The notes beneath the pieces were generated by a model. The model saw nothing but the letters and a program-made list of their open reading frames with translations, searched no databases and was not told the DNA's origin. Positions 1 to 52,601 of a stretch of DNA of 52,601 bases are shown here, in pieces. Numbering within the stretch: position 1 is the first letter of the stretch; the number at the start of each line of letters is the position of its first letter. The translations under genes were made by a program, and so were the position numbers. The DNA is taken from the sequence record SRR33789315_138; one strand, 5' to 3'.

Positions 1-36
1 AAACCCAGAAGAGTACTCTTCTGGGTTTTCTTTTTT
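1..36 (+). terminator. Rho-independent terminator of an upstream gene
   Basis: Perfect 28-bp palindrome AAACCCAGAAGAGT/ACTCTTCTGGGTTT followed by a T-rich tract. Confidence 0.8.
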
Positions 37-60
37 ATTTATAAAAAATTAAAGAAACTG

Positions 61-87
61 TGTAACACAATTTAGACTTAAGCGTCT
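61..87 (+). promoter_or_regulatory. Putative ECF-sigma promoter of the TonB receptor gene
   Basis: TGTAAC-N16-CGTCT, an AAC/CGT ECF-type motif; the same architecture recurs at 2658-2684. Confidence 0.55.
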
Positions 88-168
88 ATTGTTAAAGTAC
101 GTTGGATAACTACGTTTTATTTAATAGGTAATACAAGGTACTATATCATCAATCAAAAAATCAACATT

Positions 169-2616
169 ATGAAATCAATTACAAGGCTATTTAGCCTAGT
201 ATGCCTGTTTATGTATAGCATAATACAGGCTCAGCCCCAACCAGACGAACTCATTACAGGAAGCATAAAAGGCGCTGTAATAGATAAAACCCTGAACCAA
301 CCTATCCCCTATGCCACCGTAATTATTAAAGATACCGAAGACAATACGATAACTGGTGGTATTACTGATGACGAAGGTTTATTTGAAATCGAAAAAATCC
401 CAGAAGGTAACTTTACGGTAAAAATTCAATTTATAGGATATGAGACCTATACGACTCCTATTACTATCACAAAAGGAAATCGGGATATTGATTTAAAAAC
501 AATTTACTTAAACGCTTCTGCATCAGAACTTAATGAAGTTACCGTAGTAAGTGAACGCACAACTATAGAACAGCAAATTGATAGAAAAGTAATTACCGTA
601 GGTAAAGATCTTACCACATCTGGGCCAACTGCATCAGATATTATGAATAACATCCCATCTGTCTCTATAGATCAACAAACAGGAGAAATTGCGATGCGCG
701 GAAATAGTAATGTGCGTGTAATGGTAGACGGAAAATTATCAAATATACCTGCAGCTCAATTATTAAAACAATTACCTTCTAATGCTATCAAAAAGATTGA
801 GCTCATCACAAATCCTTCTGCAAAGTATAATCCTGAAGGTATGAGTGGAATTATTAATATCATTCTCCATAAAAATGCTAATATAGGTTTTAATGGAGAT
901 GTTAACCTAAGCTATACCTACGAGAAAGAGCCTAAAATTAATAGTGGTTTAAATCTTAATTATAGAAATGGAAAGTTCAATCTATATGGCAACTACAGCA
1001 ATAATATCTCAAAAAGCGTCAATTACGGAACCATCAAAACTCCAGATGATAATACAACCCAGTATTTTGATATTCTAAATGATAATGACTCCCATAACTT
1101 CAAAGTGGGTCTGGATTTTTATTTAAACGAAAAAAATACGGTTTCGGTTTTTACTTCTCAAAATATGTATGACGGAAACTCTACAGCAATAATGGCTATT
1201 AAAACCCCAGATAATCCAAGTAATAACATTGATCAAAATTTGGAAAATGAGGACGACAATAACAGTAGCCAATATAACTTTGATTACAAATTAGATTTTG
1301 AAAAAGAAGGTCATAACCTAGAATTTGAGGTAGATTTAAACAACTACTCTGGCGACCAAGTTTCAGATTTTGGATATAGCGGTAATACGCCCATACAAGA
1401 TTATCAGGATTTACTTGATATTGAGAGAAATCGCACTACCATAAACCTTGATTATGTTAACCCATTAGCAGAAGGAACAAAGCTGGAAATAGGAGTTCAA
1501 AGTATACTCTTTGATACAGATAACAACTATGCAAGTACTGGCCTAACCTATAATGCTTCGGGTGATTTAGTTCCTATTGGAGATACTCGTTTTGAATACA
1601 GTAGAGATATACACTCTGCTTATATTACGTATGGAAAAAAATTAGAAAAATGGTCCTATCAAGCCGGTTTAAGAGCAGAAAGCGTAACAGTTGCTGCAGA
1701 CACAAATCAGATAGAAGCCTTTAAAAATGATTATTTACAAGTATATCCATCTGCTTATTTAACGTATAATCCTTCAGAAAAAAATCAATATCAAATAAGC
1801 TATAGCCGCAGAGTAGACAGACCAGGTCTTAATCAAATTAACCCTATTAGAGAATGGAGTTCTCCTCGCATAACCAACTATGGTAATATCAAACTACTAC
1901 CTCAATTTACCAACTCAGTAGAGTTTAATTATACCAGACAATTAGAAAAAGGGAGCATTACAACAGGGGTTTTCTATCGTATTATAGAGGATGAAATAAA
2001 TCAAGCCCTCTTTGTAGATCGTATTGATATTAATAGAGTCGTGCTAACTTTTGACAACTTCGATAATACTTCTGCTTATGGTTTTGAAGTATCGGGTAAT
2101 TTTAAACCTTTAGAATGGTGGAGTATAAATTCAAGTTTTGACGTTTACAATCAGACTCAACGCGGGCTGTCAGAAACATTAGACCCTGCTATTGAAAATC
2201 CTACCGTTACAGATATAATAACACTAGAACGTGAAGTGCAAAACACTGCTTTTAACGTGCGATTGATCAACAATTTTTCAGCTTCAAAAAATTTAAAGTT
2301 TACTGCATTTAGTATGTATCGTGGTAAAAACCAAAACCTACAGTTTAATATGAAATCTATGTTTCTAGTAAATGTGGGTGCACGATATACTTTCTTAGAC
2401 AATAAGGCTACAGCAAGTCTTAACTATAATGATGTATTTAACACGATGAAAGCCAGATTTGAAGGTGATTATCCTTACAAACATGTGGGGCAATTTAACT
2501 GGGAAAGCAATACCGTAAACCTAGCCCTTAATTACCGTTTTGGCGAAGGAAAGTACAAGGCAAAACGTAGAAAAAATCGAGATGATAACGAAAAAGACGG
2601 TGGTGGTATATTTTAA
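169..2616 (+). CDS. TonB-dependent outer-membrane receptor with N-terminal carboxypeptidase-regulatory-like domain
   Basis: Signal peptide, GAVIDK..PIPYATV domain, plug motif IKKIELITNPSAKYNPEG, beta-barrel C-terminus LALNYRFG. Confidence 0.9.
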   Translation: MKSITRLFSLVCLFMYSIIQAQPQPDELITGSIKGAVIDKTLNQPIPYATVIIKDTEDNTITGGITDDEGLFEIEKIPEGNFTVKIQFIGYETYTTPITITKGNRDIDLKTIYLNASASELNEVTVVSERTTIEQQIDRKVITVGKDLTTSGPTASDIMNNIPSVSIDQQTGEIAMRGNSNVRVMVDGKLSNIPAAQLLKQLPSNAIKKIELITNPSAKYNPEGMSGIINIILHKNANIGFNGDVNLSYTYEKEPKINSGLNLNYRNGKFNLYGNYSNNISKSVNYGTIKTPDDNTTQYFDILNDNDSHNFKVGLDFYLNEKNTVSVFTSQNMYDGNSTAIMAIKTPDNPSNNIDQNLENEDDNNSSQYNFDYKLDFEKEGHNLEFEVDLNNYSGDQVSDFGYSGNTPIQDYQDLLDIERNRTTINLDYVNPLAEGTKLEIGVQSILFDTDNNYASTGLTYNASGDLVPIGDTRFEYSRDIHSAYITYGKKLEKWSYQAGLRAESVTVAADTNQIEAFKNDYLQVYPSAYLTYNPSEKNQYQISYSRRVDRPGLNQINPIREWSSPRITNYGNIKLLPQFTNSVEFNYTRQLEKGSITTGVFYRIIEDEINQALFVDRIDINRVVLTFDNFDNTSAYGFEVSGNFKPLEWWSINSSFDVYNQTQRGLSETLDPAIENPTVTDIITLEREVQNTAFNVRLINNFSASKNLKFTAFSMYRGKNQNLQFNMKSMFLVNVGARYTFLDNKATASLNYNDVFNTMKARFEGDYPYKHVGQFNWESNTVNLALNYRFGEGKYKAKRRKNRDDNEKDGGGIF

Positions 2617-2657
2617 CCCCTTCAAATGTTATATTAATGTTAAATACAACATTCAAA

Positions 2658-2684
2658 TGCAACATTTTAAATCAAATAACGTCT
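2658..2684 (+). promoter_or_regulatory. Second putative ECF-sigma promoter with no downstream ORF
   Basis: TGCAAC-N16-CGTCT, same spacing as 61-87. Confidence 0.5.
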
Positions 2685-2689
2685 TATAA

Positions 2690-2815
2690 TAAACACCTAC
2701 AACACTAAAACTACAGGTTGTAATTTATTTGAATTAGCCTTCACAATATTTTATAATCTATCCATATAAGGTTATAGGTTATAAAAAAACCCGAAGCAAT
2801 ACTTCGGGTTTTTTG
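2690..2815 (+). ncRNA. Candidate small RNA (about 125 nt)
   Basis: ATG-free interval between an ECF-type promoter and a strong terminator; inference only. Confidence 0.35.
2784..2814. terminator. Bidirectional Rho-independent terminator
   Basis: AAAAAACCCGAAG-caata-CTTCGGGTTTTTT between convergent genes. Confidence 0.85.
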
Positions 2816-2816
2816 T

Positions 2817-3209
2817 TTATAAATGTTTCTTTATCTTTTCTACTGTAATCGACCCGTGAGAAGTATTATAAACTGCTTCACCGCACTTAACAAGTAATAT
2901 CTGCGGACTTTCATGCACGACATTAAATTGAGAAGCTATTGCATTTGAAATTTCTCTGTATTGTTTCAAATCTAAAAAATAAGGTATTAAATCTTGTGCA
3001 TCAATATCATACTCACTTTCTAAATTGCGCAATACCATACGACTTATACCACACGTTGTACTATGCTTAAATATAAGTACAGGTGTTGTTTGCGAAGTAT
3101 CCTTTATTGTAGCTAGTTGATTTATATCATCTAAAATATTCCAATTCATTTGTTCAATTGCTCCCGTTGTTTCCACTTTAGGAGCTTTAAATCTATCAAA
3201 TAATCCCAT
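2817..3209 (-). CDS. ytxJ: Bacillithiol-system redox-active protein YtxJ family (thioredoxin-like)
   Basis: FKHSTTCGIS and HESPQ motifs. Confidence 0.85.
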   Translation of the reverse strand: MGLFDRFKAPKVETTGAIEQMNWNILDDINQLATIKDTSQTTPVLIFKHSTTCGISRMVLRNLESEYDIDAQDLIPYFLDLKQYREISNAIASQFNVVHESPQILLVKCGEAVYNTSHGSITVEKIKKHL

Positions 3210-3354
3210 CTCTTTTTCTTCTTTATTTTCTTTTGAATTTGTACCTTATATACAGATATACTGCAAAATTAAAGGGGCAAAGTTAATAAAAAGTTTCCGT
3301 CAAAAAGTCAGCAGAACCGTGTAAAAAACAAGTCATTTTGTCCACATTTTGTTA

Positions 3355-3370
3355 TGGTACATCAATTGCT
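3355..3370 (+). promoter_or_regulatory. Putative sigma54 (-24/-12) promoter of clpB
   Basis: TGGTAC-N5-TTGCT with exact GG-N10-GC spacing, 28 nt before the ATG at 3398. Confidence 0.55.
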
Positions 3371-3397
3371 GCTAGCTAATTGAAAAATACTAAAAAA

Positions 3398-6001
3398 ATG
3401 AATTTCAATAATTTTACCATAAAAACCCAAGAGGCCATACAGCAAGCGCAACAAGTTGCGCAAAGTTATGGTCATCAACAAATAGAAAATGCACATATAT
3501 TTAAGGCAATTCTAGAAGTTGATGAGAATGTAACTCCATTTCTGTTAAAGAAATTGGATGTAAACATCGGTTTGCTTACACAAATTCTAGAGAAAACATT
3601 AGAGAGTTTCCCAAAAGTAACCGGTGGTGATCTTATGTTATCGCGTGAGGCTTCTAAGACCGTAAATGAGGCTTCTATTATCGCAAAAAAGATGAAAGAT
3701 GAATATGTAAGCATCGAGCATCTTCTTTTAGCGATATTTAAATCACATAGCAAAATTGCTCAGATTCTAAAAGATCAGGGCATTACCGAAAAAGACTTAA
3801 AAGCCGTAATAACAGAACTACGCCAAGGCGATCGTGTGACTTCTCAAAGTGCAGAAGAGACTTATAATGCGCTCAATAAATATTCAAGAAACTTAAACCA
3901 ATTAGTACTTGACGGCAAACTAGATCCTGTAATTGGTCGAGATGATGAGATAAGACGTATTCTTCAAATCTTGTCACGTAGAACTAAAAATAACCCTATT
4001 CTAGTAGGAGAACCTGGAACTGGTAAAACCGCTATCGCAGAAGGTCTTGCACACCGTATTGTAGATGGTGATGTACCCGAAAATTTACAAAACAAGCAAA
4101 TTTTTGCCCTCGATATGGGTTCGCTTATTGCTGGCGCAAAATATAAAGGAGAGTTCGAAGAACGATTAAAAGCAGTTATTAAAGAAGTAACTACTAGTGA
4201 TGGAGATATCGTACTGTTTATTGATGAAATACACACGCTAGTTGGTGCTGGTGGCGGTCAAGGTGCTATGGACGCCGCAAACATTCTTAAACCGGCTCTT
4301 GCTAGAGGAGAATTACATGCAATAGGTGCTACTACTCTAGATGAATACCAAAAATATTTCGAAAAAGATAAAGCGCTAGAACGACGTTTTCAAAAAGTCA
4401 TCGTAAACGAACCTGATACAGAAAGTGCTATTTCTATTCTTCGCGGAATCAAAGAAAAGTATGAAGCACATCACAAAGTGCGTATTAAAGACAATGCCAT
4501 TATTGCAGCGGTAGAGCTTTCGCAACGCTATATTACAAATAGGTTTCTTCCAGATAAAGCTATTGATCTTATGGATGAAGCTGCGGCTAAATTGCGTATG
4601 GAAATCAATTCTAAACCAGAAGAACTCGATGCGCTCGATCGTAGAATTATGCAATTAGAAATAGAAGTCGAAGCCATTAAACGGGAAAAAGACGAGGAAA
4701 AACTAAAAGCCCTAAATGCCGAGTTAGGAAATCTTAAAGACGAACGCAATGTCATAAATAGTAAATGGAAAAGCGAAAAAGAAGTCGTTGAGAATGTACA
4801 AAATGTCAAGCAAGACATTGAAAACTATAAGCTAGAAGCAGAACGTGCAGAGCGTAATGGCGATTATGGAAAAGTTGCAGAGTTGCGTTATGGCAAGATT
4901 AAAGAAGCGCAAGAAGAACTGGAGAAATTACAGAAAGACCTCGTTTCTCAACAGGGTGACTCGCTTATAAAAGAAGAAGTAACGAGTGAGGATATTGCCG
5001 AAGTTGTGGCAAAATGGACAGGTATTCCTGTTACTAAAATGCTGAAAAGCGAACGTGAGAAATTACTGGTTCTAGAAGAAGAACTGCACAAACGTGTAGT
5101 AGGTCAAAACGAGGCTATTGTAGCAGTAAGCGACGCGGTAAGACGTAGCCGTGCCGGACTAGCAGATCAGAAAAAACCCATAGGTACATTTCTTTTCTTA
5201 GGAACAACCGGTGTAGGTAAAACAGAATTAGCAAAGGCGCTCGCAGAGTATCTTTTTGATGACGAAAACAACATCACCAGGATAGATATGAGCGAGTACC
5301 AAGAGCGTCATAGTGTAAGCCGTCTTGTGGGAGCACCTCCAGGATATGTAGGTTATGATGAAGGTGGTCAATTAACCGAAGCTGTACGTCGTAAACCGTA
5401 TTCTGTGGTTTTACTTGATGAAATAGAAAAAGCACATCCAGACACTTTTAATATCTTATTGCAGGTTCTTGATGAAGGTAGGTTGACAGATAACAAAGGC
5501 CGTATAGCCGACTTTAAAAACACCATTATCATCATGACCTCTAATATGGGCGGACATATAATCCAGGATAAATTCAATACGATCCCAGATTTAGAAACCG
5601 CGATGAAAGGTGCAGAAATAGAGGTTTTAGGTTTATTAAAACAAACCATTAGACCAGAATTTCTTAACAGGATTGATGACATCGTAATGTTTACACCGCT
5701 TACGCGAAAAGATATCCAAAAGATTGTAAGCTTACAACTTAAAGGAGTAACAAAAATGTTATCAAAACAAGGCATTACACTAGATGCTACTCCAGAAGCT
5801 ATTGCTTTTCTATCAGAAAAAGGATATGAACCAGAGTATGGTGCACGACCTGTTAAGCGTACTATTCAAAAAGAAGTACTCAACAAAATGTCAAAAGAAA
5901 TTCTATCTGGAAAAATAAGTACAGACAGTATTATTTTACTAGATGCTTTTGATGGAGAATTGGTCTTTAGAAACCAAAGTGATCTGGTCACTGAACAGTG
6001 A
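3398..6001 (+). CDS. clpB: ATP-dependent chaperone ClpB
   Basis: Two AAA+ modules ([16 protein letters not shown]), coiled-coil M domain; likely start is the ATG at 3398 rather than the TTG at 3380. Confidence 0.97.
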
Positions 6002-6023
6002 CTAACAGAAGTATTATAAAAAC

Positions 6024-6054
6024 AAAAACACCTGCTCCCGCAGGTGTTTTTTTT
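6024..6054. terminator. Bidirectional Rho-independent terminator
   Basis: AAAAACACCTGC-tccc-GCAGGTGTTTTT plus T-tract. Confidence 0.85.
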
Positions 6055-6141
6055 CACCAATTAATCCAATCTATATTATAAACTAGATTTTCCGCAAATA
6101 TTATATTAATATTTTTTTAGGATGTTTCTAAATCGTTAAGG

Positions 6142-7752
6142 TTAAGATACGATAGATTTAAGTGGACCACCACCTAGAATCTCTTCATCTGCATAATTTC
6201 TAAATTGTTTAAAATTCTTATGAAATAGATCGGCTAGAAAGTCTGCTTTTTGATCATAAGCATCAACATCACCCCAAGTTTTCCTAGGTATAAGTATTTC
6301 TTCTGGAACACCAGCACAAGTCAAGGGCATTTGCAAACCAAAAACAGGATGCATTTCATAATCAACCTGAGCAAGATTATTCTCTAAGGCGGCTGTAATC
6401 ATAGCGCGTGTATACTTTAACTTCATTCGGCTACCTTTTCCGTAAGAACCGCCAGACCATCCTGTATTGACCAACCAGACATTTACATCATATTTTTGCA
6501 TTTTTTCGCCCAATAAAGTGGCATATTTCGTAGGATGCAAAGGCATAAAAGGAGCTCCAAAACAAGCGGAAAATGCAGGTTGAGGCTCATTCACCCCTTC
6601 TTCTGTACCCGCAATCTTAGCCGTATAACCAGAAATGAAATGATACATTGCCTGCCCTACCGTAAGTTTTGAAATAGGAGGTAAAACTCCAAAAGCATCA
6701 CATGTCAAAAAGAAAATATTTGTGGGTATTCCGCCCACAGAAGGCTCTACCGCATTCTTTATAAAATGTATAGGATAGCTTACCCGCGTATTCTGGGTAA
6801 TACTATCATCTGCAAAATTTATTTTTCTAGAATCAGGATAGAATTTTATATTTTCTACCATTGCGCCAAAACGTATCGCATTCCAAATATCTGCCTCGCG
6901 GTCTTGGCTTAAGTCAATAACCTTTGCATAACAACCGCCTTCAAAATTATAGATTCCCTCATCTGTCCAACCATGTTCATCATCGCCAATTAACAAGCGG
7001 TCTGGATCTGTAGAAAGAGTTGTTTTTCCGGTTCCCGAAAGGCCAAAGAAAACTGCCGTATCACCATTTTTACCTTTATTTGCACTGCAATGCATAGGCA
7101 GAATATCCTGTTGTGGTAATAAGAAATTAAGTACACTAAAAACTCCTTTTTTGGTTTCTCCTGTATATCCAGTTCCGCCAACAAGAATAAGTTTTTCTGA
7201 AAAATTTATTATAGAAAAATTGGTAGATCGTGTCCCATCTACTTCGGGATCTGCTTCAAAATCTGGAGCTACTAATACCGTATAATCTGCCATAAAATCA
7301 ATTGTAGCTTCTTCGGGTAACCTTAAAAACATATTATAACAAAATAAACTGTGCCAAGATTGGGTCCCAATAATACGAAGATTGAGCTGGTGCTCTGGGT
7401 TTGCTCCTGCTGCCGTTTCGCGTATATATAAAGTTTTAGTATCTAAAAAGGAAGCCATTTTTTGTCTTAATGCCTCAAATTTTTCGGTATCAAAAGGAAT
7501 ATTAATATTGCCCCACCATACCTCATCTTGGGTAATTTCATCTTTTACAATAAAGCGGTCTTTAGGAGATCTCCCTGTAAATTCTCCTGTATAGCAAACA
7601 AGCGCACCAGTATCATTCAAAACACCTTCTCCGCTTTTTATAGACTCTTCAATTAAATCTACATAAGGAAGGTTATATTTAATTTCGCCTACTTCTTTAA
7701 TACCAAGTTTAGCGAGTTCTAGTTGTAGGTTTTCTAGGTTAGTTTTCTTCAT
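6142..7752 (-). CDS. pckA: Phosphoenolpyruvate carboxykinase (ATP)
   Basis: TGRSPKDRF, FFGLSGTGKTTLS, LIGDDEHGW motifs. Confidence 0.97.
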   Translation of the reverse strand: MKKTNLENLQLELAKLGIKEVGEIKYNLPYVDLIEESIKSGEGVLNDTGALVCYTGEFTGRSPKDRFIVKDEITQDEVWWGNINIPFDTEKFEALRQKMASFLDTKTLYIRETAAGANPEHQLNLRIIGTQSWHSLFCYNMFLRLPEEATIDFMADYTVLVAPDFEADPEVDGTRSTNFSIINFSEKLILVGGTGYTGETKKGVFSVLNFLLPQQDILPMHCSANKGKNGDTAVFFGLSGTGKTTLSTDPDRLLIGDDEHGWTDEGIYNFEGGCYAKVIDLSQDREADIWNAIRFGAMVENIKFYPDSRKINFADDSITQNTRVSYPIHFIKNAVEPSVGGIPTNIFFLTCDAFGVLPPISKLTVGQAMYHFISGYTAKIAGTEEGVNEPQPAFSACFGAPFMPLHPTKYATLLGEKMQKYDVNVWLVNTGWSGGSYGKGSRMKLKYTRAMITAALENNLAQVDYEMHPVFGLQMPLTCAGVPEEILIPRKTWGDVDAYDQKADFLADLFHKNFKQFRNYADEEILGGGPLKSIVS

Positions 7753-7819
7753 AACGACCTTATTTATTTAGATTTTCTACTATTTTATTTTCATATTCTT
7801 CAATTCTTTCGATTAAGAA

Positions 7820-7853
7820 TTGGAAAGCCACCTTTGGGTGAGTGGCCTTCCAA
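7820..7853 (-). terminator. Intercistronic stem-loop between aceA and pckA (weak terminator or stabiliser)
   Basis: Minus-strand TTGGAAGGCCAC-N10-GTGGCTTTCCAA, 12-bp stem with one G.U pair, weak U-tail. Confidence 0.55.
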
Positions 7854-7893
7854 ATCATCAACTAACTAATGGACAATAAAAGAACTAACTAAT

Positions 7894-9171
7894 TCAATGA
7901 AATTGTTCACTTTCTGTAGATCCTACAAGTGCTTGTGTACTTGAGTTTCCAGCAGTAATGATATTTTGTACTTCATCATAATATCCTGTTCCAACAAATG
8001 CTTGGTGTTTTACAGCTTCAAAACCTTGATCTTGTAAAGAAAATTCTCTTTGCTGTAAAGAACTATATCCAGCCATCCCGTTTTCTTTATACGCTTTACT
8101 TAATTCGAACATACTCGTATTAAGTGCATGAAAACCAGCAAGTGTAATGAACTGAAACTTGAATCCTAAATCGGCTAGATTTTCTCTAAAAGTTTCCATT
8201 TCTGTTTGGCTTAATCGTGCTGCCCAGTTAAAACTTGGCGAGCAGTTATAGGCTAATAATTTTCCAGGAAATTCTGCGTGTATAGCTTCAGCAAATTGGC
8301 GTGCTTCTTCCAGACTAGGATAAGAAGTTTCCATCCAAAGCAAATCTGCATAAGGTGCATAGCTTAAACCACGGCTTATTGCTTGATCGATTCCGTTTTT
8401 CACATAAAAGAAACCTTCATTACTTCGTTCTCCAGTGACAAAAGCCATATCTGTCTCATCTATATCACTTGTTATCAAATTAGCTGCATTTGCATCTGTT
8501 CTTCCTATTATAATTGTAGGAACATCCATTACATCTGCAGCAAGTCTTGCTGAAATTAGTTTATTTACAGCTTCTTGAGTAGGCACAAGTACCTTTCCTC
8601 CAAGATGACCACATTTTTTTGCACTACTTAATTGATCTTCAAAATGAACACCTGCTGCTCCCGCACGAATCATAGATTTCATCAACTCATAAGCATTTAG
8701 GTTTCCACCAAAACCAGCTTCGGCATCTGCTATAATAGGCACTAACCAGTCCTTTTGATTTTCACCGCTAATGTGATGGATCTGATCTGCACGTAAAAGC
8801 GCATTATTAATTTTTTCAACCACTAAAGGGACAGAATTTGCAGGATAAAGACTTTGATCTGGATACATCTCGTTAGACATATTTGCATCTGCAGCCACTT
8901 GCCATCCACTCAAATAAATGGCCTCTAGTCCAGCGGCTACTTCTTGTATGGCTTGATTTCCAGTTAATGCTCCCAGTGCAGAAACACAAGGTTGCGAATT
9001 CAGTTTGTCCCAGAATACTTGAGCACCTCTACGGGCTATACTATACTCGATTCTGTAGTTGCCACGCAATCTTAGTACATCTTCTGGTGTATAGGTGCGT
9101 GTAATTCCAGCCCATCTTGGGTTTGTATCCCAATCTTTCTGGATTTTGCTAATAATTGCTTCTTGGCTCAT
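7894..9171 (-). CDS. aceA: Isocitrate lyase (short type)
   Basis: KKCGH signature, [20 protein letters not shown]. Confidence 0.97.
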
Positions 9172-9207
9172 ATTTCAAGATTAAAAAAAGTTACTAATTG
9201 ATTTTTA

Positions 9208-10806
9208 TTATATTAATTTATAGGCATCTAGCGTAAGGAATTCCTTAAGCTCTTTAGATCTAATTAGGGAGTCAAAAAGCGTTGCGGCTTGTTCTAGTTT
9301 GGGTTTCCAAGTCTCGTTTTGGAGTCCACCATTACGCAATCCTTGTAGTTCATCATCATATAAGTGCTCATATAATTCTTCGGTAAACGGTCTTCCGTCT
9401 TCTAGCACTACTGCTTTATGTAACCACTGCCAAAGCTGGGTTCTTGATATTTCTGCTGTAGCGGCATCTTCCATTAAATTAAATATGGCAGCAGCTCCAT
9501 TTCCAGAAAGCCATGCAGACATATATTGTATACCTACATTAATATTTTTTCGCACTCCTTTTTCGGTAATGGTACCTTGAGGAATAGCTATTAATTCTTC
9601 TGGAGTTATGTTTAGCTCATCGCGCTTTACATCTATCTGGTTAGGTTTTGGCATATACTCGTTAAATATTTCCATAGCTACAGCTACCAGGCCTGGATGT
9701 GCAACCCAAGTACCATCGTGCCCATCTGTTACTTCGCGTAATTTATCTGCACGCACTTTGGCAAAAGCTTCTTCATTTGCTTCATCATCACCTTTAATAG
9801 GAATTTGAGCCGCCATTCCGCCCATGGCATGTACGTTTCTTTTGTGACAGGTTTGTATTACTAATAAAGCATAAGCTCGCATAAATGGAACAGACATCGT
9901 TACCTGATCTCGATCTGGAAAAACAAAACCAGATTGATTTCTAAATCGTTTGATAAACGAAAAAATATAATCCCATCTCCCACAGTTTAATCCGGCAGAA
10001 TGTTCTTTAAGTTCAAATAGTATTTCATCTAGTTGAAAACTGGCCAATATGGTTTCTACCAAAACCGTAGCCTTTATAATTCCATTAGGAATACCCATAT
10101 ACTGCTGTGCAAATACAAACACGTCATTCCACCAGCGTGCTTCTGTATAGTCTTCTAATTTGGGTAGATAGAAATAAGGAGCACTTCCTCTACGCATAAG
10201 CTCAAAAACATTATGAAAAAAATACAACCCAAAATCTACCAAAGAACCACTTATAGGCTCGCCATTTATAAGAATATTCTTTTCTTCTAAGTGTAATCCT
10301 CTAGGTCTTACCATTAAGGTCGCTATCTCATCATTGAGCTTGTAAAACTTTTTTTGAGTAGGATATCCAAAGGTTATTTTACGTCTAACAGCATCATATA
10401 AATTAATCTGACCGTTAACAACGTTCTCCCAAGAAGGCGAGTTACTATCTTCAAAATCTGCCATAAAAACTTTGGCACCAGAATTAAGCGCATTAATAAT
10501 CATTTTACGCTCAACAGGTCCTGTTATTTCTACCCTACGATCTTTTAAGTCTTCTGGAATAGGTGCCACTACCCAATCTCCAGAACGTATATATTCGGTT
10601 TCAGTTGGAAATTGAGGTTTCCATCCTGCATCAAGTTTTGCTTGACGTGCTTCGCGAGCAAGCAATAAATCTTTTCTACGTACATCAAATTTTTGATGCA
10701 ATTCATAAATAAAACTTAGGGCTGCATCACTAACAATCATACGCATCACCCCGTTCATTTCAGCTTTAATAGCAATTTTCTTTAAGTTAACATAGCTGGT
10801 TTCCAT
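9208..10806 (-). CDS. aceB: Malate synthase A
   Basis: [40 protein letters not shown]; start uncertain (ATG at 10806 preferred). Confidence 0.95.
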
Positions 10807-10843
10807 ACTTATATGATTTTGTTTGGTCAAATGTATAAAAGCA

Positions 10844-10885
10844 TTTTTTACAAAACAAGCGAACGTTCGCTTTTTTTGTAAAAAA
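10844..10885. promoter_or_regulatory. 42-bp near-perfect palindrome, candidate operator
   Basis: TTTTTTACAAAACAAGCGAAC|GTTCGCTTTTTTTGTAAAAAA, 1 mismatch in 21 bp, in the divergent aceB/regulator gap. Confidence 0.6.
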
Positions 10886-10928
10886 ATTATTTAGCCTTAG
10901 TTCATTATTTATAATTATCTTTATTGCG

Positions 10929-12428
10929 ATGAAGAAAAAACAGCTTACAGACGAGCAAGTACGCCGTATCTTTGGACTCAAGCTCCAGCAAATTCGCACA
11001 GAAAATGGGCTCTCTCTTTTTGGGTTATCTAAACTAACTGGTCTTAGTAAAAGTTATCTCAATGAGATAGAACGCGGAAAAAAATACCCAAAACCAGATA
11101 AAGTTGTACTTCTAGTTCAGGCGCTAAATACTTCCTATGATGAATTGGTGAGTATGAAATTAGAGGGTCGCATGGCTCCGCTTAGCGACATTATACAAAG
11201 TGGCATTTTAAAAGATATACCTCTCGATTTATTCGGAATTGAAGAAGCAGATATTATTGATATCATCGCAGATGCTCCGCAAAAAGTTTCTGCTTTTATC
11301 ACAACCATGTTTGAAGTTGCTCGTAATTATGATGTAACCAAAGAAAATTTTTACCTAGCCGCCCTACGCAGTTATCAAGAAAGTCAAGGTAACTATTTTG
11401 AAGATATCGAGCAAGAAGTAAGAGCTTTTGCGACCAAATTTCAATTAGACCTCTCACAAAAAATTAAATCACAGGAATTAATTGATATTCTAAAACAAGA
11501 ATTTGGGTATACACTTGATTTCATTTCGTTTAGAGAAATAGATTACCCTAGAGAAATACGCTCTATATACGTCCCACATAGCAAAAAACTATTAATAGCA
11601 GATTCTGTTTCAGAACAACAACGCGTATTCATTTTAGCAAAAGAATTAGGTTTTGCACAGTTAAAAATTACAGAAAGACCACTCACGTTTACTTGGATTA
11701 AGTTTGAAAGTTTTGAGGATGTACTTAATAATTTTAAAGCTTCCTATTTTGCAGGTTCTTTAATTATTCCAGAAAAAAACCTCGTTCAGGATGTAGCTAC
11801 TTGGCTGCAAAGTGATACTTGGAATCCTGACGTTTTTCTTGAAATGATGTTTAAATACACAGATTCTGCAGAAACCTTTTTTCAACGTCTCACCAATATT
11901 TTGCCCAGACATTTTGGATTAAAAGAGCTTTTCTTTCTACGTTTAACCTATTCTCAAGGATCTACTTTCCCAGACTTAAATAAAGAATTGCATCTAGCTA
12001 GAAACCATCAGCCACATGCTATAAAAAGTCTAGAACATTACTGCCAGCGCTGGATAAGCACAGATATCTTAAAAAACCCGCTGCTTTATCCTGAACAAAA
12101 AGAAATTCGTACCGGAATACAGCGTAGTTTATACCAAACAGGTGAGGAATATATCATCATTACCGCCAGTAATGCCGATCCTTTTGCTGAAGGCAGCACA
12201 AGAAGTGTTTGCATTGGCATCTTACTTTCAACTAAACAAAAAAAGAAAATCGGGTTTCGTACAGACCCTAAAATACCCGTGCAAACGGTAGGTGTAACTT
12301 GTGAGCGTTGTGCAATTGAAGATTGCACCGTACGTGCCGCACCGCCCAATATCTACTTAGAACAGAAAAAAAATATTGAAATCGAAAAAAAAGTGTACGC
12401 TTTAATCCGTCAAAATAAATCAGGTTAA
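10929..12428 (+). CDS. XRE-family regulator of RamB/PrpR/ScfR type (HTH + peptidase-like domain + C-terminal Cys cluster)
   Basis: N-terminal HTH (LSKSYLNEIERGK), degenerate HExxH (AKELGF), C-terminal TCERCAIEDCTVRAAPP; divergent from aceBA. Confidence 0.85.
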   Translation: MKKKQLTDEQVRRIFGLKLQQIRTENGLSLFGLSKLTGLSKSYLNEIERGKKYPKPDKVVLLVQALNTSYDELVSMKLEGRMAPLSDIIQSGILKDIPLDLFGIEEADIIDIIADAPQKVSAFITTMFEVARNYDVTKENFYLAALRSYQESQGNYFEDIEQEVRAFATKFQLDLSQKIKSQELIDILKQEFGYTLDFISFREIDYPREIRSIYVPHSKKLLIADSVSEQQRVFILAKELGFAQLKITERPLTFTWIKFESFEDVLNNFKASYFAGSLIIPEKNLVQDVATWLQSDTWNPDVFLEMMFKYTDSAETFFQRLTNILPRHFGLKELFFLRLTYSQGSTFPDLNKELHLARNHQPHAIKSLEHYCQRWISTDILKNPLLYPEQKEIRTGIQRSLYQTGEEYIIITASNADPFAEGSTRSVCIGILLSTKQKKKIGFRTDPKIPVQTVGVTCERCAIEDCTVRAAPPNIYLEQKKNIEIEKKVYALIRQNKSG

Positions 12429-12489
12429 TATACATTTGATACATATAGAAGTTTTCAGTAATTTCATCGTCTTGGACTAACGTTACTGC

Positions 12490-13731
12490 ATGGATTACAG
12501 AACAGATGAAATTATTGCCAGAATTGAAGAATTAAGCACCATTAGCGATTCAAAAGAATGTCTTTCCCGCTACTTTGGTACCAATGCGCATAACAAAGCG
12601 AGCCGTTTGTTGATTAAATGGATGAATGAGGCTGGGCTTCAGGTTACTTATGATAACATTGGTAACGTGCGTGGTGTATTGCACAGCACCAATAAAAATG
12701 CAAAATATTTGGTCATTGGTTCGCATTACGATACCGTTTTTAATGCCGGAAAATACGATGGTCCTTTAGGACTCATTATGGGTATTGAGATTGCAAAAAA
12801 ATGCATCGAGAATCAAAAAGAACTTCCTTTTCACCTGATGATCGCTGGATTTACTGACGAAGAAGGTGGTCGTTTTAATACCGCTTATTTAGGAAGTAGC
12901 GTGCTAGCAGGATCTTTTGATAAAAATTGGCTTACGCGAAAAGATAAAGACGGGATTACACTTGAAGAGGTTATTAAAGAAGCTATCGGGAATCCTTCAA
13001 AAATTGATGGTGATGCCATTCCAGCCGAAGATTGGTTGGGCTATTTTGAAATTCATATCGAGCAAGGCCCTGTACTTTGTGAAACCTGTCAGCCGGTTTG
13101 TCTGGTAAGTAGTATCGCAAGTCAAACCCGTATAGAAATCTGTTGGGAAGGCATTGCCGGTCACGCAGGGACTTCGCCTATGAACTTACGCAGCGATGCG
13201 CTTTGCGCCGCGGCAGATTTTATTAGCACTATTGAAAATCTTGGGCAATCACATCAAGAAAAATTGGTCGCTACCGTGGGGAAATTGAATGTATTACCCA
13301 ACAGTTCTAATGTCATTCCGGGTTTTGTCTATCACAGTATCGATATACGAAGTGAGGATGAAGCTTTTTTAAACCAAATGGTTGAAGAATTAGAAACCAA
13401 AGGAAAAGAAATAGCGGCAAAAAGAAATATCAAATTTTCTTGGAAACTCATGCAGACCAATCCGGCCGTGCGTTGTGATAACCAACTCAATATTGCCTTG
13501 CAAAAAAGCATCCAACAAGCCGGAATAGACAGTTCGTTAGCCATTGTGAGCGGTGCGGGTCATGACGGCGTGATGATTTCAAAAGTTGCGCCCATTTCTA
13601 TGCTTTTTGTACGGTGCAAAGAAGGTGTAAGCCACAACCCTGCAGAATTTACAGAACCAGAAGATATCAAAGCTGCCCTTGCGGTTTGCGATAATTATAT
13701 AAACGAATTGACAACCCTTTTTCAAGAATAA
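12490..13731 (+). CDS. allC: Allantoate amidohydrolase (M20 family)
   Basis: GSHYDTV..AGKYDGPLG, EIHIEQGPVL, AGHAGTSPM, SGAGHDG, SHNPAE; directly upstream of allE. Confidence 0.8.
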   Translation: MDYRTDEIIARIEELSTISDSKECLSRYFGTNAHNKASRLLIKWMNEAGLQVTYDNIGNVRGVLHSTNKNAKYLVIGSHYDTVFNAGKYDGPLGLIMGIEIAKKCIENQKELPFHLMIAGFTDEEGGRFNTAYLGSSVLAGSFDKNWLTRKDKDGITLEEVIKEAIGNPSKIDGDAIPAEDWLGYFEIHIEQGPVLCETCQPVCLVSSIASQTRIEICWEGIAGHAGTSPMNLRSDALCAAADFISTIENLGQSHQEKLVATVGKLNVLPNSSNVIPGFVYHSIDIRSEDEAFLNQMVEELETKGKEIAAKRNIKFSWKLMQTNPAVRCDNQLNIALQKSIQQAGIDSSLAIVSGAGHDGVMISKVAPISMLFVRCKEGVSHNPAEFTEPEDIKAALAVCDNYINELTTLFQE

Positions 13732-13735
13732 ACCT

Positions 13736-14497
13736 ATGCAAAATATACCACTTACGTCGCTTTCAAGAACGGTAGTAGCCCACGATCACGCACTCATTAC
13801 CGGCGACGGATTTGTAAACAGCAAAATTCCAAATTGGGATAATTGCGAAGTTAATGTGGTGATTAATGAAGCGATGGGTGCAGATTTCTGTCAGCTTTTG
13901 GTAACACTAGAAACGAGTGCTGTACTAAAAGGTACAACCGAGCAAGCACAGATTTTTTTCTATATTATAGAAGGTTCTTGTAAAATCAACATTGATGGTC
14001 AAGAAAGTGAACTTGCTACTGGATCTTATGTGTATATCCCTATCGGTAAAAAATATCACTTTGATCAAGCCGAAGCGAACACCAAAATTCTCACTTTTCA
14101 TAAGGTATATGAAGATCTGGAAGGTCATGAAATACCCGAAGTTTTATTCGGTTCCAGAACTTCTGTTGAGCAAACACTGTTCAATAATGATCCTAATTTA
14201 TTAATGCAGAACCTATTGCCAGACCAGACAGATCTTGCTTTTGATATGGCTGTCAATATTTTCACTTACGCGCCTGGAGCCGTGCTTCCTTTCGTAGAAA
14301 CCCACATTATGGAACACGGCCTTTTATACCTAGAAGGACAAGGCATTTACCGTCTGGCAGACCAATGGTATCCCGTAAAAAAGGGTGACGCGATCTGGAT
14401 GGCGCCTTATTGTCCGCAGTGGTTTGGGGCTTTTGGCACCGAGCCCGCCGTGTATATTTATTATAAAAATGTAAACCGTTTCCCCACTATCATCTAA
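13736..14497 (+). CDS. allE: (S)-ureidoglycine aminohydrolase (bicupin)
   Basis: ETHIMEHG..LEGQGIYRL, IWMAPYCPQW, YIYYKNVNR. Confidence 0.9.
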   Translation: MQNIPLTSLSRTVVAHDHALITGDGFVNSKIPNWDNCEVNVVINEAMGADFCQLLVTLETSAVLKGTTEQAQIFFYIIEGSCKINIDGQESELATGSYVYIPIGKKYHFDQAEANTKILTFHKVYEDLEGHEIPEVLFGSRTSVEQTLFNNDPNLLMQNLLPDQTDLAFDMAVNIFTYAPGAVLPFVETHIMEHGLLYLEGQGIYRLADQWYPVKKGDAIWMAPYCPQWFGAFGTEPAVYIYYKNVNRFPTII

Positions 14498-14507
14498 AGC
14501 CAAGTCT

Positions 14508-15725
14508 ATGCAGATACATGAAGAACTTAAAACTTTGGCCGGATTTTCCGCTAGCGAAAACCCTTCAGTAACCCGAATTTTATATACCCAAAACGATCTG
14601 GAAGCGCGCGCGTATTTTATTTCGCTTTGCAAAAAATTAGATCTTTCCGTTCGCGTAGATCCTATCGGGAACACCTTTGTGCGCTGGGAAGGCTCGCAGC
14701 CTGAACTTTCTGCCGTGGGCACCGGTTCACATATCGATGCTATTCCGCTTTCTGGGCAATATGATGGTACGGTTGGGGTTTTTGGTGGTTTGGAAGCTAT
14801 CAGGTATCTAAAAAATTTAGGATACCAACCCAAACGTTCTATTGAGATTTTATTGTTTACTGCAGAAGAACCCACGCGTTTTAAAATTGGCTGTCTGGGA
14901 AGCCGGATGTTAGGCGGACAATTATCCCCAGAAAAAGCTGAAAAACTTACAGACAGTGAAGGTCTTTTTCTTAATCCCGTTAGAACCGAAGCTGGGTTTA
15001 AAGGAAACTTGGAAGATGTTGCACTGCCTAAAGAGTACTACCATGCTTTTGTAGAATTACATATTGAGCAAGGTCCTATTCTGGATGCGGAAGGTATTGA
15101 TATCGGGATTGTGACCAAAATTGCAGCACCCAGTACGTTGCGTGTAAAACTCGTAGGACGTGGTGGTCATGCAGGTGCTGTTTTGATGCCCGCACGCCGG
15201 GATGCAGGTGTTGCCGGTGCAGAAATTATGCTGGCTGTTGAACGCATCGTTATTGAATCAGACAGTCCAGATACCGTAGGAACTACAGGTATTTTTGACA
15301 TTTTGCCTAGAGCTGTAAATAGTATCCCGAAAGAAGCCTATCTGGAAATTGACTTGCGCGACACCAATCCGGAAACCCGTGACAAAGCCCTAAATGATCT
15401 TCAGGAAGAAATAAAAGCCATAACCCAACGCCGAAACATAGAAGTTACTGTAGAAATGGTCAACTGTGACCCACCAGCTATTTGCGACACCCATTTAGTT
15501 GATGTTATCGAAAAAATGGCAGATGAGCTAGGCTATTCTTCAAAAAAGATGGTGAGCAGAGCCTATCACGATTCCTTATTTATGGCACAAGTCTGCCCTA
15601 CTACAATGATTTTTATCCCGTGTAAAGATGGAGTGAGTCACAGACCGGACGAATACAGTTCACCGGATCAAATCGAAAAAGGGGTGAAAACTTTAGCACT
15701 TACCTTGCAGGAATTAGCTGGGTAA
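14508..15725 (+). CDS. M20 amidohydrolase, probable plant-type ureidoglycolate amidohydrolase (UAH)
   Basis: VTRILYT, GSHIDAIP.SG.YDG, EEPTRF.I.CLGSR and SRAYHDSLFMA motifs recalled from plant UAH; follows allC-allE. Confidence 0.75.
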   Translation: MQIHEELKTLAGFSASENPSVTRILYTQNDLEARAYFISLCKKLDLSVRVDPIGNTFVRWEGSQPELSAVGTGSHIDAIPLSGQYDGTVGVFGGLEAIRYLKNLGYQPKRSIEILLFTAEEPTRFKIGCLGSRMLGGQLSPEKAEKLTDSEGLFLNPVRTEAGFKGNLEDVALPKEYYHAFVELHIEQGPILDAEGIDIGIVTKIAAPSTLRVKLVGRGGHAGAVLMPARRDAGVAGAEIMLAVERIVIESDSPDTVGTTGIFDILPRAVNSIPKEAYLEIDLRDTNPETRDKALNDLQEEIKAITQRRNIEVTVEMVNCDPPAICDTHLVDVIEKMADELGYSSKKMVSRAYHDSLFMAQVCPTTMIFIPCKDGVSHRPDEYSSPDQIEKGVKTLALTLQELAG

Positions 15726-15826
15726 TTATTGCAATCATTTTTATAATTCCTGAAGCTGTTTGTTATTTTTTAAGTTTTTTCATTGACTTATGATTCTGTT
15801 TATCTAAAATTGGAAAAATCAAAATA

Positions 15827-15858
15827 TTACCATATTGGTAAGTTTTTTAATATCTTTG
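15827..15858 (+). promoter_or_regulatory. higBA promoter/operator
   Basis: Palindrome TTACCA-tat-TGGTAA (15827-15841) and Bacteroidota -7 element TATCTTTG (15851-15858). Confidence 0.6.
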
Positions 15859-15874
15859 TGTCAAATAGGTTATT

Positions 15875-16168
15875 TTGAGGGTTATTGCAAAACGGACATT
15901 GCGAGAATTTTGGGAACAAAACCCAGATAGTGAACAGCAATTATTGTCTTGGTATCAGGAAACATCCAAAAAAGAATGGGAAAGCCCAAACGAAATCAAA
16001 GAACAATACGCATCAGCAAGCATTCTAAAAAATAGTCGCGTTGTTTTCAATATTTGCGGAAACAAATACCGATTGATTGTGGAAATCAACTTCCCAAGAA
16101 AATGGTTTTTTGTTCGATTTATTGGAACTCATAAAGAATATGACAAAATTGACGCAAACAACATCTGA
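15875..16168 (+). CDS. higB: Type II TA toxin, HigB (RelE-like) family
   Basis: MRVIAKRTLREFW, RVVFNICGNKYRLIV, RFIGTHKEYDK; TTG start. Confidence 0.92.
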   Translation: MRVIAKRTLREFWEQNPDSEQQLLSWYQETSKKEWESPNEIKEQYASASILKNSRVVFNICGNKYRLIVEINFPRKWFFVRFIGTHKEYDKIDANNI

Positions 16169-16169
16169 T

Positions 16170-16526
16170 ATGGAAATTAAAGCAATTAAAACAGAAGAAG
16201 ATTACAACCAAGCTTTAGAACGCTTGGGAAAAATTTTTCACGTAAAAGTAGACACTCCTGAAGGCGATGAGGCAGAAATCCTTTCTATTTTGATTGAAAA
16301 ATTTGAGGACAAACATTATCCAATTGGAATGCCTGACCCAATTGAGGCAATCAAATTCCGAATGGAACAGATGAATATGAAACAAAAGGATTTGGCTGAA
16401 GTTATGGGATTCTCAAGTCGAGTAAGTGAAATTTTAAACAAAAAGCGCAAACTGACTTTGGATATGATAAGAAAACTAAATACTACGCTTCATATTCCGA
16501 CTGATGTTTTAGTTCAAGATTATTAA
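16170..16526 (+). CDS. higA: Type II TA antitoxin, HigA family (HTH)
   Basis: IKTEEDYNQAL, PDPIEAIKFRMEQ, SRVSEILNKKRKLTL; ATG at 16170 directly after the toxin stop. Confidence 0.92.
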   Translation: MEIKAIKTEEDYNQALERLGKIFHVKVDTPEGDEAEILSILIEKFEDKHYPIGMPDPIEAIKFRMEQMNMKQKDLAEVMGFSSRVSEILNKKRKLTLDMIRKLNTTLHIPTDVLVQDY

Positions 16527-16571
16527 TGAAATACCCGCAACTAAAATCTCTTTAATAAACCTACGAGCCGA

Positions 16572-16604
16572 AATAGAAAAACTATCCGGATAATCCGGAT
16601 AGTT
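16572..16604 (-). terminator. Terminator of the aminotransferase gene
   Basis: AACTATCCGGA-taa-TCCGGATAGTT with a minus-strand T-rich tail. Confidence 0.7.
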
Positions 16605-16636
16605 GAATCTTAAGAGACTACCTCTGGTTCTATATC

Positions 16637-17749
16637 CTACAACAACTCCCGCAAAGCGCCTACTAGCATATTTACGTGATTTTCGGTGCAGCTTTCGCCC
16701 ATAATCCCTATACGCCAAATTTTTCCAGCAAAATCTCCCAGTCCGCCACCAACTTCAATATTAAATTCATTCAGTAATTGACCGCGTAACTTGGCTTCAT
16801 CTTGTACACTTTCCGGTAAAAAAACCGAATTTAAATTAGGTAATCGATAATCTTCAGCTACTAAATAACTAAAACCTAATTCCTCCAGTTGACTTTTTAA
16901 ATATTCATGCACTGCATAATGACGTTCCCAACGTTTTTCCAAACCTTCTTCCAAAACCAAATTTAATGCTTCGTGTAGCGCATAGATCGAAGAAACAGGT
17001 GCGGTATGGTGATAGGCTCGTTTGGCACCAGCCCAATAATTCTTGACCAAATTCAGGTCTAAAAACCAACTTTGAACGGGCGTTTTTCGATTTTCCAATG
17101 CGGCTACTGCTCTAGGTGAAAAACTTACCGGTGACAATCCCGGAGGCGCACTGAGGTTTTTTTGAGTTCCGGTATAGATGGCGTCAATTCCCCATTCATC
17201 TACCTTCAGCGGCACACCACAATAGGAAGTCACAGCATCCACTACCAGTAATGAACCTGCTGCGTGTACAATTTCACTAATCTTATCCAAAGGTTGCAAA
17301 GCGCCTGTAGAGGTTTCGGCATGTACCAAAGCAACCATTTTAGGATTGGGACAGGTTTCTAATGCTTCTTCCATCTGTGCTTCGGTAGTAACTTCTCCCC
17401 AAGGCGTGATCACTTTATGTACTTTGGCACCACAACGTTCTGCAATAGCAGCCATTCTTCCACCAAAAACACCATTGATACATATAATACATGCATCTCC
17501 CGGTTCTAAAAGATTGACCAAACAGGTTTCCATCCCAGCACTTCCCGGCGCAGAAACAACAAACGTTAATTGGTTTTGAGTCAAAAATGTTTGTTGCACC
17601 ATATCTTTAACCTCATCCATCATTTTTACAAAATGGGGATCAAGATGTCCTATTAACGGACTGGCCATGGCTTTTAAAACACGTGGATGTGCATCTGAAG
17701 GGCCCGGGCCCATTAAAATACGTTTGGGAGGATTAAATGTATAACTCAT
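16637..17749 (-). CDS. Class V PLP aminotransferase, alanine/serine-glyoxylate aminotransferase-like
   Basis: LMGPGPS, GHLDP, VHAETSTG, TGTQK (PLP Lys), YHHTAP. Confidence 0.85.
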   Translation of the reverse strand: MSYTFNPPKRILMGPGPSDAHPRVLKAMASPLIGHLDPHFVKMMDEVKDMVQQTFLTQNQLTFVVSAPGSAGMETCLVNLLEPGDACIICINGVFGGRMAAIAERCGAKVHKVITPWGEVTTEAQMEEALETCPNPKMVALVHAETSTGALQPLDKISEIVHAAGSLLVVDAVTSYCGVPLKVDEWGIDAIYTGTQKNLSAPPGLSPVSFSPRAVAALENRKTPVQSWFLDLNLVKNYWAGAKRAYHHTAPVSSIYALHEALNLVLEEGLEKRWERHYAVHEYLKSQLEELGFSYLVAEDYRLPNLNSVFLPESVQDEAKLRGQLLNEFNIEVGGGLGDFAGKIWRIGIMGESCTENHVNMLVGALRELL

Positions 17750-17885
17750 ATAAATAGTTTTAGATTGGTGCCGCTATCTGCGGAAAAATTTTAAAAAAAG
17801 TCAAGAGGATAAATTTAAAGCAAACCAGTAGCAATGCCAACATACCTGAAAGAAAGTTGCTACAGAAAAAGCTTAATTTTGTCCT

Positions 17886-18668
17886 ATGTTTGACTGGATT
17901 GATGTGCTAAACACCTTTAAGCAACAACGAGAAGCCGTTGCACTGGTGACTGTGACCCAAATTTTAGGTTCGGCACCGTGTGTGGTTGGCTCCCGAATGG
18001 TCGTCAAGCGGGATGGAACTCTTTTTGGAACCATAGGTGGCGGAAAATTAGAGTTTCTAGCCATTGATGAAGCTTTAAAAGCTATAACCACAAACAAACT
18101 ACTGGAAATTAGCTATACCTTGGGCCCTGAATTTGAACAATGCTGTGGCGGAAAAGTAGAAATACTAATAGAACCTATGAATCAAGCTCCTCAACTTTTT
18201 GTGTTTGGTGCCGGCCATATTGGGGTCGAAATCGCTACATTGGTACAAAACACCCCTTTTCAGGTTACCCTGATCGATAGTCGGGAAGGCTGGCTGGATA
18301 ATCTGAATTTAGATAAAAGCATAGGCAAGACGACCTTAGATTTAACCGATTTCAAAATAGTTAAAGATGCGGTGCAATGGGGCGAGCATTGTTATATACT
18401 CGTACTGACCCACGATCATACGCTGGATTTTGAACTCATTGCCATGGCGTTAAAAAATCAAACTAAATACCTCGGTCTAATAGGCAGTAAAACTAAAAGA
18501 GCTCGTTTTAATAAGATGCTAATTGATGAAATGGGAATCGAAGAAGGGATGCAAAATGTGGTCTGCCCCATTGGTTTGCCTATAGGTGGTGATACCCCAA
18601 AAGAAATTGCCATTAGCGTGATCGCACAATTGTTACAAGTGAATTATGGAGAAAATGCAAAACATTAA
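17886..18668 (+). CDS. xdhC: Xanthine dehydrogenase accessory protein XdhC
   Basis: GTIGGGKLE, QCCGG, FGAGHIG, THDHTLD, GLIGSKTK, CPIGL. Confidence 0.92.
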   Translation: MFDWIDVLNTFKQQREAVALVTVTQILGSAPCVVGSRMVVKRDGTLFGTIGGGKLEFLAIDEALKAITTNKLLEISYTLGPEFEQCCGGKVEILIEPMNQAPQLFVFGAGHIGVEIATLVQNTPFQVTLIDSREGWLDNLNLDKSIGKTTLDLTDFKIVKDAVQWGEHCYILVLTHDHTLDFELIAMALKNQTKYLGLIGSKTKRARFNKMLIDEMGIEEGMQNVVCPIGLPIGGDTPKEIAISVIAQLLQVNYGENAKH

Positions 18669-18677
18669 GAAAGCCTG

Positions 18678-19553
18678 ATGACTAACGAACAAGCTGCTAT
18701 TCGAACCACTTATTTTAGTCTTATTGGCAATATAAGCCTTGCATTCATTAAGGGTCTGGCTGGTATTTTTGGGAATTCATATGCGCTTATTGCCGATGCT
18801 ATCGAATCAACGACAGATGTTTTTGCCTCACTTTTAGTTCTTTTTGGATTTCATTATGCCAAACGTCCTGCTGACGAAAATCATCCATACGGTCACGGAA
18901 AAATAGAACCGCTAATCACCTTTCTCGTGGTTGCATTTCTAGTGATTTCTGCAGCACTAATTGCCCACGAAAGCATTCATAACATCAGAACTCCGCATAA
19001 AAGTCCAAAAGCGTGGACGCTTATTATTTTAGGCGGAATTATTCTTTGGAAAGAAATTTCCTATCGCATTGTGATCAAAAAAAGTATCGAGACACACAGT
19101 ACTTCGTTAAAGGCTGATGCCTGGCACCACCGAAGCGATGCCATTACTTCTGTGATGGCATTTATTGGGATCTCTATTGCATTAATACTTGGTAAAGGAT
19201 ATGAAGCTGCAGACGATTGGGCAGCTTTACTGGCCGCTGGTTTTATTTTATACAACAGTTATCTGATTTTTAGACCTGCGCTGGGCGAAATTATGGATGA
19301 ACATGTGTATGATGACCTGATTGCTGAAATTCGAATAATTTCAGCAGAGGTAGATGGTATTCTAGGAACCGAAAAATGTTATATCCGCAAAGCAGGAATG
19401 CGTTATCATGTAGATTTACATGCCATTGTAGATGGTCGTATTTCTGTAAAAAATGGACATGACCTCGCCCATAAACTTCAGGATACCTTACACGAAAAAA
19501 TTCCCAATCTTGCGCAAGTGTTAATTCATATTGAGCCGGATGAAATAAATTAA
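18678..19553 (+). CDS. Cation diffusion facilitator (FieF-like) transporter
   Basis: ALIADAIES, PADENHPYGHGKIE, ADAWHHRSD, IHIEP. Confidence 0.92.
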   Translation: MTNEQAAIRTTYFSLIGNISLAFIKGLAGIFGNSYALIADAIESTTDVFASLLVLFGFHYAKRPADENHPYGHGKIEPLITFLVVAFLVISAALIAHESIHNIRTPHKSPKAWTLIILGGIILWKEISYRIVIKKSIETHSTSLKADAWHHRSDAITSVMAFIGISIALILGKGYEAADDWAALLAAGFILYNSYLIFRPALGEIMDEHVYDDLIAEIRIISAEVDGILGTEKCYIRKAGMRYHVDLHAIVDGRISVKNGHDLAHKLQDTLHEKIPNLAQVLIHIEPDEIN

Positions 19554-19671
19554 AGTCATCTTCTTTTTTTGTAATCCCATAAGTTTTATTGTCTAAAAAT
19601 TGACTTGTAATTTTAACACACTAATTACAAACTAATAATCTTTTATTTATATTTACTTCTTTAGTGGTTTA

Positions 19672-20496
19672 ATGCTTGCTTCAAGAAAAACTTTATTTAA
19701 ATCCGAAAGAGTATTCACTACGGGGGAAATTCCTCTATTGGTTACTTGTTCAGATTTCACAGACTGGGTATGTAAACATGGAAGAATGCATTCATCTTCC
19801 TTATTTAATGAAGTAATTGGCTCTAAATTTGCGAAAATATGGAAATTGAAAACGCCTCCTATTTCTTTAATAGAAGTTTCCAAAGATCACCTTCCTAATA
19901 ATTATTTAAATAAAGTTCAACCTGCTTTTTTCAATAAACCTTGTTTTGGATCTTTTTATATAGAAAATAGTCAAGTTGTAGATAAAACATTACTACCGTC
20001 AATTAGAAAAGCTAATTTTCGAAGAAAAATTGCGAATAAAAAAGATATATTAAAAATAGCTCTATTTGATATTTGGCTGAGTAATGAAGATAGGCATCAT
20101 GCCAATAGCAATTTACTCTTGGATCAAACAATTATAGATGAATATTACTTTAATGTCTTTGACCATGGTGCAATATTTAATTCAAATTCATTAATTCGTG
20201 GATTATATTTAATTGATAATAATGAGTCCATTATATATTCTGAATTAGTAAGGATACTTTTTAGTAAGGTTAACAATTTAACAGAAATTGTTGATAACAT
20301 TGTTCAAGAATTTTACCTTTACACAACAGTATGTGAACAGGAATTAAGTAATATCTTAATGGATATTCCTGATGAATGGGAATTAAATCTGGAAAATTTA
20401 GAATTACATTTGCGTAAAAATTTATTTGCAGATAAATGGCATAAGGATTGCGAAATTCATTTTAGAACATTAATACAAGCTTATATTATAAAATAA
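19672..20496 (+). CDS. HipA-like (PI3/4-kinase fold) kinase
   Basis: WVCK (ATP Lys), LFNEVIG, FDIWLSNEDRH..N.NLLL catalytic loop, FDHG Mg-binding motif; very AT-rich. Confidence 0.8.
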   Translation: MLASRKTLFKSERVFTTGEIPLLVTCSDFTDWVCKHGRMHSSSLFNEVIGSKFAKIWKLKTPPISLIEVSKDHLPNNYLNKVQPAFFNKPCFGSFYIENSQVVDKTLLPSIRKANFRRKIANKKDILKIALFDIWLSNEDRHHANSNLLLDQTIIDEYYFNVFDHGAIFNSNSLIRGLYLIDNNESIIYSELVRILFSKVNNLTEIVDNIVQEFYLYTTVCEQELSNILMDIPDEWELNLENLELHLRKNLFADKWHKDCEIHFRTLIQAYIIK

Positions 20497-21353
20497 TGAA
20501 AACCTTTTTTAGCATAATTTATATTCCTTTAAGTTCTAATTTACAAGAGAAAATTAGTATTGGATTGGTTATGTCTGATGGAGAGCAAAATATTTTTAAA
20601 ATTTCTAAACCTAAATTTCAAATTGTTAAGAATTTATTTTCAACACATAAATATAATTTGTTAAAAAATTATTTTAATAATATAATTGAAGAAATCACCC
20701 CTAATATCAATGCATTTAGATTAGATTTAAACCCTTATTCTTCAAATAATTGGTTGAATGAATCCTATATAAGCTACCTGAATAGGTATTCCAACAACTT
20801 AGTAGTTTATTCAGAGCCTAGAAAAATAGATATTGCTATTTCAACTGAAAATTTTAACCGTCTCTTTAAAAAATTTGTTTTTGAGTATGATGAAGAGGTT
20901 AATTCTGTAGCTAAGGAAAATATCTTATCAAAAGTTAATAAACAATTATATTCTAAAATTGAAAGTCACGTAAATCTCCAAGTAACCGTGAATTCAAGTA
21001 ATTTTAATGAATTACTTACACCTGTTGATGTCAATTTTATTGGAAAAAATGGAGTAATTGTTGCTGGACAAGCCATTGATTTTGATAAAAGACTCTATAA
21101 CTTAGAACATGATTTGACCAGTTATATCTCTTTCACTAAAGCCGTTGATTATTCCGGAAATAATGGAAAATATTTTTTAGTAGGTCAAGAACCTGATAAA
21201 AAAGAGAATCCTAATAATCACAGGACGTGGAAACAAGTTAAAGAAAGTCATTTGGTAGACTATATTGATCTTAATGAAACAGATAAGATAAAAGAGTATA
21301 TAATTTCAAATGGAGTAGCTCCTTACTTCGAAAAAGAGATGATATCAGATTAA
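20496..21353 (+). CDS. DUF3037-like protein with extra C-terminal domain, kinase partner
   Basis: N-terminus FSIIYIP....QEKISIGLV resembles DUF3037; C-terminal VDVNFIGKNG..AGQAIDF; coupled to the kinase by TAATG. Confidence 0.55.
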   Translation: MKTFFSIIYIPLSSNLQEKISIGLVMSDGEQNIFKISKPKFQIVKNLFSTHKYNLLKNYFNNIIEEITPNINAFRLDLNPYSSNNWLNESYISYLNRYSNNLVVYSEPRKIDIAISTENFNRLFKKFVFEYDEEVNSVAKENILSKVNKQLYSKIESHVNLQVTVNSSNFNELLTPVDVNFIGKNGVIVAGQAIDFDKRLYNLEHDLTSYISFTKAVDYSGNNGKYFLVGQEPDKKENPNNHRTWKQVKESHLVDYIDLNETDKIKEYIISNGVAPYFEKEMISD

Positions 21354-21384
21354 CTTCAAAGTGTTGTTATTTTAGAAACAGAAT

Positions 21385-22251
21385 TTAACTCCCACGATAG
21401 GTTGTATATCCGTACGGATTAATCAATAACGGAATGTGGTAATGGCTATCGTCTGTAACAGTGAAGTTAATGGCCACTTCGGGATAAAATCCGTTGGTTT
21501 CACTTTTGCGGAAATAAGTATCCGTATCAAAAACCATCAAGTAAGAACCGGTCTTTAAAATACGTCCCGGCGGAAGCACATCTGCAATCCGGCCATCTGC
21601 ATTGGTAATTCCAGTGCTGAGGGGTTTCCACGTATTATCGCGCATCCCTTTTAAGGTAATATGCATTTTAGCTGCAGGAACTCCTATAGAAGTATCCAAT
21701 GCATGTGTTGTAAGTTGGCTGCCCAACTTTATTTCGCTTAAACCTTCGACCAATTTCGCTAAGCGAATTACAGTAATTTTATGTTGTTCATTCATTGCCA
21801 CAAAGATTTCGTCTTCCGGCTCATGTTGCATTCTCTTTTGAACAATCGCCAACATTTCTTCGGCTGATTTTCCGCTGGCGCTTACGATAAAAATATAACC
21901 AAATCGTGCTTCATAAGCCGTATTGGCATCCGCCAAAGCTTGAATAGTTTCGGTATTGGCTTCAGTAACTTGGGCTTGTTCGTTATTTGCCCAATCCTGT
22001 GTATGCGCAAATTTTTTCGTCAGGCTAGCTACATCCCCAATCTTGGGATGCCCGGTAAATGCTTCTTTATAATCAGAAATATCGCAGGTTTCATACCAGA
22101 TTTCTGCGCTTTTGGTTACCAAATCCTCCAAAGAGGAAAAAGGACGTTTTTCCAACATATTATGAATCAATGTTTTGGAAACACAACACGTTTCCAGCAT
22201 GGAAAAAGCTTCGTTTTCGGGAATGGTATTGAGTTGCTCTAATGTTATCAT
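21385..22251 (-). CDS. Bifunctional OHCU decarboxylase (UraD) / 5-hydroxyisourate hydrolase (UraH) fusion
   Basis: N-terminal GHPKIG, EQ, YEARFGYIFIVSASG; C-terminal LTTHALDT, DGR, HYHIPLL..YTTYRGS. Confidence 0.92.
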   Translation of the reverse strand: MITLEQLNTIPENEAFSMLETCCVSKTLIHNMLEKRPFSSLEDLVTKSAEIWYETCDISDYKEAFTGHPKIGDVASLTKKFAHTQDWANNEQAQVTEANTETIQALADANTAYEARFGYIFIVSASGKSAEEMLAIVQKRMQHEPEDEIFVAMNEQHKITVIRLAKLVEGLSEIKLGSQLTTHALDTSIGVPAAKMHITLKGMRDNTWKPLSTGITNADGRIADVLPPGRILKTGSYLMVFDTDTYFRKSETNGFYPEVAINFTVTDDSHYHIPLLINPYGYTTYRGS

Positions 22252-22253
22252 CG

Positions 22254-23660
22254 CTATTCTTTTGGTGCGCCCTGACTGTACCAGCAGTTGATCATATCGC
22301 GTTCTTCTTGGGTGATTCCGGTCTGGTTGTTATTAAACGGCATCGCCTTGCTCACCACAACTTGCTGGAAAATATTATTCCGTAAGTTATAAATTTGGTC
22401 TGCGGTATCAAACATAATTCCCTTGGGAGCAACTGTCCAGACGGCATCACTTGGGTTTTGAGAATGACACACCATACACCTTCTATTGATTACGGCATGC
22501 ACTTCTGCAAAAGAAACGTCTTCGGTGCAATTTTCATATTTGGGAGGTGATGGCGCCGTAGCAAAAGCTACTGCAAACAAAATCAACACGCCCACAGGCA
22601 TCACCCAAACCGAAAGTTGTCCTTTTTCCCGCAAATTAAGGTAATGCTTCACGCCTGCACTTCCCAATGTAATTCCCAAAAGAACCAACCATTGATGGGT
22701 ATTCCCGTACGTACTGGGAAAGTGGTTGCTAATCATCGTAAACAACACCGGAAGCGTCAAATAATTGTTGGTATAGGAGCGTAAAAAAGCGGCTTTCCCG
22801 TCTTCGGGATTAGGTGGTAACCCTTTTTTTGCCGCAGCGACCATACGTTTTTGGCCAGGAATAATAATAAAGAACACATTCCCGGCCATTAAGGTGGCGA
22901 TCATCGCTCCAAAATGGATAAAAGCGGCTCTTCCGCTAAACACGTGCGCATAAAACCAAGCAAAAAATACCAACATTAAGCTTATGGAAACCAAGAAAAC
23001 AATGCCGTTTTTGGAAAGTTTTTTACAGATAAAATCATAGAGATACCACGCAAAAATCAGCGAAAGGATACTTATGGTAATCGCCGTCGTCGGTGTAATA
23101 TCCAGTACATTGGGATCAATCAAAAAGGATTTTGAATTGAAATAATAGACAATCATCAACAAGCTAAAACCCGAGAGCCAGGTAAAATAGGCTTCATATT
23201 TAAACCAGTGTAAATGCTTCGGTATTTCTTTAGGAGCAATCTTATATTTTTCAATATAATAAAAACCGCCACCGTGCACAGCCCACAGGTTTCCGGCGAG
23301 TTCATCTCGAATATTTTCGGTTCGGTTTAAGGAATTTTCCAGAAAAACGAAATAAAAAGAAGCTCCGATCCACGCAATCCCAAAAGTGATATGCATCCAA
23401 CGCATACCCAGATTAATCCATTCCATAAAATGGCTTTCCCAAATCGTCCCTTTCAGAAAAATATAGACAAGAACCAGTCCGCAGATGGTAGAAAAAATGA
23501 TAAATACGTAAAACCAATTCTGGATTTGGGAATAGGATTCGGCCGTCTCCTCATCGTCTTTTGCTTTCGCTTGATTGATCCAGTGATGCAATTTATATGT
23601 ACCCGCAACACCGATGATAAAAATCATCAGCCAGATAATAAGAAATGCGCTTGGAATCAT
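22254..23660 (-). CDS. puuD: Membrane urate hydroxylase PuuD with C-terminal cytochrome c
   Basis: RWMH..GIAWIGASFYF, WAVHGGGFY, LHWFKYEAY, NNYLTLPV..MISNH, CMVCH heme motif. Confidence 0.9.
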   Translation of the reverse strand: MIPSAFLIIWLMIFIIGVAGTYKLHHWINQAKAKDDEETAESYSQIQNWFYVFIIFSTICGLVLVYIFLKGTIWESHFMEWINLGMRWMHITFGIAWIGASFYFVFLENSLNRTENIRDELAGNLWAVHGGGFYYIEKYKIAPKEIPKHLHWFKYEAYFTWLSGFSLLMIVYYFNSKSFLIDPNVLDITPTTAITISILSLIFAWYLYDFICKKLSKNGIVFLVSISLMLVFFAWFYAHVFSGRAAFIHFGAMIATLMAGNVFFIIIPGQKRMVAAAKKGLPPNPEDGKAAFLRSYTNNYLTLPVLFTMISNHFPSTYGNTHQWLVLLGITLGSAGVKHYLNLREKGQLSVWVMPVGVLILFAVAFATAPSPPKYENCTEDVSFAEVHAVINRRCMVCHSQNPSDAVWTVAPKGIMFDTADQIYNLRNNIFQQVVVSKAMPFNNNQTGITQEERDMINCWYSQGAPKE

Positions 23661-23706
23661 AAATGGGGTTTAGAAAAACGGTGCTACAATAATAGGGTAA
23701 TTTATT

Positions 23707-25053
23707 TTATCGAAACAGCAGATTACCTGTGTTCAATTGTTGAATAGCTCCCTCTTTTACGACCCACTCCCCGTTGACAAAGGTATGGAGGACGTTTCCG
23801 TAAAGGGTTTCTCCCAAATACGGACTCGCCTTATGCCGGTGTTGAATGCTTTCTTCAGTAACCAAAAAGCGTTCTTTATCATCCCAAACGGTAATGTCTG
23901 CATCATAATCAACCGCCAGTTTTCCTTTTTGTTTCAATCCTAAAAAAGCCGCAGGATTTGAAGTGAGCAACGGAATCAATTTTGCTAACGAAAGCCCATA
24001 TTCCTGCGCTTTGGTGACCAGAACCGGAAGCGTAAACTGCAATCCGGCAATTCCGCCCCAAGCGGTAAAGAAATTTCCGCTTTCTAATTGTTTGATGTCT
24101 GGCGGGGCCGGTGAATGGTCTGAAGCCAAAAAATTCATTTCGTCCTTCAAAATCATTTCCCAGAGTTGATCATTATTGGCCTTCTCACGAATGGGCGGCG
24201 CACATTTGTAAATGGGCGAAGCATCTGGAATTTCTTCGGCATTGAAATACAAGTAATGCGGACAGGTTTCTACGGTTAATTTATCGGTTTCTGCCTTGCG
24301 TTGTACAATACGCTCAATCCCAGCCGAAGCGGATAAATGCACAATGTGCACCTTAATATCATATTTTTTCTGAATATCAAGCGCCAAATCAATGGCATTG
24401 GTTTCCCATTGTTGTGGCCGTGAAGCCATATATTCTTGATATGATTTTGGGTTATTTACTTCGGGAACATGTGCATCACTCAATTCGCAATGCAATAACA
24501 ACGGAATATCATATTGCTTTAAAACAGGCGCGATTTGCTCGAGATCTTCGCGGGTCACATTCGGAAATTCATCAATCCCAGAATGTGTCAAAAAACCTTT
24601 TATACCAAAAACTCCGGCTTGAATCAAGCCTTCTATTTCCTCCAAATTATCGGGAATCACACCGCCATAAAATCCGCAATTCACGTGTAATTTTCCTACT
24701 GAAGCTTCTTGCTTTTCGCGGAATGCTTCCGCAGTAGTTGTCACCGGACTCGCATTGAGCGGCATTTCGATTAACGTAGTCACACCACCAACTGCAGCAG
24801 CTTTTGTGGCGGTATCAAAACCTTCCCATTCGGTTCTTCCCGGTTCGTTAATATGCACGTGGGCATCGATAATTCCCGGCATCACGATGAGATCGCCATA
24901 ATTCAGAAAAGGAAGTCCCACGCGTTCACTCTTTCCTTCGGCAATCCCTACAATCTTACTATTGCGCACGTGAATACTGGCTTCGGCAAACGCTCCATCC
25001 ATAAAACACCGCTTGCTGTAGATAACAAATTCGTTTTTCAATCTACTTACCAT
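23707..25053 (-). CDS. allB: Allantoinase
   Basis: DAHVHINEPGRTEWEGF, EMPLNASP, ETCPHYL, KCAPPIR, SDHSP. Confidence 0.93.
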   Translation of the reverse strand: MVSRLKNEFVIYSKRCFMDGAFAEASIHVRNSKIVGIAEGKSERVGLPFLNYGDLIVMPGIIDAHVHINEPGRTEWEGFDTATKAAAVGGVTTLIEMPLNASPVTTTAEAFREKQEASVGKLHVNCGFYGGVIPDNLEEIEGLIQAGVFGIKGFLTHSGIDEFPNVTREDLEQIAPVLKQYDIPLLLHCELSDAHVPEVNNPKSYQEYMASRPQQWETNAIDLALDIQKKYDIKVHIVHLSASAGIERIVQRKAETDKLTVETCPHYLYFNAEEIPDASPIYKCAPPIREKANNDQLWEMILKDEMNFLASDHSPAPPDIKQLESGNFFTAWGGIAGLQFTLPVLVTKAQEYGLSLAKLIPLLTSNPAAFLGLKQKGKLAVDYDADITVWDDKERFLVTEESIQHRHKASPYLGETLYGNVLHTFVNGEWVVKEGAIQQLNTGNLLFR

Positions 25054-27367
25054 ACAAACTCATTAAGACTTTTTCAGGCGTCATTGGGGCGTGAAATTTG
25101 GGTTTATAATCAGGATTAAACGCTTTTATAGCATTTTGCAAAGCGAAATAAGCACCAATGCCATACATCAATGGTGGTTCGCCAACAGCTTTAGATTTTA
25201 AAATCGCCATCTCATTGCCTTCCGTTTCCAGCGGAAGCACTTCCACTACTTTTGGCACCGAATAAATATCTGGCACTTTATAGGTAGATAAGGCATTAGA
25301 AAGTAATCTGCCATCCGCATTATAAGCGATTTCCTCTACCGTCATCCAGCCCAGACCTTGCACCAAAGCACCTTCAACCTGACCCAAATCAATGCCTTTA
25401 CTCATACTTATACCGTAATCGTGCACAATTTTTACCGAATCAAATGCATAAGTGCCGCGCATACAATCTACCGTCGTGGTGATAATGGCGGTGCCGTAAA
25501 CGTGATAAGCAAACGGATGTCCTTTTTCTTTAGTCTTGTCAAAATGAATTTCGGGTGTGGCATAATGCGCGTTTTCACTTAAGCTTACGCGAAAAAGCAT
25601 CGCTTTGGTGATCATTTCGTTCCAGGAAAGTTCTGTTTTGCTTCCATTTAAACACACCCATTCATCTTTAAATGCAACCGAATCCAAATCTGTTTTTAGT
25701 TCATCTGCTGCTAAAACTTTTAAGCGTTCCAAAAGGGAATTACAGGCTTTAAGCAAGGCTTTTCCATTTAAATCTGCTGTAGAACTAGCCGCTGAAGGCG
25801 AGGTATTGGCCACGCGTGTGGTATTGGTAGTTTCGATTTTTACCTTCTCATGGGATATCGAAAATACATCTGCAGCAATCTGCAACAATTTGGTATTTAC
25901 ACCCTGCCCCATCTCGACTGCCGCGGTGCTCACGCCTACGCTTCCATCTTGATAAATATGCACTAACGCACGCGCATGGTTCATAGGCGTATTGGTGAAC
26001 GAAATCCCAAACGTAATGGGCATCAAGGCCAGCCCTTTTTTAGAATCGGTATGTGTTGCATTGAATACCTCGACCTCTTTTTCGAGGGTTTCTAAATCAA
26101 ATTTTTCTTTGGCCGAAAACCAAGAATTTTCAGCTTCAACCTGTTTGGCAATTTGACCATAAGAAAACACATCATTTTCTCTCAATAAGTTTTTTTCCTG
26201 TATTTCCCGCGGAAGAATCCCCAGTTCATCGGCTGCTTTTGCGATAGCAGATTCTATCACAAACATCCCTTGTGGCCCACCAAAACCACGGAAAGCGGTA
26301 TTGGGCGGAAGGTGTGTTTTGCAACTATAAACCGCTGTTTTTACATTTTCTACGTAATAACTGTTGGTCGCGTGAAAGAGTGTGCGCTCGGCAATTGCCG
26401 GCGAAAGATCTGCCGCAGCACCAGAATTCTGTAAATATTCAGCTTCAAAAGCGAGGATTTTTAAGTCTTTGGACAACCCAATTTTAAAGGTGCTTTCATA
26501 CGGATGGCGTTTGCCGGTCATCCGTAAATCATCATGCCGATTCAAAATTAATTTAACCGATTGATTCATATGTTTCGCGCCTAGCGCAGCCATTACAGAC
26601 CACGGAGTTGCCTGATCTTCTTTCCCCCCAAAACCACCACCCAAACGCGTCACATCAACTTCAATTTTATGCATCGCAACACCTAACACGCGAGCTGTCA
26701 TTTTCTGAACTGCTGTTGGCCCTTGCGTGGAGGAAGTAATACGAATATTTCCGTTTTCTAAAGGCTCGGCATACGCACCTTGCGCTTCTATATATAAATG
26801 TTCTTGCCCGTTTGAGAAGGTTTCGCCTTCAAAAATATGGGCGCAATCTATAAAAGCTTTTTCCGTATCGCCTAACTTAAAATGACGCGGTTTATTGATA
26901 AAACTTCCTTGTGCTTTGGCTTCTTTGGCCGTGGTAATCACTGGAAGTTCTTCGATTTCAATTTTAATTAATTTACGGGCTTTTCTGGCGATTAATTCCG
27001 TTTCTGCTAAAATCAAAGCAATGGGCTGACCCCAGAAATGAACCTCATCTTCTGCAAAAAGGGGTTCGTCTAATAAAATTCCGCCAATCTGATTATCGCC
27101 TGGAATATCTTTATAGGTCAAAATAGCCGCTACGCCGGCAACTTGCAAGGCTTTTGAGTAGTCTATATTTATTATTTTTCCGTGTGCTTTTGGTGAATCA
27201 AAAACCACAGCATGCAACGTTCCTTGTCGCACATTGACATCGTCCACATAAATCGACTCGCCTCGTAAATGGGTAAACGAATCGATATTTTTCACACTTT
27301 GTTTCACCGAAGTTTTATCCTCTTCCTTCAGCAAAAAATCAATCATTACTTTATCCTTCTCCATCAT
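25043..27367 (-). CDS. xdhB: Xanthine dehydrogenase molybdopterin-binding subunit
   Basis: RLGGGFGGKE, TAFRGFGGPQG, EMGQG, SKAVGEPP. Confidence 0.93.
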   Translation of the reverse strand: MMEKDKVMIDFLLKEEDKTSVKQSVKNIDSFTHLRGESIYVDDVNVRQGTLHAVVFDSPKAHGKIINIDYSKALQVAGVAAILTYKDIPGDNQIGGILLDEPLFAEDEVHFWGQPIALILAETELIARKARKLIKIEIEELPVITTAKEAKAQGSFINKPRHFKLGDTEKAFIDCAHIFEGETFSNGQEHLYIEAQGAYAEPLENGNIRITSSTQGPTAVQKMTARVLGVAMHKIEVDVTRLGGGFGGKEDQATPWSVMAALGAKHMNQSVKLILNRHDDLRMTGKRHPYESTFKIGLSKDLKILAFEAEYLQNSGAAADLSPAIAERTLFHATNSYYVENVKTAVYSCKTHLPPNTAFRGFGGPQGMFVIESAIAKAADELGILPREIQEKNLLRENDVFSYGQIAKQVEAENSWFSAKEKFDLETLEKEVEVFNATHTDSKKGLALMPITFGISFTNTPMNHARALVHIYQDGSVGVSTAAVEMGQGVNTKLLQIAADVFSISHEKVKIETTNTTRVANTSPSAASSTADLNGKALLKACNSLLERLKVLAADELKTDLDSVAFKDEWVCLNGSKTELSWNEMITKAMLFRVSLSENAHYATPEIHFDKTKEKGHPFAYHVYGTAIITTTVDCMRGTYAFDSVKIVHDYGISMSKGIDLGQVEGALVQGLGWMTVEEIAYNADGRLLSNALSTYKVPDIYSVPKVVEVLPLETEGNEMAILKSKAVGEPPLMYGIGAYFALQNAIKAFNPDYKPKFHAPMTPEKVLMSLYGK

Positions 27368-28773
27368 GCTATCATTTCGGTTAACGTAAATTTTTCGGGA
27401 AACAGCTCTGTAAAATGGGCAAAAAACAACTGTCTTGCCAGTAAACGCTTATAATCGCTGCTTCCTCGTACATCGCTTATCGGGGCAATTTCATTTTGTA
27501 AAACAGTATTGGCTTCTTGAATCGTTTGCACCGTAAAGGGCTTCCCTATTAAGAAATCACGGGTTTTAAACAAGTATTTAGGAATGGGAGCCACGCCGCC
27601 CATTGCCAAATGAACTTCGCTGATTACCTCCTCTTTAATCGAAATCTGTATTGCGGCATTTACGGTGGCAATGTCTAAATGCATCCGTTTAGAAACTTTT
27701 TCAAAATTGAAATACGTGTCCTTACATGGCAATTTAAACGTGATTTCTTTGATGATCTCGCCTTCTTTTAAATCCAGTGTTTTATATCCTTTATAAAAGG
27801 TATTTAATGGTAAAATCCGCTCTTCTCCCAACACATCCAGCAAGGTTATTTTGCTATTCAGCGCCAAGAAAAATCCAGTCATATCGCCTATGGGCGAAGC
27901 ATTTACAAAATTACCGCCAAGCGAAGCCATATTCCGGATAGGTTCTGAGGAAACGAGTTTTAAATGTTTTCTCAAATTTGGAAAAAAGGTGATTAGTTCA
28001 GGATGATTCCAAAGTTCGGTGACGGTAGTACCGGCTCCAATCGTGCATTGCTCTTCTGAAATTATAATGCCTTTTAAACTGTCGTTTGGATCTAATAATT
28101 GAACCGTTTCTTCCACAAGATCATCTGCTTTTTGCACATACAAATCGGTGCCACCGGCGACAATTTTTGCACTGCGATGTGGCAGTCGCTGTTGGTGTAA
28201 ATGCTTCAGTCGTTCTGGAATTTCTTTAAAATAGTCAGGAATGAATTTGTTTTTGATCAGCCAATCCAACGAAATCTCTTTTTCTTCGGCTTCCAGCTTT
28301 TCGCAAACTTCCATCCCAGCCTTTTCGATAGATTTATAACCCGTACAGCGGCAAATATTACCACTTATAGCACGCAAAGCATGCTCCGCATCTTTCGGAT
28401 GTTCTGAAATCGCAAAACCCGTAAGTGCCACCACAAAACCCGGCGTGCAGAATCCGCACTGGGTTGCAAAATTGGCTTTCATGGCTTGCTGCGCTTGGGT
28501 CAGGCTATTTTTTAAATTGGTTCCTTCGACCGTTACAATATGCATGCCGTGCGCGTTTCCCAAGGGGGAAATACAAGAAGTAATGGTTTTATAATCCAGT
28601 TTTCCGTTTTCGCTTAACGAACCTACCAACACGGTACACGCACCACAATCTCCTTCACGGCAACCAATTTTGGTGCCCGTCAACCGCTTTTCATACCGCA
28701 CAAAATCCAACAGGGTCATTCCTGATTGGGCTTCGGTTTGTATGGTTTTATTGTTTAAAATAAATGTTATCAT
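27364..28773 (-). CDS. xdhA: Xanthine dehydrogenase Fe-S/FAD subunit
   Basis: GCREGDCGACTV, QCGFCTPG, GNICRCTGY, AGGTDL; likely start is the ATG at 28773. Confidence 0.93.
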   Translation of the reverse strand: MITFILNNKTIQTEAQSGMTLLDFVRYEKRLTGTKIGCREGDCGACTVLVGSLSENGKLDYKTITSCISPLGNAHGMHIVTVEGTNLKNSLTQAQQAMKANFATQCGFCTPGFVVALTGFAISEHPKDAEHALRAISGNICRCTGYKSIEKAGMEVCEKLEAEEKEISLDWLIKNKFIPDYFKEIPERLKHLHQQRLPHRSAKIVAGGTDLYVQKADDLVEETVQLLDPNDSLKGIIISEEQCTIGAGTTVTELWNHPELITFFPNLRKHLKLVSSEPIRNMASLGGNFVNASPIGDMTGFFLALNSKITLLDVLGEERILPLNTFYKGYKTLDLKEGEIIKEITFKLPCKDTYFNFEKVSKRMHLDIATVNAAIQISIKEEVISEVHLAMGGVAPIPKYLFKTRDFLIGKPFTVQTIQEANTVLQNEIAPISDVRGSSDYKRLLARQLFFAHFTELFPEKFTLTEMIA

Positions 28774-28919
28774 AATTCTTTTCCTCGCCAGTATCCTATT
28801 CCTATGCTTCGCTTGCAATTAGACAAGATACAAATTTTCATAAAAAGTGTTTCGATAGTAGGTATTAGAATATAAAATCTAAAAAAATATAAGGTTATAG
28901 GTTAATTTACTTCCTATAC

Positions 28920-28931
28920 TGATTAATATCA
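28920..28931. promoter_or_regulatory. Crp/Fnr-like box upstream of nadA
   Basis: TGAT-taat-ATCA in the xdhA/nadA divergent gap. Confidence 0.35.
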
Positions 28932-28987
28932 TATAATATCTATCTCCCAGCAATGAAATTTGTAAGAATCCCGAATATTCAGCAGAG

Positions 28988-29914
28988 ATGAGTTTGACCT
29001 CAAAAATCGTAGCACTCAAAAAAGAAAAGCATGCAATCATTCTTGCCCATTACTATCAGCGACCTGAAATACAGGATATAGCCGATTTTGTGGGTGACAG
29101 TTTGGAGCTTTCAAAAAAGGCTTCCCAAACCGATGCAAAAGTCATTGTTTTTGCCGGCGTACGATTTATGGCAGAAACTGCAAAAATACTTAATCCCAAT
29201 AAAAAGGTACTCTTACCAGATATGGAAGCCGGATGTTCCCTAGCAGATTCTTGCCAACCGGAAGATTTTAGAAAACTCATCCTCAAATATCCAGATCATG
29301 TTGTGGTCACTTATATCAACTGTTCTGCAGCGATAAAAGCCATGAGTGATCTTGTTTGTACTTCTTCTAATGCGGTGAAAATAATAGCCTCTATTCCTAA
29401 AGAAAAACCCATAATTTTTGCACCTGATAAAAATCTGGGACGGTATCTTAGTAAGATTACAGGCCGCAACATGCTTTTGTGGGATGGTTCATGCGTTGTT
29501 CATGAAGCTTTTGCGTTAGACCGTTTGCTACAATTATATAAGGAACATAAAAATGCCAAGATTATCGCCCATCCCGAATCTGAATCTACTATTCTGAATA
29601 CCGCTACCTACATTGGTTCTACGTCTGGCATGATAAATTTTGTAAAAGAACATCCAAACGAAAAATTCATCGTGGCCACAGAAGCCGGTATATTACATAA
29701 AATGCAACAAGAAGTGCCCAGAACTCTTCTTATTCCGGCGCCAACAGCAGAAGACAACACCTGTGCTTGTAGTGAATGTGCCTTTATGAAAGTGAACACC
29801 TTACAAAAACTATACGATTGCCTACTACAAGAATCTCCCCAAATATTCATTCCAGAACCTCTTAGACAACTTGCGCTGACCCCTATTGAACGCATGCTTG
29901 AAATATCAAAATAA
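28988..29914 (+). CDS. nadA: Quinolinate synthase
   Basis: ILAHYYQ, GDSLELS, AGCSLA, TYINCS, SCVVH, AHPES, CAFMK. Confidence 0.96.
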   Translation: MSLTSKIVALKKEKHAIILAHYYQRPEIQDIADFVGDSLELSKKASQTDAKVIVFAGVRFMAETAKILNPNKKVLLPDMEAGCSLADSCQPEDFRKLILKYPDHVVVTYINCSAAIKAMSDLVCTSSNAVKIIASIPKEKPIIFAPDKNLGRYLSKITGRNMLLWDGSCVVHEAFALDRLLQLYKEHKNAKIIAHPESESTILNTATYIGSTSGMINFVKEHPNEKFIVATEAGILHKMQQEVPRTLLIPAPTAEDNTCACSECAFMKVNTLQKLYDCLLQESPQIFIPEPLRQLALTPIERMLEISK

Positions 29915-29916
29915 TC

Positions 29917-31545
29917 ATGTTAAGTACCAATTTTTTAATAATCGGTTCGGGAGTAGCTGGATTAACGCTGGCAGTTAAGCTTGCCGAGACATTTCCTTCG
30001 AAAAAGATTTTGGTGGTAACCAAAGCCGGCGAAGATGAATCTAATACCAAATATGCACAAGGAGGCATGGCGGTTGTTTTGAATTCTGAAACAGATTCCT
30101 TTAACAAACACGTGCAGGATACCTTAATCGCAGGCGATGGTTTATGCGAAGTGGATGTTGTAAAAATGGTGGTAAAAGAAGGCCCTAAACGATTGAAAGA
30201 ACTGATGGAATGGGGCGCTAACTTCGATACCGATGCCGCGGGAAAGTTAACTTTGGGAAAAGAAGGTGGGCATTCTGAAAGTAGGATACTGCATCATAAG
30301 GACATTACCGGATATGAAATAGAACGTGTCCTGTTAAAGCGCATCCACCAACTGAAAAACATCACCTTATTAAGCCATCATTTTGCAATAGACCTGATTA
30401 CAGAACATCAGGCCAAAAACACTATTCCGCCCGCCATTACCTGTTACGGCGCATACATTCTCAATATCAAAAACAATATAATTATAACCGTAAAAGCAGA
30501 TACAACCACATTAGCTTCAGGAGGTATTGGCCATGTTTATGGTCATACAACTAATCCAATTGTGGCCACGGGAGATGGTCTTGCGATGGCCTACAGAGCG
30601 AAGGCCAAAATAAAAAATATGGAATTTGTGCAGTTTCATCCTACCGCGCTTTATAAAGAAAAGCAAGAAGGTGCTTCTTTTTTGATTTCTGAAGCCGTCA
30701 GGGGGTTTGGAGCTTTTTTAAGAGATGCAAACGGAAGGCGTTTTATGCCTGATTATGACAAACGGGCAGAACTTGCCTCTCGAGATATCGTTTCTCAAAG
30801 TATAGATACCGAGTTAAAAAAATCTAATGCGTATTTTGTGTATCTCGACTGCACGCATTTGAATACAGCTGCTTTTCAAGAGCATTTCCCTAATATTTAT
30901 GAAAATTGCCTGCAACAAAACATAGACATTGCAAAAGATTGGATTCCGGTAGTTCCTGCCTCCCATTATTCATGTGGCGGAATTGTGGTTGATAGGCATG
31001 GTCGCAGTACCATTAACAATCTTTTTGCCTGTGGAGAATGCTCTTATACAGGACTTCATGGCGCCAATCGCCTAGCTTCAAACTCCCTGCTTGAAGCGAT
31101 TGTATATGCACATAATATTTATAAATATCATTGTGAAAATAACTTTAAAACATGGGATATCAAGCTTCCAGAATGGATAGAAGCAGGCACATTGCCATTA
31201 GAAAATAAGCAAGCTATCGAGGATATTTTACTTGAATTACAAAAATTGATGCGGGACTATGTGGGAATAGTAAGGAGCAATAAACGTCTTTATGTAGCGG
31301 TTATAAAATTAGATATTATTTATAATCAGGTTGATAGCCTTTATAAAAAAACCAAACTTATTTTGCCGCTATGCGAATTGCGCAATATGGTAAATGTATC
31401 CTATTTAATTATTCGCCAATCTTTAGAACGAAAGGAAAATCGTGGAGGTTACTACAATATTGATTGTGATATAAAAAAGCAAGCCATGAATATGATTTCA
31501 CAAGATTCTACTGAAGAATTTTCCCTATTGAACCCTTTACAGTAG
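29917..31545 (+). CDS. nadB: L-aspartate oxidase
   Basis: IIGSGVAG, YAQGG, EGGHS, QFHPT, GLHGANRLASNSLLE; follows nadA. Confidence 0.95.
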   Translation: MLSTNFLIIGSGVAGLTLAVKLAETFPSKKILVVTKAGEDESNTKYAQGGMAVVLNSETDSFNKHVQDTLIAGDGLCEVDVVKMVVKEGPKRLKELMEWGANFDTDAAGKLTLGKEGGHSESRILHHKDITGYEIERVLLKRIHQLKNITLLSHHFAIDLITEHQAKNTIPPAITCYGAYILNIKNNIIITVKADTTTLASGGIGHVYGHTTNPIVATGDGLAMAYRAKAKIKNMEFVQFHPTALYKEKQEGASFLISEAVRGFGAFLRDANGRRFMPDYDKRAELASRDIVSQSIDTELKKSNAYFVYLDCTHLNTAAFQEHFPNIYENCLQQNIDIAKDWIPVVPASHYSCGGIVVDRHGRSTINNLFACGECSYTGLHGANRLASNSLLEAIVYAHNIYKYHCENNFKTWDIKLPEWIEAGTLPLENKQAIEDILLELQKLMRDYVGIVRSNKRLYVAVIKLDIIYNQVDSLYKKTKLILPLCELRNMVNVSYLIIRQSLERKENRGGYYNIDCDIKKQAMNMISQDSTEEFSLLNPLQ

Positions 31546-32743
31546 GCATTAATTCAAAAACATATTGAGGTTCGAGGCCTTTCTCTTTTCTGTGTGAGAC
31601 ATAGAGTATGGCTGTAGAACTTTCGGTAGCGATTTTATTAATAAGTGTGGTTAGCATTAACGCTCCAGCATCATCGAGTTCTATCGCCGGTTCATCTAAA
31701 ATCAATACTGGTGGATGTTTTATCATGGCTCTAGCAATCAATACCAATCGTTGTTTTAAAAGAGAAAGTTTATAGAAACGGGTGTATTTTTCGCTAGATA
31801 AACCAATAACCGACAACCATTGTCTGGCAATTTTTAGTTGTAATGCTGAAGGTTTTACATAAAGACCAATGCTGTCAAAAAAACCGGAAACCACCATTTC
31901 TTCAGCGGTATTAGCACTCTTGAACAATTCGGTCATCATAGGATTAAAAAACCCTATTTTCTGTTTGATTTCCCACACACTTTCTCCGCTGCCTTTTTTC
32001 TTTCCAAATAAATAAAGATCCTGACCATATCCTTTGGTGCTTTCGCCATAAATCATATTTAATAAGGTTGACTTTCCTGAGCCATTTGGGCCTAATAACT
32101 GCCAGAATTCACCTTTTTTTATCTGCCAAGTAATATCTTTTAGCACCACCTGCTCATGAAAATTAACGGAAACTTGTTTTAATTCGATCAAAACTTCAGG
32201 AACAGCTGTGTATTCATTTATGGGCTTTGGTATATCTGAAAACGCATACTTATTTGCATCAATCTGTTTATTAAAAAATGCTTCAAGAGATAATTTATCT
32301 ACCAAAACCTCATTCTCAATGCACAAAACGGTATGAATAAAGGGAAGAATATCTGTTTTTCGTTTAAAAATTTGAATAATAGAGATGTGTTCTGCAAGCT
32401 CGATCAATTGTGTTTTTAATGTCGCAACTGCTGCTGTATCTAAAGCATCAAAAAGATTATCTAAAACTAGAAAATCGGGTTGTTGATCCAGTAGATATTT
32501 TAGTAAGGCTTTTTTTCGCTCTCCGCTAGAATAGGTGCGCAATTTTCTTTCTTTGGCTCCTAAAATCTTAGCCTCATGCTTAATTTCTTCTTCTATGAAT
32601 TTTTCTAAAACTTGGTTAGAGAATAGCAAACCCTTACCTGAAATACCTTCAATTGGACTATCATTCTCTCTTAATAAGCGCTGCATCCACTTTCCTTGAA
32701 TTGAAAAATGGGTTCCCGCTAGGGCATAATGTTTTTTATCCAA
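31508..32743 (-). CDS. ModF-like ABC ATPase with degenerate N-terminal ABC half
   Basis: GPNGSGKS, GSGESVWEIKQKIG, LILDEP; first half keeps SSGE..LVLD but no Walker A; TTG start. Confidence 0.8.
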   Translation of the reverse strand: MDKKHYALAGTHFSIQGKWMQRLLRENDSPIEGISGKGLLFSNQVLEKFIEEEIKHEAKILGAKERKLRTYSSGERKKALLKYLLDQQPDFLVLDNLFDALDTAAVATLKTQLIELAEHISIIQIFKRKTDILPFIHTVLCIENEVLVDKLSLEAFFNKQIDANKYAFSDIPKPINEYTAVPEVLIELKQVSVNFHEQVVLKDITWQIKKGEFWQLLGPNGSGKSTLLNMIYGESTKGYGQDLYLFGKKKGSGESVWEIKQKIGFFNPMMTELFKSANTAEEMVVSGFFDSIGLYVKPSALQLKIARQWLSVIGLSSEKYTRFYKLSLLKQRLVLIARAMIKHPPVLILDEPAIELDDAGALMLTTLINKIATESSTAILYVSHRKEKGLEPQYVFELMPTVKGSIGKILQ

Positions 32744-33715
32744 TCAGTCTCGTGTTAAAATGATTTTTCCAATATGCTGACTGCTTTCCATAAGTCGGTG
32801 TGCATCTGCAGCTTTTTCCAAAGGAAATGTTTCATAAATAATGGGCTTGATCGCTCCCGACTCAATCAATGGCCAAACTTTTTCCTTTACTTCCTCAGCA
32901 ATAGCGTGTTTTACCGCTATGGATTGGGGTTTTAAAAGGCTACCAGTAAGGATCAATTGTTTGGACATAATCGTCCATAAATTAATTTGGGGATGAATGC
33001 CTTTCATTCCATTAATATAAACCAATCTACCTTTATAATTAAGAATATCCAGATTTTTGTAGGTATAATCGCCACCTACCATATCTAAAATCACATCAAT
33101 TTTTTCGTCTTTAAAACGAGTTTCAAAAGCGGCTTCTTTATAATTTAGCACCGTTCCTACGTGTAGATTCTCCAGAAATTTCACTTTCTTCTGACTACCT
33201 ACGGTGGTATATGTATTTATTCCTAATGCCTTTGCCATTTGCAAACCCATAATACCTACACCGCTAGTGCCACCGTGAATCAACAACTTCTCTCCTTTTT
33301 GAATATGGGCTTGTTGAAAAACAGTAAACCATACTGTGAAAATAGCTTCGGGCAGGGAAGCTCCTTCTACAAACGTCAACCCTTTAGGAATGGGAAGTGT
33401 TAATTTTTCATCAACCGTAACATATTCGGCATATCCACCACCAGGAATTAGCGCACATACCTTATCTCCTATAGCTGCTTTTGTGTTCTTGCCTTTTTCC
33501 ACAATTTCTCCGGCAATTTCCAGCCCGGGAATCAGTGCAGCTGCAATAGCACCTCCATATGCATCAGGATTCTGGCGTGTCAAAATATCGCTTCGGTTAA
33601 CACCAGCAGCCTTAACTCTAATAAGAACCTCATCGTCTTGGGGAGCTTTAGCCTTTACTTCTTGTATTTGAAGTACCTCAGGACCTCCCGCTTTAGAAAT
33701 TATAATTGCTTTCAT
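32744..33715 (-). CDS. NAD(P)H:quinone oxidoreductase, PIG3/zeta-crystallin family
   Basis: GGPEVL, AAGVNRSD, GGGYAEY, IHGGTSGVG, HIGKIIL. Confidence 0.9.
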   Translation of the reverse strand: MKAIIISKAGGPEVLQIQEVKAKAPQDDEVLIRVKAAGVNRSDILTRQNPDAYGGAIAAALIPGLEIAGEIVEKGKNTKAAIGDKVCALIPGGGYAEYVTVDEKLTLPIPKGLTFVEGASLPEAIFTVWFTVFQQAHIQKGEKLLIHGGTSGVGIMGLQMAKALGINTYTTVGSQKKVKFLENLHVGTVLNYKEAAFETRFKDEKIDVILDMVGGDYTYKNLDILNYKGRLVYINGMKGIHPQINLWTIMSKQLILTGSLLKPQSIAVKHAIAEEVKEKVWPLIESGAIKPIIYETFPLEKAADAHRLMESSQHIGKIILTRD

Positions 33716-34021
33716 TTAAATATTTAAGAATAAAAAATATAGGCAAAAAGTATTAAAACTTATCACCTATTTAAATACTTTTCTGATCCTTTAAATTTAT
33801 GAAGCTTGTTTTATAAAAGGTAAAATGTAGATAATTATCTTTTTAAAAGAAAACCGCATCATTAACAAGAAAAAAAATGCGGAGCATTTAAAATTTAGAT
33901 TTATTTTTAGTGATGGGGCAAAATCAAATTTTGCTTACATTGAACAGAATTTAATAACGCTATAAAGCAATCACTGTTTGGCTTTTTCAAACGGTATATT
34001 TATAAAATAATTTAACCCATT

Positions 34022-35041
34022 ATGAGTACCGTATCTATTGAAGAATTTATTGAAGGTTTACCTAAAGCTGAACTACATCTACATATTGAAGGAACATTTG
34101 AGCCAGAACTTATGTTTGAAATCGCAAAGCGAAATAAAAAACAAATTAAGTATGGAAGTATAGAAGAGCTCAAAAAAGCCTATAGTTTTAATAATCTACA
34201 GGAATTTTTAGATCTGTATTATGAAGGTGCTGGAGTCTTACTTAAAGAAGAAGATTTTTATGATCTCACTTGGGCATACCTTACTAAAATAGCTGAAGAA
34301 AATGTGAAGCACGTTGAGATTTTCTTTGATCCACAAACCCATACAGATCGTGGGGTATCCTTTAAAAAGGTTATTGAAGGTATTTATGCTGCACTTCGTG
34401 ATGGGGAAGAAAAATACGGAATCAGCTTTTTATTAATCATGTCTTATTTGAGACATTTGGATGAAGAATCTGCTTTTAAAACCCTAGAACAAGCCATGCC
34501 TTACAAAGACTGGATTGCTGGTGTAGGACTAGATTCATCTGAAGTGGGTAATCCGCCTTCAAAATTTGAGCGTGTCTATGCAAAATCTGTTGAAGCTGGT
34601 TTTCTTCCGGTTGCCCATGCAGGAGAAGAAGGTCCTGCAGAATATATTTGGGAAGCTCTGGATACTCTTAAAATAGTACGTATAGATCACGGTAACCGTT
34701 GTATGGATGATGAAAAACTTGTCGCGCATCTTGCAAAAACCCAAATCCCATTAACGCTTTGCCCGCTTTCTAATTTAGAACTAAAAGTAATTCAGGATTT
34801 AAATGAGCATCCTGTAGCAAAGATGCTTGACAAAGGGATTCTGGCCACTATTCACTCTGACGATCCCGCCTATTTTGGAGGCTATATGAATGCCAATTAT
34901 ATCGCGACAGCAAAAGCGTTAGATCTTTCTAAAGAGCAAGTCGCCCAGCTGGCAAAAAACAGTTTCATTGCGAGTTGGCTTCCCGAAAAAGAGAAAGAAG
35001 AGCACCTAAAATCTATAGATGATTATTTATTGAACTTTTAA
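34022..35041 (+). CDS. Adenosine/adenine deaminase family, probably adenine deaminase
   Basis: PKAELHLHIEG, FFDPQTH, GLDSSE, HAGEEG, SDDPAYFGGY. Confidence 0.88.
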   Translation: MSTVSIEEFIEGLPKAELHLHIEGTFEPELMFEIAKRNKKQIKYGSIEELKKAYSFNNLQEFLDLYYEGAGVLLKEEDFYDLTWAYLTKIAEENVKHVEIFFDPQTHTDRGVSFKKVIEGIYAALRDGEEKYGISFLLIMSYLRHLDEESAFKTLEQAMPYKDWIAGVGLDSSEVGNPPSKFERVYAKSVEAGFLPVAHAGEEGPAEYIWEALDTLKIVRIDHGNRCMDDEKLVAHLAKTQIPLTLCPLSNLELKVIQDLNEHPVAKMLDKGILATIHSDDPAYFGGYMNANYIATAKALDLSKEQVAQLAKNSFIASWLPEKEKEEHLKSIDDYLLNF

Positions 35042-35059
35042 AAAATAGCGATTTAACGG

Positions 35060-35097
35060 AATAAAAAAAGAGCTGATAAATCAGCTCTTTTTTTATT
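35060..35097. terminator. Bidirectional Rho-independent terminator
   Basis: AATAAAAAAAGAGCTGA-taaa-TCAGCTCTTTTTTTATT between convergent genes. Confidence 0.88.
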
Positions 35098-35114
35098 ATT
35101 ATATATTTCTTTTC

Positions 35115-36740
35115 TTATTTCCAGAATATAGAATACAAAACTACTAATATGATCATTACGGCAAATGATCCTACATTAAATCCAGGACTTGTTTTAAATA
35201 ATCCAGGTGTAATTTGAATAGCTTTGTGATCGTCTTCTCCTTTATTTTCCATTAAACTAAAAGCAATAATAACAATCATAGTAAGAATTGCAGTTAATCC
35301 CATTTGATTTAAGAAAGGAATCTCATTCATAGCCAACTTAAAAAACATTGCAATAGGTATGGAAGCCAGTGCACCAATGATTGCAGCCTTGTTAGTTGTC
35401 TTTTTCCAGAATAGACCCAGAAGGAAAACTGCGAGAATACCCGGACTTACAATACCTGTAAATTCTTGAATATATTGAAAGACTTGGTTTAATCCTTGCA
35501 AAAATGGTGCAATTAAACACGCTATTACAAGTGCGACAGAAGCAGATATCCTACCCACATTTACAGTTACTTTATCACTCGCGTTTTTGTTTATATACTG
35601 TCTATATATATCCATCGTAAAGATGGTAGAAGTAGAATTCAACATAGAAGCTAAAGAGGAAACTATAGCTGCAGCTAATGCGGCAAAAGCAACTCCTTTT
35701 AATCCTGTAGGTAAAAATTGTAATAACCAAGGATAAGCTTTATCTGCTTGATCAAGAGATGGCTCATTGTGCATTCCTAAATCTCCTAAACGTGTCATAA
35801 TTTCAGGATCGTTAACCATTACATAGGCGGCTATACCAGGTACAACAACAATTAACGGAATAATCAACTTTAAAAAAGCAGCAAGTAAAATACCTTTTTG
35901 CGATTCTTTTAGTGATTTTGCAGCAAGCGTCCTTTGAATGATGTATTGATTAAAGCCCCAATAATAAATATTGGCTACCCATAATCCTCCTACTAATACC
36001 CAAATACCAGGTAAGTTTTTAAACTCTGGATTAGATTTATCTAAAATCATAGAAAACCGCTCTGGTGCAGCCTTAATAATAACATCAAACCCTTTTACAA
36101 TTCCTTCTCCACCAGATACTGTGTTCAATGCAATATAAGTGGTTACCAGTCCTCCTAAGACTAAAAACACAACTTGTATTACATCTGTCCAAGCCACCGC
36201 AGAAAGCCCTCCATATAAGGAATAAGCGGCCGCAAAAAGAGCCAGACCTATTACACCATAAATCATAGGAATACCCATTATGGTTTCCATAGCTAAAGCC
36301 CCAAGATAAAGTACAGAGGTAAGGTTTACAAAAACATATAAGGCTACCCAAAAGACAGCCAAAATGGTTTTTAAGTTGGTAGAATACCGTTTTTCCACAA
36401 ATTCTGGAATAGTATATAACCCTTTTTCAATAAAAATAGGAAGGAAATATTTACCTACTATAATAAGGGTAAGCGCAGCCATCCATTCATAAGAGGCAAT
36501 GGCAAGACCGACGGCAAAACCAGAACCGGACATACCAATAAATTGTTCTGCAGAAATATTTGCAGCGATAAGTGAGGCTCCAATGGCCCACCACGGTAAA
36601 GATTTACTCGCCAAAAAGTAATCTTCGGCATTACGTTGATGCCCTTTTTTACTTCTTGAAACCCATAAACCTATTCCTAGAATTAATATTGCGTAAGAGA
36701 TAAAAACAACATAATCCCAAAAACCAAAAGTAGAATTCAT
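35115..36740 (-). CDS. Sodium:solute (sugar) symporter, SSS family
   Basis: DYFLASKSLPWWAIGASLIAANISAEQFIGMSGSG, YYWGFNQYIIQRTL (vSGLT-like). Confidence 0.92.
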   Translation of the reverse strand: MNSTFGFWDYVVFISYAILILGIGLWVSRSKKGHQRNAEDYFLASKSLPWWAIGASLIAANISAEQFIGMSGSGFAVGLAIASYEWMAALTLIIVGKYFLPIFIEKGLYTIPEFVEKRYSTNLKTILAVFWVALYVFVNLTSVLYLGALAMETIMGIPMIYGVIGLALFAAAYSLYGGLSAVAWTDVIQVVFLVLGGLVTTYIALNTVSGGEGIVKGFDVIIKAAPERFSMILDKSNPEFKNLPGIWVLVGGLWVANIYYWGFNQYIIQRTLAAKSLKESQKGILLAAFLKLIIPLIVVVPGIAAYVMVNDPEIMTRLGDLGMHNEPSLDQADKAYPWLLQFLPTGLKGVAFAALAAAIVSSLASMLNSTSTIFTMDIYRQYINKNASDKVTVNVGRISASVALVIACLIAPFLQGLNQVFQYIQEFTGIVSPGILAVFLLGLFWKKTTNKAAIIGALASIPIAMFFKLAMNEIPFLNQMGLTAILTMIVIIAFSLMENKGEDDHKAIQITPGLFKTSPGFNVGSFAVMIILVVLYSIFWK

Positions 36741-36948
36741 AAGTGTAGTTAGTTAGTTTGAAAAATTATTAAGCGTAAAAATAACATTTAATATGGTAAA
36801 AATAGCATTAATATGAAAAGCTTCTCTTCAAAAATGATATATTCTAATAATATTAAGTAAATAAATACTAGATTTTTAAATTATTGCTAATCTAGATTTT
36901 TATAATTTAATTAAGAAATCATTTAGACACGAATATGAATCTTTGTTT

Positions 36949-36972
36949 TAATTTTGTAGACTGATTAGTCGA
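36949..36972 (+). promoter_or_regulatory. -7 promoter element followed by a candidate TetR operator
   Basis: TAATTTTG (36949-36956) directly followed by the imperfect palindrome TAGACTGATTAGTCGA. Confidence 0.4.
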
Positions 36973-36995
36973 TCTATAACTAAAAACTCATTAAA

Positions 36996-38012
36996 ATGAA
37001 GTATAATTTATTAGGAAATACAGGATTATTAGTATCAGAACTTTGTTTTGGAACCATGACTTTTGGTGCCAAAGGTCGTTTTGCTCCCATAGGTGGCGTT
37101 CAACAAGAGGAAGCAGATTCGCTTATGAAGCAAGTTTTTGATTCTGGCATTAATTTCATCGATACAGCAAACGTATATTCTGAAGGAATTTCAGAAGAAA
37201 TTACGGGACAAGCTATCAAAAATACGGGGATCTCACGACACGAAGTGGTTTTGGCTACTAAAGTGCGTGGTACTATGGGAGAAGGTCCTAACCAGAAAGG
37301 TCTTTCGCGTAAGCATATTATGGATGAAGTTGAAGCCAGCCTTAAACGACTGAATACAGATTATATAGATTTGTATCAAATTCACTCTACAGATCCATTA
37401 ACGCCTATTGATGAAACCTTGCGTGCGCTGGACGATCTTGTTCGCAGCGGAAAAGTACGTTATATAGGTGCTAGCAATGTCGCAGCATGGCAATTGATGA
37501 AGGCTTTAGATTATTCTAAGTATAATCATTTAGAGCGTTTTGCATCTTTACAAGCTTATTATACGATAGCCGGACGTGATCTTGAGCGTGAACTCGTTCC
37601 GTTATTGCAGGATCAAAAAGTGGGACTTATGGTTTGGAGTCCGTTAGCGGGTGGTTTATTAAGTGGTAAATATGATCGAGAAGGAAAGAGTGAAACAGGA
37701 AGACGTGCAAATTTTGACTTTCCACCTGTAAACAGAGACCGAGCTTTTGATATTATCGATGCCTTAAAACCGATGGCAGTTAGCAAAAATGCTTCGGTAG
37801 CACAACTTTCTATAGCTTGGTTATTACAACAATCTGTAGTGAGTTCTGTGATTATTGGAGCCAAAAATGCTGATCAATTGGGAGATAACATCAAGTCTAC
37901 AGAAGTAACATTTACCGAAGAAGAACTGTCTCAATTGGATGAAATAAGTAAATTAGCTCCTGAATATCCAGGTTGGATGCTTGGTTTTACGGCTGGTGAT
38001 CGCCAATTGTAA
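36996..38012 (+). CDS. Aldo/keto reductase
   Basis: LCFGTMTFG, IDTANVY, LATK, YIDLYQIH, WSPLAGG. Confidence 0.93.
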   Translation: MKYNLLGNTGLLVSELCFGTMTFGAKGRFAPIGGVQQEEADSLMKQVFDSGINFIDTANVYSEGISEEITGQAIKNTGISRHEVVLATKVRGTMGEGPNQKGLSRKHIMDEVEASLKRLNTDYIDLYQIHSTDPLTPIDETLRALDDLVRSGKVRYIGASNVAAWQLMKALDYSKYNHLERFASLQAYYTIAGRDLERELVPLLQDQKVGLMVWSPLAGGLLSGKYDREGKSETGRRANFDFPPVNRDRAFDIIDALKPMAVSKNASVAQLSIAWLLQQSVVSSVIIGAKNADQLGDNIKSTEVTFTEEELSQLDEISKLAPEYPGWMLGFTAGDRQL

Positions 38013-38035
38013 ACCTTTTACAACAGCAATAAGAT

Positions 38036-38070
38036 AACAAACAGCCATTGAGAATGGCTGTTTGTTTATT
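38036..38070 (+). terminator. Stem-loop / terminator after the aldo/keto reductase
   Basis: AACAAACAGCCATT-gag-AATGGCTGTTTGTT, 14-bp perfect stem. Confidence 0.65.
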
Positions 38071-38082
38071 ACTTAACTCTAT

Positions 38083-38643
38083 ATGTTAGATAAAAAATCC
38101 CAAATATTAAGAAGTGCAATCAAACTTTTTGTCGAAAAGGGATTTGATCGGGTATCAACTGCAGAAATTTCTAAAAATGCCTGTGTGGCTACAGGAACTA
38201 TGTTTTATCATTTTAATACCAAAGAAGATATTATCATCACCGCTTATACACAAATTAAAAAGGAAATTATAGCACTTTCTAATGCTTCTGAAAACAGTGA
38301 GTTACCTATGAAAGCTTTTTTATACCATACGTGGAAGAGTATGATTAACTGGTCTTTAGTGCATAAAACAGAATTTCAATATGTGCTACAGTTTAAAAAT
38401 TCACCTTATTTTAGAAATGATATCATGGCTGAAGATGAAAGCTATTTGGCTAAATTACAATGGTGGGAAGAAGGTATAAAGCAAGGTGTTTTAAAACCTA
38501 TTCCTTTGGATTTTTTAATGAAATCATTTGTTGATTTATTATATGGCACCACCGAATATCTCCTTCATAACCCTAAAAACAATAACGAAAACTATATTGA
38601 TTTTTCGTTTGAAATGTGCTGGGATGCGATAAGCACCAACTAA
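38083..38643 (+). CDS. TetR/AcrR-family regulator
   Basis: AIKLFVEKGF..STAEIS..VATGTMFYHFNTKE. Confidence 0.92.
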   Translation: MLDKKSQILRSAIKLFVEKGFDRVSTAEISKNACVATGTMFYHFNTKEDIIITAYTQIKKEIIALSNASENSELPMKAFLYHTWKSMINWSLVHKTEFQYVLQFKNSPYFRNDIMAEDESYLAKLQWWEEGIKQGVLKPIPLDFLMKSFVDLLYGTTEYLLHNPKNNNENYIDFSFEMCWDAISTN

Positions 38644-38646
38644 ACT

Positions 38647-39753
38647 ATGTACACAATCCTATTATTACTCATCCTCGCGCTTCTTTTAAGTGTCAGGACT
38701 TTTATGAAAAGTCCAAAATTTGGAAGTAAGCCCAGCGAAAAACAACTTGCCGAACTTAAAAAGTCGACTCAGTATTTTAATGGCGCTTTTAATAATCAAA
38801 GCCATACGCCTGCCTTAACAGAAGGTGTCAGTATGCTTGAAGTTTTAAGGGAATTTTTCTTTAAGAAAGAACCCAGAAGAAAACCAAAACAGGCATTACC
38901 CACGGTAAAAACAAATTTACTACCTCAAGCTAAGAATCAAGATATTTTAATCTGGTTTGGGCATTCCTCCTATTTTATGCAAATAGATGGCAAAACCGTT
39001 CTTGTAGATCCCGTTTTTAGTGGTGCTGCTTCTCCCCTTTCCTTTACGACCAAAGCTTTTCAAGGAACAGACATTTATGGAGTTGATGATCTTCCGCATA
39101 TAGATTATTTATTCATTTCTCATGACCATTGGGATCATATGGATTATGAAACGCTTTTAGGCTTAAAATCTAAAGTTGGTCAAATAATTTGTGGCCTTGG
39201 GACAGGAGCACATCTCGTAAGTTGGGGCTTTAATCCTGACCTTATAAAAGAGCTTGATTGGAACGAACCGTTCTTTCTGGAAAATAGCTTTGAGGTGCAT
39301 AGCATTCCTGGAAGGCATTTTTCGGGTAGAGGATTTAAGCGTAATCAAACCTTATGGACATCATTTGTTCTAAAAACACCCACTTATAATTTATTTCTAG
39401 GGGGTGATAGTGGTTATGATACACATTTTAAAGAAGCAGGTGAAAAATTTGGGCCTTTTGACCTAGCCATCTTAGAAAATGGTCAATATGACAAGAGTTG
39501 GAAATACATTCACATGCATCCGGACGAAGTTTTACAAGCTGCTAAAGATCTTAAAGCAAACCGCTTGCTTCCAGTACATTCATGTAAGTTTGCATTAGCT
39601 AATCATGCGTGGGATGAACCTTTAAAACAAATCACAAAACTCCATACCTCTAAAGCCTTACAGCTCATTACCCCAAAAATTGGAGAGCAAGTAAATCTAA
39701 AAGATTTAGAACAGGTTTTTTCGCAGTGGTGGTTAGCAGTTGACCCTGTTTAG
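38647..39753 (+). CDS. MBL-fold metallo-hydrolase (RomA/NAPE-PLD-like)
   Basis: WFGHSS, SHDHWDHMD, RHFSGR, GDSGY, HMHP. Confidence 0.88.
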   Translation: MYTILLLLILALLLSVRTFMKSPKFGSKPSEKQLAELKKSTQYFNGAFNNQSHTPALTEGVSMLEVLREFFFKKEPRRKPKQALPTVKTNLLPQAKNQDILIWFGHSSYFMQIDGKTVLVDPVFSGAASPLSFTTKAFQGTDIYGVDDLPHIDYLFISHDHWDHMDYETLLGLKSKVGQIICGLGTGAHLVSWGFNPDLIKELDWNEPFFLENSFEVHSIPGRHFSGRGFKRNQTLWTSFVLKTPTYNLFLGGDSGYDTHFKEAGEKFGPFDLAILENGQYDKSWKYIHMHPDEVLQAAKDLKANRLLPVHSCKFALANHAWDEPLKQITKLHTSKALQLITPKIGEQVNLKDLEQVFSQWWLAVDPV

Positions 39754-39813
39754 CTACAAGCTTAGCTAAAAAACTAAATTGTGTACCTTTGACCTCTGAA
39801 ATAAAAAATATTC

Positions 39814-40968
39814 TTGAAAGTAGAACATAACATATCTCGATTAAAACACTTACTGAAAATGTACAAGCTTTCAGTATCTGAATTTTTATTGAAAATCAGT
39901 GAAGGTTTAAAGATACCTATAACTGAAAAAGATGTTTTTTCAGAAAGAATAGAAATTGGACACTTAAAAAGAATCGATAAACTTTTTGAAAAGGGAATTC
40001 ATTATTATTTAGACCCAAAAGCACCTGAAAACTCAAAAGAGGCAAGTGTATTTTTCAGAAAGGAAAGTTTTGGAACTGACTTAAATTTCAGAGCAAAAAA
40101 AATAGTTAGCCAATTTGAAGAACTAAAAATATCTATTACTGCAATTTCAAAATTAGCAGAATTAGATACAAAAAGAAAAATTCAAAAATTTAGCATAAAA
40201 GACAATCCAGAAAAAGTAGCAAAAGAGTTTAGACAAATTCTTTATCCAAATTTCACATCTAAACGTAGAGATTTTCTTAAAGCACTAATTTCAAAGTTTG
40301 CAGAAAGTAACATTTTAGTTTTTGAGTTTGTAGAAACTCAAAACAGAAAAGAGAAAGCCAATATTGATGGTTTTTTTCTTAAACCAAATGTTATTGTATT
40401 AAAAAGACACCAATCTTTTAGAAGAGAAATATTCACTTTAGCTCACGAATTAGGTCATTTTTTACTCGACAAAGAAGAAATTGAGTTACTTGATTATAAT
40501 GTAATTGCTGACAAACACTTGTCATCTATTGAAAGATGGTGTAATGATTTTGCTTATTACTTTTTAGTCGGAGAATATGGGGAAATGCTTAAAAACATTG
40601 AACCAGCTAATGCTTTAAATGATTATCATTTTGATTTAATAAAAACAGTTTCTGAAAACACTCATTTGAGTCAAATTGCTTTATTTACAAGATTATTATT
40701 TAAAAATCAAATTAGTCAATCTAACTATAATAAAGTTAGAAATGACTTTGAAGAACAATTCAAAAAATTTCAAGAAGAAAAAGATAGAGAAAAGGAATTA
40801 CAAAAAGAAAAAGGTATAAAAATAAGAGGTTCAGTTGCACAACCAATTTCTTCGCCTTTATTTATATCTACAATTCAATCTGCATTTTATGAAGGTATTA
40901 TAAATGAATACGACGTTTGTAAAAAACTGAATATAAAGCCTGAAAAATTAGACAAGTTTATTCAATGA
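39814..40968 (+). CDS. ImmA/IrrE-family Zn metallopeptidase with N-terminal HTH-like region
   Basis: FTLAHELGH, ERWCNDFA; TTG start, -7 element TACCTTTG at 39784-39791; AT-rich. Confidence 0.85.
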   Translation: MKVEHNISRLKHLLKMYKLSVSEFLLKISEGLKIPITEKDVFSERIEIGHLKRIDKLFEKGIHYYLDPKAPENSKEASVFFRKESFGTDLNFRAKKIVSQFEELKISITAISKLAELDTKRKIQKFSIKDNPEKVAKEFRQILYPNFTSKRRDFLKALISKFAESNILVFEFVETQNRKEKANIDGFFLKPNVIVLKRHQSFRREIFTLAHELGHFLLDKEEIELLDYNVIADKHLSSIERWCNDFAYYFLVGEYGEMLKNIEPANALNDYHFDLIKTVSENTHLSQIALFTRLLFKNQISQSNYNKVRNDFEEQFKKFQEEKDREKELQKEKGIKIRGSVAQPISSPLFISTIQSAFYEGIINEYDVCKKLNIKPEKLDKFIQ

Positions 40969-41537
40969 TAGTAGTAATCGATACAAGTTCTTTGTTGTCC
41001 TTGGTTCGCTATTACTTACCATTTGACCAAAATAATAAGCTTTTTAATTTCATCAAGAAAGAAATACAAAATCACAACATAATAGTGATTGATGAAGTAC
41101 TAAACGAATGCAAATTGGTTTCAGGTAAATTAGTAGTGAAAAAATTAGACTTTTTAATTGATAAAGACTTTTTAAAAGCACATAAAATTCCAGTCAAAAC
41201 GGAAAATTTAATTCCACCTTCACCTAAAAAATTCTACAATCTTCTTGATAATAATTTTACTACAACAAATGCTAAAAAATTAAATAGTGCACAATTTGAA
41301 CAGCGAAAAAAGGAATTTTTAGATTCAGCTGACGCAAGAATGATTATTTATTTATTAACTCAAATAAGTAAAAATTCATTTGAAAAAATCATACTTGTTA
41401 CCGAGGAAACAGAGGGAAGTAATGACTTAAAAGCTTTCAAAAAATTACCTGCGATTAGTAAGATTTTGAACATTGAGGTAAAAACCTTACCTGAACTATT
41501 AGAATTGTATACTGACATAAGCTTATCGTTTGAATAA
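40965..41537 (+). CDS. PIN-domain protein, DUF4411-like
   Basis: VIDTSSL, DEVLNE, SAD, LVTEE acidic motifs; ATGA overlap with the peptidase. Confidence 0.75.
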   Translation: MIVVIDTSSLLSLVRYYLPFDQNNKLFNFIKKEIQNHNIIVIDEVLNECKLVSGKLVVKKLDFLIDKDFLKAHKIPVKTENLIPPSPKKFYNLLDNNFTTTNAKKLNSAQFEQRKKEFLDSADARMIIYLLTQISKNSFEKIILVTEETEGSNDLKAFKKLPAISKILNIEVKTLPELLELYTDISLSFE

Positions 41538-41545
41538 TAAAATGT

Positions 41546-41695
41546 CAGCAACTAACTCTATCCTAATTACGGATTTTCTCTTCGTTTTTTATTTTAAAAA
41601 TTAGTTACTTAACACCTCAAAAATACACACAATATCTTTGATTGGTAGGATATTGGCAAACACCTCTCATTAATTCCCGTTATAAGTTAGTACTG
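41546..41695. repeat. About 150-bp imperfect inverted repeat (attC-like)
   Basis: CAGCAACTAACT...TTACGG at the left end, CCGTTATAAGTTAGTACTG at the right end; ACTAACT/AGTTAGT is perfect. Confidence 0.4.
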
Positions 41696-41724
41696 ATTTA
41701 TAACCTTTTCTTATATTGAAACCC

Positions 41725-42504
41725 ATGAGTGCGATAAACATTAGAACGGTAAATGTTGTTCAATACCTGAAACCTTTACGAGAAGGAGGCTCTCTTCCCG
41801 CTCTGGTAAAAGCGGATGATGATTTTCTATATGTTTTAAAGTTTAGAGGGGCTGGCCAAGGAAAAATGGCATTGATCGCAGATTTAATAGGTGCCGAACT
41901 TGCGCGTGCAATAGGATTAAAAGTTCCTGAAATTGTTTTTATGAACCTCGATGATTCGTTTAGCAAAACAGAACCCGATGAAGAAATTCAGGATTTATTA
42001 AAGTTTAGTGTGGGTCTTAATTTGGGAATCCATTTTTTGTCAGCTGCCATTACTTATGACCCCTTAATTCCTATTGCAGATTCTCTTTATGCGTCTAAAG
42101 TGGTGCTTTTAGATAGTATGCTCTCAAATATTGACCGAACTGCAAAAAATACCAACTTGCTCAATTGGAAAAATGAATTATGGTTAATAGATCATGGTTC
42201 CAGTTTATATTTTCATCACAATTGGTCGAATTGGGAAACACATCTTTCCCGCACGTTTAGCCTTATCAAAGACCATGTCCTTCTTGAAAGAGCAACTCAC
42301 TTAGAGGAAGCAGCGACTGAGATTCAGCATTTAATAAACCACGAAAAAATCAAGGAAATAGTCTCTATCATTCCAGAAGATTGGCTTATTGAAGAAACAA
42401 ATAGCATGGCTCCAACTGACAAAAGAGCTGCGTATATAAGGTTCTTAGAATCTAGATTTGACAATATTAAAGTATTAGCAAAAGAGGCTTCAGATGCAAG
42501 ATAA
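41725..42504 (+). CDS. HipA-like kinase
   Basis: LREGGSLP, YVLKFRGAGQG, NIDRT.KNTNLL, LIDHG; ATG at 41725 preferred. Confidence 0.85.
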   Translation: MSAINIRTVNVVQYLKPLREGGSLPALVKADDDFLYVLKFRGAGQGKMALIADLIGAELARAIGLKVPEIVFMNLDDSFSKTEPDEEIQDLLKFSVGLNLGIHFLSAAITYDPLIPIADSLYASKVVLLDSMLSNIDRTAKNTNLLNWKNELWLIDHGSSLYFHHNWSNWETHLSRTFSLIKDHVLLERATHLEEAATEIQHLINHEKIKEIVSIIPEDWLIEETNSMAPTDKRAAYIRFLESRFDNIKVLAKEASDAR

Positions 42505-42877
42505 AGTGACCTATGAATTTGCCGTGATTAGAATTGTTCCCAAGGTTGAACGGGAAGAATTTATAAATGTTGGGGTCATCCTTTTTTCTAAATCTAAAAA
42601 ATACCTCGGGATAAAATATAAAATTGATAAAAACCGAATTGGAATCTTTTCTGAAGAAATTGATGTTGATTTTTTAAATAAATACCTCTGCGCTTGGGAA
42701 TGGGTTTGCGCTGGAGATCCACAAGGAGGACGTATCGGAAAACTAGAATTGGCAGACCGGTTTAGGTGGTTAACGGCTTGCCGAAGCACCATTATTCAAA
42801 GTTCTAAAACGCATCCGGGTTTATCTAACAATCCTCAAGAAACGTTGGAAAATTTATTTAAGCTATATGTTTTATAG
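42494..42877 (+). CDS. DUF3037 domain protein
   Basis: YEFAVIRIVPKVEREEFINVGVIL, RFRWLTA.RSTIIQ.S..HPG; overlaps the kinase stop. Confidence 0.85.
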   Translation: MQDKVTYEFAVIRIVPKVEREEFINVGVILFSKSKKYLGIKYKIDKNRIGIFSEEIDVDFLNKYLCAWEWVCAGDPQGGRIGKLELADRFRWLTACRSTIIQSSKTHPGLSNNPQETLENLFKLYVL

Positions 42878-42908
42878 CTCCCTGCAAGCCATAAAACAAG
42901 TAGTTCCT

Positions 42909-43265
42909 TTAGCGTTTTAGGTCACACTCTTTAAGGGTATTCATTCTGTGCTGTAAACCCCACGCAATCATGGGCTCAATCACGTTATTCAGCGTTTTAC
43001 CAGATTCTGAAAGTTCATATTCCACCCTAACTGGGATGGTATCATAAACCTTACGTATAACTATACCATTCATTTCTAGATCTTTTAGTTCTTTAGAAAG
43101 CATTCTAGGAGTGATTTTACCTATCTCCCTTTCTAATTCTTTAAAACGTTTTTTTCCAAAAAGTAAAGAGCCTATTATAGGCATTTTCCATTTTCCGCTA
43201 ATAACATTTAAGGTGTCATTAATCGCTAAAACGAATTGTGTAGAACAGCCTTTTATATTTTGTAG
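42909..43265 (-). CDS. HxlR/YodB-family redox regulator lacking a canonical start (possible pseudogene)
   Basis: Frame stays open upstream of the ATG at 43184 through LQNIKGCSTQFVLAINDTLNVISGKWK to TAG at 43266-43268, with no ATG/GTG/TTG. Confidence 0.75.
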   Translation of the reverse strand, partial: LQNIKGCSTQFVLAINDTLNVISGKWKMPIIGSLLFGKKRFKELEREIGKITPRMLSKELKDLEMNGIVIRKVYDTIPVRVEYELSESGKTLNNVIEPMIAWGLQHRMNTLKECDLKR

Positions 43266-43329
43266 CTAAAGTATATCGATATACTTTAGTATAGTAATAT
43301 ATTTTATATAGCTAATGTAGTTATTTTTG
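43266..43329. promoter_or_regulatory. Operator/promoter between the HxlR-like gene and the quinone reductase
   Basis: Perfect 24-bp palindrome CTAAAGTATATC|GATATACTTTAG, TACT-N7-AGTA at 43282-43296, -7 element TATTTTTG at 43322-43329. Confidence 0.6.
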
Positions 43330-43348
43330 AATAACAAATACAACTATC

Positions 43349-44218
43349 ATGATATTAATTACAGGAGTTACCGGACACTTGGGTGATTTGGTTTTAAAAG
43401 AATTAAAACAACTAGATACAAACGAAAAAATTGCTGTAATGGCACGAAGTGCAGAAAAAGCAGCACCTTTTGCAGATCAGGATGTAGAAACACGTATTGC
43501 AGACTATGATGATTATGCAAGTCTTGTCGCTGCTTTTAAAGGGGTTGACAAGCTTTATTTTGTATCAGGGAGCGATATTGCTAAGCGTCTTTTACAACAT
43601 AAAAACGTAGTAGATGCTGCCAAAGAAGCCAAAGTGAAACATATTATTTATACCAGTTTTATTAGAGAAAGTCCGGCAGAAGATTCTCCTATTCCTGTAG
43701 TTGCTGAAGCGCACATTAATACCGAAAACTGGATTTTTAAATCAGGTATGGATTATACCCTTTTGAGACACAATTTGTACATGGAAGTTATTCCTATGTT
43801 CTTAGGTGAACAGGTTATTGAAACCGGAATGATATATCTTCCCGCAGGAAATGGCAAGACTGGTTTTGTCATGCGATCTGATATGGCTTTAGCCGGAGCC
43901 AAAGTGCTTTCTAATTCAGGACACGAAAATAAAATTTATGACTTCACCGCAGCACAAGCCTATTCCTATAGTGATATTGCTGCTATGTTAAGTGAAATTT
44001 CAGGGAAAACCATACAATATGTTTCGCCCTCTGTAGATGAATTTTCAAAAACGCTGGCATCCTATGGTGTTCCGGAAGAAGCTATTGCTATGGCAGCTGG
44101 TTTTTCGCTGGCTACTGCCAATGGAGAATTTGAGAAAACAAGTGAGACCATCAAACAACTTATAGAAAAAGAACCCACTACCCTAAAGGAGTATTTAACT
44201 TCAATTTATTCTAACTAA
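43349..44218 (+). CDS. NmrA-like NAD(P)H:quinone oxidoreductase (QorB/YtfG type)
   Basis: ILITGVTGHLG, ADYDD, QHKNVVDAAK, LRHNLYME. Confidence 0.85.
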   Translation: MILITGVTGHLGDLVLKELKQLDTNEKIAVMARSAEKAAPFADQDVETRIADYDDYASLVAAFKGVDKLYFVSGSDIAKRLLQHKNVVDAAKEAKVKHIIYTSFIRESPAEDSPIPVVAEAHINTENWIFKSGMDYTLLRHNLYMEVIPMFLGEQVIETGMIYLPAGNGKTGFVMRSDMALAGAKVLSNSGHENKIYDFTAAQAYSYSDIAAMLSEISGKTIQYVSPSVDEFSKTLASYGVPEEAIAMAAGFSLATANGEFEKTSETIKQLIEKEPTTLKEYLTSIYSN

Positions 44219-44228
44219 TTTCCTAGCT

Positions 44229-44603
44229 ATGAAAACAACTAACATCACCTACTGGATTACTACTGCCATTGTAACGTTAATGATGCTTTTTAGCGCCTAT
44301 AATTATTTAACCGCAGATGCCATGAAGCAAGCTTTTACACATTTGGGCTATCCTGATTATTTTAGAATCGAGTTAGCTGTAGCCAAGATCATTGGTGCCT
44401 TGATCTTGATTATTCCCGGCATACCCAAATATTTGAAGGTTTTTGCCTATGTAGGTTTTACCATTACATTTATTTCAGCTTTTATCGCCCATATTGCCAA
44501 TGGTGATCCTATGTCTGCAGTAATTGCACCGTTAATTTTTCTACTTATTCTAGGAATTTCATTTTACACCTATGAAAAAAAGAACAGAATGGTTAGGCAT
44601 TAA
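44229..44603 (+). CDS. DoxX-like membrane protein
   Basis: YWITT, FTHLGYPDYF, AKIIG, AYVGF, AHI; four hydrophobic segments. Confidence 0.85.
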   Translation: MKTTNITYWITTAIVTLMMLFSAYNYLTADAMKQAFTHLGYPDYFRIELAVAKIIGALILIIPGIPKYLKVFAYVGFTITFISAFIAHIANGDPMSAVIAPLIFLLILGISFYTYEKKNRMVRH

Positions 44604-44632
44604 CCATTCTATTCTTATGTCTTATTACAGTC

Positions 44633-45958
44633 TTACTCTTTAGTTAATTCAAAAGTCTGTCCGGCTTGTTCTACTATCATTTTATTTTCATCAGGTACAA
44701 ATTTTAAAGTAATCATTGCTTCTTCAGAATAAAAGGTGTCTTTCTCTAGCGCATCTAAGGGGAAAGAGGGTTGGCCTTCTCCTTGAGCTATTAAAGTACT
44801 GCCCTCTTTAGAAATTATGATATCAATTGGAAAGTTTGGACTACTATATTTACCTAAGTATATCTCTAATTGCTCAGCACTTAGTTGAATTGTTTTTACA
44901 GGAGAAAAATCTGGAAATTGATAATCCATACCAAAATAAATTTGTACAGCCCCTATAAAAACACTAGAAACTTGTGTGTACAGATAATTTGTGTTTAAGG
45001 CTATAGAAACATTTTCTTTAGGGAAATAAGCCGTAAATGATTGAAAACCATCAATGCTTCCGCCGTGTCCATATACTTCTCTATCTTCCAAAGGAAGTTT
45101 CATTAAACCCAGCCCCATTCCTTCTTTAGCATCTTCCATTTTTGATAATGAAGCAGTTGATACAACATTCCCTGAAAAAAGATTACTAAAGAAAATGTTT
45201 AACTCGGTAGGTGTAGAAACAACGGCTCCAGCTCCCATGGGTAATGTCATATCAGTTTGCTTTTCAATCAATTCCCATTCAGAATTTACATAATCGTACG
45301 GTAAGGCTTCATTATTAGACGGGACTATTTTCTTTCCAAATTCGGTTCTTTCTAAATGCAACGGCTTTATTATTCTGGTTTTTAAAATGTCTTTGAATTC
45401 TTTTTTCTCTATAATTTCTGCTATGTAGGATAGTAAAATAAAATTTGTGTTTGAATATTCCGTTTTTTCATCTGGTTCAAAAATAGTTCCGTTTTTAATG
45501 ATGCGTTCAATCATACTTTCACGGCTTTGCGGTTTATCCATCCACGCTTCAAGGTTTTCGTCTTCGGTAATATTAAAAAGTCCGCTTCGATGTCTTAATA
45601 AATTCTCAATAGTAATTTTATCGGCATTTGGTATATCCGGAAAATAGTCACTCAATAAGGTATTTAAGCTAATTTTTTCTTCTTCTACAAATTGCATAAT
45701 AATAGACGCTGTAAACGTTTTTGTTATGGAACCAATACGATATTTCGTTAAACTATTTGCTTTTTCATTATTGGATACATCAGAAAATCCAAACGACTTT
45801 CTATAGATTTCTTTCCCATTAGAGAAGATTGAAATACTCCCCATTCCCTTGTTATTACTTTCAAGCAAGTTGAATAAACTATCCATTTTTGACGTATCAA
45901 AAGTCTGTGCGCTCACGGAATTTATGCAGATGAGAAATACGAAGAAGTACTTTGACAT
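44633..45958 (-). CDS. Secreted serine hydrolase, beta-lactamase class C / PBP family
   Basis: Signal peptide, SITK (SxxK), YSN, HGG. Confidence 0.88.
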   Translation of the reverse strand: MSKYFFVFLICINSVSAQTFDTSKMDSLFNLLESNNKGMGSISIFSNGKEIYRKSFGFSDVSNNEKANSLTKYRIGSITKTFTASIIMQFVEEEKISLNTLLSDYFPDIPNADKITIENLLRHRSGLFNITEDENLEAWMDKPQSRESMIERIIKNGTIFEPDEKTEYSNTNFILLSYIAEIIEKKEFKDILKTRIIKPLHLERTEFGKKIVPSNNEALPYDYVNSEWELIEKQTDMTLPMGAGAVVSTPTELNIFFSNLFSGNVVSTASLSKMEDAKEGMGLGLMKLPLEDREVYGHGGSIDGFQSFTAYFPKENVSIALNTNYLYTQVSSVFIGAVQIYFGMDYQFPDFSPVKTIQLSAEQLEIYLGKYSSPNFPIDIIISKEGSTLIAQGEGQPSFPLDALEKDTFYSEEAMITLKFVPDENKMIVEQAGQTFELTKE

Positions 45959-46020
45959 ATTTTAAATTTTATAATTATTGCTAATAAAAGCGATCTCTGG
46001 ATTGATCGCGCAGATATACT

Positions 46021-46452
46021 TTAAATGGCGCTTTGTTCATTTTCTTTTCGTAACCAACTTAAAATAAAAGTTGACAACCTGCCTATAAAGAAAACAAACC
46101 CACCAAAAACACCCGGCAGAAAGGTTAATTTTAAACCACCTGCCAGTAAACTGGGCGAAATATCGCCAACCGCTTCAAAGGCATCAAATACCTGAATCAA
46201 ACCTACTAATTGATTAAAAACTCCAATTACCAAAGCAAGTAATGCAATCTGATTAACCAGACCGATTGCTTTTTTAAAAGCCAGATGAGATGCTTTAAGT
46301 TGTGCAGCAGCACGTACAATTAAAAAAATCATAAGTGCAAAACAAATAAGAATCAGCGTCATGGGGAAAGTACCACCTTCTTGAATGCGATTTCCCAGTT
46401 GTGTGAAAAATCCCTGTTGCTGTATCGCTAAATGGATTAAGATTGTCATCAT
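46021..46452 (-). CDS. Small MotA/TolQ/ExbB-like membrane protein
   Basis: Three hydrophobic segments, GGTFPM, G..QLVGLIQVFDA, SLLAGGLK. Confidence 0.65.
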   Translation of the reverse strand: MMTILIHLAIQQQGFFTQLGNRIQEGGTFPMTLILICFALMIFLIVRAAAQLKASHLAFKKAIGLVNQIALLALVIGVFNQLVGLIQVFDAFEAVGDISPSLLAGGLKLTFLPGVFGGFVFFIGRLSTFILSWLRKENEQSAI

Positions 46453-46667
46453 AAAAGATTTTAAAAAATTCGTCTACTCAAAACTAAGCAGACTTTTTTG
46501 GAGGTTATTACAATTTGCGACCAATAGCGCTTTTTCAACTGGATTTGACTATTACTTGCTCAAATAAGTTAGATTTCAAGAACAATTCTGCCATAACCTG
46601 TCTTAAAACCGTTATTCATCGCCTTATTTTTGAATTCTTAATTATAAAAGTCAACTTTGAACGTTAG

Positions 46668-47753
46668 ATGAAGATTGCGCGGTTAATTAACTATCTTGGA
46701 AAAAAACTACTAGTACATGGTCTGTTTTGGCTTGCCGTGTTGTTTTTCTATACCTTTTTCTTCGGTCTGGAAAAAACCACCTTCACCACGGTTTTTAAGT
46801 TTTCCTGCTTTTTATTACCCGTTACCATAGCGGTTACCTACACCTTTATCTACTATCTCATTCCGCACTATTTATTGCAAAAAAAATACCTCTGGTTTGG
46901 AATATACATGCTATACACTTTAATACTTTCGGCTTCTTTTATCATTTTTTCAAGCTTTTATGGAGTCGTTTTTTTATCAGAAATGCAGTGGGAAGCTTTT
47001 CCGGTCAAGAAAAGTATTTTGTTCATTATGATTGCGGTTTATCTAGTGGTGCTTCTGGCCTGCGCGTTTAGCCTGCTTAAAAACAATTACCAAACGTTGG
47101 CCGAAAAGAAGGCCTTAGAAAATAAAATTTTAAACACCCAATTGCAATTGCGAGAACAACAACTCAACCAGCTCAAAATGCAAATTCATCCCCATTTTTT
47201 GTTCAATACCTTAAATACCGTTTACGGTTTTGCGCTGACCCAAAATGAACACACACCTGAGCTCATTTTAAAACTTTCTAAATTATTGGATTATATTCTG
47301 TATCAGACCAATAAACCGTTGGTTTCCTTACAAGAAGAAATTGAACACATACAAGATTATATCGCTTTAGAAGCTTTCCGCTTACGCGAAAACTTAAGCG
47401 AATCCATCCACCTGGAGAATCAAGATCAGTACGAGCAGATTCTTATCGCACCTATGCTTTTGCTGCCTTTTGTAGAAAACAGTTTTAAGCACGGAAAAAT
47501 CGAAAACGGCAACCTCAAGTTACTGCTAAAAGTTGAAGACCAACAAATACACTTCCAGTTAACTAATGAAAAAAAATCCGAAATTTCAGCAATAGAAACA
47601 CCCTCAGGACTGGGATTAAAAAACATTAAACAACGCTTAGCAATCCTTTATGAAAAAGGATACACACTCAAAATCAAAGATGAAACAACTCGTTTTAGTG
47701 TTGATTTACATTTGAACACTACAGCACACAGATTGCATGAAAAAGAAGATTAA
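46668..47753 (+). CDS. LytS/YehU-type sensor histidine kinase
   Basis: Four TM helices, QIHPHFLFNTLN, PFVENSFKHG, GLGLKN. Confidence 0.93.
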   Translation: MKIARLINYLGKKLLVHGLFWLAVLFFYTFFFGLEKTTFTTVFKFSCFLLPVTIAVTYTFIYYLIPHYLLQKKYLWFGIYMLYTLILSASFIIFSSFYGVVFLSEMQWEAFPVKKSILFIMIAVYLVVLLACAFSLLKNNYQTLAEKKALENKILNTQLQLREQQLNQLKMQIHPHFLFNTLNTVYGFALTQNEHTPELILKLSKLLDYILYQTNKPLVSLQEEIEHIQDYIALEAFRLRENLSESIHLENQDQYEQILIAPMLLLPFVENSFKHGKIENGNLKLLLKVEDQQIHFQLTNEKKSEISAIETPSGLGLKNIKQRLAILYEKGYTLKIKDETTRFSVDLHLNTTAHRLHEKED

Positions 47754-48453
47754 ATGTATCGTGGTTGATGATGAACCTATGGCGCGGGAAATCCTCCAAA
47801 ATCATTTGGCAAAAATAGATGCTGTCATTGTCATGGGCTATTGTGCAAATGCTACCGAAGCATTTAACCTTATAAGCACCGAAGAAATTGACTTAATTTT
47901 CCTAGACATCAATATGCCGGGAATTTCCGGGATTTCTTTTGCACGCTCCATCAATAGGAATATAAAAATCATTTTTACCACCGCATACCGAGAATATGCT
48001 CTGGATGGTTTTGACTTGCATGCCGTAGATTACCTGTTAAAACCCATCTCTTTTGAGCGTTTGCGGGAAGCAATCTCCCATTTTAAAGAAACGTTTTGGG
48101 AAGAACAAACTACCCATTTAACAGCCGACACCGCAGAAACTGCGTTTATTTTTATTCGGGTAGATCGTAAAATGGTAAAACTGAATTTTGATGAAATACG
48201 CTACATTGAAAGCCTAAGCGATTATCTAAAAATTCATCTGGAAAAGACGACGCATGTCACAAGAATGACCATTAGCGAACTGGAAAATAAGCTTCCGCAG
48301 GAACATTTCCTTCGTATTCACCGCTCGTTTATTGTGGCTTTAGACTCCATTGAATCGTTTACCAGCGATTATGTTTCCCTTGCTGGAAAAGACTTACCCA
48401 TTAGCCGGAGTTTTAAACCTAAAGTACTCGAGTTGTTGAATTCCTTCAGTTAA
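47737..48453 (+). CDS. LytTR-family response regulator
   Basis: VDDEP, FLDINMP, DYLLKP, FLRIHRSFIV. Confidence 0.95.
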   Translation: MKKKIKCIVVDDEPMAREILQNHLAKIDAVIVMGYCANATEAFNLISTEEIDLIFLDINMPGISGISFARSINRNIKIIFTTAYREYALDGFDLHAVDYLLKPISFERLREAISHFKETFWEEQTTHLTADTAETAFIFIRVDRKMVKLNFDEIRYIESLSDYLKIHLEKTTHVTRMTISELENKLPQEHFLRIHRSFIVALDSIESFTSDYVSLAGKDLPISRSFKPKVLELLNSFS

Positions 48454-48460
48454 CATCAAA

Positions 48461-48488
48461 TAAAAAGCCCGCTTTCGCGGGCTTTTTA
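48461..48488. terminator. Bidirectional Rho-independent terminator
   Basis: TAAAAAGCCCGC-tttc-GCGGGCTTTTTA. Confidence 0.88.
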
Positions 48489-48498
48489 AGCATATTTA

Positions 48499-48718
48499 TC
48501 ACATTGAGCGCAGTCGAATTTATTAATATTCTCGACTGCGCTCGAATTGACATTTTAGAAAGCTTTTAGACAATCTCTTGTTTCGTCAACCTGAACTGTT
48601 ACACTGAGCCTGTCGAAGTGTAACAGTTCAGGTTCTCATACGTATTTGCATTCAAGCATTAAGCGATTCTGAAATAAATTCAGAATGACGCATTTCAATC
48701 CTTTTTAGACAGCCTCTT
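48499..48718. repeat. Cluster of REP-like palindromic elements
   Basis: GAGCGCAGTCGA/TCGACTGCGCTC; 18-bp perfect stem at 48588-48634; ATTCTGAA/TTCAGAAT; direct repeat TTTTAGACA. Confidence 0.7.
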
Positions 48719-48738
48719 TATAGTTAACGCTTTAGCTT

Positions 48739-50145
48739 TTATACGTGAAGCGCTCTATCTTCAGTTGCAGCTAGAGCCGCTTCTTTTACCGCTTCGGCAT
48801 ACGTAGGATGTGCATGTGACATACGCGCGATATCTTCTGCACTGGCACGATATTCCATTGCCGTAACACCTTCTGTAATCAAATCGGCTACACGGGCACC
48901 TACCATGTGTACGCCAAGAACCTCATCGGTTTTTTTATCAGCTAGGATTTTTACAAATCCGTCAGTATCGCCGCTGGCACGAGCACGACCTAAAGCGCGC
49001 ATAGGAAATTGTCCTACTTTATATTCTACACCAGCTTCTTTTAACTGTTCTTCGGTTTTACCTACTGAAGATACTTCTGGCCAGGTATATACAACACCGG
49101 GAATTAAGTTATAATCGATATGCGGTTTTTGTCCTGCAAGCGTTTCGGCTACAAAAACACCTTCTTCTTCTGCTTTGTGTGCTAACATAGCACCTTTTAT
49201 CACATCACCAATGGCATAAATATTAGCCACTTTGGTCTGTAAATGTGCGTTTACTTCTACTCTACCGCGATTATCAGTCTCAAGACCTGCGGCTTCCAGA
49301 TTTAATCCGTCTGTATAAGCACGACGTCCTACAGCAACCAATACATAATCGCCTTTAAACTCAACGTCTTGATCTTTTTTATCTTTGGCAGTAACCGTTA
49401 CCTCATCTCCATTGCGGGTTACGCCGTTTACTTTGTGCGAAAGATTGAAAGCGATTTTCTGCTTTTTCATCACTTTCATCAGTTCCTTGCTCTGCGCGCC
49501 ATCCATCGTTGGGATAATGCGATCCATATATTCTACCACGGTAACTTCAGAACCAAGGCGTTTGTAAACCTGACCAAGTTCCAGACCTATTACACCACCA
49601 CCAATAACGATAAGGTGTTTAGGTAATTCGGTTAGGCTCAAAGCTTCGGTTGAAGTGATAATTCTTTCTTTATCTATTTCGATAAAAGGCAAGCTAGATG
49701 GCTTACTTCCGGTAGCAATGATGGTGTTTTTTGCTGCTATCTCAACGTCATCCCCTTCCGCGGAAGCGATATGAATATGCGTAGCATCTTTAAAACTTCC
49801 CACTCCTTGATAGATAGTGATCTTGTTTTTGTCCATTAAAAACTCAATCCCTTTTGTAGTCTGCTCTACTACGCTTGACTTGCGGGACATCATTTTCTCG
49901 AAATTCAGTTTTATATCACCCGGAATTTCTATCCCGTGTTCTTCAAAATGCTTAAGTGCGTCTTCATAATGGTGTGAAGAATCGAGTAATGCCTTTGAAG
50001 GTATGCAACCTACATTAAGACAGGTACCACCTAAGGTTGAATATTTTTCTATTAATGCGGTTTTTAAACCTAACTGTGCACAGCGTATTGCCGCAACATA
50101 ACCACCGGGACCTGAACCGATCACGGCCACATCGTAATTTTCCAT
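48739..50145 (-). CDS. lpdA: Dihydrolipoyl dehydrogenase
   Basis: GSGPGGY, GGTCLNVGCIPSK, GGGVIGLE, HAHPTYAE. Confidence 0.97.
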   Translation of the reverse strand: MENYDVAVIGSGPGGYVAAIRCAQLGLKTALIEKYSTLGGTCLNVGCIPSKALLDSSHHYEDALKHFEEHGIEIPGDIKLNFEKMMSRKSSVVEQTTKGIEFLMDKNKITIYQGVGSFKDATHIHIASAEGDDVEIAAKNTIIATGSKPSSLPFIEIDKERIITSTEALSLTELPKHLIVIGGGVIGLELGQVYKRLGSEVTVVEYMDRIIPTMDGAQSKELMKVMKKQKIAFNLSHKVNGVTRNGDEVTVTAKDKKDQDVEFKGDYVLVAVGRRAYTDGLNLEAAGLETDNRGRVEVNAHLQTKVANIYAIGDVIKGAMLAHKAEEEGVFVAETLAGQKPHIDYNLIPGVVYTWPEVSSVGKTEEQLKEAGVEYKVGQFPMRALGRARASGDTDGFVKILADKKTDEVLGVHMVGARVADLITEGVTAMEYRASAEDIARMSHAHPTYAEAVKEAALAATEDRALHV

Positions 50146-50319
50146 AAAATTTATTTCACTTTTTTCAAGGATAACAAAGTTACAATTATTTGATTGGGCT
50201 GCACGTTTAAAATCAACCTATTGCTCTTTTATCTAACTGCTGCACCTTTTTGTTTAGTAAAGAATCATTTCATTAAAAAAAATTAAAATCCTTATACTTG
50301 TAGGTCTTAACCGTAACCT

Positions 50320-51783
50320 ATGCAAAATCTATCCCCGGATCCCAGTAATGAACATATTGTAGAAAACCGAGAATTGAATATTTGGGAAGCTTTAATTCCC
50401 GTTATCATTCTTATGGCGCTTCTTAGTTATAACATCTTTTTTGCTGATGGCGTCTGGCTGGGAGATTATTCTAATCAAATTATCTTATTATTAGGTGCTG
50501 GAGTAGCTGCTATTGTAGGGTTTTTAAATAAAACTACCCTTGCTACTATGGTAGCCGAAATTGTTGAAAATCTAAAAAGTGTTTTGGTTCCTATAATTAT
50601 TTTATTACTGGTTGGAGCCCTTGCGGGAACGTGGCTGGTAAGCGGAATCATTCCTGCCATGGTTTATTATGGTCTGGAAGTATTAAGTCCTGAAATTTTC
50701 TTACCGGCATCTGTAGTCATTGCTGCTATTATTTCTGTAGCGACAGGCAGTTCATGGACAACCTCAGCCACAGTAGGAATTGCACTTGTGGGAATAGGAA
50801 CCGCTTTGGGCATTCCTAGCGGAATGATCGCCGGAGCTGTTATTTCTGGCGCATATTTTGGAGATAAAATGTCTCCGTTGAGCGATACGACAAATCTTGC
50901 TCCTGCCCTAGCGGGCACCGATTTGTTTACCCACATACGCTATATGACCATTACTACGGTACCTACTATATTAATTACTATTGTCGCGTTTACCATTATG
51001 AGTTTTACGGTAGAGACCACTGGTGAAGCAGATGTAAGTGGCCTTTTAAATACTATTGAGACTACTTTTAATATTACACCACTACTCTTTATTGTTCCGG
51101 TGCTTCTCATCGCGTTGATCTTAATGAAAACCAAACCACTTGTCGCCTTAGGTGCCGGCGTATTGGGGGCGGCTGTTTTTGCTTTTATCTTTCAGCCTGA
51201 AATATTAGAAAGTCTTAATCCTTCAAAAATTTCGGCTATTGTCACCTCCATATTTTCAGATACTTCAATTACAACAGACAATGACACGCTGAATGAACTG
51301 TTTTCTGCTGGTGGAATGATAGGTATGCTTTGGACAATTCTCCTCATCATAAGTGCCATGATTTTTGGCGGCGTGATGGATGGCATTGGTGCCTTGGCTC
51401 GAATCACCACATCGCTATTAACCTTGGCACATACCATTTTTGGTCTTTTTGCCAGTACAGTAGTATCGTGTTTAGGACTAAATATTATTGCTTCAGATCA
51501 ATATCTTGCCATCGTAATTCCTGGTAAAATGTTTAAAAAAGCCTATGAAGATCGTGGCCTGGCTCCAGAAAATTTAAGTAGAACACTTGAAGATTCAGGA
51601 ACGGTAACCTCAGCTTTGATTCCTTGGAATACGTGTGGAGCTTATCAAAGTGGAGTTTTAGGCGTTTCTGTATCAGAATATTTTATTTACGCCATCTTTA
51701 ACTGGCTAAGTCCTTTTATGACGTTGATTTTTGCATTGTTTCAGGTTAAGATAAAACAGCTTGCGACAGCCAAAACTATCTAA
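50320..51783 (+). CDS. nhaC: Na+/H+ antiporter NhaC family
   Basis: TGSSWTT, GAYFGDKMSPLSDTTNLA, LSRTLEDSGT, IPWNTCG. Confidence 0.9.
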   Translation: MQNLSPDPSNEHIVENRELNIWEALIPVIILMALLSYNIFFADGVWLGDYSNQIILLLGAGVAAIVGFLNKTTLATMVAEIVENLKSVLVPIIILLLVGALAGTWLVSGIIPAMVYYGLEVLSPEIFLPASVVIAAIISVATGSSWTTSATVGIALVGIGTALGIPSGMIAGAVISGAYFGDKMSPLSDTTNLAPALAGTDLFTHIRYMTITTVPTILITIVAFTIMSFTVETTGEADVSGLLNTIETTFNITPLLFIVPVLLIALILMKTKPLVALGAGVLGAAVFAFIFQPEILESLNPSKISAIVTSIFSDTSITTDNDTLNELFSAGGMIGMLWTILLIISAMIFGGVMDGIGALARITTSLLTLAHTIFGLFASTVVSCLGLNIIASDQYLAIVIPGKMFKKAYEDRGLAPENLSRTLEDSGTVTSALIPWNTCGAYQSGVLGVSVSEYFIYAIFNWLSPFMTLIFALFQVKIKQLATAKTI

Positions 51784-52037
51784 AAATGTTAAAGTTTTCT
51801 TAACATAAAATTTATCGTAAAAACTCCAATAAGATTCTGTTAAAATACAACTGCTCGAACAGTTTTTTTCGCAGTGAATATGCTAAAAAATTAACACTTT
51901 CTTTTTTGAGGGCTACATTTTTGCAAAGCATAAATAAAACCTATACCCACATATTACTTCTATAAGCTGATTATATGCCCTCACAGGGTTATCAGCGTTA
52001 CTTTTGTCTCAAGATCTAACTTATAAAACAGTATAAA

Positions 52038-52601
52038 ATGACATTAGTAGGTAAACAATTTCCAGATTTAGATGTAGATGCCATGGACGAAATGGGCGAT
52101 ACTTTTAAACTAAACGTATTAGAAGAAGCAAAAAACAAAAACAAAAAGGTTATCCTTTTCTGGTATCCTAAAGATTTCACTTTTGTATGTCCTACAGAGC
52201 TTCACGCATTTGAAGCTGCTAAAGCAGAATTTGCAAAAAGAAATACAATTGTAATAGGAGCGTCTTGTGATACGCCAGAAGTGCATTTTGCTTGGTTAAA
52301 TGTAGCTAAAGATAATGGTGGTATAGAAGGTGTAACTTATCCTATTCTTGCTGATACTAACAGAAATCTAGCTAACCGTTTAGGTATTCTTGATATTGTA
52401 AACGAAAAATTTGATGAAGAAACTGGCACTTATACTGTAGAAGGTGATAATGTAACTTATCGCGCTACTTACCTTATTGATGAAGAAGGAAATGTATTTC
52501 ACGAAGGTATCAACCATATGCCATTAGGCCGTAACGTGAATGAGTTTCTACGTTTAATCGATGCTTTTACACACGTACAAGAAAAAGGTGAAGTTTGTCC
52601 T
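52038..52601 (+). CDS. ahpC: 2-Cys peroxiredoxin (AhpC/TSA), truncated by the window end; absent from the ORF track
   Basis: ATG at 52038: MTLVGKQFP...FWYPKDFTFVCPTE...GRN...GEVCP; -7 element TACTTTTG at 51999-52006. Confidence 0.9.
   Translation, partial: MTLVGKQFPDLDVDAMDEMGDTFKLNVLEEAKNKNKKVILFWYPKDFTFVCPTELHAFEAAKAEFAKRNTIVIGASCDTPEVHFAWLNVAKDNGGIEGVTYPILADTNRNLANRLGILDIVNEKFDEETGTYTVEGDNVTYRATYLIDEEGNVFHEGINHMPLGRNVNEFLRLIDAFTHVQEKGEVCP

Follow-up and report, generated by a model that had tools for sequence, protein, structure and literature searches.

A bacterial ortholog of plant ureidoglycolate amidohydrolase in an allC-allE operon, predicted to end a urea-free ureide route

Introduction

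The (S)-ureidoglycolate amidohydrolase (UAH) of Arabidopsis thaliana (At5g43600, EC 3.5.1.116; PDB 4PXB/4PXC/4PXE) is an M20 enzyme that acts after AAH and UGlyAH in the ureide pathway. The all regulon of Escherichia coli comprises AllB, AllC, and AllE steps followed by the lyase AllA or the dehydrogenase AllD. Bacillus PucF-PucG and Klebsiella HpxK-HpxJ constitute a ureidoglycine aminotransferase route.

Plant UAH has been described as strictly specific, and the features that distinguish it are a tyrosine versus a glycine at the specificity site and the QxR motif found in AllC (review PMC13751858). UAH is still described as a plant enzyme in one source (PMC10120013) and is assigned to plants and bacteria in a passage of a review (PMC6320678). 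In a further study, plant UAH falls in one clade with bacterial homologs (Yue 2012, PMC3493653, Fig. S7). UAH (KEGG K18151, EC 3.5.1.116) is listed in a gut-microbiome KO table, and in JGI several bacterial relatives are called ‘ureidoglycolate amidohydrolase’, an annotation made by homology only. The literature we searched, which covered only part of the key papers, yielded no assay of a bacterial UAH-clade member.

Results

Two M20 genes flank allE

We analysed 52,601 nucleotides of DNA (hereafter the window; sequence record SRR33789315_138). The host is a Bacteroidota bacterium and probably a flavobacterium, since the nearest named relatives point there. Three plus-strand open reading frames carry the system of interest:

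12490..13731, + strand: allC, allantoate amidohydrolase (M20), 413 aa; assigned by NF006775 (459 bits), an AllC clade (100/100), and motifs
13736..14497, + strand: allE, (S)-ureidoglycine aminohydrolase (UGlyAH; cupin), 253 aa; TIGR03214, 299.8 bits
14508..15725, + strand: UAH ortholog, predicted (S)-ureidoglycolate amidohydrolase (M20), 405 aa; PDB 4PXE, 441 bits; UAH clade 100/99

The coordinates confirm the layout given in an earlier note on this DNA, in which allE sits between two M20 genes, 4 nt from the first and 10 nt from the second. The two M20 proteins share 30% identity. The three genes are presumably co-transcribed; promoter and terminator scans gave matches at chance level only.

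The first protein contains SQTR at residues 211-214 (QxR = Q212-T213-R214), SGAGHD at 354, and Gly357 at the specificity site. Its score against NF006775 (PRK09290.2-5) is slightly below the 479-bit cut-off, and it reaches 221 bits against TIGR03176 (cut-off 598). It shares 29% identity with E. coli AllC, which belongs to a different subfamily; the window AllC thus appears to be of the NF006775 type and not the E. coli type. In our tree it joins the AllC proteins of other purine operons, some of which exceed the NF006775 cut-off. No identifiable plant AAH was among the homolog-search matches listed for comparison with it.

The AllE protein clears the TIGR03214 cut-off of 200 bits and falls far under that of the bifunctional UGLYAH2 model (NF040771, 166.7 bits, cut-off 350). 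Its PDB matches include 1SFN (175 bits) and 4E2Q (154 bits).

The third protein is an ortholog of plant UAH

Arabidopsis UAH (4PXE) is the best PDB match of the third protein (E 3e-131), with a margin of 200 bits over the top non-UAH structure (241 bits). Structures of carbamoylases and beta-alanine synthases score 147-241 bits. Identity to Populus UAH is 51%. The sole NCBIfam cut-off that the protein passes is that of the broad family TIGR01879.

The motifs VTRILYT, GSHIDAIP (from residue 73), EEPTRFKIGCLGSR (from 120), and SRAYHDSLFMA (from 350), which the earlier note had listed along with the SGAGHD of AllC, are all found in the translations. Alignment to 4PXE matches the two-metal and substrate residues of the Arabidopsis enzyme. 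We take that site, in roles and most of its numbering, to be H138, D149, E183, E184, H254, H290, N340, R353, H424, and H448. The third protein has H75, D86, E120, E121, H185, Q188, H221, N271, R284, Y353, H354, and H378, and all 12 are kept in 42/42 orthologs. Y353 is the equivalent of Arabidopsis Tyr423, and A206-A207-P208 (AAP) stands where QxR would be. The marks of an allantoate amidohydrolase, QxR and the specificity-site glycine, are therefore absent, replaced by AAP and tyrosine, and these determinants split the two M20 genes of the operon as expected for AllC and UAH. An S-x-A-Y-H-D sequence is present in 120/120 nearest homologs.

The tyrosine is not restricted to the UAH clade. Sister M20 proteins contain SGAYHD; this residue is necessary but not unique.

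The third protein thus shares the M20 subfamily, clade, and site residues (the Tyr423 equivalent included) of Arabidopsis UAH. It differs in being bacterial, operon-encoded, and without the plant N-terminal extension.

In the careful tree, the UAH clade holds 33 of the 56 rows, among them the window protein and proteins from Salix, Chara, Spirogloea, and Pyropia, which stand in for Arabidopsis UAH (itself not a row). This clade lies apart from the AllC rows and from unassigned hydantoinase/carbamoylase rows, in a sample that includes neither HpxK nor an assayed beta-ureidopropionase or L-N-carbamoylase. In a second tree, to which Populus and Dovyalis proteins were added, the clade holds 48/85 rows (SH-aLRT 99). 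Grouping with carbamoylases or beta-alanine synthases, the outcome named in the earlier note as fatal to its reading, is seen neither in the trees nor in the PDB scores.

Within the UAH clade, the window protein sits in a Bacteroidota subclade that is sister to Verrucomicrobiota/Acidobacteriota and not beside the plant branch. This position of the window protein, nested within bacterial sequences, leaves a transfer of UAH from plant to bacterium unsupported. Sequences that look like eukaryotic AllC-AllE-UAH fusions were discounted, since they are probably bacterial operons that gene finders joined into one gene.

Distribution and gene context of UAH orthologs

The association with ureide genes extends beyond the window. 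Of the 57 loci whose flanks are long enough, 54 have an allE gene that ends at most 1 kb upstream of the UAH ortholog, and 31/34 have allC no more than 4.5 kb away. The metagenome UAH loci are mutually related, and counts over them are not independent. Among 201 Deinococcota genomes, AllE is present in 41/41 with UAH vs 62/160 without it. Neither the window nor any of 88 UAH loci matched AllA, AllD, or Gcl, and a weak AllA-family match occurs in only 1 of the 41 UAH-bearing Deinococcota genomes. In other phyla, the allC-allE-UAH arrangement is seen frequently.

UAH is seldom found in Bacteroidota: not one of 400 drawn genomes contains the gene, and only the genome at the centre of the draw does. 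The closest Bacteroidota relatives of the third protein have generic database names only. Together, PDB matches, residues, trees, and gene context uphold the AllC, AllE, and UAH-ortholog assignments.

A predicted xanthine-to-glyoxylate gene set

The rest of the window encodes further predicted components of purine catabolism:

7894..10830, - strand: aceB (malate synthase A) and aceA (isocitrate lyase); TIGR01344 at 789 bits and NF011645 at 732 bits, each exceeding its cut-off
10929..12428, + strand: XRE-family regulator, weakly RamB-like; PF01381; NF038139, 52 bits (cut-off 700)
16637..17749, - strand: class-V aminotransferase, alanine-glyoxylate type; 1VJO, 383 bits
17886..18668, + strand: xdhC, xanthine dehydrogenase maturation factor; TIGR02964, 198.5 bits (cut-off 161.6)
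21385..22251, - strand: uraD-uraH fusion (OHCU decarboxylase and HIU hydrolase); TIGR03180 and TIGR02962 over cut-off in one ORF
22254..23660, - strand: membrane urate oxidase, PuuD-type; PF06181, 409 bits
23707..25053, - strand: allB, allantoinase; TIGR03178, 513 bits (cut-off 358)
25043..28818, - strand: xdhB and xdhA, xanthine dehydrogenase; highest-scoring families TIGR02965 at 772 bits and TIGR02963 at 369 bits, short of their cut-offs of 849.5 and 467

The full purine/ureide system spans ~7.9-28.8 kb, wider than the coordinates of the earlier note. The gene set, from xanthine to the glyoxylate sinks, is packed into about 21 kb and appears to specify a complete xanthine-to-glyoxylate route. 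The three-gene operon forms the lower half of this aerobic purine-catabolism cluster. The regulator gene lies 61 nt upstream of allC, divergent from aceB, and may be tied to the operon. We take the PF06181-matching urate oxidase to be PuuD.

The class-V aminotransferase scores 383 bits against 1VJO vs 262 for 3ISL (PucG) and 250 for 3NNK, and a PucG identity was rejected on these scores. We take 1VJO to be the Anabaena AGT and 3NNK to be HpxJ. Homologs of the aminotransferase occur in 3/88 UAH loci and homologs of aceB in 9/88.

The window shares the AllB, AllC, and AllE steps with the E. coli all regulon but shows no match to AllA, AllD, or Gcl and has an aerobic upper pathway with PuuD. Like the PucF-PucG and HpxK-HpxJ systems, it combines an allantoate amidohydrolase with a nearby class-V aminotransferase; it differs in that the aminotransferase is nearer the alanine-glyoxylate type and that AllE and UAH are also present.

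In the route that we propose, Xdh, PuuD, UraH/UraD, and AllB would convert xanthine to allantoate. From allantoate, AllC would yield (S)-ureidoglycine together with NH3 and CO2, and AllE would convert (S)-ureidoglycine to (S)-ureidoglycolate and NH3. The UAH ortholog, at its two-metal site and probably with a preference for Mn2+, would then convert ureidoglycolate to glyoxylate, 2 NH3, and CO2. Its Tyr353 would occupy the pocket that glycine leaves open for allantoate in AllC. Glyoxylate might pass to malate (through AceB) or to glycine (through the aminotransferase). The AllC, AllE, and UAH steps would thus release all four ring nitrogens as ammonia and none as urea. We consider it very probable that the third gene encodes a bacterial UAH that ends such a urea-free route.

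The earlier note called this route urease-independent, which holds for the predicted chemistry but is not consistently reflected in genomes. Across Deinococcota, urease is rarer in UAH genomes (7/41 vs 31/62, Fisher p 8e-4), but within Trueperaceae it is commoner (10/23 vs 6/58, p 0.002), with kinship uncorrected in both comparisons. We dropped the anti-correlation as lineage-driven because its direction reverses within Trueperaceae. Neither urease nor AllA was found in two related Chitinophagales MAGs, which may be incomplete.

Trueperaceae operons with allE and UAH but without AllC

In ten Trueperaceae genomes, allE and UAH are retained but AllC was not detected. Eight have the order uraD-uox-uraH-allB-allE-UAH without AllC, several on contigs of 2-4.6 Mb. 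In G763, G854, G913, and G894, nothing but UAH matches TIGR01879. Where other genes separate allE from UAH, they encode Fic proteins or lack an assignment. Urease is not enriched in the AllC-less genomes (4/10 vs 6/12). In the first five of them, no urea carboxylase was found over cut-off and allantoicase gave no match, in a search whose control was likewise silent.

These genomes are poorly explained by a strictly ureidoglycolate-specific UAH. One alternative is that the bacterial UAH-clade enzyme is broader and also hydrolyses allantoate (AAH and UAH activity), making AllC dispensable, as in these operons. The gene orders without AllC, several on long contigs, and the sole TIGR01879 matches are consistent with this. 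So is AllE, which is below the UGLYAH2 cut-off in the five AllC-less genomes tested and whose retention implies a supply of ureidoglycine. UAH, AllE, and then UAH again would form a two-enzyme route for all ureide nitrogen. Against such breadth, the UAHs of the AllC-less genomes keep the tyrosine and have no QxR, and those of the first five show no diagnostic or active-site change relative to AllC-bearing relatives. The genomes are also related, so that one or two losses may account for them, and allB is split in G854. The window carries its own AllC, and the plant enzyme is strictly specific (PMC13751858). We therefore regard it as unlikely that the bacterial clade lacks strict specificity and that the AllC-less Trueperaceae UAH cleaves both allantoate and ureidoglycolate, and as quite unlikely that such breadth is the better account of the third gene.

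One genome, G938, has a UAH gene without AllE in the genome and without a recognised ureide gene in the 19 kb read, beside a distant allantoinase/dihydropyrimidinase-like gene. That neighbour, the database names of most relatives (‘N-carbamoyl-L-amino-acid hydrolase’ or ‘M20 family metallo-hydrolase’), and the lone TIGR01879 match would suit a generic N-carbamoyl-amino-acid hydrolase or beta-ureidopropionase inactive on ureidoglycolate, but the 441-bit match to Arabidopsis UAH, the placement with plant UAH, and an allE association that holds over several phyla make this identity of the third gene highly improbable.

Discussion

Our favoured reading, a bacterial UAH at the end of a urea-free route, makes the third protein a further bacterial member of a known family. 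The earlier note presented a bacterial UAH in operon context as poorly documented; this overstated its novelty, given the clade in Yue 2012 (PMC3493653), the JGI labels, and the frequency of the allC-allE-UAH context in other phyla. Since the family, its bacterial branch, and its chemistry were already known, the gain is confirmation and not surprise.

The AllC-less operons pose a more open question than the window operon. If their UAH does prove broad, the enzyme of the window, whose operon also encodes an AllC, would serve as a natural control and, once assayed, would be the first such bacterial representative of the clade that is the putative source of plant UAH. Activity of the third protein on ureidoglycolate, if seen in an assay, would give direct proof of a full urea-free ureide route in bacteria and would correct the generic database labels of its relatives.

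A predicted ureidoglycolate amidohydrolase operon

The window encodes what is, on well-supported grounds, a real bacterial operon for ureidoglycolate amidohydrolase (UAH), an activity predicted from sequence. It comprises three plus-strand ORFs with intergenic gaps of 4 and 10 nt, as the earlier note had claimed, and every motif quoted there is found in the translated ORFs.

Genes of the ureide operon
12490-13731, + strand: gene 1, allC (allantoate amidohydrolase), 413 aa
13736-14497, + strand: gene 2, allE (UGlyAH), 253 aa
14508-15725, + strand: gene 3, UAH ortholog, 405 aa

Genes 1 and 3 had been described as two different M20 proteins. They share 30% identity and thus represent distinct M20 subfamilies rather than a recent duplicate. 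The top NCBIfam model for gene 1 is NF006775 (459 bits, under the cut-off of 479), whereas the E. coli-type AllC model TIGR03176 scores poorly (221 bits). Gene 2 exceeds the NCBIfam cut-off for TIGR03214 (299.8 versus 200 bits) and falls under that of the bifunctional UGLYAH2 model (166.7 versus 350 bits).

The proposed likeness of gene 3 to UAH holds: among solved structures, Arabidopsis UAH is the top match (4PXE, 441 bits, E 3e-131). Structures other than UAH score at most 241 bits, with E. coli AllC at 177 and beta-alanine synthase at 169 bits. Identity to Populus UAH is 51%. Twelve metal- or substrate-site positions, mapped via the 4PXE alignment, are invariant in 42/42 orthologs. The motif S-x-A-Y-H-D is present in all 120 nearest homologs (x is R in 97, Y in 16 and H in 7); the SRAYHD Arg is replaced by Tyr or His in 23 of them, and also in the Chitinophagales loci L001 and L002. 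Passages of a review (PMC13751858) attribute to Shin 2014 two determinants that separate UAH from allantoate amidohydrolase (AAH): Tyr423 of UAH, where AAH has Gly, and QxR, a motif confined to AAH. At these positions gene 3 has Tyr353 and AAP, that is, the UAH-like Tyr without QxR, and gene 1 has Gly357 and QTR. Database searches listed no AAH from plants with which gene 1 might be compared.

Phylogeny and relatives

Our careful tree retains 56 of the 85 rows of an earlier tree, 29 redundant or long-branch rows having been excluded; its rows exclude AtUAH, HpxK and any assayed beta-ureidopropionase. Gene 1 clusters with AllC proteins from other purine operons (100/100). Gene 3 belongs to a clade of 33 rows (100/99) whose eukaryotic members are from Salix, Chara, Spirogloea and Pyropia and whose bacterial members are from Deinococcota, Planctomycetota, Verrucomicrobiota, Acidobacteriota and Bacteroidota. 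Within this clade it lies inside a Bacteroidota group (100/100) that is sister to Verrucomicrobiota/Acidobacteriota (100/98). Its closest named relatives are from Flaviramulus basaltis (76% identity), Chitinophagales MAGs (76%) and Winogradskyella (74%), and several relatives carry the JGI label UAH.

The M20 proteins L011:9983-11218 (from Mitsuokella), P0134 and P0149, which branch as sisters of the UAH clade, contain SGAYHD, and the UAH Tyr is therefore not exclusive to that clade. The Mitsuokella gene lies near allE, one allC-like gene and two allantoinase-like genes. These proteins are possibly a second UAH-like subfamily in anaerobes.

Two ~1000-aa single gene models, P0449 (Nemacystus decipiens) and P0450 (CAK9037423.1), consist of AllC, partial AllE and UAH. 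Both halves of each group with the planctomycete G665 (100/99 and 100/98), and the two models differ at their junctions, so that fusion of bacterial operons by eukaryotic gene finders is the probable origin.

Passages of Yue 2012 (PMC3493653) place moss UAH in one clade with green-plant and bacterial homologs and report its acquisition from bacteria. Passages of other sources give the distribution of UAH as plants and bacteria (PMC6320678) or plants (PMC10120013), list K18151 in a microbiome KO table (PMC10166706) or, on bacterial UAH, contain only a citation of Yue (PMC4016543, PMC9667741 and PMC9464200). Our literature search returned no bacterial UAH assay or description of such an operon; other papers or their supplements may cover either.

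Conserved gene context

We surveyed 88 UAH loci (8 genomic and 80 metagenomic), many of them related to one another. Where the flank reaches 1.6 kb or more, the allE gene ends within 1 kb upstream of UAH in 54 of 57 loci; allC is no more than 4.5 kb from UAH in 31 of 34 loci with sufficient flank. AllA, AllD and Gcl had no match in any of the 88 loci; aceB occurs in nine and an aminotransferase homolog in three.

At an ortholog threshold of E <= 1e-100, UAH is present in 1/401 Bacteroidota genomes (the genome around which the draw was built), 2/301 Planctomycetota genomes (one of them the centre) and 41/201 Deinococcota genomes, each phylum being named after the record title of its centre locus. 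AllE accompanies UAH in 41/41 Deinococcota, versus 62/160 genomes without UAH. AllC is over cut-off in 36 of these 41, and one has a weak AllA-family match. UAH genomes do not consistently exclude urease. Across Deinococcota, urease is found in 7/41 UAH genomes versus 31/62 AllE-only genomes, and within Trueperaceae in 10/23 genomes with UAH versus 6/58 without (the 81-genome tallies count G932, flagged as unpublished, which matches AllE but not UAH, AllC or urease; no conclusion depends on this genome alone).

Trueperaceae without detectable AllC

An AllC match is absent in 12 of the 23 UAH-bearing Trueperaceae. Two were dropped: G930, whose allC is divided over two contigs, and G938, which lacks allE and shows no gene recognised as ureide-related across the 19 kb of sequence read. 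Ten remain (G763, G854, G791, G905, G894, G913, G919, G946, G945 and G944; loci L240-L244, L273-L276 and L278), eight of which encode uraD-uox-uraH-allB-allE-UAH in one stretch. AllC may have been lost recently in these genomes, or a side activity of AllE may cleave allantoate; the first five tested have no UGLYAH2-type AllE and no urea carboxylase. UAH is the sole TIGR01879 (hydantoinase/carbamoylase-family) match in four of the ten and has no active-site change in the first five tested; that it cleaves both allantoate and ureidoglycolate in these operons seems quite improbable.

A separate M20 clade is represented in Trueperaceae both among AllC-bearing genomes and among those lacking AllC (L253, L264-L266, L269 and L271), five of these loci having SGPLHD.

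Purine cluster and predicted pathway

We scanned 24 window ORFs with NCBIfam and 12 with Pfam. The purine genes among them are xdhA, xdhB, allB, a PF06181 urate oxidase, a uraD-uraH fusion and xdhC. The urate oxidase (22254-23660) has ~75 additional N-terminal residues ahead of the domain; the Chitinophagales loci L001 and L002 likewise encode long homologs. An adenosine/adenine deaminase-family gene (34022-35041, NF006850 over cut-off), 5 kb past the cluster, may supply it with hypoxanthine. E. coli AllA, AllD and Gcl queries had no match within the window, nor did urease among the 24 NCBIfam-scanned ORFs.

Several other elements accompany the cluster. A HigB toxin/HTH antitoxin pair (15875-16526, 34% GC) lies directly 3' of the UAH gene. 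A HipA-like kinase (PF20613) and an unassigned 285-aa ORF (19672-21353, 27% GC) are inserted in the cluster, and a pair resembling them by eye lies at 41716-42877. The cluster also contains a CDF cation transporter (18678-19553). Among its top NCBIfam matches, all under cut-off, are MamB/MamM and MntE, an exporter of Mn; a tie to Mn-dependent ureide enzymes would be speculative.

Malate synthase and isocitrate lyase genes lie upstream of allC, divergent from an XRE regulator gene whose end lies 61 nt upstream of allC. The region from which aceB and the regulator gene diverge contains a near-perfect ~40-bp palindrome (10845-10885; perfect 16-bp core at 10857-10872), a candidate operator. It has no other copy in the window, and none of 279 loci contains its 12-bp centre. 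The downstream aminotransferase matches alanine-glyoxylate aminotransferase (383 bits) over PucG (262 bits).

Following the plant ureide reactions as outlined in passages of PMC3793230, gene 1 would convert allantoate to ureidoglycine, NH3 and CO2, gene 2 ureidoglycine to ureidoglycolate and NH3, and gene 3 ureidoglycolate to glyoxylate, 2 NH3 and CO2. Malate synthase or the aminotransferase would then consume the glyoxylate. Behind this proposal stand the observed genes, their orthology, their residues and their conserved context. The operon very likely runs a plant-type route from allantoate to glyoxylate through these predicted activities.

Follow-up and report, generated by a model that had tools for sequence, protein, structure and literature searches.

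We found that two translationally coupled genes in a 52,601-nucleotide stretch of DNA (sequence record SRR33789315_138; hereafter the window) encode, as judged from sequence comparison, a divergent Bacteroidota relative of the published anti-phage system HipAD, also known as DS-6, and not a new system. The upstream gene (19672-20496, + strand, 274 aa) encodes a HipA_2-family Ser/Thr kinase, a homologue of HipA/DS-6A and predicted toxin, and the downstream gene (20496-21353, + strand, 285 aa) encodes its partner. The pair very probably belongs to the HipAD/DS-6 kind. Our preferred reading, in which the pair is a horizontally acquired, self-promoted anti-phage toxin-antitoxin (TA) cassette of the HipAD/DS-6/PDC-M66 kind that acts by the whole mechanism proposed below, has a probability of roughly 0.7. 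An earlier note on this DNA had suggested an uncharacterised defence or TA module; the two-gene HipA-family module stands, probably as an anti-phage or non-canonical TA system by homology, but its kind is not uncharacterised.

Gene organization and composition of the locus

The two ORFs overlap by one base and are coupled through TAATG (at ...AAATAATGAAA...), as the earlier note had read them. They lie between a CDF transporter gene on the upstream side (18678-19553; PF01545) and a convergent, fused uraD-uraH gene on the downstream side (21385-22251, minus strand; PF09349 and PF00576), and these domain matches confirmed the placement previously given. The GC contents of the kinase and partner genes were 27.3% and 26.3%, respectively, whereas those of the two flanking genes were 39.3% and 41.1%. 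The AT-richness noticed earlier was thus borne out (approximately 27% GC versus approximately 40%), with the pair lying 13-14 points under its flanks; the 36 other genes of the window had a GC content of 37.9 ± 4.0%.

Equally low GC was found in one further pair of the window (39814-41537). These two coupled genes (39814-40968 and 40965-41537, + strand, 26-27% GC) are located immediately 5' of a second HipA_2 pair and encode an IrrE/ImmA-type M78 peptidase (PADLOC capP, E = 1e-10, with a weaker match to RmrA) together with a DUF4411 protein. They likely form a TA or defence module.

No HTH gene adjoins the kinase-partner pair. The gene directly 5' of the kinase is the CDF transporter and not HipB, and the nearest HTH gene, approximately 3.1 kb upstream, encodes HigA and belongs to a separate HigBA pair, in agreement with the earlier statement that no HipB-like gene is present beside the pair. 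This HigBA pair (HigB toxin, PF09907, and HTH antitoxin; window positions 15875-16526, + strand) is likewise inserted in the purine-degradation cluster.

The upstream gene encodes a HipA_2-family kinase

The kinase matched PF20613 (HipA_2) with an E-value of 1.3e-15 and 57.7 bits at a cut-off of 27, the PADLOC model PDC-M66A with an E-value of 2.2e-10, and phrog_3162 with an E-value of 2.2e-28. The motifs that had been described as intact (K35, E47, N138-D140-R141, N147 and D164-H165) were all invariant in 92/92 aligned kinase homologues, which are a subset of the 120 homologues among the matches listed, and N145 was present in 90 of the 92. This conservation suggests that the upstream gene encodes an active HipA-type Ser/Thr kinase. 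Close homologues that carry a name came mainly from Flavobacteriaceae, and a tblastn search of GenBank phages with the kinase gave no match. In a quick tree, for which the short- and long-partner groups were subsampled and long branches were flagged, the window kinase was placed apart from the proteobacterial HipAD kinases, the short-partner kinases and the M66B-matching Bacteroidota pairs.

Canonical HipA acts in persistence, and its target is glutamyl-tRNA synthetase. The window pair has the HipA-type kinase core in common with canonical HipBA, as indicated by a weak match to the solved HipA structure 4pu5 in a sequence-based PDB search (E = 0.0045). In contrast to HipBA, it has no HTH antitoxin, its kinase gene comes first, and the kinase comprises 274 aa compared with approximately 450 aa.

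Comparison with HipAD/DS-6

According to the DefensePredictor report (PMC13092281), DS-6 of E. coli consists of a HipA-like kinase (HipA_2, 249 aa) and a 275-aa DUF3037-DUF1829 partner, in which the DUF1829 call has an HHpred probability of 0.78; the system now bears the name HipAD, following Brenes and Laub 2025 as cited in that report. The same report describes that the catalytic mutant D139A of DS-6A lost defence and that AlphaFold3 predicted both kinase-partner and partner-DNA contacts. The architecture for which the earlier note knew of no characterised system is therefore that of DS-6/HipAD, and the partner, which had been called extended, is not so when compared with its counterpart in the known system.

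As comparison proteins, we used the annotated HipA and HipD of Escherichia phage PhiR5_1 (PV340545), which were reached via an Aeromonas intermediate. By eye, PhiR5_1 HipD is the same as DS-6B in Table S8 (PMC13092281), and PhiR5_1 HipA has Asp at position 139. The two kinase families aligned in hhalign at 98.7% with an E-value of 4e-16, with D140 aligned to D139, when the proteobacterial kinase profile consisted of nine kinases, two of them truncated. The partner family aligned with HipD/DS-6B end to end at 97.3% with an E-value of 1.7e-11 over 254 columns (aa 3-273 versus 5-272), using profiles of 150 rows for the window clade and 95 rows for HipD; column-shuffled and reversed controls, which were run on earlier, shallower profiles, gave at most 0.6%. 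The bulk of the partner-HipD signal was carried by the N-halves. The C-halves alone gave a weak hhalign score of 22.5 (10.5%, E = 0.003), compared with a maximum of 16.1 among 40 shuffles, and HipD itself had no direct match to DUF1829. The pairwise identities to PhiR5_1, which were only 28% between the kinase and HipA and 22% between the partner and HipD, count against our preferred reading.

As evident from these comparisons, the window pair and HipAD/DS-6 are alike in gene order, in coupling, in a HipA_2 kinase whose catalytic Asp is conserved between them, in the lack of HipB, in a partner of approximately 280 aa whose N-half is DUF3037 and whose C-half probably has a nuclease fold, and in the predicted direct binding of the two proteins. 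They differ in that the window kinase falls in a separate clade, with the low identities given above, and in that the window partner is missed by PF11236 and PDC-M66B. Additionally, HipAD is found in a lambdoid prophage, at the position following cI, whereas the window pair is located in a Bacteroidota chromosome, and the C-half of the window clade has Asp180 in approximately half of the family and mostly Gln at the position of an invariant HipD Lys. As a distant relative of the already tested HipAD, the pair is a further member and not a new system. The earlier note had stated that correspondence with a known system would refute its proposal, and such correspondence was found.

The partner begins with a divergent DUF3037 domain

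The partner sequence itself had no significant match in Pfam, PADLOC, NCBIfam or PHROGs. In particular, the partner had no match to the PDC-M66B model at E ≤ 1, and four of its relatives matched weakly (E-values of 0.002-0.008). The partner profile matched 687 representatives (50% identity) at E ≤ 0.001, some of which are possibly outside the window's clade. Profile-level evidence supported the earlier reading that the partner begins like DUF3037, to which the direct scan was blind. Its N-half (20496..20891, + strand, approximately aa 1-132) aligned in hhalign with the HipD N-half at 97.2% (E = 4e-11) and with the short DUF3037 proteins at 90.9%; PF11236 (DUF3037) was matched at E ≤ 1e-3 by 13 of 130 distant relatives, five of which passed the cut-off, where the 130 are the full-length representatives out of 150 partner relatives among the matches listed; and all of the 30 clusters listed in an ESM Atlas search with the partner were DUF3037. 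We refer to this half as a divergent DUF3037 and predicted kinase-binding antitoxin module.

The AlphaFold2 model of the partner had a pLDDT of 81 and showed two domains, the C-terminal one spanning aa 139-275. A Foldseek search of the model against the PDB gave no match at E ≤ 0.001, and the best match of the partner profile to PDB sequences was an unrelated protein (E = 0.037). Elsewhere, long partners appear to be split or broken (L070:2953-3801 and L144-L145), as one ORF covers the N-half and a second, distinct ORF lies downstream of it.

A predicted nuclease-like fold with a degenerate site in the C-terminal half

The C-half (20913..21353, + strand, approximately aa 140-285) likely corresponds to the DUF1829-like half of HipD and adopts a PD-(D/E)XK-like fold in the model. 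With this model, VIA-align found the restriction enzyme BstEII (9ibq) as the top match, with a Z-score of 8.3 and an rmsd of 3.4 over 123 aligned residues, followed by Can2, VC1899, BsoBI and a repair endonuclease with Z-scores of 7.6-8.0; most of the top 12 rows were PD-(D/E)XK proteins. A Z-score of approximately 8 is moderate and on the borderline of the values that common fold arrangements yield. At this moderate level, the restriction-endonuclease-like C-terminal domain proposed earlier was supported. The model of a HipD relative (98.5% identical) showed the same succession of strands and helices as the window partner, both being AlphaFold2 models. Its top PDB match was also BstEII (Z-score of 8.9, rmsd of 3.5, 135 aligned residues), and the two best viral-protein matches were identical for the two models. 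When DUF3037 clusters were excluded, an ESM Atlas search with the C-half returned unnamed clusters of 123-130 aa at 0.86-0.88, which serve as leads only. We found no nuclease-fold assignment of HipD in the available portions of the DUF1829/DUF3037 literature, and Brenes and Laub 2025 may state it.

The residues at the catalytic positions are N180/A190/Q192 in the window partner and P172/A184/K186 in HipD, in an active-site register set by strand order and the HipD alignment and not by residue-level superposition. Among the 150 partner relatives listed, none had a complete D...(D/E/Q)xK triad; position 180 was Asp in 78 and position 190 was acidic in none. G183, N185, E232, P233 and W245 were conserved in at least 90% of the same 150, and an acid was found at position 195 in 128 of them. 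These strongly conserved residues could make a non-canonical site. Since the triad is missing in all of the relatives listed, the partner is probably an antitoxin that carries a dead nuclease-fold domain and not an effector.

Predicted binding of the kinase by the DUF3037 half

The complex modelling that the earlier note had proposed predicted an association of the kinase with its partner, with a score of 0.61 compared with 0.01 for the best of three controls. For calibration, 51 of 78 solved complexes attained this mark, as did 2 of 108 mismatched pairs. The contact agreement between runs was at least 70%, and the pLDDT of the partner was at least 78. Every partner interface residue listed lay within aa 14-103, which belong only to the DUF3037 half, and the contacts on the kinase involved residues 96-116 and 11-17, on either side of the hinge and the glycine loop as judged from the motif positions. 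A sequence search of the PDB found no comparable complex. Because the predicted contacts fall in the DUF3037 half and the short partner form described below is the commoner one, DUF3037 most likely clamps the kinase, with the C-half serving as an accessory regulator.

Upstream region and edges of the cassette

TAnnTTTG is the Bacteroidota -7 consensus. A putative box of this type (TATATTTA) is located at 19648..19655 on the + strand, and it appears to travel with the cassette: among 34 non-redundant loci, 28 had TAnnTTT[GA] at 12-45 nt 5' of the start of the kinase gene, compared with a mean of 5.8 and a maximum of 12 in 1000 shuffles and 0/34 in a farther window. The cassette therefore has a putative promoter of its own. 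A sigma-70 scan of the upstream region was uninformative for the host group.

An 8-bp inverted repeat (TTGTAATT-N10-AATTACAA, approximately 19605-19630) was considered as an operator and was rejected because it is not conserved upstream of other copies. No conserved operator was found in the upstream regions of the homologous loci, which counts against our preferred reading, and no convincing target-site duplication or terminal repeat was present at the cassette edges.

Distribution and genomic context

The kinase gene lay immediately 5' of the partner gene in 63 of the 69 loci with room for it (duplicates included) and was absent in the other 6. Partner genes lacking a kinase occur in different settings. 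In a 69-kb phage contig (36% complete), a partner homologue at L136:6001-6749, whose gene is cut at the contig end, comes right after eight tRNA genes, and a kinase is neither upstream nor matched in the available contig; this copy is possibly a phage-borne antitoxin decoy. The prophage-like locus L132:1590-2432 resembles L133-L135 by eye and has kept the partner but, unlike these, not the kinase. A third orphan partner, L120:6001-6840, is part of a defence island in which type I RM genes, a gene resembling dCTP deaminase and PDC-M30 also occur.

The earlier note had named core genes in conserved synteny in all relatives as an outcome that would refute its proposal, whereas we found the pair to be patchy. 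The clade was present in 7 of 401 Flavobacteriaceae genomes, of which one was marginal and one was the search centre, and in 8 of 401 Bacteroidota genomes. The flanks differed between homologous loci with none in common, and some copies were located in prophages. Among 16 relatives with the uraD-uraH fusion, the pair was beside the fusion in none. We found no empty-site allele among these 16, in which a different gene follows uraD-uraH: one shared gene in 14, an aminotransferase in one and xdhC in one. The order of the purine cluster at window positions 17886-22251 was itself unlike that of the 16 relatives, with xdhC-CDF facing uraD-uraH here. The position in the purine cluster is incidental, and the pair is a patchy cassette unrelated to purine breakdown.

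Most copies, the window copy included, sit among ordinary or housekeeping genes, and some adjoin RM, AbiE, Shedu and Iet genes. A specific PADLOC match within two genes was found at 6 of 33 long-type loci versus 0 of 10 short-type loci. For this count, generic ATPase matches (L006, L007, L114 and L055) and weak matches (L044 and L111) were left out, proteins were cut at 600 aa, two near-duplicate short loci were left out, and two of the 121 long-type ORFs were dropped, one being the partner and the other an antisense frame. The check for defence islands that had been suggested earlier thus revealed defence genes near some long loci, but the difference is suggestive only and too small for a claim of enrichment.

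Comparison with other HipA_2-DUF3037 pairs

As described in PMC12548924, a HipA + DUF3037 pair of Sphingobacterium daejeonense, which carries the PADLOC name PDC-M66, is located beside Retron-Sda1 and defends against phage Bas51. Deletion of the kinase abolished defence and deletion of the DUF3037 gene was toxic, from which it follows that the kinase is the toxin there (PMC12548924). The window pair resembles the Sda1 pair in its Bacteroidota host, in the two-gene kinase + DUF3037 layout and in the M66A match of its kinase, whereas it has no retron or HTH gene beside it. The long Bacteroidota partners L044 and L047 match M66B over their full length (E = 8e-31 and 2e-39), in contrast to the window partner, and their pairs form another clade than the window pair in the quick tree. 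By eye, the start of the Sda1 kinase, of which a partial sequence was available, resembles the L044/L047 clade. PADLOC would miss the window locus, as M66A is matched and M66B is not.

A HipA_2 match was found in 70 of 401 Flavobacteriaceae genomes, and most of the retrieved loci pair it with a 127-aa DUF3037 protein alone. These short pairs have the kinase family and the N-terminal partner domain in common with the window pair; they differ in having no C-terminal nuclease-fold domain and a near-host GC content, and they are far commoner in Flavobacteriaceae. The available DUF3037 literature contained no phage or toxicity test of the short form. The window itself carries such a pair, with a second HipA_2 kinase at 41716-42504 (+ strand; PF20613, E = 1e-19; M66A, E = 5e-27) and a short 127-aa DUF3037 partner at 42494-42877 (+ strand; E = 2e-44; M66B, E = 2e-10). 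This second pair has a near-host GC content, and the two HipA_2 kinases of the window share 23% identity. The long and short forms also occur together in several related genomes.

Proposed mechanism and alternative explanations

We propose that the upstream HipA-type Ser/Thr kinase, with its conserved motifs, would act as the toxin. The co-translated partner would bind it via the DUF3037 half, as the complex prediction suggests, and would keep it inactive, for which the genetics come only from a homologue. The C-terminal nuclease-fold domain would not cut DNA and may be an appendage with a regulatory role, either in DNA binding or in the sensing of infection. Upon phage infection, the kinase would be freed and would phosphorylate an essential host target, resulting in abortive infection, by analogy with DS-6 and Sda1.

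A possible but doubtful alternative is a joint claim on the nature of the antitoxin. In this claim, the antitoxin is modular, with DUF3037 as a universal clamp and the dead restriction-enzyme-like domain as an integrated decoy; this decoy binds phage DNA or anti-restriction DNA-mimic proteins, which leads to kinase release; and orphan partner genes, such as the kinase-less copy in L136, are a phage counter. If this were true, long-form HipAD would be a guard of restriction systems.

It is unlikely that the pair is a selfish or stress-response TA module that serves addiction or persistence and plays no part against phage in its host. The TA-like layout, low GC, varied insertion sites and the 27 of 33 loci that have no specific defence neighbour are consistent with such a module, as is the general knowledge of canonical HipA. 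However, both tested homologous pairs protect against phage (PMC13092281, PMC12548924), PADLOC files the kinase under a defence candidate, and copies occur in prophages and beside the RM, AbiE, Shedu and Iet genes.

We consider it very improbable that the partner is a nuclease effector switched on or off by kinase phosphorylation, as the earlier note had modelled it. The PD-(D/E)XK-like fold, the residues conserved in the C-half, the frequent acid at position 195 and the Asp at position 180 in part of the family would fit an effector, but the complete triad is missing throughout the relatives listed, and the site is degenerate both here and in HipD. In addition, the DUF3037 protein of Sda1 neutralises a kinase toxin (PMC12548924), most Flavobacteriaceae HipA_2 genes are paired with a 127-aa DUF3037 protein without the nuclease-fold domain, and orphan partner genes occur. 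Regulation of purine catabolism or zinc transport by the pair is scarcely credible, as the only point in favour is that the pair lies between xdhC-CDF and uraD-uraH, whereas its absence beside uraD-uraH in the 16 relatives, the lack of a common flank and the GC difference from its neighbours speak against it.

Implications for the HipAD family

As a probable anti-phage TA cassette of the HipAD/DS-6/PDC-M66 kind, the pair represents a kind of system that is already published, and its modest, practical value lies first in a Bacteroidota clade that direct scans have overlooked. Neither Pfam DUF3037 nor PADLOC M66B detects this clade when its partners are scanned directly, and HipAD is under-counted as a result. 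The clade also offers a testable anatomy of HipD, in which the DUF3037 half would bind the kinase and the nuclease-fold half would be catalytically degenerate. With a long and a short pair on one contig, the window is a natural setting in which to test how specific the antitoxins are and what the extra domain contributes.
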